Assembly: GCA_004431415.1 (NCBI GenBank) | Contig: QPMI01000143.1 | Location: forward strand, 124,001 to 188,000 | Source of the DNA: Cyanophora paradoxa CCMP329 | Lineage: Eukaryota > Plantae > Glaucophyta | Direction of reading: 5' to 3' | Length of the DNA: 64,000 bases | In this document: one piece after another, positions 1 to 64,000 of the stretch | Position numbering within the stretch: position 1 is the first letter of the stretch | Layout of the letters: every line of letters begins with the position of its first letter | The notes under the pieces: generated by a model | What the model was told of the DNA's origin: nothing | What the model saw: the letters and a program-made list of their open reading frames with translations, nothing else | The model's database searches: none | Position numbers and translations under genes: made by a program

Positions 1-1464
1 GCGCGGGTCGCGGGCGCACGTCGCACGCGCGGCGGAAGGTGGTTTCGGCGGCGGAGCAGGCGGCGGCGTCGTCCCACCAGTCGGCCGGGCCGCCCCGCAG
101 GCCGCGCCGCGCCAACGCATCCCACGCCTCCTGCCCCCCGACCGCGCCGGTCAGATCCGATCCGATCAAATCAGCTCAGATCGGGGGGCGCGCCTCGCTG
201 TCGGGGAAGTCGCGCTCGAGGGAGTCGAACACGTCCTGCTCCAGCTGCCGCCCGATCCCGTCGAAGTCCCTCGCCATCTCGGCGAAGCGGAGTCGGAAGG
301 GCACGTCGCCCGGGACGGCGGCGGCGGCGTTGCGGTAGACGGCGCAGGGGACGGCGCCGGCGAGGAAGCGCCGCTGCGCATCCGAGCGCTTCGAGGTCTC
401 GCCCCGCTCCGCCTTGCGGAGGCCCAGGTCGTCCGCCCCGTCGCCCTCCCCGCCCGGGATCGCCGCCACGTCGATCGAGGCCGCCCCCGCCGGCCCGGCG
501 CCCCCGCGCCCGCCCTCGTCATCTCCGCCGTCGATCCCGAGGATGCGCCGCCGCTCCGCGACCTTGTACACGTAGAGCAGCTCCAGGCGGCAGTACTCGT
601 GCCACAGCTTCTGCGCCGCCGGGTTGATCCGCAGCGCCCGCTGCAGCAGCACTGCGCGGCGCCCGGGCCCGGGCGTGAGCGGCGGGCGAGGGAAGGGGGG
701 CCGGCCGGGCCGCACCGCGGGCGGTCTGGATGTTGTTGTTCGACTCGAACTCCCACGACGCCGCCGCGATCCACAGCCCGGGCTTCGTCGGGTGCAGCTG
801 CAGCGCGCTGCGGGGCGCGGCACGGCGCGGGTCGGGTCGGGCGGGGCGGGGTGCGCGGGCGCGCCGGCGGGCGGGGCGCGGCGCACCGCGCGAAGGTCTT
901 GCCGAGGACCTTGGAAGATCCCTGCTTGCGGCAGAAGTCGATGTACTGGAGCCAGAGGCGCACGTCGCCCTTGAACTTGCGCAGCGCCCGCTCGAAGATG
1001 AAGTGGATGCGGCGGATCATGCCGAAGTCGCCCGCCCCGGGCTTGCTCTCGATCTCTGCGGGTGCCGCTCTCACGCGCGCCAAGGCACGCGCGCGACGGG
1101 ACGCACGTAGGCGGGCTCGGCGGAGCGCGCGCAGCTCCTCAAGCTGCAGCTCGTACTGCGCGTAGCGGATGAAGTCGGCCTTGAGCGGCGCTCGTCGCCT
1201 CAGCAGGTACTCGAAGTTCGTCCGCTTCTTCACGATCGCCTTGATCTCCTCCTGCGCTCCGCGGACGCGACGTCAGGCGCGATCGCGGCGAGCGGTCGGG
1301 AGCGCGGAGGTCGACGACCGAGGCGGCCCGCGGATCGCTCCTGGGCCTTAGCTAGAGCACGCTGGAAGCCGCCGCGTACGCACCGAGCTGAAGATGCCCT
1401 TGCGCTCCAAGTCCTGCAGCTCGGGCACCATCTCTTCGAGGATCTGCTGCACTACGTCTCCCAT
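1..1464 (-). CDS. UTP6: U3 snoRNA-associated protein 6 (HAT-repeat SSU processome component), spliced; 3' end runs off the window
   Basis: ATG at 1464 gives MGDVVQQILEEMVPELQDLERKGIFSS. A GT..AG intron (1383-1252) is followed by EEIKAIVKKRTNFEYLLRRR..DFIRYAQYE..RIHFIFERALRKFKGDVRLWLQY. After further short introns come RALQLHPTKPGLWIAAASWEFE..NIQTAR and VLLQRALRINP..LWHEYCRLEL, all typical of Utp6. Confidence 0.92.
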
Positions 1465-2106
1465 CTTCGCTCCCGGTTCCCAAGTCCACGCCCGAGGCGG
1501 ATTTGAAGGTGCCGGCTCGCCGGCTTGCTTGGAATGCCCGGGTACGGCAAATTCTGCTTGTTGGACGAGCGGCTCGTATTCTCGCGGAGCCCGCCAGCGG
1601 AGCCAGTTCTGTCGCTCCCTGTCTCATCAGAGGAGCCAGCGTATTCGAAATCGAGCGCCTCGTTGCGGCGTGCGACGCCGGCGGAGCGCGACTCGCACAC
1701 TCGACCGGCCGCGGCGCGGATTCGCAGAGGAAGACCTTGTGCAGTGTTCAACATACAAAAATAGCGGCGGCTTCTCCCCGGCGGCACCCGGTCATGGCGC
1801 CGGCTTGAGATTGACCCGGCGAACGTCGGAGCTGACTCCGGGCGTACGCGTGCCCCGCAGCTCGCGTGAGCTCGCTAGAGGGTGAGTATGTGTGTGCGCG
1901 TGTGCACTTCGTGCCGTCGCGTCGGCCTCACGAACGCATCGTTTGCGCAGATTGGAACGATCAAATTCGACTGCAGCTGCCGAGCTCGAGCGCGGACGCG
2001 TGAGAGGGCCAGCAGTGCGCACCAACAGTACGTAGATTGTTGCTCGCTTGCTTCTTTGGGTTTCCCGGCCGGCCCGCTGACATACAGCGCGCATGTTTGC
2101 GAAGCC

Positions 2107-5100
2107 ATGGCCAGCTGCAGGCGCTGCCCGCGGCCGCGCCGGGCCGGCGCGCCGGCGCCCAGGCCAGAGCTCGAGCTTGGCGAGCTCGAGCAACCGATGA
2201 CCTCCTCTGAAGCTGAGAAGAGCCAGGACCTGCGACGCCTGCGCAGCTCCGGCGGCCACCGCATGCGCACCAGCAGCGCTGCAGCAGTTGCAGCTGCTGA
2301 TCATGTGCGCCTTCGCGGGAAGCTTCTCCTCCCGCGGCCGGAGGACAAGACACCGGAGGATGAGACAACATCGTCGGCTGCGAATGCGGATGCATATGAC
2401 GATGACGGTAGCGACGTGTCTGAGGAAGAAGAGGAAGAAAGTGAGCCGATAGGAGAGGTTTCTAGTGCTGCGGGCACTCGTGATCAAGATGCTGATCATG
2501 ATCTTGATGCCCGGGCGCAGTTCAGCTGATCCCCGTGGAAATGGATGTTCCAGGATCCGTTGGAGTGCGGAATCGGAAGATGAAGTTCGAGCCCGTTGTA
2601 CTGGTGTGCAGGAATCACTCCGCAGCCGCCCATACCAGTTGCAAAATCGCTCCTAATGCCCTTCAATCTAGGATGGCGAGCCAGCGCTCGAAGATAAAGA
2701 GCGCTTCGTGAAAGGATCTATCTTCCCTTGCGGACCCATGTGGATCGACACTTTCTCCCTGAGCCACGCCGGGACCATTTTGAAGGTGCTTTAATTTCTC
2801 CTTATTCCGCCCATATGCATCCTTCGAATTCACGCCGCCCCATGCACTCTCATGAGCAGCACCCGGATCACGCCCCTGACTTCGAACTGTGCGACAAGGA
2901 GAATGAACGAGATCTCCAGGCCTTCCTCACAGGAAGCGAGAAGGAAGGCGGTTGCGGACTTGGAGGAGAATCCCTGGCCGCGCTTTCTGAAACCGCCCGA
3001 GCCGCCGGGCTCACTCTGGCGCCCTGCAACATCCCTCGCCTTCTGCGAGAGACCCCGCTGCCATTGAATACGGAGCACCAGTACCCGCGAGGCTGCCAGA
3101 CTTACGCTGACGCGGTTCAGACGCCTCATGGGCTCGCCGTGCTTCATTGGGAGCTCGTACGGTGCTCCGCTTACTCTAATGTCATAATTTTCTAACTATT
3201 TCCTCATGCATGACCACACGAGGCAGGTTCCTGTCGGTCTGCTATGGCGGATCGGGCCTGGCGAGCTTCTTCGGGCCGCCGAAGGGGGGCAGCAAAAAGC
3301 GCTCCGAGTACGCGAGGTCGCTCGCGCAGGCGGCTAAGTGGGTGCGCGAGGAAGCGCACGTTTTCGCCTTCGAACATCTGCTGAACGAGAGCCGCGTCCG
3401 CGGGCCGGTGTGCTCTGCCGAGCTTTCAGTTCACTGTTAATGATGATCATGAACGAATGAGCGACATGCGCAGACGTGGAGGAGAGAGATCAAGCGTCGG
3501 AGCGGGGTCCGGCCGCTGCAGCTCCTGGAGATGGCGCAAGAGCGTCTGGGGCCGGAGGCGTCGCGCGAGATGACTCCAGAAGAAAAAGAGATGGTTCTAG
3601 TGTACGACAAAATCACTTCAGACTACATGGCGAAAGGCCACACGTGCGTTAGCGTTTCTTATAATTACACGCCCCTGGCCATGGTGGCCTTGAATTTCGG
3701 AAACATCGGGATTCGATTCTATTTGTATATATCTAATTTGTATGCGCAGATTCGTAGACAAGTGGGAACTTACAGCCTCACACGACAGCCATGTTCGGCG
3801 CTGTGCAATTCGCGAACTCCTGCAGAGAGGAGTGCTGGTGGAGTGCGAGGGGGCGTCGGGGGTCGCCCGCAGCGAGATCTTTGCCGCGGAGCAGCGCATC
3901 GCAGACGCCCTCTTCAGACACGAGGGGCAGTCCTCCTTCGCGTCCACGGTCTCAGGCCTTGATGATTCGATCTTTCTCGACGAATCGCCCTATCGCGAGG
4001 CGGATTTGGATGCCGCTGCGCCCTCTGCACATGCACACGACAGTGGCAGCTGCAGCTGGCTTGCAAGCGAGCTCCAAACGGCGCCCGTGACTCCACCTGC
4101 AGCTGTCGCGGTGCGCAAATTTGCGCTTTTCGTCGAATTCGCGCGAATCTTCAAATACGCATGAAGCCCTGGTTTCGCCATTCATGCGGGGGCACGCAGG
4201 CTGCCGAAACGGGGTCAGCATCTAGATCTGCTCCCGGTGGAAGTTGCTTGCTTGCCGAGGACGTTAGACATGTATCGGCTTCGGATCCAGATATCCCGGT
4301 GAAGGACCCGCCCATCAAGGTACCGGTGCACTTGCTCAGCAGCTCGTAACTTTATAATTACTTGAGCTTGGATGGGTTTAATTTGGTCAGGTCTTGCCGC
4401 AGGTTGTTAACTATAATAACTTGAGTTAATATCGATATCGCGCACGTGCAGGTGCCGGCCCTCAGGCCAGCTCAAAAAACAATCGTCAAGTCCATCCATC
4501 AGAACCCTATCACGGTGCGTTTAGCATCGTTTTTCGGTTGTTGGCCTTCCAAGCTCACGCGCGCGCGGCATGCGCAGATCATCAGCGCTGCCGCGGGATG
4601 CGGAAAAACATACCTTTTCATTGAATCTATGCGGCCGTTCCCGAAATCCCAACGGCAACTGATTTTGGCGCCGACTGGCGCAGCTTGTGTCACTCTCGAC
4701 TCCCGGTTCGCTTCGAAAATCTTTATCGCAATTGGCTGCGCATGCGTACACTAATACTATGACTGTTCCCGCAGGATTAAGCAGCTTGCAGAGCCGCTAG
4801 AGCCGAAGCCGGATATTCGGACCCTCCACAGCCTTTACGGTAAAATCCGCGAGACGTTTCGGAACATGCAAAACCAGCAAGAAGAGGATCCCGATTGCGT
4901 GCGGCCACAAAGATGCAATTGCAGGACCTGCAAGCGCATGGAGAGCCCGTGGGGCGATATCGTCGCGCTTTGCATAGGTGACTGCGCATGCGCACTAGAA
5001 CTCGGTCCTCTATAGCTTATAAAATCGAATCTTGAGCTCAAATATCAATGCATATGCCCCTTTGATCATGATTCTCGATCGTGATCACTCTCCATCTAAG

Positions 5101-7210
5101 CGATCGCTCAGACGAGGTCGGCCTGGCAGACATCAAGACCCTCGCTCGGGTTTGCGCCCCATAGCTACGTTTAGGTCTCTTCGAAATATTTATAATTAAT
5201 TTTCTTATTACAAATCCGGATCTAATTCCGGCGCGCGATCGCGATCCAAATCCGGATCTAATTACGATCGCGCGATCCTTCTCGCAGGTGCTCGAGGCTG
5301 TCGTGGAGAAGGAGATGCCCAACGGAAAGCGTTTCTTCCATGGCTTGCAGCATATCATTTTAATGGGTGATGTGAATCAGGTGCGATACTCTGCATGTAC
5401 AGTCGACGTCGAGCCTTCGATTCACAGATCGATATCCTGCTAACTACCGTCTTAATGTTAATAATCGCAGCTCCCTCCAGTGGGTCCCGGTGCCAGTCTT
5501 CGCGACTGCTGGATCGCTCTATTTCATCAGTACTGCCACAAGTGCGTTCTTTGAATAATTTGGCGATAGCTATCACAATTTTCGATCAGGTTTCTTTTCT
5601 CATATCGGAAATTTCATTATCAGGCTCACTGAAAACCTGCGCTCGCCTGACTGCGCGAGTCTTGTTAGGCTCGGCAACTGGACGCTCGATGTGCGCATCC
5701 CACCCCGCGCGCACCCCGCCATCCCCCACTTCGGATGTCGTTTTTACGATGCGCTGCTAATGGTCTCTCGGACGCAGCCGGGCGAGCAAGCGCCAGCGTT
5801 CGACAATAAGATCGAGATCGGGGACCCCAGGACCTCGTCTATCCCTACCTTTCCCGCCGAAGCGCGCGGCACTTGGAAGTGAGTCGAAGTCGATCTCCCT
5901 TCTTTGATTGATTAATATTGTACCTCACGCTCTACGGGCTCTTGCAGCGTGCAGTGGCCGTCCGAGACCGCGGCCTTGGGGGAGTCGCTCCTCCCGCTCC
6001 TCCGCAGCCTCGCACCCGTGCGCTTCAATCTGGACTTATGAGAATGGCAGCGGCCACGTAATTATATAACGTCAGCTAACATTAACGTGCAAATGTTCAG
6101 CATCATCTCAGCGACCCTTTCGGCTACTTGATCGTGGCTGCGACAAACAAGGTGCCCTGCCCTATATCTAGGCCTCCTGATCGTCACCTTAAGCTTGGGC
6201 GGCTCTCTTATGCGGGCCTTTGCAGACGGTAAACCAGGCGAACCAGGCCGCCTGCGAGGTGCTGCAGGCAAGGCAATGGAAGCGCGGGGTCTTCGCGCCC
6301 GGGGACAAGGTGCGCCTCTAGATCTAGATCTGCTGTCTCGGTCCGTCTCGCTCGGCATCTCAGAGCCTCGAGCTCGCAGGTCGTTCTCCGCAAGAACGAC
6401 CCCGGCGTGAAGGTTTTCAGCCTCGCCAAGAAGTACGCAACTGCAGAGGCTGCGCGCGACGCCGGCCGGACGCGGGAAGTGCCGGGCGGCACCGGCGAGT
6501 CGCAGCGCGAGGCGGGGGAGGTCGATGTACATGTCTTCAACGGGCGGCAGGCTGTGGTCATGGCGGTCTTCGACGGGAAGCTCAGCAGAACGGACGGCGT
6601 CGACGTCGTCGAGGCCGCGCAGCGCGATGCCGATGCGCGGGCCCCGGCTGTGTGGGAGCCGTGCGAGGGGGACGTCGGGATGGAGAACTGCGTCCTCGAA
6701 TCGACGGCGGATGCGCGGCGCCGGGGCCTCGCGCGCATGCTCGTGCGCGCCCGATCGCTTTCTTCGGCTTTGCCTCACGCGTCTGTCCAGGAGCTCCGGT
6801 TCGAGGGCGGCAAGCGCGCCATCTTCAAGCTCAGCACCCTCCGCCGCCACGGCCTGCAGCACGGTGCCCAGCTCCAGGCCATTCGGCGACGCGATCTCGA
6901 GCAGCGCGCCTAGGCCTGACGCGCTCCCTGCACTCGCAGCCTGGGCTCGAACCATCATGACGGCCCAGGGCGGCCAGGCCAAGGTATGCCTAGACGTCGA
7001 CCTGGCGAGGGTTTCGAGCTCAAGCTTCGAAACTGACGCGACGTGCATCCGCAGCTCGTGATGTTTGTGATGGAGCCCTGGCAGAACCAGCACGGCAGCG
7101 ACGTGTTCCTCAACCGGCGCGCTCGCCTCGCATCCAAAATCGAATATGAGATTTAATTCCTCCCACGTGGGATCTCAGGCACCACGCCTACACTGCAATC
7201 ACGAAAAAAA
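2107..7210 (+). pseudogene. Spliced RecD2-like superfamily 1B helicase, 5' part (decayed; interrupted by the viral island)
   Basis: Motifs occur in order across GT-AG introns: EIFAAEQRIADAL (~3875), Walker A IISAAAGCGKT (4578-4610), LILAPTGAA, DEVGLAD (~5111), HIILMGDVNQ|LPPVGPGASLRD (5350-5510), KLTENLRS (~5625), VFNG (~6535), AWARTIMTAQGGQ (~6940), HAYTAIT (~7185-7203). Frame disruptions are present and the start is approximate. Confidence 0.75.
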
Positions 7211-7283
7211 TGGTAAAGTGGGGCTACTGTCACCACATTGATTAATTCCCAATATATCAAACAATCCCAATCAAAATCCTCTC

Positions 7284-7453
7284 GATTCTCAGTCTTTACC
7301 AATCAGAATTCAACAAATTCTCAGTCTCTCAATCACAATTAATCGAAGTTATATCTTAAATCTTATTTATCGAAGTTATATCATAATCTCGATTAATTAT
7401 ATTTAATCGAAGTTATATCTTTAATCTTATTTATCGAAGTTATATCATAATCT
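7284..7453 (+). repeat. Left terminal inverted repeat of the outer element
   Basis: GATTCTCAGTCTTTACCAATCAGAATTC...CATAATCT is the reverse complement of 32405-32574. Confidence 0.92.
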
Positions 7454-7792
7454 AGGTTTAATCCTCATTGATTCTTTCATATAAAAATTATCTGATAATC
7501 TGAATGAAAATGGAGACAAATACAATTAAGAAGTTATAATAAAAATCTGGAGACAAATTACAAATTATCTGATAATCTGAATAAAAATGGAGACAATTAA
7601 TCGAAGTTATATCTTAAATCTTATTTATCGAAGTTATATCATAATCTCGATTAATTATATTTAATCGAAGTTATATCTTAAATCTTATTTATCGAAGTTA
7701 TATCATAATCTAGGTTTAATCCTCATTGATTCTTTCATATAAAAATTATCTGATAATCTGAATAAAAATGGAGACAAATACAATTAAGAAGT
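7335..7792 (+). repeat. ~200-bp duplication (258-bp offset) containing 8 ATCGAAGTTATATC motifs and a copy of the next ORF's first codons
   Basis: Motif at 7342, 7369, 7406, 7433, 7600, 7627, 7664 and 7691; ATGGAGACAAATACAATTAAGAAGTT at both 7510 and 7768. Confidence 0.88.
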
Positions 7793-8130
7793 TTTACTTT
7801 GATTGTGATTACAATGATCGAAAAATCGCAAAAGAGAAAGGAGCAAAATGGGATTATGAAATGAAACTTTGGTATACAGAAGATGCAAATAGTGATTTAC
7901 TGAAAGAATTCCAAACGATTAATGAAAAAGAAATTAAATACAGAAACGAGAAGATCTACTGCAAAGTTCAATTTAAAGATAATTTCGATGCAAAGTGTAT
8001 GGGACTCAGATGGGATCCTGTAAACAAAGGGTGGTATGTAAAAGGAATTCACCACAAAGATGTATTTCAAAGATTCAAACCAGTTACAAGATTTATTGAA
8101 TCAGATGATGGATCTGATATTAAAGCTTAA
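7768..8130 (+). CDS. Small protein with two DUF5710-like repeats
   Basis: 120 aa; YFDCDYNDRKIAKEKGAKWDYEMKLWY and YCKVQFKDNFDAKCMGLRWDPVNKGWY fit the 'AK..GA.WD...K.WY' pattern. Confidence 0.7.
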   Translation: METNTIKKFYFDCDYNDRKIAKEKGAKWDYEMKLWYTEDANSDLLKEFQTINEKEIKYRNEKIYCKVQFKDNFDAKCMGLRWDPVNKGWYVKGIHHKDVFQRFKPVTRFIESDDGSDIKA

Positions 8131-9209
8131 CGTTTAGTTAATCCACTTCTCAAATTATATCTCTTTCTCACTACTTTCTTACGATTTGGTTTTATTCCTT
8201 CTTTTTGGGAAACCACTCGATTCACATTTGTGGTTTTCTTTACCCTCTCAACTCTCTTTTGGGTTGGTATCTTTACGACAGCCTCTTTATCTACTTTTTG
8301 CAACTCATTTATTTTGAATTTCCTTCGAACTTCACGAACTGTTTCACCTTCATTATCCTCCAAGAGTTTGTATTTATTCTGAACTTTACCAGCCACCTTA
8401 AACACTTTCTCACTGAACCTTGCACCCTCTTTCTCGAAAACTCCCTTTGGATTCACAGCCCTCACATAATCTCCTTCTTGCACTGTTGGTAATCCCTCTC
8501 TCACATGCTTATTATGCAGTGAATCACGAAAGTAAACATACGATTCCTTTTCTTTATTTCCATACACAGCATTTGGAGAATCATTCTTCAGTGAACTGTG
8601 TGGACTGTTATTGTAAGTCGCCAACACATCTTCATAAACTTCAGTCCACTTCGAGTTCCCAGTTGACTTTATAGCCTTCCTTAAATACTGCTTGATTGTT
8701 CTTGTGAACCTATCAACTATTCCGAGTTTATCCCCAACTGTAATGTGGTCATCTTTTGCAATGTCTGTGTATAAAACCACACCATTATCCTCACACCATT
8801 TCTTGTAAATATTCCCTGAAAACTCCTTATCTCCGGAAAGAGCTTGGACTGTTCCAGCTTGGCTTTTAAATTTGTTTAGAATCTCAATCTTCTTCTCATC
8901 GTTCTTCTCCTTCCCAGTGACCATTTTGAAAGGAAATATAAAACCCTTCCTACTCAAAATATCTACGAATACTAGCATGCGATCCACACCATAGTTTGCG
9001 GTCTTATAATCCTTGAAATATATAATATCAACCTGAAAAGAATTGGGTGGGGCTACGATTCTAAGAAACGATTTCGGCTTGGTAGGCTTCTTGAAAATCT
9101 GATTCAATTCACTGTTTTTAAATCTCTTTTTCAATTCATCCTCATCAAACTTTACACCCTCATTGATTAGCTTTTGTCTATATTTTGTATAGCTCAATAC
9201 CTGCTCCAT
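8127..9209 (-). CDS. Retroviral-like (rve) integrase, outer element
   Basis: 360 aa; FQVDIIYF, FVDILSRK, LSGDKEF, GIVDRFTRTIK, YNNSPHSSL, GDYVR..FEK..FS. Confidence 0.9.
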   Translation of the reverse strand: MEQVLSYTKYRQKLINEGVKFDEDELKKRFKNSELNQIFKKPTKPKSFLRIVAPPNSFQVDIIYFKDYKTANYGVDRMLVFVDILSRKGFIFPFKMVTGKEKNDEKKIEILNKFKSQAGTVQALSGDKEFSGNIYKKWCEDNGVVLYTDIAKDDHITVGDKLGIVDRFTRTIKQYLRKAIKSTGNSKWTEVYEDVLATYNNSPHSSLKNDSPNAVYGNKEKESYVYFRDSLHNKHVREGLPTVQEGDYVRAVNPKGVFEKEGARFSEKVFKVAGKVQNKYKLLEDNEGETVREVRRKFKINELQKVDKEAVVKIPTQKRVERVKKTTNVNRVVSQKEGIKPNRKKVVRKRYNLRSGLTKR

Positions 9210-9270
9210 GCTTCGCTAAGGCTTGCTTGCTTGCTGCTTACAATAAGCAATCAATTTCTTTAACCTAACC

Positions 9271-12214
9271 TTAGCGAGTTCTGTAATGCCCAATTGCAAG
9301 GGTATTAACCTTATCCTCACAAAGATACCTCTTGGTATCAAGCGCATTGAATGCCCTCTTTTTCATTTCAAGTGTTGATACCTCGTGGTTTTTTGAACGA
9401 ATTCCCCTTACTGTAACAGGATCCTGCTCTTTCCCCATGACAGTATCATAGAAATGCTTATACTCTAATTTGTTTTTAACTACACATCTCTGGATTCCCT
9501 TCAACCTCTTTACAGTATCTTTCTTTACATCTTCTTCTGTAGCATTCGACTTCTCTTTTAACAAATCCTTCAACCTTTTAGCAATCACTTTTTTCACATC
9601 TTCTTCCAAACCAAGAGCCTTGACATTCAAATCCTTCAAGTACGAATATGCCTTTGGTTTGTATCCTGCAAAGTCAGTAACAATCAAATCACCTGCATCA
9701 TCTTTAAAGACACCTGGAACCTTCTTATTTTTAGGATTGTAACTAACATGTGATGGGCTGTAATCCGATTGATCAAACACATGGGAGTCAGAATTCATGT
9801 CCTTGTATAGATCCTCAGTCTCAATAATGTAATACAGCGAATCTGTGTCAGTCATGAGAAGTTTTGCTTTCGATCCATACTTCTTGCGAATGTAATCGTA
9901 ATGGAACTGATACATGACCAGTTTTGATAAATCAAGGATCGCCTGACCAACATAGATTGGTTTATCGAGAAGAATAGTTCCACGATACATTTCAACTGCT
10001 GTAAGGTTCTCGGTGATGATCTTAACCTTTTTCAGTAGAGGGTTTGCATTCAGTTTCGCCTGCTTCTCTGGGTTGTGGCAGAGTTTGATGTTGCTACGAT
10101 TCCGGACATTCTCCATGGTTTTTCCATACACCGAATTATTCATGAGCTTGTAGAAATCCTTATCGAAATCATTTTGTGCCTGCTTCCTTTTCTCAGTATT
10201 GAAATCAATGTAAGGTTTCAACCAAGCCGATTGTTTGAATTCAATCCCTCGATGGATCTTCTTCACAATCATACCCTTTGATACATAGTATTGCAGATTC
10301 TTGATGTGAAGAACGTAGTTGTGTTTGTTGTTCAGATTGGGTACCAACTTTCGGTTTCCAGGAAGCTTTTCTTCACCAAGCATTTCAAGTTGGGAAGGTG
10401 ATAACATGTCCTCAGTTACTACCATAGATTCAGGTGCTAGTGGGTAATCGCTATGCTCATCATGCAAATGATCTGGATACTCCAAATCAACCTCCAATAA
10501 TGCCCCAGTTTCACCATCAGCATCAAATTTCATGTAATCAAAGTCTTCAACGTTATCGATCCATTCGAAGTCACCAATAGGTAACTTTTGACACATAGCA
10601 AATCCATACAAATTGTTGGCATCCCATGTGATGATGTATTTTATTGGCTTTGTTGGATCAAAGTTCTTCATGTATGGATTGTTAGCCTGAGCATTCCGCG
10701 TAGTTATCATCGATATTCCACCACGAATTCCAAGCTCGAACATACGATACATTTCATCATCATCAATGTTTTCGAGAACAACCTTTGTAAGTTTCAACAT
10801 AGCATTCCAACTGAGATGTGGAGCTGAAATGAAATGGATAGGATCAAGTCCATAATCTTTATAGCATCTCTGTCGGAAATTGTGACCAAACACATCAGCA
10901 AGAAGGAACACATCGGTTTCAAGGTAGATCTTCATGTAATCTCCAAGTGTCTTGCAATCAAATGCATCCCACACCTTCTGACAATGCTTGTAGTCACTGT
11001 CGCTAATTTCACGATCATTAAGCTTTGAGAAGAAAGCCTCTTTGCTGGGAAGTTTAGTTTCGCTGAGTCTATCAAGGCAATCCAAGTAATCATAAGGGAA
11101 GAATCCCTTCCTCATCAGGAGTTCTCTTTGGATCTCCGTAATTGTATGCTTGTCACACCATTCATTGGTGTATTTATAGTTGTCTCTGTGACCGAGATTA
11201 CTAGCAAGTTTGTCAAGACTTTCTTGCATGAAATTCAGGGAATCAACGAATTTGTAGCTGTTAAAGTCGAAACACTTGAACTTCTCGAAATTCTCAGCGA
11301 TACAGCGGATCTCTTTTCCTGGGTCTGCATGCTCACCGAGAGCTTTTAGAATGTAGTGTCCATCATACCCTTTCAGATTGTGGAATATAACAGGAATTTT
11401 AGGGTTAACCCTTCTTCTCAGGTTGCATTTATCGCAGGCAGCCCCAAGATATTTACCTGTGGTATGATCATGATCCCTGACTTTCTTTGTAATGAAAACC
11501 TTACCCTCTTCGCCATATTTAACGAATTGATCCTCGCAAATGTAGCAGCATGTGGCTTCTTTGAAATTCATTTTATCATATCGATCCATCTTTATTGGCT
11601 CGACCTCTCTCACCTTTTCAAGCAACTCAGCCTCCATATTTTTGAGAGTTGTCATGAAATGATTGATTACCTCATCATCGTTGTTTGGATCTTGTTTCTG
11701 GTAGAGGACTTCTCTTAAGATCTTGTCCTTATGCATGATCATGATTTTGTAAGCGCAAGGATGTGCTTTTGGTAAATTTCGGTGTTGATCTCGTTATTAT
11801 TTGAATCGTATTTAACACCTTTCTCATCAACACGAGTCACAACACTTTCAACAGATTTCAGGAGACACTCGAAATCAGCAACTGCAAACATCGGATGCCA
11901 AACTGTTTTGTCTGCATTTCTCTGTGGATCCCACATAATACAGCTTCCTGCTTCAGGCATCACATCAATAGTTGCTGTTGGTCGTTCATAGCATCTGCTT
12001 AGTCTAATGTGATTATCGAGGATCCTTTGACCTGTAAATCCCTTCAAGCAGCATTTACAGAAATACTTCGTTTCCTTGTGTGAGCTTGGAATGAGTCTCG
12101 ATAGACTTGAAATGAAGCCATAATGGGTGTTCTCCCCATCACTCCACATCAAAAGGTCAATGGTCTTGTGCTGCTCTGCTGGGTTCTTGTTCACATGGAT
12201 AGGGAAGACTCGTT
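9271..12214 (-). pseudogene. Protein-primed family B DNA polymerase, C-terminal portion (split by the nested insertion; 1-nt frameshift near 11759)
   Basis: ExoI VADFEC, EndoVII-like CYIC..RDHDH..GAACDKCN, ExoII FHNLKGYDGHY, KGFFPYDY, motif A DANNLYG, motif B KLMNNSVYGK, motif C TDTDS, KGI. Joins ORFs 11739-12194 and 9271-11742. Confidence 0.93.
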
Positions 12215-12618
12215 AGCTCAGCACTGCGCCGTGTCTCCAAAAAAATACCCGCGAAAAAATCAAAAACAAATCAGAAAACAAACCATTCCCAGTAACCCAA
12301 TCTTGAATATCAGTAAATCTCAGTAAGCCTCAGTAAGAAACATTGAATTAATCGAAGTTATATCATAATCTCGATTAATTATATCTTATCGAAGTTATAT
12401 CTTTTTTATGCGCCGTGTCTCCAAAACAATTCCCAAGAAAAACAAACCATTCACAGTAACCCAATTCCAAATCTCACTAAATCTCAGTAAGCCTCAGTAA
12501 CAAAAATCGAATTTATCGAAGTTATATCTTAAATCTTATTTATCGAAGTTATATCATTATCTCGATTAATTATATTTAATCGAAGTTATATCCTTTTTAT
12601 CCGCCGTGTCTCCCATGA
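12215..12618 (+). repeat. Left TIR of the inner element (404 bp)
   Basis: Reverse complement of 25720-26123 with very few mismatches; internal ~190-bp repeat (CGCCGTGTCTCC three times) and 5 ATCGAAGTTATATC motifs. Confidence 0.95.
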
Positions 12619-13064
12619 ATAACTAAGTAAGTTTAGTTAAAACCTCGAAAGAAAAACCTCTCATTTTTTACTGTATTTTTTGAACGATTTTTTACTGTAT
12701 TTGTTACACTAGAAACAACAATAGAAACGACAATAAAAACAATAGAATTTTAATTGTTTTTGAATCGTATATACGTCAATATATCACTGTAATATATATC
12801 ATATATATCATAGGAAATCGATTTATAGTCAAACCTATAACATATCAATTTGTGTATATGTGATATATATTCATATATGACGTCATGATGATGATGTATA
12901 TGTATCTGATATATATGACACACCGGCTTATTCGGGAGATCATGACGATCACGGCGATGTGTATATTGTCATGATGTATATGTATATATGTGTGACGCAA
13001 TCTGATTGGTGTGCTACTTGTTTTGTTGTATCCCCCTTCAACTTCTCCCCAGGTTTATATCACA

Positions 13065-13126
13065 GATAACATCTCAGATAATACCTCAGATAATACCTCA
13101 GATAATACCTCAGATTATATCTCAGA
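13065..13126 (+). repeat. 12-bp minisatellite (GATAATACCTCA) x5
   Basis: Read directly; the same unit recurs at 15492-15527. Confidence 0.9.
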
Positions 13127-13388
13127 CAAGATCCGTGCTCCTGCGGAGCACTAAGTACGGCGAAGCCTCGCGGACGCCCTCGCGGCTGTCACAGTAGGCC
13201 TATAGGGCACTCATCGACTGGCCAGCGAACAGCTTTCTGGCTGGAAGCTGGCTAGCTGACGGCCAGTCCAGCTAGCCCTGGCCGGCTAGAGGAATATTAA
13301 TGTGCTGAGGAAATAAAGGGTGGAGCAGATTGAGAGGAGATTAATTATATAATATTGTTGGGAAGGAGGCCCGCGGCCGGGAGGGGCG

Positions 13389-15170
13389 AGGTTCTCGCGG
13401 CCAGGCGCATGCACAGAGCTTGCGCATCACTTAAACAGAATCTCGAATGCATATAGTATCAATGTGCAGGGCTGCGGATCCGGAGGCGAGGGCGCGCGGA
13501 AAGCTGTGCAGGCCCGTTCAGGATCGAATTTTTGCGTCGGCTGGGTCCTCGCGGCCCGGCGCATACGCAAAGCGTGCGGAAGACTTTACCTACATCTCAA
13601 ATGCTTATGCTATTGTTCCGTGCATGCGCCCCGGCGTGGGCGCGCGGAAAGATGTCCGGGCCTGTGCAGGATCGAATTTTTGCCGTCGGCTGGGTTCTCG
13701 TGCTCTTTCATGTCTTCAAAGCTTGCGAAAAGCTTTAAAAAGATCTCAACTGAATATTGTAGCGATGCGCATGCGCGAGGATGCGAGGGCGCGCGGAAAG
13801 ATGTGCAGGTCCGTGAAGGATCGAATTTTCGGGGTCACCTGGATTCTTGCGCCCTGTCGCGTCCTCGGAGGTCTCGATCGAGATCTGAGGAAGGGCGCCG
13901 GGCTGCTGCTAGCCGTGAAGACTGTCATAAGTTGGACTCAGAAGTTCGTCAGTCACAACTAAATCCGTCATCGAATCGTCAATGGCGCGAGATCGGTGAG
14001 ATCTTTTTTTAATTCAAGATCTTGACAGATCTTGCCAATGTGTTCGCGAAATCTTTTTTGTATTCAGGATCTTGGCAAATCTGAGGAAGGGCGCCGGGCT
14101 GCTGAGACGGGATATAACTATAATTATATACTCGAAGATCGATCTGGGGCAGATCTAATTAATAATTATCTGGCAGTGCAGATCTCGAGGGCGCGCGGAA
14201 AGACGTGCGTGTCCGTGAAGGATCGAATTTTCGGGGCCAGCTGGATTGTCGCGCCCTGTCGCGTCGTCGGAGGTCTCGAAAAGCTTAACGAAGATTTCAA
14301 ATTACTATTGTAGGGATGGGGCCGCGCAGGATCGAATTTTTGCCGCCGGCTGGGTTCACGGTTCTCGTGTTCTTTCGCGTCTTCGAAGCTTGTGGAAGGC
14401 TTAGATAAAATCCCAAATGAATATAGTAGCGAGGATCGAATGTTCGGGGTCGGCTGGGTCCTCGCGGCCTGGCACATCTGTAAAGCGTGCGGAACGCTTC
14501 ATCTACATCTCAGATGCTTATGCTATTGTTCCGCGCATGCGCCGCAGCGTGGGCGCGCGGAAAGATCTCCGGGTCCGTGCAGGATCGAATTTTTGCCGTC
14601 GGTTGGGTTCTCGTGGTCTTTCGCGTCTTCGAAGTTTGTGGAAGGCTTTGATAAAATCTCAAATGAATATACCAGCGATGCGGCCTGCGTGAGGACGCGA
14701 GGGCGCGCGGAAAGTTGTTCAGGTCTGAAGAGGATCGAATTTTCGGGTCGGCTGGGTCCTCGCGGCCGGGCGCATGTGCAAACCGTGTGGAAGGCTTCTT
14801 CTACATCTGAAATGCATATGCTATTGTTCCGCGCATGCGCCGCGGCCTGGGCGCGCGGAAAGATGTCCGGGCTGTCCAGGATCGAATTTTCGCTATCGGG
14901 CACCTTCTTGCGCTGTTCCGGCTCCGGAAAGCGGATATCTGGAGTGCGCAGGTCGTGCTATGTCTATGCGCGCCAGTACGCATCGATTGCGCGCGTCGCG
15001 GGACCGGGCGGGACCGGCCGGATCAAATTTTCGGCCGACTCTTGGCACTGCAGCGTCGAGGGCGCTCGAAATCGAGCTTGCGGCGATGTGCTCGCCCTCG
15101 CGCGTCACTCTTTAGCGTTCTGGGGCGTCCCTGGCGCGATTTCGTCGCGGGACCGGGCGGGACCGGGTCC
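13389..15170. repeat. Degenerate ~149-bp-period GC-rich satellite inside the inner virus
   Basis: GGGCGCGCGGAAAG..GGATCGAATTTT core at 13490, 13638, 13787, 14189, 14551, 14701 and 14849; CGTCGCGGGACCGGGCGGGACCGG at ~14994 and ~15143. Confidence 0.88.
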
Positions 15171-15491
15171 CACCTTCTGACTCGGACTGCAGTTGTCGGA
15201 TCTCAAGTACCGGAATTGATCCAGAGGGAAATTCGATTCCGCGCGACGCCCACGGGGGAGCGGTCGTCTTAGGGGAGCCAGGACGCTAAAAATGGATCTA
15301 GAGAGGTCTGTGGGGGTTCGGGCAGCTGTGTAATGTCCATCAATCGCGTCCGTGTCGAGGCAGAATTAATAATTCTGTGTCGAGGAGCTGCGACACGGAA
15401 ATTATCTGGCAGGGGAGATCTCGAGTGGAAAAAAAGGTTAAAAAAGGAATTTCGCTCGGCGGTTTTTGGGTTTGAGAAAGAGGCTTCGCCT

Positions 15492-15527
15492 GATAATACC
15501 TCAGATTATATCTCAGATAATACCTCA
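15492..15527 (+). repeat. 12-bp minisatellite (GATAATACCTCA) x3
   Basis: Same unit and orientation as 13065-13126. Confidence 0.85.
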
Positions 15528-15590
15528 TATATTAATTTTAAATTTGCTGGCTTCTGATTGGTTCATGCCACAGAGTAGGGACTTTTCATC

Positions 15591-15673
15591 AAATGCGCCA
15601 TAAAATGCGCCATAAAATGCGCCATAAAATGCGCCATTAAATGCGCCATTAAATGCGCCATTAAATGCGCCAT
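15591..15673 (+). repeat. 12-bp minisatellite (AAATGCGCCATW) x7
   Basis: Read directly from the sequence. Confidence 0.93.
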
Positions 15674-15917
15674 GAAAACCCGGGGAATAAACCATAGTAG
15701 GGTATATGATCTCACGGTTCAAGTTTCGCTCACGTTTCACCGAAGTTTCGGTAAATCGATTATCGGCATCTTCAAACGCTTGTATCTCATCACCAGATTA
15801 TGATCTCGCAACGTTCTGCATATCGGTTTGAAGCGCTGTTTAAGCTCTACGCAACTGTGCAATCCCCACAGTATTTCAAGCTACCTTATCATACAATATT
15901 CTTCAGAAATCGACCTT

Positions 15918-16676
15918 TTACACACTGATTGTGGTCATTTCTCGCTGAATCCGAGCCATCTGACTCCTTTTAATTGCTTTTCTCTTCACAAACTTCTTAA
16001 AGCCCTTTATATCATCATCAGTGAGTACTGCTCTATCAGTATAGGTCTTGATATCATAACCTTGCAGGCTAGCTATGACAGTTTGGTAATTATAACCCCA
16101 TAGTCTATGCAATTCCTTGTAGGTCTTCTTATCCAAACCACCATTGTACTCATCAAAGGCGCAATTGAACTCTTTCTCGTTCCCAAGAATATTGAAAAAT
16201 ACAACGAACTCCACATTGCGACGAATGGTAGTAGAAATAGAACACAAACGCTGAACATTAAAGATTACCGAGATTGAATAATGTCTTCCACTCGTTACTA
16301 ATTTAGATAACACAGCCGAATTATGCATATCCAAATTTGAACCTATCATGTCATCGAGTATGATAACTAGGTTATTTCGCTTTTCGTTATTCTCAATTCG
16401 TTTCTTTTGCATACTGATCAATCTCAAAACAATGTTATCATCCCACTCTTCATAGATGTTATCGGGATGGGTGATGTCATTGAATTGTCCAGTAAAAGCT
16501 GTTGAACTAAATATAACGATTTGATCGATCTTGTCACGAAGCTCGTAAAGTAAGTATTTTGTGAACATTGTCTTACCTGTATTGGAGCGACCAACATTCA
16601 AAATTCTTGTCGGGATTCGAACCGTCTTACTCGGATCGAACTCCGGAATATCATCAAGATTTACTGTGTTATCCAT
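15918..16676 (-). CDS. A32-like (FtsK/HerA) genome-packaging ATPase, inner element
   Basis: Walker A GRSNTGKT, Walker B LVIILDD, GRHYSISVIFNVQ, IRRN. Confidence 0.93.
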   Translation of the reverse strand: MDNTVNLDDIPEFDPSKTVRIPTRILNVGRSNTGKTMFTKYLLYELRDKIDQIVIFSSTAFTGQFNDITHPDNIYEEWDDNIVLRLISMQKKRIENNEKRNNLVIILDDMIGSNLDMHNSAVLSKLVTSGRHYSISVIFNVQRLCSISTTIRRNVEFVVFFNILGNEKEFNCAFDEYNGGLDKKTYKELHRLWGYNYQTVIASLQGYDIKTYTDRAVLTDDDIKGFKKFVKRKAIKRSQMARIQREMTTISV

Positions 16677-16756
16677 TACAGTAATAAGATAAAAAACAAA
16701 ATAAAGTACACACCTACAAATAATTGCGCTTCCTACACTAACAAAAGAAAAGAACT

Positions 16757-17983
16757 TTAGAAGTTCGAGACTTTCAGGGTAGAGATGTTGTAGCCATTAA
16801 GTACCATAACATTGTGTCGGAGGGCATAGATATCAACCTGAACAGGAGCGGCATCAGTGCATCCGGAAACAGTGAGATCCATGTAACTCGAGCTGCTGTT
16901 GAAGAAATCCTGGTAACCCATAACCGAGTTCCGAAGCGAATCTTTTCCAGACTTGGAAAGAACAATTCCGTAAACATTTCCAGACTCGAATCCGTACGTG
17001 GTATTGCCCACAGTAACACCCTTGTAGTGAGAAGGAATGTGATTGACAGCAGAGAGGAAACCGGAAATGGGTTTGTTAGATATATCCAGGGAGCGATTGT
17101 TGTGGAAGATCTGGAACTGATCAATCTTAACAGCAGATTCATGACCGCAGAAATCCGAGTGAGTGTAGGTGTTAAGTTTGTTCACCTCTCGAACAGTCAT
17201 CAGAATCGAGTGAACCAGACCAGAAACATTAGCGAGTGTAACCTCAACAGATTCACCAGCATCAGCGGTTTTGAGCGCTCGGGTCTTCTTGTGAATGACC
17301 TCTGTGATCGGGATGCGAATGCCACCTTGTTCGTTCGCCATTTTAAGGAGTGTCTCAGCCTCAGCCGAAGCAATGTTTACGAATTGGCAGATCAGAGAGC
17401 AATCCGCAAAGGTTACAGATCCACCAGCCGGAACTTGGACAATCGCAGCATCACGGAAATCAACCTCGATTGTTGGCATATCGGCTAGCGTACATAATGG
17501 GAAATAAGCTTCTTCCCAGAAAGCAGCGGGGATTCTAACGATGTATTCCATTGCTTCATCTGTGCTTTCACGATCTGTCTCTTTGAAGTAACCGAGAGAA
17601 GCATACATGCTGCTCATGGTAGCGTGATCATTATCGACCAGGGCGTTTACAGTGATCCAATCACCAGGGATAATATACTTGAAACCACCATGAACGAAAC
17701 GGACCTCATTAATAAAAGAAGAACCACCATTGGGGAGGGTGCAGGCTACACCACCACCAGTGGCAATCTTGAAATAGAGCGAAACACCAGCAAGGAGTTG
17801 CTTGCGAGGTAGATCAAAGTAAGCGGTATTCTTGAAGCCAAAAGTGTTGCCCCGGGGACGAACTTGCTCGAGGAATGGTTTGTATTTGGGGTTGGTTCCG
17901 ATTTGGAGACCAGGGGAAAGATAAATTTGATCGGAACCGGGAGTTTCGAGGAGTTCCTTCAGGGTAGTTCCAGTGAGTGCCAT
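16757..17983 (-). CDS. Double jelly-roll major capsid protein, inner element
   Basis: 408 aa next to ATPase and penton; the N-terminal pattern FGF..AYFDLPRKQLLAGVSLYF..GGSSFINEVRFVHGG..IPGDWI resembles NCLDV/PLV MCP; YFPLC and C-terminal IYALRHNVM. Confidence 0.8.
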   Translation of the reverse strand: MALTGTTLKELLETPGSDQIYLSPGLQIGTNPKYKPFLEQVRPRGNTFGFKNTAYFDLPRKQLLAGVSLYFKIATGGGVACTLPNGGSSFINEVRFVHGGFKYIIPGDWITVNALVDNDHATMSSMYASLGYFKETDRESTDEAMEYIVRIPAAFWEEAYFPLCTLADMPTIEVDFRDAAIVQVPAGGSVTFADCSLICQFVNIASAEAETLLKMANEQGGIRIPITEVIHKKTRALKTADAGESVEVTLANVSGLVHSILMTVREVNKLNTYTHSDFCGHESAVKIDQFQIFHNNRSLDISNKPISGFLSAVNHIPSHYKGVTVGNTTYGFESGNVYGIVLSKSGKDSLRNSVMGYQDFFNSSSSYMDLTVSGCTDAAPVQVDIYALRHNVMVLNGYNISTLKVSNF

Positions 17984-18035
17984 CTCTTATGTTTAAAATA
18001 CCAAAAGAAATTTTTAAAATGCTTTATTAAACAGA
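17984..18035. promoter_or_regulatory. Putative bidirectional promoter between divergent MCP and penton genes
   Basis: 52-bp AT-rich spacer between head-to-head ATGs; identical in the outer element (29753-29804). Confidence 0.5.
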
Positions 18036-18923
18036 ATGACGCGTTACTATCTCAATATTGATTCCAGGGACCGATCGGATGGAACCCCAACTAATTTCAC
18101 ATACAGACTCCCTTATGCGATCCAAAAGGTCAGAGCCTGTCGAGTAACGAACTTTGAGATGTTTCACAATCTTTACAACCTCTCTGAAGTAGGAACCCTC
18201 ACCACACAAACACTCGATAATGCTGGGAACCCAAAGAATAGAAACAACGAAGTCCTCCGAGGTGCATATACACCGGATTCACTGGTGAATTATCTGATCG
18301 CTCGCATTGGATCCCAGCCCTATAATCAAGCGGGTGGCGGAACTTACACTCGCCATTTCTATGTAACCTATGATCCCACAACATTGCTTCTAAGGTTCAT
18401 GTGTGAGGTTCCATTCTCAATCACTATGAACACTCAACTCTTAGCCAATTTCTGTGGTTTTGAAAATGCTAACACACTGTACCAATCGAGTCCTCTATCA
18501 TCTAATGTCACAGTTGGAGCCTTTACTTATGCTCACTACATTGATAGTGAAATGCCATTAGATCTACTATTTAATTCCTATTTGCTTCTTCATGTTGATC
18601 CACTGAAAGGAAGATATGTGAGCAATAACAAACGAGATAACAATGCTATCGCGAAAATTGAGATTGACCAAACGGTTGGCAGTCTATTAAAATATGATTC
18701 ATCGAATAATTCCATGATCGTTCACGAGCAGAATGGCTTGGTTGAGGTTGAGACTCTAGATGTGAGACTTTCTTACTGGAATGGAGCCACAGCAGACATT
18801 ACTACCGACTGGTCGATGACTCTTGAACTGATTACTGAAGATGATAAAGATCTGACGAAAAAAGCATTGAAGAATGTCATAAAAGAGTTGGAGGGACTCT
18901 ACCTGCCGTTCTCACGGTCATAG
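18036..18923 (+). CDS. Minor capsid (penton) protein, inner element
   Basis: N-terminal LNIDSRDR..PTNFTYRLP..IQKV..LYN and C-terminal LDVRLSYWNG..DWSMTLEL, typical of PLV/NCLDV single jelly-roll pentons. Confidence 0.82.
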   Translation: MTRYYLNIDSRDRSDGTPTNFTYRLPYAIQKVRACRVTNFEMFHNLYNLSEVGTLTTQTLDNAGNPKNRNNEVLRGAYTPDSLVNYLIARIGSQPYNQAGGGTYTRHFYVTYDPTTLLLRFMCEVPFSITMNTQLLANFCGFENANTLYQSSPLSSNVTVGAFTYAHYIDSEMPLDLLFNSYLLLHVDPLKGRYVSNNKRDNNAIAKIEIDQTVGSLLKYDSSNNSMIVHEQNGLVEVETLDVRLSYWNGATADITTDWSMTLELITEDDKDLTKKALKNVIKELEGLYLPFSRS

Positions 18924-18959
18924 GAAATACTGTAGAATAAATTTGTTTCAATATTACAA

Positions 18960-19721
18960 ATGGCTCGCAAGACTCAACCCAAGAATTTCTTAGCCAAACC
19001 AGCCGCTGAAGCGGATGTTGGCAATGGTGAGAATGGAAGGAACTGGTATAAGAAATCGAAAGGACTCGCTGCATACGGAACTGGTGACCTCGAAAAGGAA
19101 GTCCATAAAGAACGAAACCAATTCACCCAAGCCACTACGAAAAACAGTAATGATGATAATGCCCTTGTTGACCAAGTCCCACTGAACCGCATGCCCGGAG
19201 CCAAACGAGGAATCAAGAAAGGACAGTTCAAATCATCCACAAAGGACAAGGTTGCCTCATCATCGACACTGCTGAAACTGCTTGATGGTGGTGAGCGACT
19301 CTACTCAACCTATTCCGAGAAAGACCATCGCAACCGCTACTTTATTCGTTCAACCACTGGTGGACTGAAATCTGTAACATATCAGTATGCTAAGAGTCTT
19401 GTTGATGGTATTGCAGCAGAGACCAAAAACGAAAACAAGATCAAGGAACAGCCAATCACAAAGGAAAAGGTTGAGAAGAAACCAGAAGTAACCCATGAAG
19501 TTATTCCCGAACCTGTTCATGTGGCAAAAGACTCACCTACAGAATTGATTGCAAAGACCATTGAGTATCAAGACTCCAACAAAACGGATTTGCCGGTTCT
19601 CAATAAGTCGATCCTTCGGGTTGCCACTTCGCAGGCTGATCCAGTCAACTCGATTCCAAATGCTGCCCCAATGGTCTCTGGATTCGCCAAGCTTGGTATA
19701 AGACCCGGTTATCGCCGTTAA
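18960..19721 (+). CDS. Lys-rich hypothetical protein (possible virion core protein)
   Basis: 253-aa ORF with a homolog at 28043-28816; function inferred from composition and position only. Confidence 0.7.
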   Translation: MARKTQPKNFLAKPAAEADVGNGENGRNWYKKSKGLAAYGTGDLEKEVHKERNQFTQATTKNSNDDNALVDQVPLNRMPGAKRGIKKGQFKSSTKDKVASSSTLLKLLDGGERLYSTYSEKDHRNRYFIRSTTGGLKSVTYQYAKSLVDGIAAETKNENKIKEQPITKEKVEKKPEVTHEVIPEPVHVAKDSPTELIAKTIEYQDSNKTDLPVLNKSILRVATSQADPVNSIPNAAPMVSGFAKLGIRPGYRR

Positions 19722-19754
19722 GGATCAATCTGAATAATATAATTTCTCAAACAT

Positions 19755-20010
19755 TGTTAGCGCTACGTAACCAATCCTATCCCGTAGGCTCAAAACTTCT
19801 TCATTTTTATGGAGGCGTTGTAGAGCGAAGTGAAATATCCATAGGTAAATCACTTTAATCACCTGTTCTACCGGGTTCAGTGGTAGAAACTTGCAGCCGA
19901 CAAGTGAACCTTCTGGGTATCGGTGGCTTTATCATTTTTCCAGCATCTTCTTTCGTACTGGATGCTCTGCAATCGGGACCAAAATTTGACAGGAGTTTAT
20001 TCGCTATATA
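19755..20010 (+). ncRNA. Candidate structured RNA or cis-element
   Basis: Run of hairpins with nested closing stems; conserved in the outer element (27755-28005) with changes concentrated in loops. Confidence 0.45.
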
Positions 20011-20070
20011 CAGACAGAAAAACTACTTAAAGATTTCTTAACATATATTAAGAGAGTAGAAAAGGACAAC

Positions 20071-20328
20071 ATGCCAATCAGTGAGGCTCAGAAGCGTGCT
20101 ACTTATCGTTATCGTAAAACTGAAAAAGGTCAGGAATATTTGAAAAAGTACAATGCCAGATTTGCAAAGCAAATGCGTGACTTATACCATACTGATGAGT
20201 GTTACAGAGCCATGAAGATCGTTGAGAGTTCCCAGCGTCTCTATGCTTCCAATGCAGTCTGCTTTGTGAAGTATCTCTATGGTGTCCCGTATTCTAACCG
20301 TGGTCGCAAATCGAAATATCTCTGTTAA
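20071..20328 (+). CDS. Small basic helical protein (SEAQKRA..Y type)
   Basis: 85 aa; the second copy at 27437-27694 differs by 2 conservative residues plus synonymous changes. Confidence 0.8.
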   Translation: MPISEAQKRATYRYRKTEKGQEYLKKYNARFAKQMRDLYHTDECYRAMKIVESSQRLYASNAVCFVKYLYGVPYSNRGRKSKYLC

Positions 20329-20333
20329 TCGTT

Positions 20334-20360
20334 TTTCTCAGCGCGATCTGCTCTGAGAAA
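20334..20360 (+). terminator. Hairpin just downstream of the 85-aa ORF stop (possible 3'-end signal)
   Basis: TTTCTCAG..CTGAGAAA stem, conserved in the outer copy (~27405-27431). Confidence 0.35.
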
Positions 20361-20569
20361 CCCGTGGGAAACGCGCTGGAACCACAAATATAATCATTCT
20401 GTTATTTTTAGAGTTCGATGATCGAGCCAACCCTTTGTTATTTTTATGAATGCCCTCGACTAAATTTATTTTGTTGGAGACTTTTGGTTTTGTCGGTAAA
20501 ATTTGACGCGAGTATAAAAGTATTTAAAGAAAACTTTTGTAGGTATATATTAATAGAGTGAACAAAGAA

Positions 20570-23500
20570 ATGCCTCGACCAAGTAATCGAATTTCGAAAA
20601 ATTTGCAGGATGAGATTCTTGGCTACTACATGCAAGCAAAAGTAGAAGACAAATTGACCCGAGAGCAGGATATCTATTTCTTGAGAGAATTTACTTTCAA
20701 AGCAATTAGAATTCCAAAGTTGATTGATATCAGAGATACACTGAGAGGTATCGTAGAGCCTCGTTTGTATCGCAAGCAGGAGAAGAAGGAGAAGAGGGCT
20801 GAGAGAGCCGCTAAGAATGTTGAGAAGCAAAACAAGAAAGCGGAGCAAGCGAGAGAGCGGAAGCGCTTGACTCCTTTCCAGCAGATGATTGCTAACCTCC
20901 GTGAGTTTGTTGAAAACTCACCTGGAAACATGGTCACCCTGAATGTGAGACTCTTCCGTGAGTTGCAAGAGGGAGAACAAGCCCCTGCAAATGCAAACAG
21001 GGTCACTGAGAATGGTGTGACCTACATTGAATCGAAGAGGCTTCGGAACAATCGCCCCTTTGGTATCCAGTGTACCAAGGCAGCTTTTCTGAATGCTCTC
21101 GGTCTGGTTCAATCCACCTTCAATACGTTCCCATGTGTTGAGGGGACTGTCATTGCTGAATTTATTGCAGCAGTTATTGAGTTTAACTCGACCAATCAAG
21201 ATTTCCGCTACCTAAAACTAATTGAGCAAGATACCTACCCCGATATTATGACAATTGAAAGAGTCATCACGACAGATAATGAAGAATACATCCCAAGAAA
21301 TGAACAAGTCCTCAGAGACAATACAAACGCTCCAATGATTATTTCGAATTTCATTAAAAACGAAGGGAACCCCCAAGCCACCACATTCAAGGAAATGTTC
21401 TTGAAAGGTGATTCATTCAAGGTTGGGAAGTGTGTTTTCGATGTCCTCATCAAATGGTTTGGAGGAGCGTTTGAGAAGGCTAAGACCAAAGGGAAATACA
21501 AGCGAATCGATTGGTCTTACAACGGACTCTTTAAGATGGTGAATGGGCGAGACCCTGTTGAAGGAGATGATTGGGGCATTTCTTTCAAGTCCATTTCGGA
21601 GAAGGTTCTTGACCCACTGCGCCTAGGCATGGTTACAATTGGAAAGGACGACAGAACCCCTGTCCCTGAACTGACTTTCCTGCCCAAGACCAGGAACACA
21701 CACTTGACCCCTTCTGTTGCATATGTGAAGATTGAGAATGGTCACATGTATTTGTTAAATCACAATATTAAGGCTCTCACACAGTCCTTCAATGGCTCCA
21801 AGCCAAAAGATACCAATGTTCCACTCAGTTCTCGTTACAAGATTATAAAGCAAAGAAGGTTCAAGGAGTTTGCCACAAATCCCGATGACATTCTGAGAAT
21901 TGTCAGGTCTGACAATCCAAAGAACCAATCGAGCATTCGAATCTGCTATGGTGGTTCACTGGATGAACTACTCAGAGAGTTCATTGTGGTGCATAATTAT
22001 CAGGTCCAACCTGGGTTCTCCCAAATCGGAAAGGCAACCCATATTCGTTTCACTATTGACGATAAGGATGTTGTCGTGACCCCACCTGGTAACGATACAG
22101 ATGTGGAAACAGCTTTCGAGATTAGCTTCAAGAATGCTGAGTACAGAGATAAATTCGAGAAACTAAATCTGGATATGTATAGGTCTCTAATCAACACTTC
22201 CAACAAGAGTACTTACAATGAGCAAACCATAAATGCATTCAAGAATGGAGTGCAGACTGCCCTTCGTGGTCTCTTTGATGTGGATGAGGAGACCTTTGAT
22301 GAAATTCGCTATAACACAGATATTTACGAGTTCGATATGTGCAAAGCATACCCTTACATTGTAGCCTTGATGATCAAATTCGTTCCTGTTCTCAGCAAGT
22401 TCGATGTCTTCAAGAGTGTGACAATCACAGATGCAGAGCAAATCGAGGAATACAGCTTCTATTACGTGAAACTGGACGACAAATACTTTTTCAAAGCCAA
22501 AGACAAGAACGGAAAGGAGTACGAAGCAAACACCTACAACAGATACAAGAGGATGATCATTGATTCCAAGTACAATGTCGTTCCTGGTTTGGTTCTCAAA
22601 AAGCATTTCGAGGATTTCAAGGATGACATCTCCATCAAAGCGGTTCTGCGACCTTACAAACTCATTCCCAACCTTGCAGGCAACACAGTTGCTCGAATCT
22701 TAGATAGCGACCTCGATCCTGTTGATAAGAAGCAGATCTTGGTGAGTGCAATTGGGCAAACTGGAAAGCAACGAAATAGCAGAGTGAAAACCACCATTTT
22801 CCACAACAGAGACGATGCGATCGAGTTCCAGAAACAGAACGGAGGGGAGGTTAAAATTTACCTCTTTGGTGAGACTCTTGCCACTTATGAGGAGACAGAG
22901 TTCGTTCTGTGTGAGGAAGAGATGACCGAACCCCATATCTACTATGTCAATCAGGTAGCAGAAAAGCAGCTCATTGATGGCTTCATGCCATTGTACACTA
23001 CCCTCTTGTCAATTATGAGGATGTGTATGTATGAGAAGTGTGTCGAACTCGCTAAACAGCAGATCCGACCACTCGCTTTGAACACCGATTGTGTTTATGG
23101 GATCGCTTATGAACCCATTGCCCCAGTGTCATTCGATCGCAATGCCTTTGAGAATATTGGAAAATTCAGTGTGAAATGCTGCCCCAATTTTTCTAAAAAG
23201 TTTTCAGGTGAGAAGAAAGACCTCGAGGCAAAACGAATTCGTTACGGAAAGTTTGAGAGAGCGACTGACTTTGTGAAAATCGAGAACTACAGTTATACCA
23301 AACACTCTGTGGTTGATGAGTATGACACAACCGCGATTTGTGATTTGCTGGCTACACAAAAACGATGGGTTCTTCTCGGATCAGTTCCAGGAGTTGGAAA
23401 GACTCACATGACAGTTGAATATGGGAAGCGTTTCAAAAATCCCCTCTATATTGTTCCGACCAACAAGCGAGTGAAGGAAATGAAAGAGCAAGGATTGAAA

Positions 23501-24657
23501 AATGTGAAGACAATCTATGATGCCCTTCATCTCAAAATCGATGAGTCGAACATGGATGAAATCGTAGGAGGGAATGCATCTGGTTTGGTAGAATTTGATT
23601 GCATTGTTATTGATGAGATCTGTCAGTTTAAGATTGGAGAACTGGCAGCCCTGGACCACATCATGAATGAGCAGTTCCCAGATAAGGTATACATTGCCAC
23701 AGGTGACCCGTATCAGAACCCACCCATTCAGGATATGAGTGTTGATCAAGATGAGTATTACCTTGATATCCTCCATCGCCTGTTCCCCAACGAATTGTTA
23801 CTCCAAGTGAACAAGCGCCATGAGACTGAGGAAGATCGCAGAAAGGTTGAGCAAATTCGAATTGATTTATTCGAGAAAGGTTTGAGTGTAAGTGAGGTCC
23901 TAGCAAAGTACGGGTTCAAGGTTGTGGACGAATTGGCAAAGACAGATAAAGGCATTGTGTATACAAACCGCAAGGGTGCAGAGGTGAACCTAGCCCTTCA
24001 CAAAATGAACTACGGGATAATGTTTCCATTTATGCTGGCGGGATCAAAGTTGTTGCAAAGACTCGTATTGCAAAGGGTGGGAAGATAGTTCATAATGGAT
24101 TTGTCTACAAGATTGTCAAGCTCTCAAAGGACAGTTTCATTATTGCTGACATTGCCAACAAGAAGGATGAGATTGTTCTCAGCAGGGATGCAGTCAAACA
24201 TTTCGCCCTGGCTTACGCAAACACCTGCCATGTTGTTCAAGGTGATACGATTCGCTGCAAAGGGAACAGGGTAGTCGTGTTCGAAACTGGGGCGCCATTT
24301 GTTTCAAAGAAGTGGCTATATGTTGCTCTCACTCGAACCACAAGGCTGGATGATGTTGTTATTTACCATGATAATTTCGAAATGGCTCACTGGAAAGTGT
24401 GGAAAAGAGAGAATAACGAGAAGATTTCGACTTACAAGGATCAGGACCGAGCAGCAAACAGACAATTCGATGAGCATGATTACATCACATGGGATTGGAT
24501 CAAGCAGCGATATGGGAAGCAGTATGGGCATTGCCTGCGATGCTACAATGCCATGGACTTTGAAGATATTTCGGTAGATCGAATTAATAATGCTGTGGCT
24601 CACATTACCAAAAATTGTTTCCTCTCTCATATTAAGTGTAACTGTGCCGCCCAATAA
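20570..24657 (+). CDS. Divergent PolB - SF1 helicase - HNH-like fusion (~1360 aa; 1-nt frameshift at 24014-24016)
   Basis: PolB-like motifs FDMCKAYP (A), KQILVSAIG (B) and LNTDCVY (C); helicase GSVPGVGKT, IVIDE, TGDPYQNPP and QVNKRH; after the frameshift LAYANTCHVVQG and WLYVALTR; C-terminal CLRC..SVDRINN..H..NC..SHIKCN. Likely start ATG at 20570. Confidence 0.82.
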
Positions 24658-25718
24658 TGGATAGTGTATTATCATTCAAAAAGTATAGGCAGAAACTGAT
24701 TAATGAAAAAGTGAGTTTTGATGAAAAAGAGTTGAAAAAGAAGTTCAAAAACTCAGAACTCCAGCAAATTTACAAGAAACCAAGGAAACCCAAATCGTTT
24801 CTTCGCATAGTGGCAAAGCCTAGATCGTTTCAAATCGATATAACATATTTGAGAGGGTTTCAGACTGCCAACAATGGCATTTTCAAAATGCTTAGTTTCG
24901 TAGACATACTTAGTCGCAAAGGATTTGTTTATCCTTTTAAAAACAGCAGTGAGATCCCGAGCATTTTAAATAGGTTCAAGCAAGAAGCAGGCAAAGTTAA
25001 TGCTCTCTCTGGGGATAATGAGTTTTCCCAGGCAGTATACCGAAATTGGTGCAGTGAACATGGTGTAATGCTATACACAGATGTGGCAAAGGATGACCAC
25101 ATCACAGTAGGAGATAAACTGGGGATAATTGATAGGTTCACTAGGACTTTCAAACAGTATCTCAGAAAATCGATGACAGCAAAGGGAACCACGAAATGGA
25201 TCGATCTACTTAGTGATGTAATTGACTTGTATAATAGCAGTCCCCATTCTGCATTGAAAAATGACTCTCCAAATGCAGTGTATACAAATGAAGATAAACA
25301 GTTATTTATTTACATGAGGGATACTGTTCACAACAATCGTGTAAAGGAGGCTGATACTAATCAAGTGAAACCAGGAGACACAGTTCGAGTTTTGCAACCA
25401 AAGGGATTGTTTGAAAAAGAAGGTGCGCAATTCAGTCAGAAGGTCTACACTGTTGCAAAGGCTGATAGGAATCGTTTCAAAGTGCTTGAAGATAATGATG
25501 GTGAGGAAACAAAAGAAGTGAAGAGGAGATTTAAGAAACAAGAATTGCAAAAGGTGAATAAAGATGATATCATTAAGATACCATCACAAAAACGGATTCA
25601 GCAGGTTAATAAAACGAATAAAGTGAATCGATTGGTAGCAAAAGAAGGCATAAAACCCAATCGGAGTAATGTAATTCGGAGGAGATACAATTTGAGAAGT
25701 GGTTTAACGAAACGCTAA
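24657..25718 (+). CDS. Retroviral-like (rve) integrase, inner element
   Basis: 353 aa; FQIDITY, LSGDNEF, GIIDRFTRTFK, YNSSPHSAL; start overlaps the upstream stop (TAATG). Confidence 0.9.
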   Translation: MDSVLSFKKYRQKLINEKVSFDEKELKKKFKNSELQQIYKKPRKPKSFLRIVAKPRSFQIDITYLRGFQTANNGIFKMLSFVDILSRKGFVYPFKNSSEIPSILNRFKQEAGKVNALSGDNEFSQAVYRNWCSEHGVMLYTDVAKDDHITVGDKLGIIDRFTRTFKQYLRKSMTAKGTTKWIDLLSDVIDLYNSSPHSALKNDSPNAVYTNEDKQLFIYMRDTVHNNRVKEADTNQVKPGDTVRVLQPKGLFEKEGAQFSQKVYTVAKADRNRFKVLEDNDGEETKEVKRRFKKQELQKVNKDDIIKIPSQKRIQQVNKTNKVNRLVAKEGIKPNRSNVIRRRYNLRSGLTKR

Positions 25719-25719
25719 A

Positions 25720-26123
25720 TCATGGGAGACACGGCGGATGAAAAGGATATAACTTCGATTAAATATAATTAATCGAGATTATGATATAACTTCGATAAAT
25801 AAGATTTAAGATATAACTTCGATTAATTCGATTTTTGTTACTGAGGCTTACTGAGATTTAGTGAGATTTGGAATTGGGTTACTGTGAATGGTTTGTTTTT
25901 CTTGGGAATTGTTTTGGAGACACGGCGCATAAAAAAGATATAACTTCGATAAGATATAATTAATCGAGATTATGATATAACTTCGATTAATTCAATGTTT
26001 CTTACTGAGGCTTACTGAGATTTACTGATATTCAAGATTGGGTTACTGGGAATGGTTTGTTTTCTGATTTGTTTTTGATTTTTTCGCGGGTATTTTTTTG
26101 GAGACACGGCGCAGTGCTGAGCT
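25720..26123 (-). repeat. Right TIR of the inner element
   Basis: Reverse complement of 12215-12618; begins just after the integrase stop codon. Confidence 0.95.
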
Positions 26124-27195
26124 CTCGTTTCTTGTTATCAAGGAAGTAGACATTGATAGGTCTACCAATCATCTTCGAAGCTAGATCGTAAACCCTAGAG
26201 TCATTCTTGACTGGGAACTCAAAGCGACTCCAATCGAATTCCTTATCCCACTTATTGTATCGTTTCAATTCAGATCTGTGGTTTCGAATGACATCATTGT
26301 GATGCAAGCCAATCTTAACAGCATGTCGGAAACATTCTTGGTCTTCATTCTTAGGATTGATAACCGCCTTTCTCTTTTCAATCTCTTCTGGAAGAGGGAT
26401 GTAAGAACTTCCTGTCAGAGGTGTGTAAGATAGAATTTGTAGGGTTACTTCAAGAATATTGTGAATCTCTGCGTACTCGATGGCTGTCATGATTTCATGC
26501 AGATCATCCACAGCTTGCCTGACGATATCCGTTAGGTCATTTGCTGGAAGAGCTAGGTAAAAATGCATTGAGCTTGGGTATCTGGTAGCATATTGGTACT
26601 CTCCTGTCCACCTTCCATTTTGCTTCTCCTTGTATTTGTAATTCGCCTTCACTTTGAACTGGAACTTAATTCCATTGTGTCTGTCCAAAGCCTCTTGAAG
26701 TCTTCTATGGAGATCATCCCATCCTATCTTCTCAGTGATAAACCGATGGATTGTGTTAATTAGGTTTTTCTTAGCGTTTTTCCATGTAAGCTCCTCGACT
26801 AGGTGATTCATGGCATTCATTACCTGAACCTGGTTGGCTTCCTGCTTTGACTTCCATTTTTGAACCCTCTCTTGCTTCTTGGACTTCTTCTGCTGATTTC
26901 TTTTGTATTTCTGCACTTCTTTGGTCTTTGCTTGCCGTTTGGCAACATTCTTAGCGGCTCTCTCAGCCCTCTTCTCCTTCTTCTCCTGCTTGCGATACAA
27001 ACGAGGTTCTACAATACCTCTCAGTGTATCTCTGATATCAATCAACTTCGGAATTCTAATTGCTTTGAAAGTGAATTCTCTCAAGAAATAGATATCCTGC
27101 TCTCGGGTTAATTTGTCTTCTACTTTTGCTTGCATGTAGTAGCCAAGAATCTCATCCTGCAAATTCTTCGAAATTCGATTACTTGGTCGAGGCAT
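26124..27195 (-). pseudogene. N-terminal portion of the outer pPolB (terminal-protein and protease-like region)
   Basis: YTPLTGSSYIPLP..KAVINPKNEDQECF..FEFPV..INVY is the Polinton pPolB N-terminal signature; it joins in frame to 12208 when the insertion and one TSD are removed. Confidence 0.9.
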
Positions 27196-27436
27196 TTCTT
27201 TGTTCACTCTATTAATATATACCTACAAAAGTTTTCTTTAAATACTTTTATACTCGCGTCAAATTTTACCGGCAAAACCAAAAGTCTCCAACAAAATATA
27301 TTTAGTCGAGGGCATTCATAAAAATAACAAAGGGTTGGCTCGATCATCGAACTCTAAAAATAACAGAAAGATTTTATTTGTGGTTCCAGCGCGGTTCCCA
27401 CGGGTTTCTCAGAGCAGATCGCGCTGAGAAAAACGA

Positions 27437-27694
27437 TTAACAGAGATATTTCGATTTGCGACCACGGTTAGAATACGGGACACCATAGAGATACTTCACA
27501 AAGCAGACTGCATTGGAAGCATAGAGACGCTGGGAACTCTCAACGATTCTCATGGCTCTGTAACACTCATCAGTATGGTATAAATCACGCATTTGCTTCG
27601 CGAATTTCGCATTATACTTTTTTAAATATTCCTGACCTTTTTCAGTTTTACGATAACGGTAAGTAGCACGCTTCTGAGCCTCACTGATTGGCAT
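27437..27694 (-). CDS. Small basic helical protein, outer copy
   Basis: Near-identical to 20071-20328. Confidence 0.8.
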   Translation of the reverse strand: MPISEAQKRATYRYRKTEKGQEYLKKYNAKFAKQMRDLYHTDECYRAMRIVESSQRLYASNAVCFVKYLYGVPYSNRGRKSKYLC

Positions 27695-27754
27695 GTTGTC
27701 CTTTTCTACTCTCTTAATATATGTTAAGAAATCTTTAAGTAGTTTTTCTGTCTG

Positions 27755-28005
27755 TATATAGCGATTAAACTCCTGTCAAATTTTGGTCCCAATCGCAGAG
27801 CATCCAGTTCTGAAAGAAGATGCTGGAAAAATGATAAAGCCACCGAAACCAAATAGGCTCACTTGTCGGCTGCAAGTTTCTACCACTGAACCCGGTAGAA
27901 CAGGTGATTAAAGTGATATCTGTGGATAATTCACTTCGCTCTACAACGCCTCCATAAAAATGAAGAAGTTTTGAGCCTACGGGATAAGATTGGTTACGTA
28001 GCGCT
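27755..28005 (-). ncRNA. Candidate structured RNA or cis-element, outer copy
   Basis: Homolog of 19755-20010 retaining the same stems. Confidence 0.42.
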
Positions 28006-28042
28006 ACCTATGTTTGAGAAATTATATTATTCAAATTGATCC

Positions 28043-28816
28043 TTAACGGCGATATCCGGGTCTAATACCGAGCTTGGCAAACCCTGAGACCATTGGGGCA
28101 GCATTTGGAATCGAGTTGACTGGATCAGCCTGCGAAGTGGCAACCCGAAGGATCGATTTATTGAGGACCGGCAAATCCGTTTTGTTGGACTCTTGATAAT
28201 CGATGGTCTTTGCAATCAATTCGGCTGGCGATTCTTTTGCAACATGAACAGGTTCAGGGATGACTTCATGGGTTACTTCTGGTTTCTTCTCAACCTTTTC
28301 CTTTGTGATTGGCTGTTCCTTGATCCTGTTTTCGTTTTTGGTCTCTGCTGCGATACCATCAACAAGACTCTTAGCATACTGGTATGTCACAGATTTCAGT
28401 CCACCAGTGGTTGAACGAATAAAGTAGCGGTTGCGATGGTCTTTCTCGGAATAGGTTGAGTAGAGTCGCTCACCACCATCAAGCAGTTTCAGCAGTGTTG
28501 ATGATGAGGCAACCTTGTCCTTTGTCGATGATTTGAACTGTCCTTTCTTGATTCCTCGTTTGGCTCCAGGCATGCGGTTCAGTGGGACTTGATCAACCAG
28601 GGCATTATCATCATTTGAGTTTGAGTAAGCGCAATTGTGTGAGCATTCATGGTCTGGTGAACATTTTTATCGAGATCACCAGTTCCGTATGCAGCGAGTC
28701 CTTTCGATTTCATATGCAGCGGTTCCTTTTGATTTCTTAAACTGTTTCCGTTCTGGTTCCGCTTGCTCAACTGGTTTGGCTAAGAAATTCTTTGGCTGGG
28801 TCTTTCGAGTTGCCAT
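28043..28816 (-). pseudogene. Lys-rich protein, outer copy, 5' part frameshifted
   Basis: ATG at 28816 (MATRKTQPKNFLAKP); a short internal duplication (KKSKG.AAY twice) and frame changes precede the intact 176-aa C-terminal part. Confidence 0.72.
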
Positions 28817-28852
28817 TTGTAATATCGAGACAAATTTATTCTACAGTATTTC

Positions 28853-29752
28853 CTATGACCGTGAGAACGGCAAGTAGAGTCCCTCCAACTCTTTTATGAC
28901 ATTCTTCAATGCTTTCTTTGTCAGATCTTTATCATCTTCCGTAATGAGTTCAAGTGTCATCGACCAGTCAGTGGTAATATCCGTTTCAGCACCATTCCAA
29001 TATGTAAGACGAATTTTTAGCGTTTCAACTTCCACCAAACCATTTTGCTCATGCAATATCATGGAATTATTCGATGAATCGTATTTTAGTAGACTGCCTA
29101 CCGTTTGGTCAATCTCAATTTTCGCAAGGGCTTTATCATCGCTGGTGTTCTTGCTTACATAGTTGCCTTTGAGTGGGTCAACATGAAGAAGGATGTAAGA
29201 ATTGAACAGAAGATCAAGCGGTATAACACTGTCAATGTAGTAATTATAAGTATTTGCTCCAACTGTTACTGGCGAATCGAGCAGGGCAGAAGCATAACCA
29301 TTTTCAGAACTGTCAGGTCTGCGATCTGGGAAACCAAGGAAGTTCGCTAAGATCCGACTTCCAAAGGTGAGGGTAAATGTTGCATCGCACATGAACCTTA
29401 GAAACATGGTAACAGGATCATATGTAACGTAGAAATGGCGAGTATAGGTAGTTCCTGCTGCACCATACACCTGTGAAGCTAATTTGGCATTTAGAAGATT
29501 CACCAAACTATCCGAAGTATATGTCCCTTTTGAAATAGTGTTATTCTTAGTTTTAATTACATCCCCAGCATCATAGGTTCCTGTAATCAAACTTCCATTT
29601 TCGCTGAGATTGTAAATGTTATTGAACATCTCAAAGTTAGTCACTCTGCAGGCTCTCACATTTTGGATTGCATGGGGAATTTTATAAGTGAAGTTCGTTG
29701 GGGTTCCATCATCTCGGTCCCTGGAATCAATATTAAGGTAATGACGCGTCAT
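28853..29752 (-). CDS. Minor capsid (penton) protein, outer element
   Basis: 299 aa; LNIDSRDR motif; homolog of 18036-18923. Confidence 0.82.
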   Translation of the reverse strand: MTRHYLNIDSRDRDDGTPTNFTYKIPHAIQNVRACRVTNFEMFNNIYNLSENGSLITGTYDAGDVIKTKNNTISKGTYTSDSLVNLLNAKLASQVYGAAGTTYTRHFYVTYDPVTMFLRFMCDATFTLTFGSRILANFLGFPDRRPDSSENGYASALLDSPVTVGANTYNYYIDSVIPLDLLFNSYILLHVDPLKGNYVSKNTSDDKALAKIEIDQTVGSLLKYDSSNNSMILHEQNGLVEVETLKIRLTYWNGAETDITTDWSMTLELITEDDKDLTKKALKNVIKELEGLYLPFSRS

Positions 29753-29804
29753 TCTGTTTAATAAAGCATTTTAAAAATTTCTTTTGGTATTTTAAACATA
29801 AGAG

Positions 29805-31031
29805 ATGGCACTCACTGGAACTACCCTTAAGGAACTCCTCGTTACTCCCGGTTCTGATCAAATTTATCTTTCCCCTGGTCTCCAAATCGGAACCAACCCC
29901 AAGTACAAACCATTCCTCGAGCAAGTTCGTCCCCGAGGCAATACTTTTGGCTTTAAGAATACCGCTTACTTCGATCTACCTCGCAAACAACTCCTTGCTG
30001 GTGTTTCACTCTATTTCAAGATTGCCACTGGTGGTGGTGTAGCCTGCACCCTCCCTAATGGTGGTTCTTCCTTTATTAATGAGGTCCGCTTTGTTCATGG
30101 TGGTTTCAAGTATATCATCCCTGGTGACTGGATTACTGTTAACGCTCTGATTGATAATGATCACGCTACCATGAGCAGCATGTATGCTTCTCTCGGTTAC
30201 TTCAAAGAGACAGATCGTGAAAGCACAGATGAAGCAATGGAATACATTGTTAAAATCCCCGCTGCTTTCTGGGATGATGCTTACTTCCCACTATGCACAC
30301 TGGCGGATATGCCAACAATTGAGGTTGATTTCCGTGATGCTGGGATAGTCAAAGTTCCTGCTGGTGGATCTGTTACCTTTGCGGATTGCTCTCTGATCTG
30401 CCAATTCGTAAACATCGCTTCGGCTGAGGCTGAGACACTTTTGAAAATGGCAAATGAACAAGGTGGCATTCGCATTCCGATCACAGAGGTCATCCACAAG
30501 AAGACACGAGCGCTCAAAACCGCTGATGCTGGTGAATCGGTTGAGGTTACACTCGCTAATGTTTCCGGACTGGTTCATTCAATTCTCATGACTGTTCGAG
30601 AGGTGAACAAACTAAATACCTACACTCACTCGGATTTCTGTGGTCATGTATCGGATGTTAAGATCGATCAGTTCCAGATCTTCCACAACAATCGCTCCCT
30701 CGATATCTCCAACAAACCCATTTCTGGTTTCCTCTCGGCTATCAATCACATTCCTTCTCATTACAAGGGTGTTACTGTTGGCAATACTACTTATGGATTC
30801 GAGAATGGAAATATTTACGGAATCGTTCTTTCCAAATCTGGAAAAGATTCGCTTCGGAACAGTGTTATGGGTTACCAGGATTTCTTCAACAGCAGTTCCA
30901 GTTACATGGATCTCACTGTTTCGGGATGCACTGATGCTGCTCCTGTTCAGGTTGATATCTATGCCCTACGACACAATGTTATGGTCCTCAATGGCTACAA
31001 CATTTCTACCCTGAAAGTCTCGAACTTCTAA
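29805..31031 (+). CDS. Double jelly-roll major capsid protein, outer element
   Basis: 408 aa; about a dozen substitutions relative to the inner MCP. Confidence 0.8.
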   Translation: MALTGTTLKELLVTPGSDQIYLSPGLQIGTNPKYKPFLEQVRPRGNTFGFKNTAYFDLPRKQLLAGVSLYFKIATGGGVACTLPNGGSSFINEVRFVHGGFKYIIPGDWITVNALIDNDHATMSSMYASLGYFKETDRESTDEAMEYIVKIPAAFWDDAYFPLCTLADMPTIEVDFRDAGIVKVPAGGSVTFADCSLICQFVNIASAEAETLLKMANEQGGIRIPITEVIHKKTRALKTADAGESVEVTLANVSGLVHSILMTVREVNKLNTYTHSDFCGHVSDVKIDQFQIFHNNRSLDISNKPISGFLSAINHIPSHYKGVTVGNTTYGFENGNIYGIVLSKSGKDSLRNSVMGYQDFFNSSSSYMDLTVSGCTDAAPVQVDIYALRHNVMVLNGYNISTLKVSNF

Positions 31032-31177
31032 GCGCGGTTTCGCCCGCGCGCAACGACCGAAGGAAGTAGATTCTTTTCTTTCGTTAGAGTAGGAAGCGCA
31101 AAAGTAGTAGGGTCGGCATGACAAGCATGCCTTGCATGCGCTAAGGGGTTTATTTTGTTTTTTATCTTATTACTGTA

Positions 31178-31945
31178 ATGGATAACACAGGAATGGATAT
31201 TGATTTGAACGACATCCCAGAGTTTGAGCCTGCAAGAACAGTAAAGTTAAGCACGCGTTTTTTACTTTGCGGGCGCAGCAACTCGGGAAAAACAACCTAC
31301 TGCAAATATCTACTTTATGAACTGAGGGATAAGATCGATCAGATTGTAGTTTTTAGTTCTACTGCATTTACAGGTCAGTTCAGAGATATAACGCATCCTG
31401 ATAATATCTATGAGGAATGGGACGATAATGTAGTAGTGAAACTCATTAGCATGCAAAAGAAACGAATTGAAAATAATGAAAAACGCAACAATCTTGTTAT
31501 TATACTTGATGATATGATCGGTTCCAATTTAGATATGCATAATTCGGCTGTGTTATCTAAACTGATCACGACAGCCCGTCATTATTCGATTACAGTAATT
31601 ATTAATACTCAACGTTTATGCTCTATTTCTACTACAATTCGTCGAAATGTTGAGTTCGTAGTATTTTTCAATATTCTTGGGAATGAGAAGGAGTTTAACT
31701 GCGCTTATGATGAGTATAATGGGGGTCTTGATAAAAAGACCTACAAAGAGTTACATAAAATGTGGGGTTACAATTACCAAACAGTCATAACTGGATTGCA
31801 AGGGTATGATATCAAAGTATACACAGACCGCGCAATATTAACAGATGATGATATGAAAGGCTTTAAGAAGTTTGTTAAGAGACGAGCGATAAAAAAGAGA
31901 GAATCAATACGAATTAGTAATGAACCCACAACAATAACGGTTTAG
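31178..31945 (+). CDS. A32-like packaging ATPase, outer element
   Basis: GRSNSGKT, LVIILDD, ARHYSITVIINTQ. Confidence 0.93.
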   Translation: MDNTGMDIDLNDIPEFEPARTVKLSTRFLLCGRSNSGKTTYCKYLLYELRDKIDQIVVFSSTAFTGQFRDITHPDNIYEEWDDNVVVKLISMQKKRIENNEKRNNLVIILDDMIGSNLDMHNSAVLSKLITTARHYSITVIINTQRLCSISTTIRRNVEFVVFFNILGNEKEFNCAYDEYNGGLDKKTYKELHKMWGYNYQTVITGLQGYDIKVYTDRAILTDDDMKGFKKFVKRRAIKKRESIRISNEPTTITV

Positions 31946-31966
31946 ATAACAAGGAATGTTTGAAAC

Positions 31967-32260
31967 TCATTTCGTGTCCATTGCGTTTTTCAAAATCAAT
32001 TTCCTACGTAATTTACAGCGTGTATGGTTTACATCGTGTCTTTTTTCTAATATTTGTGAGTATTGGTGTGTGTTCATAGTTTCCATGGTAGATAAGAAGC
32101 CTTTCATAAGATTTGTTTTATATTTGCTTGGTAGTTTGTTAACATTTAAACCAGCACTATTAGCGGTTTTCTCAATCAATTTGCTTAATTGTTGCTCATC
32201 TGGAATTATGGGCATATCTTGAAGAATCTCTTCAACATCTTCTGGTATTATGGTGGTCAT
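31967..32260 (-). CDS. Hypothetical protein unique to the outer element
   Basis: 97-aa ATG ORF in AT-rich DNA filling the gap between TIR and ATPase; no recognised domain. Confidence 0.55.
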   Translation of the reverse strand: MTTIIPEDVEEILQDMPIIPDEQQLSKLIEKTANSAGLNVNKLPSKYKTNLMKGFLSTMETMNTHQYSQILEKRHDVNHTRCKLRRKLILKNAMDTK

Positions 32261-32404
32261 TTACAGATCGATATGGTTAATTTAAAAACAGTCGTCATTT
32301 TTTTTGGATCGGTCAAAATTTGATTACGTTTAAAATTGATATAACTTCAATTGAATATAACTAATCGAGATATTGATATAACTTCGATTAAATATAATTA
32401 ATCG

Positions 32405-32574
32405 AGATTATGATATAACTTCGATAAATAAGATTAAAGATATAACTTCGATTAAATATAATTAATCGAGATTATGATATAACTTCGATAAATAAGATTT
32501 AAGATATAACTTCGATTAATTGTGATTGAGAGACTGAGAATTTGTTGAATTCTGATTGGTAAAGACTGAGAATC
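32405..32574 (-). repeat. Right terminal inverted repeat of the outer element
   Basis: Reverse complement of 7284-7453; abrupt return to GC-rich DNA after ~32580. Confidence 0.92.
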
Positions 32575-32575
32575 A

Positions 32576-33480
32576 TTCTTGGAGCAGGTGCCGCCGGCCT
32601 GGCCGCGGCCGGTGCTCTCTCCCGCCTCTCCCGCCGTTGACAGTGGCGGCAGGTGGCCCGCCAGCCCGGCGTCCTCCGGCGGACCCAGCTCGCGGGGCTC
32701 CTCCACGAGAAGTTCGTCGTCCAGCGGCAGCGCCAGCGGCTGGGCGCCGGGTCGACGGCCGCGGCGAGCCCCCTCTACTTTGCGAGGGCGATGAGGTGGT
32801 TCAACGAAGAGCGGCGGCCGCCGGCCGCTGAGATGCCGGCCGCAGCCGTCTCGGCCAGCGCAAGCGCCGCCGCCGGCGTTCGCGAGCTGGCGCCTGCAGT
32901 GCCGCGAGCAGGTGGCGCAGCAGCGCTAGGTCACCCATCGCCAGAAGCGCGTACCCCCAAGCGGCAGCGGATAGATGGAGTCGGGATTGCGTTTCCGGCT
33001 AGCGCTGCTGAAACGCCAGCTGCAGCCGCAGCCGCCTCTGCCATGGCCAGCTGCAGTCCAAGCGCAAGCACAAGCGCCGCCGCCGGCGATCGCGAGCTGG
33101 CAGATCTAGAGCCGCGTGCAGATCGCGCAGCAGCGCTGGGCCACCCATTTGCAGACGGCCGCAGCCCCAAGCGGCAGCGGGTAGATGGAGTTGCGAACGC
33201 GAATTCGATCGCGATCGCGTGTCCGGCTGCAGTCTCCGCCAGCTCGGACGACGCGTACGGGAGCTCGAGCCGGCCTTCGCCGGCAGGTTTCCGACGCTTC
33301 GAATTCGCCGCTAGTGCTGCAGAAGCGGCTGCTGCAGACAGCGGCGCCGGTGCCGAGGGTGCTTTTCCCATGGCCATGCAGACTTCTCGACTCGCCGTTG
33401 AACTTGACTCATCATCAGCCGCAGCAGCCGAATTAGAATTTTTGTGCGCAGATCTAGATCCAGATTTTTTCAATGACTAG
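32576..33480 (+). pseudogene. Probable 3' part of the interrupted RecD2-like helicase gene
   Basis: FLEQ, a short GT..AG intron, then VARQPGVLRRTQLAGLLHE resembling the RecD2 terminal R.T.L..L helix, followed by an Ala/Ser-rich tail with two PKRQR motifs. Confidence 0.5.
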
Positions 33481-33885
33481 TAGCTTCTTCATCTTTAGTT
33501 GGACAGACCCTTTTTTAACCGGCCCTGCTGTCTGACCCAGAACCCGACGTATAAAATTTGTAAATGCAGTTGCCGACCCTGACCTAGGCCTGCAGGCTGC
33601 AGCTAGTGCTGGCAATTGCAGTTTGCGACCCTAGGCCTAGGCCTGACCCTGGCCATGGCAAACTGATCTGAGGGAAATTTATAATTATCAGCGGACTCCC
33701 GATCGAGGCAGACCCTTCCGCAGATGGAGGGAAATTTATGTATATTTTGATATAAGACGGCCTTGACACCGGTACCCCTAGGCCTAGGGCTCGGGGCGCG
33801 AAGAGCAAATATCTAGCTATATATAGCTCATCGGATAATTATTAGCACAAATTATATAAGAACAAAAAACGAGTACGTAAAGAAC

Positions 33886-33972
33886 TGTATCTTTGATTTG
33901 TGATTGCTTTGTTGTCTTTAATATCACTACCTACGGGGGGTTCGCCCCACCGTAGTCTCTCAAAAAAAAAAA
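33886..33972 (+). mobile_element. Short poly(A)-tailed retroposon remnant with 3' hairpin
   Basis: AAAGAAC duplicated at 33879-33885 and 33973-33979; hairpin CTACGGGGGG-TTCG-CCCCACCGTAG before the A-run; empty site visible in the homologous sequence at ~55415-55450. Confidence 0.65.
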
Positions 33973-34080
33973 AAAGAACACAGAAAATATTAATGCCGCT
34001 TCTGCGGCAGGCGCCGGCAGCCCCCCGTGCACGTGATAGACCGTGTACGTGTACGACGTATACGTATACGTAGACGCGTA

Positions 34081-34350
34081 CACAGCTCGTTTGTTTTCTA
34101 ATCGACTCAACAATGAGTCAACATGCCCGTTGTATGGGCAAGGGTAGCCGGCGATCGCGATAACTTTTCATCCGTCGCAGAACGGCTGCAGCGCTAGCTG
34201 GTCGACGTCTCCGTCGACTCGGCTTGTAGCCGGCAAGCTAGCGGGTAGATTGCACTAGCTAAAGCCGGGGAATTCCAAACACCCGCGGGGAATTTTAAGG
34301 AAAACCGGATACTCGCCGTGTTGGGTCGACCGGTCAAAAAAACGAGCTGT
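34081..34350. mobile_element. MITE with CACAGCTCGTTT termini, copy 1
   Basis: ACAGCTCGTTT...AAACGAGCTGT; inverted homolog at 42367-42609 and a decayed copy at ~36600-36885. Confidence 0.7.
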
Positions 34351-34371
34351 CAGCCTGTCACACAGTTTGGC

Positions 34372-36549
34372 CTGGACTACGCTCCACTGCATCGAGCTTG
34401 CACCGCAGCACCGCCTACCGAGCACGCACCGCAGCACCGCGCTTGCACCGCAGCACCGGAAGCGCCGCTGCCCGCAGCCGAGCACGCTGCCCGGCACTCG
34501 TGCTGCGCGCGCGCGGAGCGCGGCCAACATTGAGCTTGCACCGCAAAACCGCTTAAGCTTGCGCCGCTGCCTGCGCCGCTGATCGCAGCCGAGCACGCCC
34601 GGCCGTCCAGACCGTAGTCTCTTGCTGCGCTCAGCAAGCCGCCGACATCAAGCTTATACCGCAGAATCGCGCGCGCCGCTGCCCGCGGCCGCAGCCGAGC
34701 ACGCCGGCCGGGCCGGGCGCTCTTGTTGCGCTCGGCACCCGGCCAGCAGACTAGTTCGCGTGCTGCGCACGACGTGCCGCTTGTCCGCTCATTCGGCGCC
34801 CCGCGTGCGCCCCGCGTTGCGCCGCGTTAACGTTGCGCCGCGTGCCTGCGCCCCCGCCGCCTGCCACGTGCACCCGGACTGGGCACGGCCCCCGGCCCGG
34901 GCGCGCCGCTGCACGCCGCTTGCCGCTCGTTACGGATCAGGCTTCTGTTAGCATCGTCGCTCCGAGCCTTGCCGGGCCGGCGGCCGCTACGGCCGCTTGC
35001 TGCACTGCAGCCTAAGCTTTAGCAGTGTTTTGCAACAGCCGCCAGTTACCTTATTCAGCATGCGCAGCAGCTCAGCGGAAGCCCTTCCCTTGGCGGGTTT
35101 CAGATGAGATGGGGCGGACAGCTGCATTGGACCTTGTCCCCGGGCGAGATTTCCTGCCGTCGGACGCCCGATGCACGCTCTCATCGTCCGACGGTCCGTG
35201 ACGTCGTGCACGGGCGGCATTTGCTTATAATTACATTGTCCGGACGGAGCCCGGGCACACTTCTGCTGGCGCCAGCACTTGTTTCGTCATGTCCGGCAGC
35301 ATGGTCGCAGCGGTCGAGTTCGTGCAGTTTCGATCGAGCCGTGCGCTGGCAAAAACGCAGCGGCTAACGCACGTATTCCGAAGTTCACCGCCACGCAGGG
35401 CACTCCCAACCCGGCAGCGCGTGCCCAGCCTTCAGTTGGCGATCCGCGAAGCGCGCGCTTGTGTGTCCAAGTGAGCTGGTTTCGCGGCTTCTGCACTAAC
35501 TTGCAATTATCAAGCGTTATTCAGAGCTTCCCACAGAATCCGGACCGGCTGTCATCTGGCGGCACGCCGGCCCCGCGCTTCTGCGTAAATGTAAATCATC
35601 GTTGTCGTTCCTTCGCATCGTTTGTTTCCCTGATACCAATCGTTCCAATGCCAGGACTCTCTTGAGCCTGTATTCCAAGTCCCGGCTGGCGTTGCTGCAT
35701 TGCCGCGCTGTTTCGCGCCAGTTCGTCTTCGCATGCTGTTTCAATCATTAATAAAATTTATTGAATTGTCATCTCTTTCTGAAATTATACTGCATGCACA
35801 GGGCGCCGCAGCTGAAGACCAGAGAAGTCCTCTCACAGGCTTATCGTCGCCTCTTGCCCTGGCCAGTGGTGGTACCCTCTCGTCGATTGACATGCATCTC
35901 CCGACCGCATTGATGTGCACGCTCAGCCTTGAGCATTTCAACTGCCGCACGCCGCGCTCAGCCTGGAGCGTTTCAACTGCCTGAGCGGAACATTGGAGCA
36001 GGGCCGGCCCGCGAAATCGGCAATCAGGTTTGCGATATCGATAGAATCAGCCCGAATAATGTGAATGACTTGTTGCTCCAGGCTTTGCCGCCATCGCCGT
36101 CTGCAGTGCGTAATGAATCTCAAGAGACTTCTTCAAATCGCTAAAATGCTGCGCAGGAACCCTCCTCAAAGCGCGTGCGCTGCAATGGCGGGTCAGCTGA
36201 TCGTGTATCGTCTTCGAACGAAAACGATCTCAATCACGCTGACGTCGACTCAAGCCCCGACTCCCGCATTCCGAATTTTTTTCAAGCCCCGACTCCCCAT
36301 TTAGTCTTTTTTTATTCGATTTGATCGCAGCGTGTGCTTATCGGGCCTAGCCTTTTCTATTTTTTTAATCATAATCTGTGTTTATCTTTAACCTTCGACC
36401 TGCCGCGCGCACTGGGCCGGGGTCGTTCTGCCGCGCGCATGTGCGTGCCACTAGCTATAGGACTCTTTCCGAAGTTCATTATATTTAATTAGATCCCGGT
36501 TCCCCCCTTGCACCCCCGGCGCGCGCGAAAATCGCGGCCGGGGCACTAG
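34372..36549 (+). mobile_element. Putative non-autonomous Helitron-like relic
   Basis: Ends in a GC hairpin followed by CACTAG|T at 36549; both this end and 34372-34720 match 50790-51172 in reverse. 5' end undefined. Confidence 0.45.
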
Positions 36550-37559
36550 TATATGTGACTTAAGTGATGTGTTCGCGGCAAGTTCACGGCAAAGTGATGA
36601 CACGACTCGACACTGAGTCGACATGCCCGTTCTATGAAGTTAGTATGAACTTCGAATTCTAGATCTATAGCTATCAACTTCTATGGGCAAGGGTAGCCGG
36701 CGATCGCGATACTACTACTTATGATAATTTATAACTTTTCACCCGCTACGAGCCGGCTAAGCTAGCGGGTAGAACTTTCGGAATAGAGCTAGCCCGGTCC
36801 CGGCCAACCCAATAGCCGAAGAGCGATTTCAGTTTAGCCGGATTTCAGCCGTGATGGGTCGACCGGTAAAAACAACCGAGCTGTGCGTGACAGCGTGAGT
36901 GACTTAAGCTTCAATTGCCGGCGCCGGGCGCCGGCCGCGGCCGCGCGCGGCGGCGCGGCCGGCCGGCCGCGCGGCCGCGGCCGGATTCAGCAGCCGGAAC
37001 TTACCTGCGCGGAACTTCGCGATCGGTAACTTACCTACTACTAGGCTACTAGGCTACCGTATAACACTTATATATGACGCGCACTTTATTATGTCATCCC
37101 CAAATTATGTCGCCGAAAGTTTGCTATAACGTTAATTAACGACATAATTTCAAGAGTTTGGGAGCGTCATATTTCCTGGGCGCCAATGCCGCGCCACTGC
37201 CAATGCCAATGCCTGGGCCCTGGGCGCGGGCGGCGGCCGCGAGCCCGGATCATCCGATGATCGGATTCCGGAAGCGCTAAGAACTCCAATTCGGCGTATT
37301 TGTGGAGCCTCTGATTCAATCAGTGACTCTGCGGCTGTTATATATCCGCTTCGGTATATATATACGTACGTATAACTGCTGTCTTTCCCCTGGAAGACGT
37401 TTCTCTAGACATCTAATCTCCTCTCTCCTCTCGCTGTAGACTCCCGAAGTCCCCTTCATGCTGCACGATCTAGAATCCCCTTCCGAATTCCACCGCGAAA
37501 GTTGTGCGCATATATATGCATGCGCAGGTCGACGCGTTTGGCGCGCCGCCATTGCAGCT

Positions 37560-39193
37560 CAAGCTTAGGGCTGCAGCGCAGCTGGAGGAGATTTCGACTT
37601 TAGGATCGTACGTATCTCCCTCCATTCCTGGTTCCGGGTCGGCTTCCGGCGTTCTGATTGCGATTGTTGCAATTGATCATGACGTCAGATCGATTTCAGA
37701 ACGCCGCGCCGGATACGACCCCGCGCGCGTGATTGAGGTCGGGGATGAGCGGGCGCGCCAGATCCATCGCGGGGCCGGCGTACGCGTCGGCCTCGCTCCT
37801 CTTCGGCGCTCCCGTGTCGCTGGAGGTCGCGGTCGCCCACATCCGCGCGGCGGCGCGAGCGGCCGCTGCCGCCGCTGTCGCGGACGGAGACGCTTCGACG
37901 TCAGAGATGGACAACGTTAACGGGCGAATCACGTCCTCCGCACAGGCGCGCGACATGGCCGGAGCCCGCAACGCGAGCCGCAAATCCTCCGAGGATTCCA
38001 TCGACGCATCGGACGCGGGAGAAGGTGCACGTGCGCGCCCTCTCGCTTTAAATTTAGATCTCGCTCGTTGTTGAGCTCGGCCGGCGTCGGTGCCGAGGGC
38101 GCGCGTGCCGTTCGCCGGATCCGGATGTCTTTCAATGTAGAGACCTATAGCTATAGGCCTGCAGCTGCGTCTTCCGCTTTGACGTGACGGTCGACGGTCC
38201 CGCGCGCAGGCGCGGGGGGCTGGCTCGCCCTCAACATCGACGAGGCGGAGACCGTCCTCGCCGCTGCCGCCGCCGCCGCGGCCGTCCCCGCCTTCCTCGG
38301 GCCCCTCACCCTCTGGGAGGTGCGCCCGCGTACGCGTGGCCATGGATAGAATTAATGGCATTTTTCCGTCTCTGCAGTTTTCAATTTCAGCTTAATATTT
38401 GGATCTAGCAGCTTGCTGATTTCGAATTCTAGATCTAGATCTGTTTCTTTTCTTTTTGGATGCAGCTGCAGTCGACGTCCCGCGGATTATATTTATACGT
38501 CTGCAAGCTGTTGCTGCCTTGTTTCCTGGACCGTATTGCCTTGCTGTGCCGACGTCGACTCTTTCTCCGCTTCTTTCTCTATTCTTTTACGATGTGCTCG
38601 ATGCGATCTCTTCTCTTCTCCCTTCATCGCTATCCGCTGTTCTCCGCTTTTCTTCAGCTGCTTCCCCCGACTTTGGGTCCGTCAGCCCATTCCTCGTCCG
38701 ACAATATCCGCTTCATTCTACTCGCGGGTCTGCACTTTCCCGCGATTCTTAACATGCAGTCCACGTTTCCCGATCTGACAGCTCTAGATATCTCAGTCTG
38801 GCACGTCGACGTCGAAGATTTTACTCTTTTCTATTCTTTTCTCCTTTCCCCGTCGGATGGCCGTGGTGCATGCTCAAGCTCAGTCTGGCCGTCGACGTCA
38901 AAGGTTGCGCAGCTTCCCCGCCCGCGGCCCGCCCCGGCCGCGGGCCGCGCCAGGCTCTATTTAGCTGCGTGCAGCGTTCTCTCGGTTTCTTTTTCCTTTT
39001 TCTGAGGCCACCATGGGCCAATCCATTCCATCGTACCTCGCGATCGGTACTGGTGCTTCTCGGTCCTCCTGAGAACAACGTTTCGTGTGATACATCGAGA
39101 TCTGTGGCTAGATGGGCCTGAGCTTCGGTTTTGATCATCGGATGCTCCAAACGCTGTTGAGTTGCGCGCGCGCAGGAATGCGAGGGAGGCGGC

Positions 39194-39224
<31 letters not shown>

Positions 39225-40710
39225 GCAGCGCGGGCGGCGCGCCGCCCGATCGCGAGCCGGCGCCCGCGCGGACGGGCGCCGATTCTGAGCGGGATCCGGT
39301 ACCGTCGGCACAGCAGCCGCCGCCGCCAGCTGCGGGTCCGGGTCCGGACGCTCGCGCCGGCATCGAAGGTGCGCTCGGATGCCCGCCCCGCCCTCGGCTC
39401 GCGCTGGCGCTCGGCGCGGCCGACGTGCCCGCGGTGGCGAGCGCAGCTGCAGGCCTAGGGGCAGCGGGCGCTGCGGCGCCGCGCCTTCGCGAAGGCGAGC
39501 GGGGCAGCTCCCCCGCCCTGCAGCTGGTGAGTGCGACGGCGATCGCGACGGCATCCTACTAAGAGGGGCCCCGTCTTAAACGATCGCGAGGAGCGCCGTT
39601 TAAAAAGAGGGGCGCGCCCCTGCTGCGACGCCGGCGCCTCGAACTCGATTGCGGGTCGCTTCGACGTCGCGATCGGTCCCCCGCGCTGGCGCACCCGGCC
39701 CTGCGCGCGTCCATTTTATTCGGCCTAAGCCTCGTCGCCCTCCGATCGCGAGCTCCGGCGCCGCCGCCGGCGCCAGAGCGGCGCAATCGAGCGCCTCTCA
39801 CGCCGTCGACGTCCATTTTACTACTTAAGCCTTAGCATCGTCGCCCGCCGAGCTCTGGTGCCGCCTCTCACGCCGACGCGGCCCCGGGCCCCGCGCTGCG
39901 CAGGCCTTCCTGGCGTTCAGGCAGCACGCCTTCTTCCTCCTGGAGCCGGGGCCCGACCCCGCCCCCGCCCCCGGCCCCCGCCGCATCGCCCACTGCCACG
40001 TCCCCGGCTCCCTCCTCCGGGTCCTTCCCCTTCTTTCGCATCCTTCGGGGTCGCCTCGGCGCCTGACGCGCGGCGGGGCCCGGGCAGATCGACGAGGCGG
40101 CGGCGCGGGCCGCGCTCGCCGGCGTCTGCCGCGCCCTCGGCATCCCCCTCGACCCGCCCTCCATCGGCTGGCACCTCCTCCTCCGCCCCTAGCCCGCCGG
40201 CCGCGCCGCGCACCCTCGTCCGGCCTTCCCCGCGGGCCGGCCGCTTCCCTCCGGATCCGTTCCCACTCGTACTGCGGCCTCCACGCCGGATCGAGCCTGG
40301 CCCGGCGCCGCCGCAGCCGCGACATAGTGCGAGCTCCGGTCCGCTGAGCTCGAGCTTCTGAAACCTTCCTTCATTGGATTTAGATGTATACGTAGAGTTT
40401 CCAGTTACCTGTTATATATAATTATTACATTTCCATCAAACTAGACCCTTTACATTTTATGAAACAGATTGGAAGACTACTTCAGCTTAGCTTTCGTTTC
40501 TTTTTGAAAGTCATTCAATTTTGCAACCACTCGTAATCAGGCCTAGCTAGATGTGGAATATTTTGATTTCCGATTTCTTTCGGACCCGGATTTCAGAGAC
40601 TCTTTTGCACTTTGAGTGCATTTAGCCTTATAATTAGTAGTATGTGTCTCGTAGCGATGTATATATTGTTGTGAGGGTAGAGCTTTCAATCAAGGTGGAT
40701 CAGAAGCTCT
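37560..40710 (-). repeat. Multi-kb dispersed repeat, copy 1 (inverted, partial)
   Basis: Reverse-complement homology to 52010-55300 and 59715-62600 (e.g. ATGTCGCGGCTGCGGCGGCG; same degenerate translations). Confidence 0.85.
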
Positions 40711-41500
40711 TGAAATCTCTGTTTTGGACGCTTTCAATCAATAAACTTGAAATTTCTGTTTGGACGCTTGCTTGAACCTGAAAATACCGAGTTCGCTGTG
40801 CAAGTAAACTTTGTGTGGTGAAATTAAATTTTGAAAGCTTTCAGAAAACTTTTACGAAAGCTTCCAGCTGCAGGGTGCCCGGGAATAATAAACTTTCACA
40901 AACACTGGCCAGGGCACGTAAGTCGCGATCGTAAGTCGCGACTTACACTTACGGGCTTCCTTAGTACTTATGTATACGGACTTACGCTACCATTTTTCTG
41001 CCAACTTGGCAACTTGGCAAATATTAACTAGTAAATTCCTGGACGAACGTATACGTATACGTAGTACGTACGCGCCGGCGTTGACTTCAGCTTGCCAGCG
41101 CTACCGGTAGCGCTGTACCCCCCACAAACCCCCTGATGGGGTGCTTGTACCTCAATTCCAGGCGCACTGACTGCTAAACAAGCGAGAAACACGCTTTTAC
41201 AGTGTTTCTAGATCGTTTTGGGTCCGAATTAGGTCGACGTCGTTTTGGGTCCGAATTAGGTCGTTATCCTGGGGGGCGACTTACGACTTACGGCCGTAAG
41301 TCGGTTTTCGGGCCCGGGGGGCCGTACTACGGTAAGTGTAAGTAGAGTGTAAGTTAAGTCACTTACGTAAGTCGTTCGTAAGTGTAAGCGGCAACCCTAA
41401 CTGCAGTCTGCAGCTGCAGCTGCATGATGCCTGCATCGATATCATCCTCGGACTCCTGGCTCGGAGTCCTGCATCGTCCGGCGGTCCGACGGTCAGCCTA

Positions 41501-41749
41501 CTGTAAACGTACGAATGTCCGCCAGCACTTTAATTCGCCAAAACCCAGAAATCCTGGCGAAAATTAATCCGCCAGCGTCTTGATTTCGCCACCCCACGTG
41601 CACGACTTCGCCATACTATGATAGACGAGTCGGCCGCTCGTACCCCCTCTCTCCACACAAAAGCTCAATTCGCCAGCGTCAAATATTCGCCAGCGCAAGG
41701 GTCTGGCGAATATAGAATTGAACGCTGGCGGATATTCGTACGTTTACAG
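41501..41749. mobile_element. Tc1/mariner-type MITE
   Basis: TIR CTGTAAACGTACGAATRTCCGCCAGC flanked by TA on both sides. Confidence 0.8.
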
Positions 41750-41829
41750 TACGTCAGGCTGCATCATTCTGCATCATGGCTGCATGTGACTGGTCACTGG
41801 TGTGGCCGCCGCTGGCCGGTATTATGCAC

Positions 41830-42359
41830 TAGGGATGCCGCGCTTGAGTTCAAGTGCACTTGAACTCAAGCGTTCAACTTGAGTTCAAGTTTTAGTTCAA
41901 GCCGCCTGCTTGAACTCAAGCTTGAACGGGGACACCCTGGGTTCGAATCCCGGGGGCAGAACCCCCAATTGCGGGGGCAAAACCCCCTCAAACCGATGTC
42001 AGATGTGCAGAAAACATACTATAATCGGATATAAAGCTTCTCTGCATCCAAACTGATTGCAAAACTGCTCGTTTCGAGGCTGGATCTACCTCAGGAAGGC
42101 TTCCGGATCCCGGAAGCATACCCCCCCTCAGGATGTCAACTGCATTCCAGTGACTGAAAATCGGATGTCTAGCGATGGAAATCGGTAAGAAAGGCATTTT
42201 GGCACATCTTCAGCGCGTTTGAGATCGAATTGGTGTCTGTTTCCTCATCTTTAGGGAGCGCTCTCATGGACTTGAACTCAAGCGCTTGAACGCTTGAGTT
42301 CAAGCGCCGTTCAAGTTCAAGCCGGGGTGGCTTGAACTCAAGCTTGAACGGCAACCCTA
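41830..42359. mobile_element. hAT-type MITE
   Basis: TAGGGATGCC...GGCAACCCTA termini; 8-bp TSD TTATGCAC; subterminal CTTGAGTTCAAG/CTTGAACTCAAG repeats. Confidence 0.85.
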
Positions 42360-42366
42360 TTATGCA

Positions 42367-42609
42367 CACAGCTCGTTTTTTTTACCGGTCGACCCGACAC
42401 GGCCGAAATCCGGTTTTTGACCAATTTCCCCTCGGGTGTTCGGAATTCCCCGCGGCGCAAGCTAGTGCAATCTACCCGGTAGCTTGCCGGCTACAAGATG
42501 CTGTGCAGCGACTAGCCGTTCTGTGCCGGGTGAAAAGTTATCGCGATCGCCGGCTACCCTTGCCCATATCCGGGCCGTGTTGGATCGATTAGGAAAAAAA
42601 CGAGCTGTG
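42367..42609. mobile_element. MITE with CACAGCTCGTTT termini, copy 2
   Basis: CACAGCTCGTTTTTTT...AAAAAAACGAGCTGTG; homolog of 34081-34350. Confidence 0.75.
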
Positions 42610-43496
42610 ATGTGACCGGTGATTCATCAAACAAAAATGCAATTGGGAAATAATAAAAAATCAAAAAGTACTAGTACTGCCAGGCTGTGCATGCACGTCT
42701 AGCTAGCTATAGAATCTCTAGATCCGGTGACTCACTGAGAGTCACTGCCGAGTCACTGGTGAATAAGCGGGTGAGTCAGTGATAAGTTGTTTTAGGAGGT
42801 TTTATACGTCCCAGACTCCCAGTAGACCTTAGCAACCTTCCCGTAGCGTACCAGCAGCAGGCAAGCAGGCTGTCACGTACGCGTTGCGAGAGAGAGCTGC
42901 TAATCACAGACTACTGTGTACCCTAGGACACGGCTACCGGAAAGAATCAAGGTAGAGTCAGAAAAAGTAGCTAGGGTCGCATCTCCGTACAGGGGTACAG
43001 TGACTCAGGAAATCGCGAGAAGCCGCGGGTCAAGTCACGGTACTACTGCGAACGAAGTGCGAACGAAGCGCTAATTATATAACGGCTAGAAAACCCTATC
43101 GGCAACAGAGTCACTGGTGACTCACTGCCGACTCAGTGCCGAGTCACTGGTGAGTCACTCGTGACACTCTAGCTAATTATTATAACTTGAATATTTATAT
43201 ATATATATATAGTCACTGAGTCTCTCGCCAGACTCCTGAGACTCGCCGGCGCCGAGTCGAGCTCACGTACAGTCACTACAGTAGTACAGTGTGATGAATC
43301 ACTGATGATTACTGTGATCCTGGTAAATCCGGAAATGTCCAATTTCCGAACTTCGGAAGTTCATGATCATGAACGCTCATGATCGATATCATCGACATCA
43401 TGATTGGACTCGGTCACAGCCTCACAGGCTCACCGTGACAGGCACTGACAGCCGACTCACAGCCTCTAGAGTCACAGGCTGTCCGACGGTCACAGC

Positions 43497-44001
43497 CAGA
43501 GATGGTATTCCGAATTAACCCAAAAATGGACCATTTCGGAAACGTTTCCGAAATATTTCGGAAATATTTCCGAAATATTTCCGAAATCAGGGGCCCCTCC
43601 CGAGGGCCCTTCTGCTGATGCCTGACGCTCCCTTTAACCTTCTTATGCTTTCCTTATTGGTAACAGTCCAGTTTCGTGTCTTCCGGATCATCAGAACATG
43701 CGACAGTACAAAAGGGAAATTCACACCTCGTACCCCCTGCCAGCCTTGTTGGCGGCTGAGTTCCGGTTCTAGACGTCTACGATAGACTCCTATCGTGTTA
43801 TATAACCTTTCTATCACGTTTCCTATCATTTTAATGCGTTGTTTCGCCGTGTTTCGTGCAGAATGTGGCAAAAGGAGGGTACCCCCCTTTTTTAGAAACA
43901 ATTCCTAATTAGGGGGGTCTCTCGGGACCTTTTCGGAAACAATTTCGAAATTGATTTCGAAATTGTTTATAGAAATGTTTCTAGAAAAAATGCCATCACT
44001 G
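43497..44001. mobile_element. hAT-type MITE
   Basis: CAGAGATGGTA...TGCCATCACTG termini; 8-bp TSD GTCACAGC; subterminal TTTCSGAAA repeats at both ends. Confidence 0.82.
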
Positions 44002-44520
44002 GTCACAGCTGCAGCCTGCAGCTTGCTGAGCCTTGCGCGCATGCTCTCGTTTTTTACGTTAACCTGATCATGAACCGTTTGAACATGCCGGATGCCACTG
44101 TATAGCTTCCACTGGCCCACTACCCGGTACCGCAAAGTTTTTAAAACACTTAAGTAATGCGCCAGTTTTTGGACCCGGACGGGGGCCGGATCCCGGACGT
44201 CGACGGGGCGCCGGCCCGGACCCCTTGTATAGTAAGGCTAATAATGCGCCCCCGAATTAATGCCATCAGTTGCCGGAATTGGCAAAAATATCGTCACTAC
44301 TAGGCTAACTACGTACTGTAGAACTAGAAATATTTAGTGGGCTGCATATTTATAGTACTAAACTTTGAAACATTTTTCGGCGATCTACTAAATATTACCC
44401 GCCTGCTAAAGCCGAGAATTTGTAGGGGTAGTCCAGTCTCCGCCATACAAAAGATTTGCGAAAATCGACCTACTAAAGATTTACCAGCTGCTAAATAAAG
44501 TGGCATTTTTGGCGAAGTAC

Positions 44521-45979
44521 CCTGGGCAGTGGGCAGCCCCCGCCTGGTGTCTAGAGACTGTGGCCGGTAATTCACCAAAAACAAATAAATTATTTTCCTG
44601 TACTAAATTAACTAGTTCTACAGTAGTTGTTAAACGTGTATAGAGTGCACTGCCGCAGTGCATGCGGCAGCAGTAGCGTTCGAATTCTGTGCAAAGATTC
44701 GCATTCTTTTTGGCGGTTCCGATTCTTTTCCCATACTTTGATACATTCTAAATTTTTTCCAAAAATTTTACATACAAGGCAAAAAAATTTGCAAACTTGA
44801 AAACTTTTTGGACCCTCGGGGGCAGTGATTGCCATTTAATATTACCGTAGTACCGCCCCACGAGTACATCATGCAGCAGGCACGTTCGCTACGCCGTGAC
44901 GCGCTCACACACATATATATTAAGCTGTATCTGACTGCGATGCAGGTCATGGATTTCCACGGGCAGCTTTGTTTGATTCACGAAATTCACTTAAGGTCGT
45001 CTCTAGATCTCGGATTCCTTCGAATTCACTCTGTGCGCCGCAACCGCCTCGCCCCACTGGGGCAGAGACTCTCAAGAAGCTGGCCTACGTTTACATCAAC
45101 AAGCGTGCATGCGCACTGCGTCGGGTGAGTGTCACAGTGTGTCGATATCGATTATACGAGTGTATATATGTGTATTTACGTCGCACGTGCACGTCGCAGT
45201 ACAAATTTTAAACGCAAGCTCGCGACGCGTACGAAGACTGCAACAAACTTGAAAGCGCAAGGCGGGCGCTGCAGACAAGAACCCGGCGCCGGCGCCTCCC
45301 CCAGCACTCGAAGACACGGCCCGCTCCGGATCCATCGATGAGATGCTGCGGGGGCCCACCATTCGCCTCCAGGCCGTCTACGGCCAGGTGTCGGCCGCCC
45401 CGACGTCGACCTCCAGCTCTCGCGCCATCGTCGTCGTCTCCTCGGCGCCCAGCGCTGCTGCGGCCCCCGCGGCCGCGGCGCCCACCGCTGCGCATGCAGC
45501 GCAGGCCATGGCGCCGCCGGCGCCGCGCAAGTCGATGCTGGACTTCATTCTGAACGACTCCGATGACGAGGCGGGCGACCCCATGGAGAGCGTCCAGCGC
45601 CTCCTCCACCCCGTCAGCCTCAATTCCCGCTATGCCCTCCCAGATGACGTTGAGATAGGCGACGATTTCATTCCCGATCGCGAGGGCACCTCCACCCTCA
45701 TCTCTGGTCTTGAAGAGGCTCCGCCTGAGGAGCAGGCTCCGCCAGCAGCTAGCTCTGTACCTTAACTTGTGTGTTATGCTTGATCAAAGAGCGTTCTGAC
45801 TTGTTTCTCATCGAAAACACGCGGCGCGGAGCTACATGAGCGGGTTTTGTATGGGGAGTATTATAACAATACACTGTAATATTATTAATATTATAATAAT
45901 GACCTTAACTATTAATGTTTTTTTTTGGTGAATTACCGGCCACAGTCTCTAGACACCAGCACTGCGGGGGCTGCCCAGG
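44521..45979 (+). mobile_element. Deleted DNA transposon with hAT transposase C-terminal relic
   Basis: Perfect 37-bp inverted repeat at 44544-44580 and 45923-45959; RIHSVRRNRL..ETLKKLAYVYINKR at 45021-45110 resembles the end of the hAT dimerisation domain. Confidence 0.6.
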
Positions 45980-47417
45980 GGGCCTAAAGACAAAAAAGCA
46001 AAATAACTAAGACAAGAGCACGAAGAAAGATAAGACAAAGAGCCAAAATCGACAATAAAAAAGAAAAGACACAGAGCTCGAGACAGATCGAGAAGAGACG
46101 ATAGATCGAGCAGATCTAGGGACAGAGGATGACTGACACGAAGAAGAGCCAGAGCTAGAGATACCATCAATATCGGAAGGAATTACATCACTAAGAAGCG
46201 GAGGACAAATTTGAGAAAGATAAATAACAGGAAGCAGACAAGTAATTAATATAAGAGGAACAACAAGACGACGCGGAGGCGGAGGCGAAGCAGGACGACG
46301 CGAAAGGGCAGAGCTACGGCACAAGGTCGAGGAGGACACAGGAGGCGGAGCAGGCGGATCAAGAGCAGGCAAAAGGACAGTCAAAGGAATCACTAAAGCC
46401 GACCGGGGTCGAGACGGGCAGTCGAACTGCAAACGACGACGAACAACAGGTCGAGCACGAGCTCGAGGACTATAGCTAGTATTGAAACTAACTCTAGCAT
46501 CAACACTACGATCAGAATCCGAACTAGACCGAACTAAACTATAAGACGAAGTACGCCGGCGCCGGCGGGATACGACCAGCGAAGCAGAAGACGAAGGCAA
46601 TGTTAAGGTCGGCGTTTTGGCCATGGGGGGGACCCCCCAAAAATGTTAACTGTTATATTAACGTCACGGCGTCACTCCTTGGCAAGCCCGAGACGCGTGC
46701 TCGAATCCCGGACGTGTATTACGTGGGGAGCGTGGTCCGAGGCTGGGTTCAAATCCCACCAAGTGCAATAAGTGACCCACTCGTCCAAATCGGACAGCCC
46801 AAGCCCAGTGAGGCAGTATCCGCGATGGCCGCGGGGGAGTGACCCGATGGGTGGCGCCTAGGCGCCGGATCTGACCAGGTCTCTGTCCGTCCCACTGGGC
46901 GGGGGGACCGCATTGGGCAGTGAACACCGTGGGGGCGATGCCCTCACCCCTCCCAAAAAAACTATTATATTAATGTGCTCGGGGGACCCCCAAAATTTTC
47001 CCATCCCTGGCCGCAGGCCCGCCGCCCGGCCCGCAGCCTGGGCCGCAGGCGGCAGGCCACGGTGCAGCCGGCGCCTGCAGTTCATGATCATGATCAACGC
47101 GGGTGACAACGCCCCGCGGCCGTGTTACCGTAGTACTAGTACGGTCATATATGCATGATCACCGCCGGCGCCGAGTCGGCGCCGACTCACCGCCGGAGTA
47201 CTAGTCACCGGGTTGCCGGCGAGTCGGCGGCGACGTCGACTTGCCGCGGCCGCAGGATATCAGTACTAGTACTGTACTCGTGGCAGTCTACTAGTAGTGC
47301 GCATGCGGACCGTGTGCGGTTAGTAGCCTAGTAGCGCCGGTTACTACTATATAAGTTAGTAGGCGGCGGTTATAATTACACGTGCATGCAATTTGTGACG
47401 ACGCAAACACGCGGATA

Positions 47418-47553
47418 CTGTAGGACGGCTTTTTTAGCCGTAGTTTTAAATTGCCGTAAATTGCCGAAAGGCCGAATTCGGCAATTTTAAGGCAATTCCG
47501 GTTTTGGGCGAATTCGGCAATTTTACACCACGGCAATTCAAGCCGTCCTACAG
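47418..47553. mobile_element. Small MITE with CTGTAGGACGGCTT termini
   Basis: 14-bp inverted repeat; TA on the left flank only. Confidence 0.55.
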
Positions 47554-50500
47554 GCTACAGTATCGATATCGCCGCCGGCCGCGGGCGCCGCCCGGCGGCC
47601 GCCGGCCCGCCACTGGGCCGCCACTGGCCCGCCAGCCGAGCTCGAGTCGATCCGTGCCGCCGGGCGGCGCCGGCCCGCCGCAGACTGCCCGCAGTGCGTA
47701 GATCATAGTAGATGGCCCAGTGGGTTGCGCCCATTCCATTACGGGCCATATATATATATGCACACGGCGCCACACGCTTACTAAGTTATGCCGCGCCCGG
47801 CGCGCCGCAATCGACCATGGCCATGGCCAGGCCTGACTTCGATTCGTTGCTGCCGCAGTGCGGCCCGGCGGCTTCCTCGAGCCGCAGTGCACGTAGTGCC
47901 ACGTATACGTACGGTGCACGCGCACTCGGCAGGAACACGTGTGGTCATTCTGATCACGCCCGGCGCAGCCTCTTCGATCGTCCGAGCCCGCCTTCAAGGG
48001 CCCGGCGGCCGTACATCATGCATATGCATATGGCATGAGAGCCGAACATCCGATGATCATCAAGGATATGTGGGAGATCTAGAAGCCGTGGACAGCACCA
48101 AACGCGTGCACGTGCGTGATACGTTCAATTGCAACGGTCAATGCCTGCATCTGCCAGCTTAATTGCATATGCATGGATATGATCGCGATATCGCGATCAT
48201 GATGCATATATATATATATATATATGCTTTTTAACATTCGGCACTAGCTATAGTCACACACTGAGTACTGATCATGATCATGATCATGAGTTATCGAATT
48301 TGACCGTATAAGGCGCAGCTTACGTACACGTACGCGTACTACGATACACGTATACTAAACGGTACTCACGACATTGACGCTGCTGTAGTACGCCGCGGTG
48401 CCGACGCGTCACACACACGTGCACCGCGTTACGGCGTGGCCGACTTGTGTCTACGGATACGCAGCTAAAGGTATGCTCCTGAAGCATGCATCATATGCGC
48501 AAGAGTCTCGCGATCATCCTTATTTTTTTAATTACATCCACAGCTGCATGCGCAGCTGATTTTGAGGTAGACACATGCATGAGCAGGTCGGATTACAATC
48601 CGATGATCGCGCAGATATCGATCAAGATCTAGGTCTAGAAGGGATATCGCATGCGCATGCGCAGCGAAGTCCGGTCCGAGTTCACCTTTGACCAGCGTCG
48701 TGTGTACGTGCAGGCTGCGACGGCAACGTACGCGTTCTGGAGCCAACCCCAAGAACAACCCGCAAAAGCAGCCGGTGGCGGCGGGGGGGAAGCAGATCTA
48801 GAGCTCGAGGCGCCGACGTGGACATCAACTTCGCTCGCGATCGATCGTGATCGCACACTCGCGCAAATGCAGGCGAGGTTGCAGGCGCAGCTGCAAGGGC
48901 CGCTGGGTTTCTTCGACCTGCACCCAATGCAGGTCTGCCGCGGGGCTTGCCATTGCCCGTACGGCCGTTGTGCCAATCGTCACCTCAAAGTAAACGCCGC
49001 GGCATGCGCAGGAGGACAGCGTTGACAATTGCAATGGCCATGGGCCGGGGCAGATCGCGGCATCGGCGCGGGCGCCAGCGCTAGCTGCAGCCGCGATGTC
49101 GACCGCGACGGCGGGCATCGATATCCGGCCATGGCCATGGGTAGCTCCGGTGGGACACTGGCTAGAGCTCTTAATTCTCCGTGGCAGTTTCCGCGAATTC
49201 TAACTGGGAGCCTTTCGCATCGCAGGCGCAGCCCTTTGCTGCAGCTGGGGGAGATCTAGAGGCCGGGGCAGGGGGCTCGCAGACCCTATCGATATCGGTA
49301 CCGACGTCGACGTCGACGCCGGCGACTGCTCCGGATCCCCACGCGCATGCACGCGCATATAGCCAGCTGCGAGCTCCAGGCGACGCGGTGCATTCGGTGA
49401 TCATGACTGCAAATTTCAACGCGTCCTCCAAACCCGTTTATGCTGGCCATGGATCCGGACCGGCACCAGCTGCAGCGCTGGCGTCGTCGATGATGGCCGT
49501 GGCCACGGATGCGCTTGCGAATTCGAACCTGCAGTGGCGGCCGGCACCCGCAGCCGCAGCGGCCAGCTCTGAATTCGATTCTCTAGAGCTTCATGATCAC
49601 CAGCTGCAGGTGCGGCGCTTGGCCACCCTTCCCGGCCGCTCTCGCGGCCTTAAGCTTTCAAGTTTAACTGAGAATCGCGCGATTTGCAGCCGCAGGTGCA
49701 GTCCATGCATATGCATATGGATCCATGGCCAGAGACGTCGCCGCGCACGGCGCTTTCGACTTCTGCGGCTGCAACCGCAATCGCAGGCTGCGGCGCGATC
49801 GCGATTTCCGTGCGCAGGCGTCCGCGAGTAGCGCGCCGCCGGGCTTCGAATTCGACGCCGATCGACATCGCGACGCGAACGAGCCGCCGCCGCTACTGGC
49901 CGCCACCTTCGTCGCCTCGAGCTCCCCCCCTTCGAGCGCGCCGGCGGCCGACTCCGACCTCGACAGCGAGTGCGAGCGCGAGTTCGACGTCGATGCCTGG
50001 ATCCGAAACTCGCTGCCGCGGCCGCCAGCGCCCCCGGGCGCGGTCAGCGGCCTCACCTACGCCTGCCCCGGCCCGCCGGCGCCAAAACTTAAGCGGGAGC
50101 GCGGGGCGTCGGCGCTGCGGCCGCAGTCGCCCGTTTACTCCGACCCGCGCGTGCGGAGGCCTGTGCCCCTCCGAGCACGGCCGGCCCCTCTCCCCGCGGC
50201 GGCCGCCGGAATCCGCCCCGAGCCTGACGTCGCGAGCTCGGGCGCTGCCACTTCGCGCCCGTGGCCAATCGGATTCCTGGCGCCCTCGAGCTCCAGCTCG
50301 AGAACTTCGGGCTCGAGCTCGCACGCGCAGCTGCAGCCGCCGGCGTCGGCGTCGGCGTACGCGTCAAGTTCGCCGGCGGGGGACCCGGACATGTCTCCTT
50401 CTACCTATAGCTAGATCTAGAGCTAGACTTTCGGGGATCCGCCCCTCCTCCGGCCTCTTCCAATCGCAACTTGCAAGGCTTCCTTGCCATGCATGGCCAT

Positions 50501-50789
50501 GCGTGCCACGTGCACGGTGTGTCTGCATTCTAAAGCTTTAGCTGTATATATATATAGTTTCTTACGACCGTCGGACCGTCGGACGTCGACGTCGACGTCG
50601 ACATTTTCAGCTTATAAAACTGTATCTTCGTCCAATGGTCATGATCAAGCTTTATTATAAGTACGTATGCGTATACATATATATAGATATATATATGAGC
50701 AGCTTCATGGTTTCGAGCTCTGGCCTTCCTTTGTAGACTCAGGCAGGGCCTCCTTCCTTTCAATCTTTTAATGAACTGCGCGCAAAATA

Positions 50790-51172
50790 CTAGTGGCCCG
50801 GCCGCGATTTTCGCGCCGGGGGTGCAAGGGGGGAACCGGGATCTAATGAAAGAGTCCTAGTGGCACGCGAAGCGCGCGACCCCTCGGCTCGGTCACGCGT
50901 GCTCGGCTGCGGGCAGCGGCGCACGCGGTACTGCGGTATAAGCTCGATTTCGAATTCGGCGGCGTGCTGAGCGCAGGAAGAGAGCACGGTCTGGACGGCC
51001 GGGCGTGCTCGGCTGCGATCAGCGGCGCAGCTAGGCAGCGGCGCAAGCGGTTTTGCGGTGCAATTGCAAGCTCAAGCACGAGTGCCGGGCAGCGTGCTCG
51101 GCTGCGGGCAGCGGCGCGTGCTCGGTAGGCGGTGCTGCGGTGCAAGCTTGATGCAGTGAGAAGTAGTCCAGG
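50790..51172 (-). mobile_element. Helitron-like relic, second (internally deleted) copy
   Basis: Hairpin plus CACTAG|T end at 50790 on the minus strand; homologous to 34372-34720 and 36440-36549. Confidence 0.45.
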
Positions 51173-52009
51173 CGGCACGGGTACCGTGCGGCGTACGCGG
51201 CGCAGTGCGAGGAAGCGGAAATCTAGAGGAGACCGTCGGACAGCTAGGGAGAAGTGGTTCCATGCAGAACCGCGCAAGGAAGAGCCCGGAGTGAGAGAGA
51301 AGTTGGTTTTCCCCTCGAAAACCACTTTTTGCGAGTTCGAGAGAGCTCTCGCGAGCTCGAGTTTGACGCTCGAAAGTCGAAGGCTGACCGGTCCACCGAT
51401 CCAATCGGATCGCGAATAACGGCTCATTTTTTTCTGGTGTTGCATACTGGACCTCGAAAACGGCCTCATAGAAAAATTTTGGCTGAAGCGAGGGAACGGG
51501 AATTCGAAGCAAGCTGGGAGAAGCCCTTCGGTCTTCGTCCCCCCTTGCAATCTCATGTAGAACTTGACCGCGAAGCTTCGGAAAATACCACAAAGGTCTT
51601 TCTCGGACCCTTCTGTTTTCTTCTCATCTCCCTTCATGAGATCAATCACCTGTTATTCTGTACGTGCACATGTACATGTACATGTGTCATCACTATTCAG
51701 GTATACGTATTTATTCCGGGCGCGAAGGTGCCCATTGTTGGATCGGGATCCAGGAGGCTCCGCGCCAAGCATATGCATAAGCGCATACGCGAGTTTAATT
51801 TACTATCTATAGGTAAGTCTGAATGCGATCATGTACGTATATACGTAGTGCATGTGTACATGTGCCAACGTCTTGTGGTGCGGACATTCATAAATATTAG
51901 TGCATGTGTGTCATCGTCTTGTAGTGTATACGTCCGGACATTGTATTTTTATTCGCTAGCGTCATGATCAAGTCAATTGGGCCCTTAATTAAATATATAT
52001 TACATTTAT

Positions 52010-55000
52010 TGAAAGCTTCTGATCCACCTTGATTGCGCATGCAGCATGCGATTGAAAGCTCTACCCTCACAACAATACATCGCTACGACATGTACAGTGA
52101 TACATTTATATACCATGTCACAGTGTCCAGGGACACACATACTACTAAGGCTAAATGTACTCAAAAGAGTCTCTGAAATCCGGGTCCGAAAGAAATCGGA
52201 AATCGAAATATTCCACATCTAGCTAGGCCTAGGCCTGATTACGAGTGGTTGCAAAATTGAATGACTTTCAAAAAGAAACGAAAGCTAAGCTGAAGTAGTC
52301 TCAAGCTTCCAATCTGTTTCATAAAAGGTAAAGCTAAGGGTCTAGTTTGATTGAAATGTAATAACAAATAACAGGTAACTGGAAACTCTACGCATACATC
52401 TAAATCCAATGACGGAAGGTTTCAGAAGCTCGAGCTCAGCGGACCGGAGCTCGCACTATGTCGCGGCTGCGGCGGCGCCGGGCCGGGCTCGATCCGGCGT
52501 GGAGGCCGCAGTACGAGTGGGAACGGATCCGGAGGGAAGCGGCCGGCCCGCGGGGAAGGCCGGACGAGGGTGCGCGGCGCGGCCGGCGGGCTAGGGGCGG
52601 AGGAGGAGGTGCCAGCCGATGGAGGGCGGGTCGAGGGGGATGCCGAGGGCGCGGCAGACGCCGGCGAGCGCCGCCCGCGCCGCCGCCTCGTCGATCTGCC
52701 CGGGCCCCGCCGCGCGTCAGGCGCCGAGGCGACCCCGAAGGATGCGAAAGACGGAAAAAGGACCCTGAGGAGGGGGCCGGGGAGGTGGCAGTGGGCGATG
52801 CGGCGGGGGCCGGGGGCGGGGGCCTGCAGCTGGTCGGGCGCCGGCTCCACGAGGAAGAAGGCGTGCCGCCTGAACGCCAGGAAGGCCTGCGCGGCGGGGC
52901 CGGGCCCGGGGCCGCGTCGGCGTGAGAGGCGGTACCAGATCTAGAGCTTGGAGGGCCACGATGCATATGCGAAAGCTTAAGTAAAATGGACGCGCGCGCG
53001 CAGGGTGCGCCGGCGTCGGGGACCGACGGCGTCGCCGGCGTGAGAGGCGCTCGATTGCGCCGCTCTGGCGCCGGCGGCGGCGCCGGAGCTCGCGATCGGA
53101 GGGCGACGAGGCTTAGGCCGAATAAAATGGACGCGCGCAGGGCCGGGTGCACCAGCGCGGGGGACCGATCGCGACGTCGAAGCGACCCGCAATCGAGTTC
53201 GAGGCGCCGGCGCCGCAGCAGGGGCGCGCCCCTCTTCTTAAACGGCGCTCCTCGCGATCGTTTAAGATGGCGCCCCTCTTAGAAGGAGGTCGATCGCGAA
53301 CGCCGTCGCACTCACCAGCTGCAGGGCGGGGGAGCTGCCCCGCTCGCCTTCGCGAAGGCGCGGCGTCGCAGCGCCCGCTGCCCCTGCGTGCGCCGGCGCC
53401 ACCGCGGGCACGTCGGCCGCGCCGAGCGTGAGCTCGAGCCGAGGGCGGGGCGCATCCGAGCGCACCTTCGATTCCGGCGCCAGCGTCCGGATCCGGAGCC
53501 GCAGCTGGTGGTGGCGGCTGCTGTGCCGACGTCGACGGTACCGGATCCCGCTCAGAATCGGCGCCCGCGGCCGTCCGCGCGGACGCCGGCTCGGGATCGG
53601 GCGGCGCGCCGCCCGCGCTGTGGACGGCGTCGGCGTCGGCGTCTCCCTCCCCGCCGCCGCCCTCGCATGCGCATTCCTGCGCGACGCAAGTCAACAGCGT
53701 TCGGGGCATCATGATCAGATGATCAAAACCGAAGCTGAGGCCTGGGTCTATCTATAGCTAGCCACAGATCTCGATGTATTACACGAAACGTAGTTCTCAT
53801 GGTCAGAAAGACCGAGAAGCACCAGTACCGATCGCGAGGTGGCCGCACCATGGCCAGCGAGCACCAATGGATTGCCTACGTATACGGTGGCCGTAGAAAA
53901 AGAAAAAAGAAACCGAAAGAACGCTGCACGCAGCTAAATAGAGCCTGGCGCGGCCCGGGGCGGGCCGCGGGCGGGGCAGCTGCGCAACCTTCCGACGTGG
54001 ACGGCCAGACTGGGCTTGAGCATGCACCACGGCCATCCGACGGGGAAGTTAAAGGAGAAAGGAAAAGAAAATAGTGAAATCTTTGACGCGCCAGACTGAG
54101 ATATCTAGAGCTGTCAGATGGGGGGAATTCGAAGTGGACTTGATGTTAAGAATCGCGGGAAAGTGCAGACCCGCGAGTATAGCGAAGCGGATATTGTCGG
54201 ACGTGGAATGGGCTGACGGCCCGAAAATCGGGGGAAACAGCTGAAGAAAAGCTGAGAACAGCGGATAACGATGAAGGGATCCGGAGAAGAGAAGAGATCG
54301 TATCGAGCACATCGGAAAAGATGGAACAGTGCCATTAATTCTATCCATATGCATGGCCACGCGGGCGCACCTCCCAGAGGGTGAGGGGCCCGAGGGAGGC
54401 GGGGACGGCGGCGGCGGCGGCGGCGGCGGCGATGACGGCCTCCGCCTCGTCGATGTTGAGGGCGAGCCAGCCCCCCGCCCCTGCGCGCGGCACCGTCGAC
54501 CGTCGCGTCAAAACGGAAGACGCAGCTGCAGGCGTGGGTCTTTAAATTTAAATTACAGAGACGTTCGCCAGGTTACGGATATGAGCGAGATCGCGCGCAC
54601 CTTCTCCCGCGTCCGATGCGTCGATGGAATCCTCAGAGGACACGAGGCTCGCTTTGCGGGCGCCGGCCGCGTCGCGCGCGTCCTCGTGCGCCTGTGCGGA
54701 GGATGCGCTCCGTCCGTTGACGTTGTCCATCTCAGACGTCGAAGCGTCTCCGTCCGCGGCAGCGGCAGCGGCGGCCGCTCGCGTTGCCGCGCGGATGTGG
54801 GCGACTGCGACCTCCAGCGACACGGGAGCCCCGAAGAGGAGCGAGGCCGACGCGTAAGCCGGCCCCGCGATGGATCTGGCACGCCGGCTCATATCTGTAA
54901 CGCTGAAATCGATCCGACGTCAACAATTAGCTGTGTATGCATGAGCCGAATCCGGGAACTGATCATGAGGGCAGGAAGAACGAACGATTCCAATTGCAAA

Positions 55001-57500
55001 TCTGCAGCTTCGATGGCGGTCCGGGCGCCAGACGCGTCGACGTCCACCTGCGTTCGCGTCATATATATGCATCGATATCGAAATGGAGCATTTCGCAGGG
55101 GATCCCCGGAGATATCGATGATATCGATGAGGGACATCAGGCTTGCAATTGCCTTCAAGTTGGGGCTTCTCCGGGATCCCGAGTCCGAGGCTCCACCTCC
55201 ACCGCGTGGCACCTCTCCAGTGTCTCCATGTACGTGCACCGGCCGGCCGCGCGCGCGGTATATATACGTACCTCTAGGTCTCCTCCTCTAGATCTCCTCG
55301 AGCTCGCCGAACTCTGCTGAGCTAGCCGCACCTCGATACGCGTCTACGTACACGTATACGTCGTACACGTACACGGTCTATCACGTGCACGGGGGGCTGC
55401 CGCAGAAGCGGCATTAATATTTTCTGTGTTCTTTACGTACGCGTTTCTTGTTCTTCTTTTTGTGTTCTTTACGTACGCGTTTTTTTGATCAGTGCATGCG
55501 CGCACTTGCACGTGACTCAGTGACTGTGAACGCGGTTCAACTTGGCAACGCACACGCACGCACACATATGCATGCAGCGGCACACTGCGCATGCCGCAGA
55601 CTCCGCAGTGCGGCCGGGCAGCTGGGCGCGCGCGCGCGGCTGCATGCAGCTGGCGCCGGCAGCCTGCTGCAAGTTGCAAGGCTGCAGCCTGCAGCTTCAA
55701 GCCACTGGGCCAGCAAGTTGGGCTGCTCCTGCAATCGCTGCATGCTGTTGCCATCGATACTGCAGCTGTATCGCTCTAAGTTTACTCGAGCTAGCGCTCG
55801 TCTAGATCTTGGGCCCTCGGCGAGCTCGAGCTCGAGCTCGAGCTCGATCTACCTCCATGATCTGGCTCGATCTATGGCGCAGACAATCGGGGCCTTTTTG
55901 GGGGGTAGTTCAGACTTCTTCGGACCCTCACGTGTCAGCTGGCGAAGTTAATTAAGCTTGCGCATGCATATGCTGTGCAGGTATCATAGTAGTATGCGCG
56001 CGCGCATGCTGGCCATGCGAGTTCACCAGTACCCCCTCAATAACACCCGACGTGACACCCGTGCACCGGTACCCGTGACCCAGAATTCGAAGAAATGGAA
56101 AACATTTTATTTTGTGTATACGTACGTGTACCATGCATGCAGTACGTTAGCGTGTGTACGCAGTACCCGGGCCGCGGGACTCGGGAATCGGGATAATCGG
56201 GAATAGCTATAGGGATATCGACGCGTACGTCGACTCGGCGATATCGCGATCGCCCGAGTCGATCCCGCGGCCGCGGCCATGGCCACGGGGGGACCGGAGG
56301 TGGTCGTCAGGAGGCTGGAAACCCGGTGGGACGTGCCACTGGAACCTCCCTCTTCCCCGACCGCGGCCGCGCGGCGGCCGCCCGACCCGGTCCTCCCCCG
56401 TCCTCCACCACCGCCTCACGCCCCCCCGCCTCATAATCCCCCGATCCCCCCTCCCCCGACCGACACCTTCCCGTTCCTATGAGCCCGGCGGCTCTACCAG
56501 GCCCGCTCTTGCACGAGCGCGCCCCCACCCCCGAGCCCGCCGTGCCGACGACACGGCGGACCGTATTTTAGCGTGTACAGATTGGCTTAGGTTATAATTA
56601 CTGAGCGCCTTCCCGGAGGCCATAGCTTGCTAGGTATAGTCCCAGCTGCAGTTCGTCTAGCCGTCCGCCAGTTTTTTCAGACCTTGCTCCCCCTCTCGTC
56701 CTTGGGTAGGCATCCCCTTCTCGTGTAGGACCTCCCCTGTACTGCAGCACTAGGCCTAGCCCCGGGGTAGCCTTTCCAGCTATCTCCACATCCGAGCTCC
56801 ACCCGGTCCAATGTCCGAAAGGCTTAGTCCCGTAGGTTCATCTCTCGACTTGACACAGATGGACACCGCATTTCTATCTTTAGCCATTTGTCTCGGTGCG
56901 TGCGAATTCATATACTAAGCGGCCATGGCCACGGCCGCGCCGCGGCGGGCCGGGCCGCGGCCGGCCGCGCGCGCGGGGGCCCGGCGCCGCGTGCAGACTG
57001 TGCACGATCATGATCACTGAGTCACGATCGATCATGATCACGATCATGATCACGATCATGATCGATATCATGGCCATGGGGCGCCGCGGCAGTCATGATC
57101 ATGATCATGATCAGTGCACGTCCGATCCGCCGCGGCGCCGGGCGCCCGGCTGCGGGCCGGCGCCTGCGCCCGCGGCCGGCGCCGCCCGGCCGCCGCTGCA
57201 GCCTCCTGATCATGATTAGCTGCGCATGCAGGGCCCGGCCCTCATGACTCAGTGAGATCGCGATCGCGATTCGAATTCGAAAATTCGCGATCGAAATCCA
57301 CACGCGGCGCGCGCGCGCACTGCGGCCGCCGGGCAGCCGCGTTGACCGTCGGACCATGATCAGCTTAAACTTGCAATTGATATCAGAGTATCGCCGCCGA
57401 GTCGATCATCAGGCTGAAATGATTAATATAAGCTGCGTGTACAGCTGAATCGATCGCGTGTACAGCTAATATATAATTTGTGCATCGCCTAATAAAATCT
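52010..57500 (+). repeat. Multi-kb dispersed repeat, copy 2
   Basis: Colinear direct homology with 59715-64000 and inverted homology with 37560-40710. Confidence 0.9.
56289..56918 (+). mobile_element. 630-bp insertion with 16-bp TSD, probable 5'-truncated non-LTR retrotransposon
   Basis: GCGGCCATGGCCACGG at 56273-56288 and 56919-56934; single copy (empty site) at ~63417-63433 in repeat copy 3. Confidence 0.7.
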
Positions 57501-57648
57501 GAAGCTGAAATCCGCGGCCTTCCGAGTTCATTAATATTATCAGATATCATAGTATAAGCTTGAAAGGTCGAGCCCGGAAATTCGACTGTCTAACAACATC
57601 TCAATGCCGCAGTGCCGCGACAAGCTAAAGCGGCCCGTAGTCTGGGCT

Positions 57649-59170
57649 CTAAAATGCGCAGGTCGCCCTGTACACGGCGAAGAGGGCGGCGGCGCCGAGG
57701 GGCCCGAGGGAGAGGCGGGCGGCGCGGGGCGGGAGGCGGCGGAGGCGGGCGGCGGCCCACAGGAAAGCGGCGGAATCGCCGGCGACGAGGAGGAGGTCGC
57801 GGGAGAGGCGCGAGCCGCCGAGGCCGAAGAGGCCCCAGAGGACCCGCTCGGGCAGGGCGATCGCGACGTGCGCCGCCGAGACCACGAGCGGGATCGCCAG
57901 GCGGAGCGGGCCCCCACAGGAACCTGGTCGGCATTACACGCTCAGCTCAGCGAGAAAAGGATCGGGGCGGAGTCGAACCGGGGTCCTTCTCCTCGTAGGC
58001 GAAGCGGGCGTCGGTGAAGGGGAGGACGCAGGCGGCGACCAGCAGCTCCGAGAGGCTGAAGAAGAGCTGCCGCCCGTACCCGTACGCGTACCCCCCGCTC
58101 AGCTCCACTGGCTTCGCTCAGGATCGGGGGGGCGGGGGCGGGGGCGGGGGCGGGCCTGGGAGGGCAGCAGTGGCTGCTGGCCGAGGCCGCTCTCGTTCAG
58201 GTAGTTGAAGACAGCCCTGCGGGGGAGCAGAGCGGGAGGGGGGGGGGGGGGAGGGGGCGAAGGGGGTGAGGAAGGCAGGGAGGGGACGGGGAGGAGGGGG
58301 GCGGGAGGAGGGTCTTGGGGGGAGGGGGAAGGGGGAGGGGGGGCGGAGGGGTGAGGAGGTGAGAAGGCCGAGAAGGGGGGTGGGGGGTGGGGGAGGGGAC
58401 CGGGGAGAGGGGGCAGGGGGGGGGGAGGGGGGGGGAAGTAGATCGGAGAAGAGAACCAGAGCAATGGATAGCTAGTGCTGGCCGGGGCGGGGGCGGGGGC
58501 GGGGGCGGGGGGGCACCATGCCCCGAAGAAGTGCGAGTAGAAGGATGTGAGGAGGACGAAGAGCGGCCCCGCGCGCAGCGATCGCTGGGAGACGAGGTAC
58601 GCCACGCGGTGAAGACCCGCCACCAGCAGCTGCGCGGGGCCGCCCACCGCGTCAGCGATCGCGATGGCCGCGCTGGCAGCCCGGCCCCGCGGGACCGGGG
58701 TACGCGACGCGCCTGCATGTAGAGGAGGAACCAGACGAGGATCCAGACCGTGACGCGCTCCATGTTGAAGTAGACGTACTTGTACCCCCTCTGGTCCATC
58801 GTCTTGCTGTGCGAGGCTGCGCGTGCGCGTGCTCAGGCTCACAGCTGTTGCTAGCTCTAGAAGCTTAGCTGTGGGGCGGCACGCCTTTGAATTTCTGGTC
58901 GAAGCAGCCGCACTCGCACTTCGCCTTGTCGACGGGGTCCGACCAGAGGTCCACTGCAGCGCGCCGCGGCCGGCCGCGGGGTGCACGTAAGCTAAGCTTA
59001 AGCAGCCTCGGGGGCGGGGGAACGCGGTGCGGGCGGGGCCGGCGCGCACCGCTGCCGGCGGCGTTGACGATCATGCCGGCCACGAAGATGAGGGCCGGGA
59101 GGGCGACGCGCCCCACGAAGAACGCCGCCGGGGCCCAGAGCTCAGCGATGGCCGTCCACGCCGCGGCCAC
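57649..59170 (-). CDS. Uncharacterised multi-pass membrane protein, spliced (start approximate)
   Basis: Exon pieces between GC-rich GT..AG introns: ALPALIFVAGMIV; DPVDKAKCECGCFDQKFKG; YKYVYFNMERVTVWILVWF; FYSHFFGAW|AVFNYLNE; RQLFFSLSEL; AHVAIAL..RDLLLVAGD. Confidence 0.65.
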
Positions 59171-59714
59171 GGCGCCTCCGCCCGCCGAGTCAGACTTCGC
59201 GCCGTACGAGCATATCTCCAGACCGGCGATGGCGAAGCGCCGCGCGGCGGGCGGGGAGTGCGCCCGATCGGATCCGGAGCCGCCCGACGCCAGCGGAAGG
59301 AGCGCGCCGCTCCCCGTGCCAATCTACGAACACAAGATTAGCTAAGCATCGCGGACGTGCTGCGGGCATTGAATACATATGCATGATCATTGAATTCAAT
59401 GTTTCGAAGTCAATTAATTACTAATTACTAATTAGAATTCAATGTTTCGAAGTTAGAATAGAATTAGAAGAAATTACGGCTCAGCGGCTCTCATTAACTA
59501 TATAAGAGCTCGCGAACACTAATCGAAGCAGCTGCAGATCTTTTTTTTCAACTCTGTTGCTCAAAGAAGAAACCAAGGGATATATTCACGAGCTCGATCT
59601 CGCCCGGTGGACGTCGCGATCGACTGGCCGATCGCGAGTTCGCAGTGTACGTAACTTTTAGTAGCGAAGTAATCACATGAATGCGCGTCGCGCGCGCGCG
59701 GCTCCGAAAGCGGG

Positions 59715-62700
59715 GCCCGAAAGAAATCGCTAATCGACATATTCTAACTCTAGCTAGCTTAAAAGGCCTGACTATGAGTGATTGCGAAATCGAATGACTT
59801 AAAAACTTTCAAATGAGAAGAACGGTAAGCATAAGTCTTCCAATCTGTTTCATGAAAGGTGAAGCTTGAGGGTCTATATAGCTACGTATACTGTGACTGA
59901 AATCCAACTGGAAACTCTAATCCAATGATTGAATTTCGAAGGTTCCAGGAATCGAAGCTCGCACTATGTCGCGGCTGCGGCGGCGACGTCGACGGGCTTT
60001 GCACTTGGCTTTGCACGTGGGAACGGAGGGAAGCGGCCGGCCCGCGGGGAAGGTCGGAGGAGGGGGCCGGCCGGGGCGCGGCCGGCGGGCTAGGGGCGGA
60101 GGAGGAGGTGCCAGCCGATGGAGGGCGGGTCGAGGGGGATGCCGAGGGCGCGACAGACGCCGGCGAGCGCGGCCCGCGCCGCCGCCTCGTCGATCTGCCC
60201 CGGCCCCGCCGCGCGTCAGGCGCCGAGGCGACCCCGAAGGATGCGAAAGCAGGGGAAGGACCCTGAGGAGGGGGCCGGGGAGGTGGCAGTGGGCGATGCG
60301 GCGGGGGCCGGGGGCGGTCCCCGCGGGGGCGGGGGCCTGCAGCTGGTCGGGCGCCGGCTCCACGAGGAAGAAGGCGTGCCGCCTGAACGCCAGGAAGGCC
60401 TGCGCGGCGGGGCCGGGCCGGGGCCGCGGAGCCACGTCGGCGTGAGAGCCGGTACCAGAGCTAGGATCCGGAGGGCGACGATGCTAAAGCTTTAGAATAG
60501 TGGAAGCGCTCAGGGTGCGCCGGTGCCGGGGATCGCGGTATCGATATCGATCGATGGCGAAGCTCCATCCATGCCAGCGGCGACCCGCAATCGAATTCGA
60601 GGCGCCGGCGCCGCAGCCGGCCCGCGCCCCTCTTCTTAAACGGCGCTCCTAGCGCGCGATCGTTTAAGACGGGGCCCCTCTTAGAAGGAGGTCGATCGCG
60701 ATCGCCGTCGCACTCACCAGGGCGGGGGAGCTGCCCCGCTCGCCTTCGCGAAAGCGCGGCGCCGCAGCGCCCGCCGCCCCTGCGTGCGCCGGCGCCACCG
60801 CGGGCACGTCGGCCGCGCCGAGCGTGAGCTCGAGCCGAGGGCGGGGCGCATCCGAGCGCACCTTCGATTCCGGCGCGAGCGTCCGGATCCGGAGCCGCAG
60901 CTGGTGGCGGCGGCTGCTGTGCCGACGTCGACGGTACCGGATCCCGCTCAGAATCGGCGCCCGTCCGCGCGGGCGCCGGCTCGGGATCGGGCGGCGCGCC
61001 GCCCGGGCTGTGGACGGCGTCGGCGTCGGCGTCTCCCTCCCCGCCGCCGCCCTCGCATGCGCATTCCTGCGCGACGCAAGTCAACAGCGTTCGGGGCATC
61101 ATGATCAGATGATCAAAACCGAAGCTGAGGCCTGGGTCTATCTATAGCTAGCCACAGATCTCGATGTATTACACGAAGCGTAGTTCTCATGGTCAGACAG
61201 ACCGAGAAGCACCAGTACCGATCGCGAGGTGGCCGCACCATGGCCAGTGAGCACCAATGGATTGCCTACGTATACGTATACGGTGGCCGTAGAAAAAGAA
61301 AAAAGAAACCGAAAGAACGCTGCACGCAGCTAAATAGAGCCTGGCGCGGCCCGGGGCGGGCCGCGGGCGGGGCAGCTGCGCAACCTTCCGACGTGGACGG
61401 CCAGACTGGGCATACACCACGGCCATCCGACGGGGAAGTTAAAGGAGAAAGGAAAAGAATATAGTGAAATCTTTGACGCGCCAGACTGAGATATCTAGAG
61501 CTGTCAGATGGGGGGAATTCGAAGTGGACTTGATGTTAAGAATCGCGGGAAAGTGCAGACCCGCGAGTATAGCGAAGCGGATATTGTCGGACGAGGAATG
61601 GGCTGACGGCCCGAAAATCGGGGGAAACAGCTGAAGAAAAGCTGAGAACAGCGGATAACGATGAAGGGATCCGCAGAAGAGAAGAGATCGTATCGAGCAC
61701 ATCGGAAAAGATGGAACAGTGCCATTAATTCTATCCATATGCATGGCCACGCGGGCGCACCTCCCAGAGGGTGAGGGGCCCGAGGGAGGCGGGGACGGCG
61801 GCGGCGGCGGCGGCGGCGGCGATGACGGCCTCCGCCTCGTCGATGTTGAGGGCGAGCCAGCCCCCCGCCCCTGCGCGCGGCACCGTCGACCGTCGCGTCA
61901 AAACGGAAGACGCAGCTGCAGGCGTGGGTCTTTAAATTTAAATTACAGAGACGTCCGCCAGGTTACGGATGTGAGCGAGATCGCGCGCACCTTCTCCCGC
62001 GTCCGATGCGTCGATGGAATCCTCAGAGGAGACGCGGCTCGCTTTGCGGGCGCCGGCCGCGTCGCGCGCGTCCTCGTGCGCCTGTGCGAAGGATGCGCTC
62101 CGCCCGTTGACGTTGTCCATCTCTGACGTCGAAGCGTCTCCGTCCGCGGCAGCGGCAGCAGCGGCCGCTCGCGTTGCCGCGCGGATGTGGGCGACTGCGA
62201 CCTCCAGCGACACGGGAGCCCCGAAGAGGAGCGAGGCCGACGCGTAAGCCGGCCCCGCGATGGATCTGGCACGCCGGCTCATATCTGTAACGCTGAAATC
62301 GATCCGACGTCGACAATTAGCTGTGTATGCATGAGCCGAATCCAGGAACTGATCATGAGGGCAGGAAGAACGAACGACTCCAATTGCAAATCTGCAGCTT
62401 CGATGGCGGTCCGGGCGCCAGACGCGTCGACGTCCACCTGCGCTCGAGTCATATATACGCGCTCGCGGGATCCCCGGAGATATCGATGATATCGACGAGG
62501 GACATATCAGGCTTGCAATTGCCTTCAAATGGGGCTTCTCCCGAGCCCGAGGCTTCTCCTCCACCTCTTCAGTGTCTCCACCGCGGCCGCGCGGCCGCGC
62601 GCGCGGTTACGTACCTCTAGATCTCCTCCTCTTGATCTCCGGGATCCTCGAGCTCGCCGAATCAGATCTCCTCGAGCTCGCCGAACTCTGCTGATCATGA

Positions 62701-64000
62701 GCCGCACCTCATGATCAGTGCACGTGCACGTGACTCAGTGACTGTGAACGCGGTTCAACGCACACGCACGCATACAGCGGCACACTGTGACACTGCGCAT
62801 GCGGCAGCTGGCAGCGCGCGCGGCTGCAGCTGGCGCCGGCAGCCTGCTGCAAGTTGCAAGGCTGCAGCTGCAAGCCAGCAAGTTGGGCTGCTCCTGCAAT
62901 CGCTGCATGCTGTTGCCATCGCTCTAAGTTTACTCGAGCTCGTACGCGTCTTGGGCGTTGGGCGGCTTGGGCCCTCGGCGAGCTCGAGCTCGAGCTCGAT
63001 CTACCTCCATCTATGGCGCAGACAATGGGGGCCTTTTTGGGGGGTAGTTCAGACTTCTTCGGCCGGACCCTCATGATCACGTGTCAGCTGGCGAAGTTAA
63101 GCTTGCGCATGCTGCGCAGGTACCGGTATGCGCGCGCGCATGCTGGCCAGTGGCCATGCATATGCCAGTTCACCAGTACCCCCTCAATAACACCCGACGT
63201 GTCATCCGTGCACCGGTACCCGCGGCCGTGACCCAGAATTCGAAGAAATGGAAAACATTTTATTTTTGTGCGTATATATACGTGTACCAGTACGTTAGCG
63301 TGTGTACGCAGTACCCGGGCCGCGGGACTCGGGAATCGGGCCGGGCCCAAAAATAATCGGGAATAGGGATATCGACGCGTACGTCGACTCGGCGATATCG
63401 CGATCGATCCCGCGGCCGCGGCCATGGCCACGGCCGCGCCGCGGCGGGCCGGGCCGCGGCCGGCCGCGCGGGGCCCGGCCCGGCGCCGCGTGCAGACTGT
63501 GCACGATCATGCATATGATCACGATCACTGAGTCATGATCACGATCATGATCATGGCCATGGGGCGCCGCGGCAGTCATGATCATGATCATGATCAGTGC
63601 ACGTCCGCCGCGGCGCCGGGCGCCCGGCTGCGGGCCGGCGCCTGCGGCCCGCGGCCGGCGCCGCCCGGCCGCCGCTGCAGCCTCCTGATCATGATTAGCT
63701 GCGCATGCAGGGCCCGGCCCTCATGACTCAGTGAGATCGCGATCGCGATTCGAATTCGAAAATTCGCGATCAAAATCCACACGCGGCGCGCGCGCGCACT
63801 GCGGCCGCCGGGCAGCCGCGTTGACCGTCGGACCATGATCAGCTCAAACTTGCAAGTTGCAATTGATATCAGAGTATCGCCGCCGAGTCGATCATCAGGC
63901 TGAAATGATTAATATTAATATAAGCTGCGTGTACAGCTGAATCGATCGCGTGTACAGCTAATATATAATTTGTGCATCATGGCATCGCCTAATAAAATCT
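59715..64000 (+). repeat. Multi-kb dispersed repeat, copy 3 (runs off the window)
   Basis: Direct repeat of ~52180-57500. Confidence 0.9.

Follow-up and report, generated by a model that had tools for sequence, protein, structure and literature searches.

Polinton-like viruses (PLVs) and virophages are reported to be often nested in each other in Halocafeteria seosinensis, the count given being 5 PLVs and 9 virophages (bioRxiv 10.64898/2026.07.28.741278). In the polisuviruses, two contigs are reported to carry tandem genomes with morphogenetic modules that are 70-78% and fully identical, and with different replicases, and it is proposed there that adjacent integration aids mosaicism and that the same ends serve both protein-primed PolB (pPolB) and integrase (bioRxiv 10.64898/2026.10.13.758929). 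Endogenous viruses are also targets of other elements: Ngaro retrotransposons disrupt genes of EMALEs, one of them a pPolB, with a measured preference for viral DNA (PMC8547959), and retroelements are likewise found within cryptophyte PLVs (PMC12220804). The replicase is part of the basis on which polintons and PLVs are classified, and why it changes so frequently in these viruses is an open question.

The nest that we describe here is, as an event, of a known type; PLV-in-PLV nesting and replicase swaps are both already reported, in 2026 preprints. We found no description in the literature of this particular pair, which lies in a 64,000-nucleotide stretch of the Cyanophora paradoxa CCMP329 genome (the window, contig QPMI01000143.1).

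A nest of two elements and a repeat

The inner element spans positions 12215-26123 of the window (13,909 bp), starts with AG and ends with CT, as is usual for polinton termini, and is bounded by TIRs of 404 nt with 3 mismatches between the two. CTCGTT occurs at 12209-12214 and again at 26124-26129, forming an exact 6-bp TSD; the chance of a 6-base match at two fixed flanks is about 4e-4 at the local composition. We re-derived these coordinates, and all match those of an earlier note on this DNA, which had described a 13,909-bp AG..CT element with 404-bp TIRs and a perfect CTCGTT duplication. Position 12215 is a true end of the inner family, because a contig of run X15 leaves the window sequence exactly before it. 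The features of the locus are as follows.

7203..7453, plus strand: outer left end and TIR, with the end at about 7202-7205 (contig divergence, self-match)
7768..8130, plus strand: DUF5710 ORF, in the outer element only (PF18974, E 3.4e-15)
8127..9209, minus strand: outer retroviral-type integrase, 360 aa (rve_3, E 0.03, below the cut-off)
9271..12208, minus strand: outer pPolB, 3' part, with the rest of the vOTU-like domain, Zn finger, endonuclease VII-like region, exonuclease and polymerase (Pfam, homologs)
12209..12214, no strand: left TSD copy, CTCGTT
12215..12618, plus strand: inner left TIR, 404 bp, AG start (self-match; separate flank at 12215 in run X15)
12967..15739, limits approximate, no strand: third layer, a non-coding, GC-richer, high-copy repeat (depth, TRF)
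15918..16676, minus strand: inner A32-like packaging ATPase (PF04665, E 1.1e-15)
16757..17983, minus strand: inner major capsid protein (MCP), likely double jelly-roll, 408 aa (Atlas, PDB profiles)
18036..18923, plus strand: inner likely minor capsid protein (a lead: Atlas 0.97 to the Sputnik V18/19 cluster, rank 23; no Pfam match)
18960..19721, plus strand: inner 253-aa ORF (ORF list, Pfam scan)
20071..20328, plus strand: inner 85-aa basic ORF (98% identical to the outer copy)
20570..24657, plus strand: inner Tlr1-like replicase (Pfam, homologs, alignment)
24657..25718, plus strand: inner retroviral-type integrase, 353 aa, open frame (rve_3, E 0.0025, and rve, E 0.017, below the cut-off)
25720..26123, minus strand: inner right TIR, CT end (self-match)
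26124..26129, no strand: right TSD copy, CTCGTT
26130..27195, minus strand: outer pPolB, 5' part, with the shared 84-aa start, likely terminal-protein region and vOTU-like Cys motif (frame, homologs)
27437..27694, minus strand: outer 85-aa ORF (ORF comparison)
28043..28812, minus strand: counterpart of the 253-aa ORF in the outer element, its frame lost around 28688-28736, a tandem duplication of 25 bp
28853..29752, minus strand: outer likely minor capsid protein (73% identical to inner)
29805..31031, plus strand: outer MCP (396 of 408 residues identical to inner)
31178..31945, plus strand: outer packaging ATPase (PF04665, E 2.4e-14; 82% identical to inner)
31967..32260, minus strand: outer 97-aa ORF (ORF list)
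32405..32574, minus strand: outer right TIR, about 81 bp shorter than the left end, no TSD (contigs, self-match)

An rve-type integrase gene, TIRs and the 6-bp TSD are all present in the inner element, and 6-bp TSDs are a signature of rve integrases (PMC12220804); the position of the duplication, at the very termini, agrees with the integrase-type insertion that had been put forward. Homing was also considered as the cause of the insertion and was rejected because of this terminal duplication. The inner and outer genomes lie in opposite orientation, and the apparent palindrome is, as the earlier note held, two genomes; we rejected one palindromic element of 25 kb since the inner part is equipped with separate TIRs, a TSD and an integrase, and has roughly threefold depth. 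The third layer is 2.4-2.8 kb long, has a core (13127-15491) between exact 26-bp direct repeats with units of ~149 bp (TRF), and reaches a summed depth of 430-1,500x host. The joint from 12966 to 15740 occurs at about inner-family depth in three of four runs (the bases between were not read), and the inner element without this insert is ~11.1 kb long.

The insertion interrupts the outer pPolB in frame, within its vOTU-like part. Counted from the start codon (ATG at 27195) to the end of one TSD copy, there are 357 codons and 1 base, and the piece below 12208 resumes the matching frame, the rejoined junction reading ..DNKKR-X-FPIHV... The 3' part matches PF03175 (E 6.3e-18) and PF02945 (E 5.3e-5), and homologs of this polymerase are abundant, with E<=1e-20 for 7,233 of the 7,995 candidates scored; the best reach 43-48% identity, the named ones among them coming from corals and molluscs. 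For 96 of 120 homologs, both pieces match the same full-length pPolB, and in 81 of these 96 they adjoin within 2 residues. The conserved Cys is residue 288 and the His follows 98 residues further on, the median spacing being 91 among those homologs (81 of 120) with both motifs, and the site does fall between Cys and His as first noticed; the vOTU assignment of this region follows PMC11161782. The proposal that excision would rebuild the polymerase in frame is borne out by the frame and by the collinearity with homologs, but the window pPolB would still not be open because of a one-base frameshift near 11758, which is missing from the majority contigs in 3/3 runs.

Contigs from 4/4 runs join 12208 to 26124, skipping 12209-26123 exactly (with 6 ambiguous letters), and a fifth run has the same continuation as a loose end; the empty site is hence seen in all five DNA-like runs, with majority contigs passing unbroken over it, and these alleles are the uninterrupted outer-type copies that the earlier note had pointed to as worth looking for. 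Its claim that the resident replicase was disabled applies to this one copy, but not to uninterrupted alleles, which stand at ~4-8x host depth. In run X7, at a position 52 bases away from the right junction, the outer allele shows the letter of the window at 116/392, about one host-depth unit (host 118). No contig crosses 12214|12215 or 26123|26124 among the 32 pieces listed (10,042 others) in a first contig comparison, nor among the 32 listed (214 others) in a second; the contigs are collapsed short-read assemblies in which rare variants are dropped. Run X15 is without cover over 9849-12212, from which nothing follows.

Other outer copies diverge from the window before 7203 in 3/3 DNA-like runs, each of which also has one host-flank contig spanning 6500-7232. 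The stretch 7284-7453 is identical to the right end, 32405-32574, at 170/170 positions; the outer element, ~11.5 kb long, begins near 7203, beyond the TIR match at 7284, and its right end is truncated at 32574, where an X7 contig exits the TIR into the window sequence from 32575 onward (as a loose end). Four candidate left ends yielded no matching 6-mer in the flank, and hence no TSD for the outer copy. Since ~81 bp of its right terminus are gone and it has no TSD, this copy is likely immobile regardless of the inner insertion. Apart from the end regions and the third insert, there is no gap >350 bp without an assigned feature; the 28 host-side ORFs in the flanks have no Pfam match, and Rfam has none in 7000-33000.

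One capsid block and two replication sets

Of the gene set of Tlr1-like PLVs, the inner element has a firm ATPase, a likely MCP, a minor capsid protein as a lead, and no protease. Its MCP is placed by Atlas with Capsid_N/Capsid_NCLDV clusters (0.98, with low recognition), and PDB profiles give just two matches at E<=1, each to a major capsid protein (E 0.09 and 0.23). The 5 closest representatives are merely 24-28% identical, no close relatives were found among 3,907 candidates or in viral or metagenome contigs, and the MCP alignment was too divergent for locus scans. Predicted structures (mean pLDDT 30.5 and 39.5) were unusable for fold assignment.

The inner replicase consists, in order, of the shared 84-aa start, vOTU-like Cys/His, polymerase palm motifs, an SF1 helicase and a C-terminal HNH-like finger, and matches AAA_19 (E 1.5e-7) and, beyond a frameshift, UvrD_C_2 (E 6e-4). 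This one-base frameshift, near 24013, is missing from contigs in 4/4 runs; the C-terminal helicase motifs and the HNH-like finger are encoded past it. Three homologs were found among 7,071 candidates, at 22-24% identity, and the Cys/His, palm and Walker A/B motifs align in all four sequences compared. A full pPolB with exonuclease was not found in the inner element, in which there is no PF03175 match and the palm motifs lead into the SF1 helicase. It is the outer element that has a pPolB with exonuclease and palm, interrupted in this copy; its scanned ORFs gave no Pfam match to a maturation protease, and three small ORFs are without assignment.

The two viruses have in common a capsid block, in which the MCPs are 97% identical, as well as the first 84 codons of the replicase. 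Beyond these codons the replicases differ, Tlr1-like palm-SF1-helicase-HNH in the inner and polinton-type pPolB in the outer element; the integrases are 63% identical, and the termini differ too. "Close relative", as the earlier note put it, is therefore right for the capsid block and the replicase start, but not for the remainder of the replicase, the integrase or the termini. Both integrases share a conserved acidic triad region with D as the third residue, neither shows a chromodomain, and no relatives of the inner one were found in viral contigs. Fourfold-site divergence between the families is 0.52 in the ATPase and 0.42 in the minor capsid gene, and falls to 0.18 in the MCP, then to 0.15, 0.06 and 0.04 at the replicase start. 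In the 85-aa ORF region alleles do not sort by family, because the majority contig has the outer-type letter at both of the sites listed. Gene conversion between the two local capsid blocks is unsupported, since the outer copy agrees at these sites with the majority contig and not with this inner copy. A 14-bp motif, repeated 23 times, is confined to the end regions of both families. Relative to host, depth is 3.8-7.9 for the outer and 17.5-27 for the inner family, about 3:1, which corresponds roughly to 4-8 outer-type and 17-27 inner-type copies, depth not being copy number. The differing replication enzymes likely reflect gene swapping between the two viruses.

Origin of the nest

The insertion is probably recent, as had been supposed: the inner copy has 1-2 differences from the majority contigs in 2,873 bases, and the coding differences of the outer copy are mostly synonymous (38, against 11 non-synonymous, among the 49 listed). 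In our judgement, a young PLV probably entered the polymerase gene of its sister by an ordinary integrase reaction, at a site probably set by chance or a weak bias for the region, together with tolerance by the host, and not by aim at a rival. The retroviral-type integrase would have cut the target with a 6-base stagger, in a copy whose polymerase had not yet decayed, and the nest may have persisted because, in a gene-rich host, an insertion into viral DNA does no harm and the polymerase stays intact in other outer-type copies. The families themselves would be recombinants, a crossover at replicase codon 84-85 joining one capsid block to either of two sets (pPolB, integrase and terminus, or Tlr1-like replicase, integrase and terminus), with the capsid block presumably patched by additional exchanges that differ in age. 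If integration were uniform, the probability of any inner copy lying in an outer-type element would be 0.6-3.6%, and in an outer-type polymerase gene 0.2-1.3%, both post hoc; as these estimates are so low, either some bias or a post hoc rarity is needed.

The same low estimates speak for targeted interference, in which the inner integration complex would be steered to outer-type genomes and knock out their polymerase, guided by end-binding proteins common to both, by their common subterminal repeat or by a cut from the HNH domain. It would suit the confinement of the 14-bp motif to the ends of both families, the HNH-like finger of the inner replicase, the 3 to 1 excess of inner over outer copies and the example of Ngaro retrotransposons, for which viral DNA is a possible target (PMC8547959). 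Yet this is a single event, from which neither competition nor targeting can be read; the only other inner-type site seen has a flank with 0 matches in the window at up to 3 mismatches, uninterrupted outer polymerase alleles prevail in all five DNA-like runs, neither integrase shows a chromodomain, and the terminal duplication fits an integrase reaction and not homing. In favour of our main reading, the integration of EMALEs was not seen to be sequence-specific (PMC8547959). We regard such steering as quite improbable. A broader version, rather unlikely in our view, is that the two families compete within one host, the Tlr1-type one preferring to integrate into its pPolB-type sister, and that nests and the shared 84-codon start are places where entire replicase-integrase-terminus sets change hands, so that a lineage would flip between "polinton" and "PLV".

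The missing outer TSD and the short right end, which adjoins a reading-frame fragment starting ILGAGAAG, indicate that a rearrangement happened at the locus. This would fit an insertion into a free outer genome during co-infection or co-activation, the 25-kb composite integrating later, or a recombination of two loci, as would the greater difference of the outer copy from majority contigs on its 5' side (21-23/777) than on its 3' side (16-17/~2,400). However, a composite that has a broken polymerase and exceeds two unit lengths would depend on functions supplied in trans, the right end is explained by a plain deletion that followed integration, and a faster-evolving terminal-protein region equally fits the asymmetry; we think this course of events very unlikely. 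Least probable of all, to our mind, is a wrong joining of two related repeats in the assembly. It is favoured by the lack of a bridging contig among the pieces listed, by 4.9 kb of inverted homology that is difficult to assemble, and by the frameshifts near 11758 and 24013, whose absence from majority contigs suggests imperfect polishing in these repeats. But a joining error would not duplicate exactly 6 bases at termini defined independently by another insertion site, neither join falls within the homologous block, contigs show the outer element's junctions with the host on both sides, and window-specific outer alleles occur in X7 and X15.

Relation to known elements

The inner element resembles Tlr1 and Tlr1-like PLVs in its MCP, likely minor capsid protein, ATPase and rve integrase, in having no protease, and in a vOTU-palm-SF1 helicase replicase with a C-terminal endonuclease (PMC5499653, PMC11161782), although this tail is HNH-like and that of Tlr1 itself GIY-YIG (PMC5499653, PMC11161782). 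It differs further in its size of ~11.1 kb without the third insert, in an MCP only 24-28% identical to the 5 closest, and in having a sister with a full pPolB. That sister, the outer element, is like Polintons/Mavericks, provisionally those with group 1-type pPolB, in its vOTU-exonuclease-palm pPolB, rve integrase, ATPase and TIRs (PMC11161782); in contrast to them, it has no maturation protease that we found, is only ~11.5 kb long and shares its capsid with a Tlr1-type element.

As in the Halocafeteria nests, viral elements with TIRs and TSDs lie here within viral elements; host transposons occur inside those nests too, one breaking a replication gene, while the main text of that preprint describes neither a nest with near-identical capsids nor a virus inserted into a polymerase, and the present site is resolved to the codon (bioRxiv 10.64898/2026.07.28.741278). 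Ngaro and cryptophyte retroelements likewise break genes of endogenous viruses and are GC-rich inserts in AT-rich viral DNA, comparable with our third layer (PMC8547959, PMC12220804), but the intruder here is a capsid-coding virus, known from assembled contigs only. Unlike the polisuvirus genomes as described, one genome here lies inside the other, one host carries multiple copies of both families, the replicase ORF itself contains the swap point, and integrase and termini change along with the replicase. In one eukaryote, a pPolB-type family and a Tlr1-type family whose capsids are 97% identical occur in several to tens of copies, with signs of repeated exchange between them, and what this locus adds is a recent swap pair of polinton and Tlr1 types that is resolved to the base and has a divergent capsid.

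An insertion between the halves of a polymerase gene

The elements discussed here are the following.
~7203-32574: outer element, a pPolB-bearing sister of the inner one; its polymerase gene lies on the minus strand
12215-26123: inner element, a Tlr1-like Polinton-like virus (PLV), running opposite to the outer element
12967-15739: third layer, a high-copy repeat within the inner element

The earlier note described a PLV lodged in the pPolB gene of a close relative, and its measurements were reproduced here. The inner element comprises 13,909 bp, begins with AG and ends with CT, carries 404-bp terminal inverted repeats (TIRs) mismatched at 3 positions, and is flanked by an exact duplication of CTCGTT (12209-12214 and 26124-26129); two fixed flanks would agree over 6 bases by chance with a probability of ~4e-4. 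The proposed in-frame rejoining of the outer polymerase upon removal of the element and one hexamer was borne out, as the gene read from 27195 through one hexamer yields 357 codons plus 1 base, and the frame is taken up correctly by the remaining piece, below 12208. Of 120 pPolB homologs, 96 were matched by both pieces in separate searches, and in 81 of these the two matches adjoin to within 2 residues. The break falls 69 residues past a conserved Cys motif and ~28 ahead of a His motif, with a Cys-His spacing of 98 against a median of 91 in the homologs with both motifs (81/120), in agreement with a disrupted protease-like domain. The available part of PMC11161782 assigns the domain to a vOTU-like protease with a likely role in releasing the terminal protein.

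Parts of the window occur in 20 of 24 listed runs, six of which were examined, all as assembled contigs. A search for uninterrupted outer-type copies recovered a joint omitting exactly 12209-26123 (6 letters ambiguous) in four of four runs, and a loose end with that continuation in a fifth; majority contigs, i.e., the collapsed short-read contigs of these runs, cross this empty site unbroken. A contig of run X15 departs from the window immediately before 12215 and marks a second inner-family insertion site, whose flank gave no match when searched against the window.

Between the inner replicase and majority contigs there are 1-2 differences in 2,873 bases, so the inner family is young. Compared with uninterrupted majority contigs, the outer copy shows 16-17 differences in ~2,400 bases on its 3' side and 21-23 in 777 on its 5' side, and 38 of the 49 listed coding differences (including 18 of those on the 5' side) are synonymous; it was therefore functional until recently and is no long-dead relic. 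Both results support the recent date that had been proposed. Two frameshifts of a single base each, near 11758 in the outer element and 24013 in the inner, are missing from majority contigs in 3/3 and 4/4 runs, respectively, and represent polishing errors or changes private to these copies. As a rough guide to copy number only, host-flank depths are 118.3, 88.4 and 33.6, with the outer polymerase at 5.8, 3.8 and 7.9 times host, respectively, and the inner replicase at 17.5 (run X7) and 21-27 (run X1) times host.

Two half-sister viruses

Both viruses share the order TIR, ATPase, major capsid protein (MCP), likely minor capsid protein, 253-aa ORF, 85-aa ORF, replicase, integrase, TIR, in units of ~11.1 kb (inner) and ~11.5 kb (outer). 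Because they run in opposite orientations, they give the appearance of a palindrome, which is indeed two genomes, each with its own replicase and integrase. The 408-aa MCP shows a feature-based likeness to NCLDV-type capsid clusters (0.98, low recognition); the only 2 PDB sequences retrieved at E<=1 with a 7-sequence profile are major capsid proteins, and only 5 representatives among 1.8 billion matched it, at 24-28%, one of them a Cyanophora paradoxa protein.

The two viruses are half-sisters only. Their kinship holds for a common block of 4.9 kb at 85.5% identity (15964-20822 vs 31899-26943), with 396/408 MCP residues, 82% of the ATPase, 73% of the minor capsid protein and 98% of the 85-aa ORF in common, and for the first 84 replicase residues, which are identical, but not for the remainder of the replicase, the integrase (63% identical) or the extreme ends, which differ. 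Past codon 84, where the block stops abruptly, the outer replicase is a polinton-type pPolB (PF03175; best homologs 43-48%), whereas the inner one carries vOTU-like Cys and His, palm motifs, an SF1 helicase and an HNH-like tail, gave no PF03175 match in a Pfam scan, and has 3 homologs at 22-24% identity. It resembles the Tlr1-like helicase in the available parts of PMC5499653 and PMC11161782, and differs from the reverse fusion described in that of PMC12721341.

Fourfold-site divergence, patchy along the block and based on 25-205 sites per gene, is 0.52 in the ATPase, 0.42 in the minor capsid protein, 0.18 in the MCP, 0.15 in the 253-aa ORF, 0.06 in the 85-aa ORF and 0.04 at the replicase start. 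Near the 85-aa ORF, a majority contig carries the outer-type letter at both sites listed (of 10 differences), and both elements carry a 14-bp motif in their end regions, with 23 occurrences. We infer that the families recombined repeatedly, with replicase, integrase and termini travelling as one set. The CpG observed/expected ratio of the two viruses (7202-12214, 15740-32574) is 0.77-0.79, lower than in the host flanks (1.2) and the third repeat (1.3).

Outer termini, third layer and host surroundings

At the outer left end (~7203), where other copies diverge in 3/3 DNA-like runs, the element is connected to its flank by a single host contig. The right end corresponds to the left one only from 7284 inward (170/170), so it lacks ~81 bp, and an X7 contig displays the shortened junction; a target duplication of the outer element was looked for and not found. 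With one terminus lost, this copy is likely no substrate for its own integrase. In the window sequence, its 253-aa-type ORF loses frame around a 25-bp tandem duplication. To the right of the shortened TIR, 32575-32620 reads ILGAGAAGLAAA, with a stop soon after, which we take to resemble the start of a dinucleotide-binding fold; the deletion may have cut a host gene and left this as its remnant.

The subterminal motif array of the left end is present twice owing to a 204-bp direct repeat (99%, 7335-7796). In 3/3 DNA-like runs, one contig exits the outer element after 8753 and another enters before 9314, each with at least 255 foreign letters, which shows breaks or interruptions at these places in other outer-type copies. 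X15 (by guess RNA; one host intron is spliced) yields contigs identical to the window's outer integrase allele over 7682-9206, against 12 listed differences in the DNA majority contigs; this one run weakly hints that the allele is transcribed, and another copy may share it.

The third layer reaches a summed depth of 430-1,500 times host (13124-15778). It looks non-coding, with units of ~149 bp, 12-bp arrays on both sides and a core bounded by an exact 26-bp direct repeat. In 3/4 runs, contigs connect 12966 with 15740 at roughly the depth of the inner family, so the layer is likely missing from most inner copies.

The host, a eukaryote and likely a protist, has DNA of 59-62% GC, and a 48-nt GT..AG intron adjoins the outer element. 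Two further features were observed outside the viruses:
169-1233 (-): exons of a U3 snoRNA-associated protein 6 gene (PF08640, E 9.5e-14), a host housekeeping gene lying 6 kb away from the outer element
37745-40650, 52132-57500, 59702-64000: three copies (77-94% alike, one inverted) of a GC-rich repeat of at least 2 kb, whose ORFs tried gave no Pfam match

Origin of the nest and published counterparts

The inner element probably entered its integrated sister by an ordinary reaction of its retroviral-type integrase, and would have been retained because the host tolerates insertions into viral DNA and still has intact outer alleles. A post hoc uniform-chance estimate, assuming a 70-120 Mb genome from contig totals, gives a probability of 0.6-3.6% for an insertion into an outer-type element, or 3-14% if all related elements are counted as targets; the target has 43% GC, and AT bias, silenced chromatin or selection against host-gene hits could close the chance gap. 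Targeted interference with the outer virus would also address these low figures, and is unlikely. The available part of PMC8547959 reports that EMALEs showed no sequence-specific integration and that viral DNA is a preferred target of some Ngaro types.

That the inner element was inserted outside the chromosome, or that a later rearrangement made the nest, is rather improbable, and misassembly is more improbable still. Counting against the filled site, none of the 32 pieces listed in each of two contig sets (10,042 and 214 pieces lie beyond those listed) bridges its junctions; this neither proves nor refutes the insertion because such contigs lose rare variants. The filled site has indirect support from position 26176, which lies 52 bases from the right junction: in X7 the window's letter has a depth of 116/392 there, against a host flank of 118.

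The nest is real and recent, and an event of an already known kind. This pair was not found described in the literature (main texts), nor is a comparable one in the available parts of PMC12220804, PMC10120064, PMC9356565 and PMC12344493. Nesting of PLVs and virophages is reported as frequent in Halocafeteria in the accessible part of bioRxiv 10.64898/2026.07.28.741278. More useful than the nest itself is the swap pair, with a shared capsid and different replicases; tandem genomes that share capsid genes and differ in their replicases are described in the accessible part of bioRxiv 10.64898/2026.10.13.758929.

Follow-up and report, generated by a model that had tools for sequence, protein, structure and literature searches.

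Two nested elements and their capsid arms

The window, a stretch of 64,000 nucleotides of Cyanophora paradoxa CCMP329 DNA, contains two elements for which the ORF list gives the same gene order in opposite orientations: the ATPase and major capsid protein (MCP) genes point one way, and the penton, Lys-rich, 85-aa, polymerase (Pol) and integrase genes point the other. The outer, Polinton-like element A (7284..32574, minus strand) is bounded by an identical 170-bp inverted repeat (7284-7453/32405-32574), its true left end being uncertain, and a search for a clean target-site duplication yielded just a 5-bp asymmetric candidate. Its Pol reading frame is interrupted by the inner element B (12215..26123, plus strand), which lies in reverse orientation and has 404-bp terminal inverted repeats (TIRs) that are 99.3% alike, AG..CT termini and a 6-bp target-site duplication, CTCGTT. 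The AG..CT terminus rule is a feature of Polintons/Mavericks, and the set of long TIRs, AG..CT ends and 5-6-bp target duplication was found in B and not cleanly in A. In public sequencing runs the empty B site shows up as the joint 12208->26124, whose two sides have 6 letters in common, and B transposed in the manner of an integrase, by a 6-bp duplication. The outer termini of A and B differ, while the 13-mer TCGAAGTTATATC, common to both TIR types, occurs 23 times, always within the terminal zones of the two elements. This B copy alone also carries a GC-rich, non-viral repeat (12966..15740, no strand assigned) with a 149-bp tandem unit and a very high depth of 40,000-100,000 in run X1; a joint that skips this insert was present in 3/3 same-organism runs, and an Rfam scan of it gave 0 matches. 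UTP6 was the sole host gene recognised.

The MCP of B (16757..17983, minus strand) is likely a double jelly-roll protein, as judged from ESM Atlas features (score 0.98 to Capsid_N/Capsid_NCLDV clusters, at a recognition value of 1848, under the tool's 2300 mark), and the MCP of A (29805..31031, plus strand) is identical to it at 396/408 residues. These 12 differences agree with the dozen or so reported in the initial annotation, which had also described the gene order of both elements correctly. Homolog searches with the MCP retrieved none, and hence none that would link it to one of the named clusters (Aquinto, GKS, NCLDV-like Zora/Zephyr). The A32-like packaging ATPase of B (15918..16676, minus strand; Pfam Pox_A32, E 1e-15) shares 207/252 residues (82%) with that of A (31178..31945, plus strand); an alignment search with the ATPase returned 1 locus (L001, 23% identity), which has a replicase that is primase-SF3-like by eye and was uninformative. 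The putative penton or minor capsid protein, named in B (18036..18923, plus strand) from its position and the initial annotation and in A (28853..29752, minus strand) from homology to B's, had no match in Pfam, PHROG and other profile scans; 215/294 residues are identical, with 50-62% nucleotide identity in the centre. The proposal that both elements encode the same virion thus holds for the MCP but not for the penton and the ATPase. The 85-aa basic protein (B 20071..20328, plus strand; A 27437-27694, minus strand), without a Pfam or PHROG match, is identical at 83/85 residues. The capsid maturation cysteine protease expected of Polintons/Mavericks was not matched among the 14 element proteins scanned, with profiles of limited sensitivity for this lineage, and neither element has an unassigned ORF of suitable size. 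Polinton-like viruses (Polisuviricotina, unclassified) are expected to have a double jelly-roll MCP, a minor capsid protein and an A32 ATPase but no protease; here the ATPase was recognised by its profile, the MCP only by Atlas features with low recognition, and the penton gave no match.

At fourfold sites, the divergence between A and B is 0.04 in the shared Pol leader described below, 0.06 in the 85-aa gene, 0.15 in the Lys-rich gene and 0.18 in the MCP, and it is higher in the penton (0.52), the ATPase (0.57) and the integrase (0.68); along the shared arm, divergence is a patchwork. A promoter-like motif, AAAATTTGAC..TTAAAGA..TATATTA, was found post hoc ahead of Pol in both elements (B 20498..20569, plus strand; A from 27267, minus strand), and the same motif (AAAATTTGA) also precedes the 85-aa gene at 19981 (B) and 27784 (A). 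The motif before Pol resembles the mimiviral early promoter AAAATTGA, which has been reported upstream of PgVV Pol.

A common leader in front of dissimilar replicases

Both Pol proteins start with the same 84 residues (B 20570..20822, plus strand; A 26943..27195, minus strand), each leader ending at the junction. As the initial annotation had stated, identity stops abruptly at 20822/26943: of every 100 columns, 97-100 are identical before this point and about 40 after it. The leaders are identical at 84/84 residues, and their 6 differences in 253 nucleotides are all synonymous changes at third codon positions (6/6, P about 2e-4). At three of these six sites the A allele of the window differs from every copy in the public runs, so the evidence for selection on the leader concerns the A lineage and does not extend to a role in B. 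The DNA just upstream of the junction comprises 19/20 purines, and the Pol frame is kept across it.

Structure prediction, performed with AlphaFold from single sequences without alignment and mostly at pLDDT < 50 (32.5 for B Pol, 45.6 for the A N-terminus), gave an all-helical leader at low confidence. In the B model the helices span residues 10-25, 31-44 and 53-98; in the A model they span 10-25, 31-44 and 50-155, the last crossing the junction, with pLDDT about 80-88 at residues 71-110. Either model thus predicts an uninterrupted helix across the junction. Searches for homologs of the leader found none, its match to the H-NS N-terminus being faint (E 0.09, below cut-off), and PHROG, Pfam and PDB scans of the leader, the terminal protein (TP)/vOTU and the palm pieces were blank except for sub-threshold matches. 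The PRD1-like TP core, as published, is an alpha/beta fold with a four-stranded beta-sheet, two helices and the linking Ser/Tyr before the last strand. As a candidate for such a core (D1) the leader was rejected on the models, which predict it to be all-helical and without a four-stranded sheet; the first strands predicted in A come at residue 178 or later, at low model confidence. The leader is thus probably not the TP core. The idea that it is the part of the TP that has to match the packaging machinery was likewise not supported, since it is predicted to lie upstream of an alpha/beta TP core, the ATPases are 82% alike, and read depth hints at further capsid-sharing copies that lack this leader.

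Behind the leader, A continues with a predicted charged helix, an alpha/beta TP-like domain and a vOTU-like start at Cys288 (26124..26942, minus strand), the secondary structure being predicted at pLDDT < 50 and the motif read by eye. This part had no Pfam or PHROG match, and a fold search with the model of the A N-terminus returned 0 matches at E <= 0.001. The C-terminal body (9271..12214, minus strand) is a canonical protein-primed PolB (pPolB), as initially proposed, with exonuclease, EndoVII insert and DANNLYG/KLMNN/TDTDS motifs; Pfam recognised DNA_pol_B_2 (PF03175, E 6e-18), the enzyme expected of Polintons/Mavericks (Polintoviricetes), and Endonuclease_7 (PF02945, E 5e-5). This copy has one frame break near 11742.

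The B replicase body (20823..24657, plus strand), assembled from Pfam, ESM Atlas and inspection by eye, comprises a likely TP/vOTU region, PolB-like palm motifs, an SF1 helicase and an HNH-like C-terminus, and had no DNA_pol_B_2 match. Its Pfam matches are to SF1-type helicases only (AAA_19, E 1.5e-7, above cut-off, residues 928-1053; also AAA_30 and Viral_helicase1), with Walker A at 941 and Walker B at 1013 by eye. Palm-like motif strings at residues 588, 721 and 837 were read by eye, without Pfam, PHROG or PDB match and at model pLDDT 32. Cys288 and His392 stand in contexts that, by eye, fit the vOTU motif, in a region without similarity to A's, and the C-terminus contains a CxxC..DR..N..H...N-type string, presumably an HNH-type motif, without an HNH profile match. 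ESM Atlas neighbours are viral SF1 fusions of 1000-1200 aa, one cluster of which is 84% HNH (score 0.85). This copy has one frame break near 24010 that the contigs of 3/3 same-organism runs do not show. Past residue 99, BLASTP of B Pol against two A pieces (the N-terminal 357 and C-terminal 823 aa, omitting the 157-aa middle piece) showed no similarity (best E 0.27), and homolog searches with either Pol found none. Of the description of B as a dissimilar PolB-helicase-HNH protein, the dissimilarity and the helicase were confirmed, whereas PolB and HNH rest on motifs read by eye. The overall appearance of B Pol is that of a Tlr1-type replicase with palm, SF1 helicase and HNH. Such Tlr1-like helicases, or pPolB-S1H fusions, occur in Polinton-like viruses, Tlr1 and transpovirons (PMC5499653; PMC11161782), where the features expected are a pPolB palm with motifs A, B and an altered C, together with TPR1/TPR2 and no exonuclease, a vOTU domain whose catalytic Cys and His precede the palm, an SF1 helicase at the C-terminus and a terminal HNH or GIY-YIG nuclease. 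With its C-terminal SF1 helicase, recognised by profile, and with motifs read by eye for the rest, B appears to follow their order of variable N-terminus, TP position, vOTU-like Cys/His, palm in which the first Asp of motif C is replaced, helicase and HNH-like end; in Tlr1, too, such a replicase is accompanied by capsid genes and an rve integrase. In contrast, B has no sequence match to any described member, and its otherwise variable N-terminus is letter-for-letter common to a canonical pPolB.

The rve-type integrases (B 24657..25718, plus strand, Pfam rve_3 E 0.0025; A 8127..9209, minus strand, E 0.03; both below cut-off) are candidates for the retroviral-type integrase expected of Polintons/Mavericks. 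They had no homolog in an alignment search, and rve activity would be in keeping with the 6-bp duplication at B. Homology was said to resume here, and similarity is present, but at merely 223/352 residues (63%) and 67% of nucleotides, with no high-identity segment. The integrase was therefore rejected as the right-hand breakpoint of an exchanged cassette: the outer termini differ as well, and a DUF5710 gene is found in A alone. Since integrases and termini both differ, the exchanged unit was probably the whole right arm, as judged from sequence comparison.

Copies of both types elsewhere in the genome

Evidence for further copies comes from contigs of public runs of the same organism (X1, X5, X14 and X2); run X20 (organism B) was left out, as it held short pieces only at depth 2-3. 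The runs may be from the window's own strain, the flank contig having 0 mismatches, and are therefore not independent populations. Contig depth is not copy number, and the unitigs carry no long-range linkage between capsid allele and Pol. The host flank contig had a depth of 106/36/68 in X1/X5/X2, against 595/306/289-342 for A-type Pol (roughly 4-8x flank) and 2391/1367/1303 for the leader (roughly 19-38x flank). At site 27166 the leader depth splits into 1779+568, 1052+342 and 1013+335, in agreement with B-type plus A-type Pol depth; leader depth is thus the sum of both, B-type being about three times A-type. The joint 12208->26124, which represents an A Pol without B, was found in 3/3 runs at a depth of 595/306/30 (X1/X5/X14). 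Single contigs bridge each junction: record 18 of X2 spans that of A (26522-27004, at depth 289 and with 21 mismatches to the window), and record 5 of X1 that of B (20780-21372, depth 1570). The junction is thus seen in numerous copies of either type outside the nested locus, against the alternative named in the initial annotation of a leader shared at that locus only, and the exchange of replicases is genuine and extends across the family. Mismatches to the window number 0-1 per 1.4-2.4 kb in B contigs, while two A alleles about 3% apart both carry the leader, 17/20 of their listed sites being third positions.

Depth at 27374-27407, just upstream of the leader, (3303, 1577, 140 and 1947) exceeded leader depth (2391, 1367, 87 and 1303) in four runs, and a joint bypassing the 85-aa gene had depths of 1108/490/45/681. 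Both observations hint at capsid-arm copies that lack this leader, weakly so in X5.

Origin of the junction

The two multi-copy families of integrated Polinton-like elements have in common the capsid arm, the predicted early promoter and the 84-residue leader, and then continue into unrelated replicases. We consider it likely (probability about 0.7) that a single in-frame, non-homologous recombination brought this about by joining the left arm of one virus to the right arm of another (replicase body, integrase and ends). The junction may have been tolerated because it fell ahead of the TP-vOTU-palm unit, in purine-rich DNA that codes for a long Lys/Glu/Arg helix; owing to this position, the incoming enzyme would have kept its own priming domain while gaining a working promoter, a start codon and a basic leader, likely a nuclear-targeting or DNA-binding extension. 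Through ordinary homologous recombination in the shared arm, capsid alleles could then enter new combinations with either replicase, and the junction would accordingly be a fixed edge of homology and not a programmed site. The near-invariance of B contigs, set against two diverged A alleles that both bear the leader, leads us to favour, with some reserve, B's Tlr1-type replicase as the newcomer; homolog searches with the leader, B Pol and the MCP returned nothing that could serve as an outgroup to root this direction.

It is unlikely that the leader is instead a required adaptor, binding the 13-mer TIR repeat or the packaging ATPase, with codon 84 as a recurrent swap point. The identical leader with its purely synonymous changes, the confinement of all 23 TCGAAGTTATATC copies to terminal zones that otherwise end differently, and the faint H-NS match would suit such a role, but there are two replicases and one junction only, the ATPases are 82% alike, and the depth excess upstream, like the joint bypassing the 85-aa gene, hints at arms without leader. 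A general, reusable swap point was not shown: one junction explains all data, and no third polymerase with the leader was found. Homing-type displacement, in which the B HNH cuts co-replicating A-type genomes and repair copies the B arm via leader homology, appears more doubtful still. The HNH-like C-terminus of B, the EndoVII insert of A and the threefold depth of B-type are consistent with it, and homing-assisted replicase conversion is proposed in a preprint on mosaicism. However, the leader homology must pre-exist, so that homing would account for spread and not for origin; a right-hand homology tract is absent, the integrases being 67% alike at the nucleotide level; integrase action, to judge from the 6-bp duplication, brought the nested B to a site 820 bp from the junction; and HNH cutting is putative. 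The two ideas combined, with a portable adaptor reading the common 13-mer array, codon 84 as a universal socket for unrelated protein-primed replicases, and one virus with interchangeable engines of which the HNH engine displaces the other by homing, seem to us quite improbable. A local origin of the shared leader, by assembly collapse or by gene conversion between the nested inverted copies, was rejected as very improbable, for although the two leaders lie 6 kb apart, inverted and 97.6% alike, un-nested A-type Pol and junction-bridging contigs of both types occur at many times flank depth, and synonymous-only differences are unexpected under collapse or neutral decay after conversion.

Replicase swaps, including pPolB against PolB-SF1, are described as common in Polinton-like viruses in four accounts (10.64898/2026.10.13.758929; 10.64898/2026.06.19.733378; 10.1101/2023.10.16.562556; 10.1101/2025.10.09.676808), in which polisuviruses combine the same capsid module with different replicases, PolB moves with a DDE integrase and the ends as an end module, and one contig has identical morphogenic genes with distinct replicases. 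The sub-genic swaps described there differ in joining polymerase-primase to helicase domains, or in 26% identity over 312 aa, and a retained, near-identical short leader was not found in the available parts of those accounts. Nematode Polintons with pPolB1/pPolB2 (10.1101/2023.08.22.554363) are likewise close relatives in one species with unrelated polymerases and an inferred recent swap, but there both are full pPolBs and the polymerase alone moved, whereas here integrase and ends differ too and the junction is intra-ORF; the main text of that study does not contain the words junction, breakpoint or boundary. The recombinant virophages EMALE01/EMALE02 of Cafeteria (PMC8547959) also reside together as endogenous elements, and their homology changes abruptly where the replication half meets the capsid half, but they share the replication end and replace the capsid module, which is of the mavirus type. 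What is new here is an exact, in-frame intragenic junction, the two parents of which are both amplified in one genome, from a lineage lacking close relatives in the databases.

Replicase turnover in Polinton-like viruses has mostly been inferred from discordant trees, and this locus provides a join at base resolution. It also suggests what makes a swap viable, namely a join that keeps the reading frame, falls within a charged helix ahead of the priming domain and retains promoter and start. Furthermore, A and B form a natural pair for asking whether Tlr1-type palm-helicase proteins are active polymerases, a question raised in PMC11161782.

Two nested elements and their polymerases

Self-comparison of the window revealed two AT-rich virus-like elements on a GC-rich eukaryotic background, and a host UTP6 (U3 snoRNP) fragment of 76% GC (166-1233, minus strand) indicates that the host is a GC-rich eukaryote. 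Element B (12215-26123) is inverted relative to element A (about 7284-32574), whose polymerase (Pol) ORF it interrupts; its inverted ends, each about 404 bp long, start with AG, end with CT and are 99.3% alike, and a 6-bp duplication flanks the element. The ends of A are less clean. The window's B copy is broken up by a 2.8-kb GC-rich host repeat (12966-15740; 149-bp tandem unit, 12-bp flanking repeats, very high depth) without a match in Rfam. A GC-rich host repeat in three copies, 83-94% alike (37745-40650, 52132-55311, 59702-62661), gave no Pfam match for the ORFs scanned in it.

As the initial annotation had stated, both elements carry the order ATPase, MCP, putative penton, Lys-rich gene, 85-aa gene, Pol and integrase. 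Of 408 MCP residues 12 are different, and the N-terminal 84 residues of the polymerases, here called the leader, are identical (84/84). Identity per 100 alignment columns was 97-100 as far as 20822 (B) and 26943 (A) and about 40 past this junction, and BLASTP of B Pol against two pieces of A Pol, one N-terminal and one C-terminal, detected no further similarity past the leader. A Pol is a canonical pPolB carrying an EndoVII insert. B Pol gave profile matches to an SF1 helicase only, and its nearest Atlas clusters were viral SF1 fusions of 1000-1200 aa. Reading by eye and without profile support, we noted PolB-like motifs at 588, 721 and 837, an HNH-like tail, and Cys288 and His392 in surroundings that resemble those of a vOTU domain. 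A homing role of the HNH domain could account for spread, though not for origin. Read in this way, B Pol looks like the published Tlr1-like pPolB-S1H proteins in its layout (PMC11161782; PMC5499653). A remote locus retrieved by ATPase alignment (L001, 23% identity; 11881-14124) is a Polinton-like IMG/VR contig; by eye, its replicase is primase-SF3-like and several of its ORFs are GIY-YIG-like.

The junction in public sequencing runs

At least half of the B junction region was present in 19 of the 24 public runs listed, all from organism A, and contigs were examined from five of the 24, which may represent the window's own strain. A contig joining 12208 to 26124, that is, an A polymerase without B, occurred in all three organism-A runs of the first comparison; among the contigs listed, its depth, which does not equal copy number, was 595, 306 and 30 versus about 2015, 915 and 81 for B Pol. 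Among the contigs listed for runs X1, X5 and X2, respectively, depth was 106, 36 and 68 for the host flank (run X14 was too shallow), 595, 306 and 289-342 for A-type Pol, and 2391, 1367 and 1303 for the leader. At leader site 27166 it split into 1779+568, 1052+342 and 1013+335, as expected if the leader is present in nearly all A-type and B-type copies.

The leader might be shared because replicases require it. However, depth just upstream exceeded leader depth in 4/4 runs, clearly in three, and a joint bypasses the 85-aa gene, which hints that a third set of copies exists. Contigs skipped or replaced the 85-aa gene (27442-27703) in all four runs (depth 1108, 490, 45 and 681) and part of the leader (26994-27188) in one of the four (depth 424). 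A third family having the same capsid arm is possible.

The initial annotation had named a leader confined to the nested locus as the case against a general swap point, but un-nested A Pol contigs exist and both junctions are bridged: that of A by X2 record 18 (depth 289), which extends 61 bases to one side and 421 to the other and differs from the window at 21 sites, and that of B by X1 record 5 (depth 1570). The un-nested A contig of X5 stops 28 bases into the leader, too short for a bridge. All six leader differences between A and B are synonymous (P about 2e-4); together with the bridging un-nested contigs, this led us to reject both assembly collapse and local gene conversion. The proposed swap and its position were correct. 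Compared with the A allele that dominates in the runs, the N-terminal part of the window's A Pol (26124-26943) diverges by about 3% (of 20 sites listed, 17 are third codon positions), whereas 11200-12208 differs at just 2-3 sites, which indicates that the window's A copy is itself recombinant.

The shared arm and the leader

Fourfold-site divergence between A and B was 0.04 for the leader, 0.06 for the 85-aa gene, 0.15 for the Lys-rich C-terminus and 0.18 for the MCP, and 0.52, 0.57 and 0.68 for penton, ATPase and integrase. The common arm is a patchwork; therefore the "same virion" of the initial annotation holds in this pair for the MCP, but not for penton and ATPase. The integrases are 63% alike, no high-identity tract was found between them, and a sharp right-hand breakpoint is absent. 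Element A has a DUF5710 gene beside one end (Pfam E 3e-15) and a 97-aa ORF next to the opposite end (7768-8130 and 31967-32260 for the pair), and no counterparts were seen in B. The outermost sequences differ, yet an array of the 13-mer TCGAAGTTATATC is common to both elements (n = 23, all within their terminal zones: 7343-7704, 12352-12592, 25746-25986 and 32375-32515). Given the integrases, the DUF5710 gene in A alone and the differing termini, the notion of a cassette bounded on its right by the integrase is probably wrong. The most economical reading is an exchange of the entire right arm, in agreement with two studies that link PolB to the DDE integrase and the ends (10.64898/2026.10.13.758929; 10.1101/2023.10.16.562556).

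No leader homologs were found among 1.84 billion representatives, and further searches for them were likewise empty. In single-sequence models, residues 10-25 and 31-44 are predicted to be helical, as is a long stretch that starts near residue 50 and crosses the junction, the only confident part; a fold search with the predicted model was blank. According to the published description, the TP core has an alpha/beta fold with four strands and bears the linking residue, the first predicted strands in A Pol lie at residue 178, and a "highly variable N-terminal domain" precedes TP in the accessible account (PMC11161782). The leader, predicted to be helical, therefore probably matches this variable domain and not the priming core, and the earlier suggestion that it may be part of the terminal protein is probably mistaken.

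The leader is basic, and in each element a three-part promoter-like motif lies ahead of the 85-aa gene and again ahead of Pol (19981 and 20498, plus strand; 27784 and 27267, minus strand). None of the 11 further gene starts examined was preceded by this motif, which was found post hoc. The similarity of its first part to the mimiviral early promoter hints at a helper among giant viruses, and the likeness of the motif to the early promoter reported ahead of PgVV Pol (10.1101/2022.07.28.501842, in part) may serve as a lead only.

Origin and direction of the exchange

Together these data showed a single junction in two families that are both amplified; B has integrase-type mobility, and the capsid arm is mosaic. 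We infer that the hybrid Pol arose from one non-homologous crossover that kept the reading frame, within purine-rich DNA that encodes a charged helix; selection would have kept it because it left promoter and start undamaged and the incoming TP-vOTU-palm unit whole, and homologous exchange would afterwards have shuffled the shared arm. Of the two, B is more likely to be the newcomer, because B contigs are near-uniform whereas the leader is carried by two A alleles that differ by 3%, and because all run copies read like B at three of six leader sites; as contigs drop rare variants, we put this direction at about 60%. A reusable swap site is at most a possibility: one junction accounts for all the data, and a third polymerase bearing the leader was not encountered.

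In the portions of the literature available, switching of the replication module between pPolB and polB-SF1 is described as common in every PLV group (10.64898/2026.06.19.733378), and replicase mosaicism, both whole-gene and sub-genic, is reported alongside a contig with distinct replicases but identical morphogenic genes (10.64898/2026.10.13.758929). Nematode Polintons swapped pPolB classes (10.1101/2023.08.22.554363), Tetraselmis PLVs combine a common structural arm with S1H, pPolB or D5 replicases (10.1101/2025.10.09.676808), and EMALE01/02 have one half in common (PMC8547959). End modules have been proposed (10.1101/2023.10.16.562556), and the reverse fusion (PMC12721341) and SF1-GIY-YIG fusions (PMC12220804) have also been described. 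In literature searches and in these texts we saw no case in which a short, near-identical leader had been kept at a junction within a gene; such cases may appear in supplements or figures. We conclude that the swap is real, family-wide and well resolved, and that it is an instance of a known process.

Follow-up and report, generated by a model that had tools for sequence, protein, structure and literature searches.

Two integrated elements, one nested within the other, lie in the window, by which we mean the whole 64,000-nucleotide stretch of Cyanophora paradoxa DNA analysed here (Table 1). The inner element is bounded by inverted arms (12205-12618 and 25720-26133) that are 98% identical, and by a 6-base target duplication at 12209-12214 and 26124-26129. 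Its features are those of a polinton-like virus (PLV): inverted ends, an A32 ATPase, a capsid protein recognised through Atlas alone, and an integrase recognised through weak Pfam similarity together with the 6-base duplication, with which an rve-type identity fits. Among the Atlas clusters matching the capsid protein, a minority (10-18%) carry Capsid_N or Capsid_NCLDV. Pfam searches with sixteen other open reading frames, and with the N-terminal piece of the outer polymerase, returned no family above the cut-off. An empty site, in which position 12208 is joined directly to 26124, occurs in contigs of three of three DNA runs (X8, X14 and X12), and matching loose ends occur in X1 and X3; among the contigs listed, none bridges the junction between the inner and outer elements. 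The fusion gene described below sits within an AT-rich island; the surrounding eukaryote DNA is GC-rich and host CpG is not depleted. A host gene with short introns at 166-1272 on the reverse strand resembles, by a weak HAT match, what is presumably UTP6. These host features fit a microbial eukaryote.

The outer element lies in the opposite orientation and has inverted arms at 7284-7458 and 32400-32574 (99% identity); a target duplication was looked for at its ends and none was seen. The inner element sits within its polymerase gene. The outer polymerase is of the polinton type, possessing the exonuclease motifs and a DTDS motif, with 41-48% identity to polinton-type polymerases. The window sequence shows a further frame change in this gene near 11740.

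Table 1. Features of the two nested elements (window coordinates).
Feature	Position	Strand	Basis or remark
Outer sister element, oppositely oriented, split by the inner one	7284..32574		inverted arms
Outer pPolB, C-terminal part, exonuclease motifs I-III	9271..12208	-	DNA_pol_B_2, E 6.3e-18
Inner polinton-like virus, 13.9 kb, terminal inverted repeats of ~400 bases	12215..26123		carries the fusion gene
A32-type packaging ATPase	15918..16676	-	Pox_A32, E 1.1e-15
Likely major capsid protein, inner element	16757..17983	-	Atlas score 0.98; no Pfam capsid match
Candidate minor capsid protein	18036..18923	+	position and size only; no family match
pPolB-S1H fusion gene (probable Tlr1-like helicase)	20570..24657	+	one frame change near 24013 in the window
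Basic helical N-terminal leader, residues 1-99	20570..20866	+	common to the outer element's polymerase gene
Alpha/beta domain in terminal-protein position, residues 100-241	20867..21292	+	secondary structure of models
OTU-like cysteine protease, residues 257-399, Cys288 and His392	21338..21766	+	fold and conservation
Alpha/beta region in exonuclease position, residues 430-560	21857..22249	+	no conserved catalytic acids
Protein-primed family B polymerase domain, residues 561-884, Asp589/Lys721/Asp840	22250..23221	+	fold, conservation
Superfamily 1B helicase (Dda/RecD2/Pif1-like)	23309..24336	+	Pfam AAA_19, UvrD_C_2; motifs I-IV before the break, V-VI after
C-terminal zinc-binding HNH-type nuclease domain	24529..24642	+	motif, conservation (sequence alone)
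rve-type integrase gene	24657..25718	+	start overlaps fusion gene stop; weak Pfam rve_3 / rve matches below cut-off
Outer pPolB, N-terminal part, severed by the insertion	26124..27195	-	frame open up to the junction; empty-site contigs join it to 12208

The inner element carries a gene that we identify with good confidence as a Tlr1-like helicase of an integrated PLV, that is, a fusion of a protein-primed family B polymerase with a superfamily 1 (SF1) helicase (pPolB-S1H). Its first frame, an open reading frame of 1172 residues at 20570-24088 on the forward strand, was confirmed in the window, and a second, stop-free frame (23950-24657) overlaps it by 139 bases; read in one frame the product has 1362 residues, a figure obtained by arithmetic. 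Both pieces align, in order, to P0001, an intact relative of 1314 residues. The motifs named in the earlier note were all found where it had placed them. The protease motifs are GKCVF at residue 286 (Cys288) and ENGHMY at 389 (His392), and those of the polymerase are FDMCKAYP at 588 (Asp589), KQILVSAIG at 721-729 (Lys721) and NTDC at 838-841 (Asp840). Still within the first frame are the helicase Walker A motif at 937-945 (K944), the DE box at 1015-1016 (E1016) and GDPYQ at 1045, and the second frame holds helicase motif V (nucleotide 24214), motif VI (nucleotide 24313) and the HNH motif (24529-24642).

The frame break is covered by contigs of six DNA runs (X8, X14, X12, X1, X2 and X3, two of them possible sources of the window and not independent of it; a seventh, X17, lacks cover at this place). 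In all six, the contigs carry a one-base indel relative to the window near 24013, at full listed depth, and read as one open frame. The short homopolymer in which the break sits, and the absence of stops from the remainder of the gene, count against a genuine break, which would make the window's copy a pseudogene with intact sister copies elsewhere in the genome; so does the absence of the window's form among the contigs listed of the six runs, the two possible sources included. Such a reading is favoured by variant bubbles near 23665-23992 in X1 and X2, which reveal more than one version, by three single-site differences between the window and the runs' contigs in or near the fusion gene, and by the fact that contigs drop rare variants; we consider it possible but doubtful. 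It is because rare variants are dropped that, in these data, a mistake of assembly looks the same as a lesion confined to this copy. The break is one or the other of these, and is not a trait of the family.

That family is large and divergent. A word-indexed search gave one relative among 7930 candidates, and an exhaustive search of proteins clustered at 50% identity matched 511 clusters (E<=0.001), 270 of them at 1e-10. From the 150 matches listed of these 511 we used the 118 relatives with 1100-1700 residues, leaving out 32 shorter ones; 117 of the 118 entered the alignment used for residue counts. Identity to the fusion protein is 19-28%, yet 116 of 117 jointly retain C288, H392, D589, D840, K944 and E1016. 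Among viral proteins, H6WBE3 gives the best match, over 1091 columns (E 4.6e-24). The contig of one relative (L001) also carries an A32 ATPase; its 439-residue and 373-residue proteins do not resemble the capsid protein or integrase of the window. Scans of viral contigs found nothing for the fusion protein, the window's capsid protein or P0002, and one locus for P0008; a search of phage records gave no match.

Domain assignments draw on an AlphaFold model of residues 1-1147 (54 relatives in the alignment, mean pLDDT 80.2), in which the leader appears helical, and on a second model of residues 100-420. The leader is 89% identical over 99 residues to that of the outer element's polymerase gene. 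For the domain that follows it (residues 100-241), the fold matches among 48,161 chains compared were weak; one was to polymerase kappa 429-524, which we take to be the PAD domain, at Z 2.8. PRD1-like terminal proteins, too, are said to match PAD best (PMC11161782, section 7), so that the modelled match offers a lead only to a terminal-protein domain. No terminal-protein structure is among the fold matches listed for residues 100-420, which excludes nothing; a viral fold search with the same residues gave no match at E<=0.001, and their Atlas matches are unnamed clusters alone (0.88-0.91). Linking residues of terminal proteins are described as lying in the loop preceding the last strand (PMC11161782). 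The corresponding loop in the fusion protein is Thr222-Tyr223-Pro224, and the pair 222/223 holds Ser or Tyr in 47 of 54 relatives, the top count among all pairs in 100-260 (median 7). Thr222 or Tyr223 is thus a predicted candidate for the linking (priming) residue.

The second model finds its best matches among the same 48,161 chains in OTU domains, with a middling Z of 6.6 (rmsd 3.7, 108 aligned) and with nearly all of the top rows being OTU. Together with the conservation of Cys288 (117 of 118 relatives) and His392 (118 of 118), this bears out the Cys/His protease pair proposed from the sequence. A profile-profile comparison with polinton pPolBs gave a result better than shuffled columns over a real stretch for the OTU region only; the palm, included as a positive control, did not, and the comparison is therefore uninformative on an exonuclease remnant or a terminal protein.

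Foldseek placed phi29 polymerase at ranks 1-9 (best E 5.2e-8), followed by Pif1, RecD2 and Dda, and the model of residues 430-884 matches phi29 residues 6-550 with Z 15.2 (rmsd 4.3, 357 aligned), upholding the assignment of residues ~570-860 to a PolB palm. The best polymerase matches are protein-primed enzymes, a hint, at the level of overall fold, of the TPR1 and TPR2 subdomains. In the exonuclease position, a search of residues 425-585 for the carboxylate pattern of an exonuclease found none, as the earlier reading had it; the best Asp column holds in 47 of 117 relatives and is Ser in the query protein. Since the phi29 match starts at phi29 residue 6 (a statement of range only), some of the exonuclease fold may have been retained, and the model suggests that residues 430-560 are likely to be a dead exonuclease remnant.

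Whether the palm is active is a matter on which published readings differ. The two catalytic aspartates noted as retained, in motif A and at the second Asp of motif C, are kept in 117 (Asp589) and 118 (Asp840) of 118 relatives, as are Lys721 (118) and Lys592 (107). The first position of motif C, 838, is Asn in the fusion protein and is never Asp in the 118 relatives (five commonest letters K73, N22, R12, H8 and A1). Motif B of the fusion protein has no Tyr, a residue present in 1 of 117 relatives, and its Asn, found in 107 of 118, has become Val, a position changed in 11 of 117 that form a sub-lineage. PolB-like motifs are therefore present as claimed, but what had been called non-canonical is mostly the norm of the family; the change of Asn to Val in motif B alone is a minority trait. 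It is from the loss of the first motif C Asp, the absence of the motif B Tyr and the replacement of the motif B Asn in the sub-lineage that a catalytically dead, structural palm could be argued, the helicase working and a host or helper-virus polymerase making the DNA, as in the 2016 reading (PMC5499653). Our literature search, which covered mainly openly available papers, found no assay of a pPolB-S1H protein, which also leaves room for this reading. The near-invariance of Asp589, Asp840 and Lys721 in such distant relatives, and the active PolBs without the same Asp that are listed in PMC11161782 (section 9), make a dead palm unlikely.

The helicase is recognised by Pfam AAA_19 (E 1.5e-7), a match above the family's cut-off and beyond chance, and by profile matches to RecD2, Dda and Pif1; the model of residues 915-1147 matches T4 Dda with Z 15.6 (rmsd 3.8, 214 aligned). 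SF1B helicases move in the 5'-3' direction. The full SF1 motif series, earlier seen to be complete once one G was restored, is reunited by the one-base indel of the six runs. We give practically no weight to the two frames being separate genes, or being joined by programmed ribosomal frameshifting, notwithstanding their overlap in the window: the frame is open in all six runs, which rules this out for the majority copy, the relatives are single chains, and the break splits one helicase. At the C-terminus, the HNH-like domain noted previously stands by motif and conservation, its His and Asn being kept in 101 of 118 relatives and both missing in 10; a strict HNH pattern, which picks out 63 of 118, undercounts, and the aligned count of 101 is the one used. 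Its third zinc site is His in the fusion protein and Cys in 104 of 118 relatives. A Pfam search returned no HNH family match. A captured homing endonuclease is its most probable origin. Overall, the modelling and fold comparison by domain that had been advised confirmed the palm, the OTU protease and the helicase; at the terminal-protein position, the match remained weak.

We consider it probable that the product is a self-sufficient, protein-primed, non-proofreading replicase, its activity being predicted. On the scheme of PMC11161782, once the element is excised the first nucleotide would be attached to a hydroxyl residue of the terminal-protein domain; Thr222/Tyr223 is our candidate for it. 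The palm would extend that nucleotide through Asp589, Asp840 and Lys721, and the OTU protease (Cys288, His392) would release the terminal protein, with the SF1B helicase unwinding DNA in front of the polymerase. Synthesis would proceed without proofreading, and the fusion product would probably replicate the linear viral DNA on its own. A single-chain replisome of this kind is a prediction already published for the pPolB-S1H family (PMC11161782).

The view that a helicase is, as a rule, not joined to a pPolB, and with it the supposed novelty of the architecture, is not supported. A palm-SF1 fusion with the exonuclease missing and a C-terminal HNH was described in PLVs in PMC5499653, where the palm was taken as inactive. 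PMC11161782 adds vOTU and terminal-protein-position domains, predicts an active polymerase and sets out (section 9) the order TP-vOTU-palm-S1H ending in an HNH or GIY-YIG, from which the exonuclease and the first Asp of motif C are absent. Palm-only pPolB elements, many of them fused to SF1 helicases, are reported in 97 of 7041 eukaryote genomes (PMC13215967), and PMC12220804 reports replicase replacement and HNH-helicase fusions. With 511 matching clusters, the architecture is common as well as already described.

Compared with the Tlr1-like helicases, or pPolB-S1H proteins, found in PLVs, in Tlr1 and in transpovirons (groups 2-3 of 'PRT-pPolB' in PMC13215967), the fusion protein has the same size and the same order of terminal-protein-position domain, vOTU, palm, SF1 helicase and HNH, and shares the loss of the exonuclease motifs and of the first motif C Asp. 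Their elements likewise share inverted ends, ATPase and capsid genes, and the rve integrase is as in Tlr1. The differences are Val for Asn in motif B (11 of 117), one HNH zinc site occupied by His, and ~130 residues in the exonuclease position that may retain part of the fold; Tlr1 itself has GIY-YIG in place of HNH. The fusion protein thus adds one member to a family already published, and is ordinary within it. With the canonical polinton pPolB, exemplified by the outer element, it shares the leader, the terminal-protein position, the OTU protease, a protein-primed palm and a neighbouring rve integrase, but it has neither exonuclease motifs I-III and their catalytic residues nor a DTDS motif C, its motifs A-C are altered, and helicase and HNH are fused to it. 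The SF1-pPolB helicase of OmPLV from Oxyrrhis marina (PMC12721341) is also a single chain in an integrated PLV; there, however, the helicase occupies the N-terminus and a complete exonuclease is present, whereas here the helicase is C-terminal, and the source treats that protein as an independent fusion.

The two elements share a collinear block of 4979 bases at 85.5% identity, and their proteins are 97% (capsid), 81% (ATPase), 72% (candidate minor capsid) and 62% (integrase) identical. From ~19270 onwards DNA identity is 92-98% per 250-base block, and it ends near 20830, inside the polymerase gene. As the outer polymerase is of the polinton type, this indicates one capsid lineage in which a single leader precedes two different replicases. 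Both the nesting of sister elements and the swapping of replicases between them have been published: one preprint describes genomes in tandem whose capsid genes are the same but whose replicases differ, raising homing endonucleases as a mechanism (bioRxiv 10.64898/2026.10.13.758929), and another describes PLVs nested in one another (bioRxiv 10.64898/2026.07.28.741278). The window shares with these polisuvirus genomes near-identical capsid genes, different replicases and a virus inside a virus. It differs in pairing pPolB with pPolB-S1H, where the preprints, in the text available, name PolA/AEP pairs or leave the pair unnamed; in identity that stops inside the polymerase gene, past a shared leader; and in an insertion that strikes the sister's polymerase gene. 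The element itself may already be among the supplements of both preprints or the datasets of PMC13215967.

It is tempting to speculate that the window has caught sibling viruses in the act of replacing one replicase by another through a crossover within the polymerase gene. One capsid lineage would have either a proofreading pPolB or a pPolB-helicase-HNH fusion behind the same promoter region and 86-residue leader, swapped together with the integrase and outermost ends. Cleavage of the sibling by the fused HNH would drive this swap, and the sibling with the fusion would also have disabled the other's polymerase by insertion. We regard this scenario as quite unlikely; even so, the sibling swap and the nesting are the only part that deserves a second look.

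This locus makes small additions to published work: Thr222/Tyr223 as a candidate linking residue, what may be the remnant of a dead exonuclease, and a location inside a sister element. Palm activity of pPolB-S1H proteins is a prediction for which the host of these elements offers test material, and the candidate linking residue makes the claim of priming directly testable. An apparently intact fusion and a proofreading sibling that shares its leader and capsid provide a natural pair in which fidelity, strand displacement and priming may be compared.

The polinton-like virus at 12215-26123 of the window sits within the polymerase gene of a second such element (7284-32574), and the two are sisters. 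Their capsid proteins are 97% identical, while their replicases differ; the identity between the inner and outer elements stops near 20830 and 26940, respectively, approximately 86 codons into the polymerase gene. Directly before this gene each element carries a basic 85-residue ORF, almost identical between the two, for which a Pfam search found no family. The DUF5710 protein is confined to a single end of the outer element.

The element ends are likewise partly shared. Their repeats are 96-100% alike over 81-86 bases, whereas the outermost bases of the inner and outer elements are unlike. The common repeats may serve both elements as an origin or as a packaging signal, with tips that would be integrase-specific.

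Features of the two elements and the host flank
Feature	Position	Strand	Detail
Host gene with HAT repeats	166-1272	-	Weak Pfam match
AT-rich repeats common to both elements' ends	7320-7800, 12300-12620, 25720-26040, 32330-32540		
DUF5710 protein	7768-8130	+	Pfam E 3.4e-15
Endonuclease VII-like domain	9271-11742 (residues 50-108)	-	Pfam E 5.3e-5, at cut-off
Repeats of ~149 bases, GC-rich (0.56)	13130-15480		Within inner element; 12-base tandem repeats on flanks
Basic 85-aa ORF	20071-20328; 27437-27694	+; -	One per element, directly upstream of polymerase gene

The outer polymerase gene has a second frame change near 11740, and its Endonuclease VII-like domain interrupts the polymerase as an insertion; the same Pfam family occurs on many relatives. 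Because the outer copy differs by ~3-4% (20/666 and 28/749 bases) from contigs of the sequencing runs compared with the window, it seems to be older or decayed.

Within the inner element, the block of ~149-base repeats reached very high depth in all three runs of one set (X8, X14 and X12) and is skipped in other copies, in which contigs join 12966 to 15740 or 13125 to 15763. The block may be an insertion, or else an origin-like repeat.

Outside the elements, GC-rich, host-like repeats extend over several kb each at 37700-40400 and 52400-64000; the latter are direct, spaced ~7.4 kb apart, and inverted relative to the former. The host gene with HAT repeats presumably resembles UTP6.

Signs of further copies come from X17, a presumed RNA run. 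A very deep 483-base contig matches the window only at the HNH-integrase junction (24607-24661) and then continues with unlike sequence, which suggests a third related element. In a different X17 contig the end of the inner element (26124) is joined to another flank, marking another insertion site.
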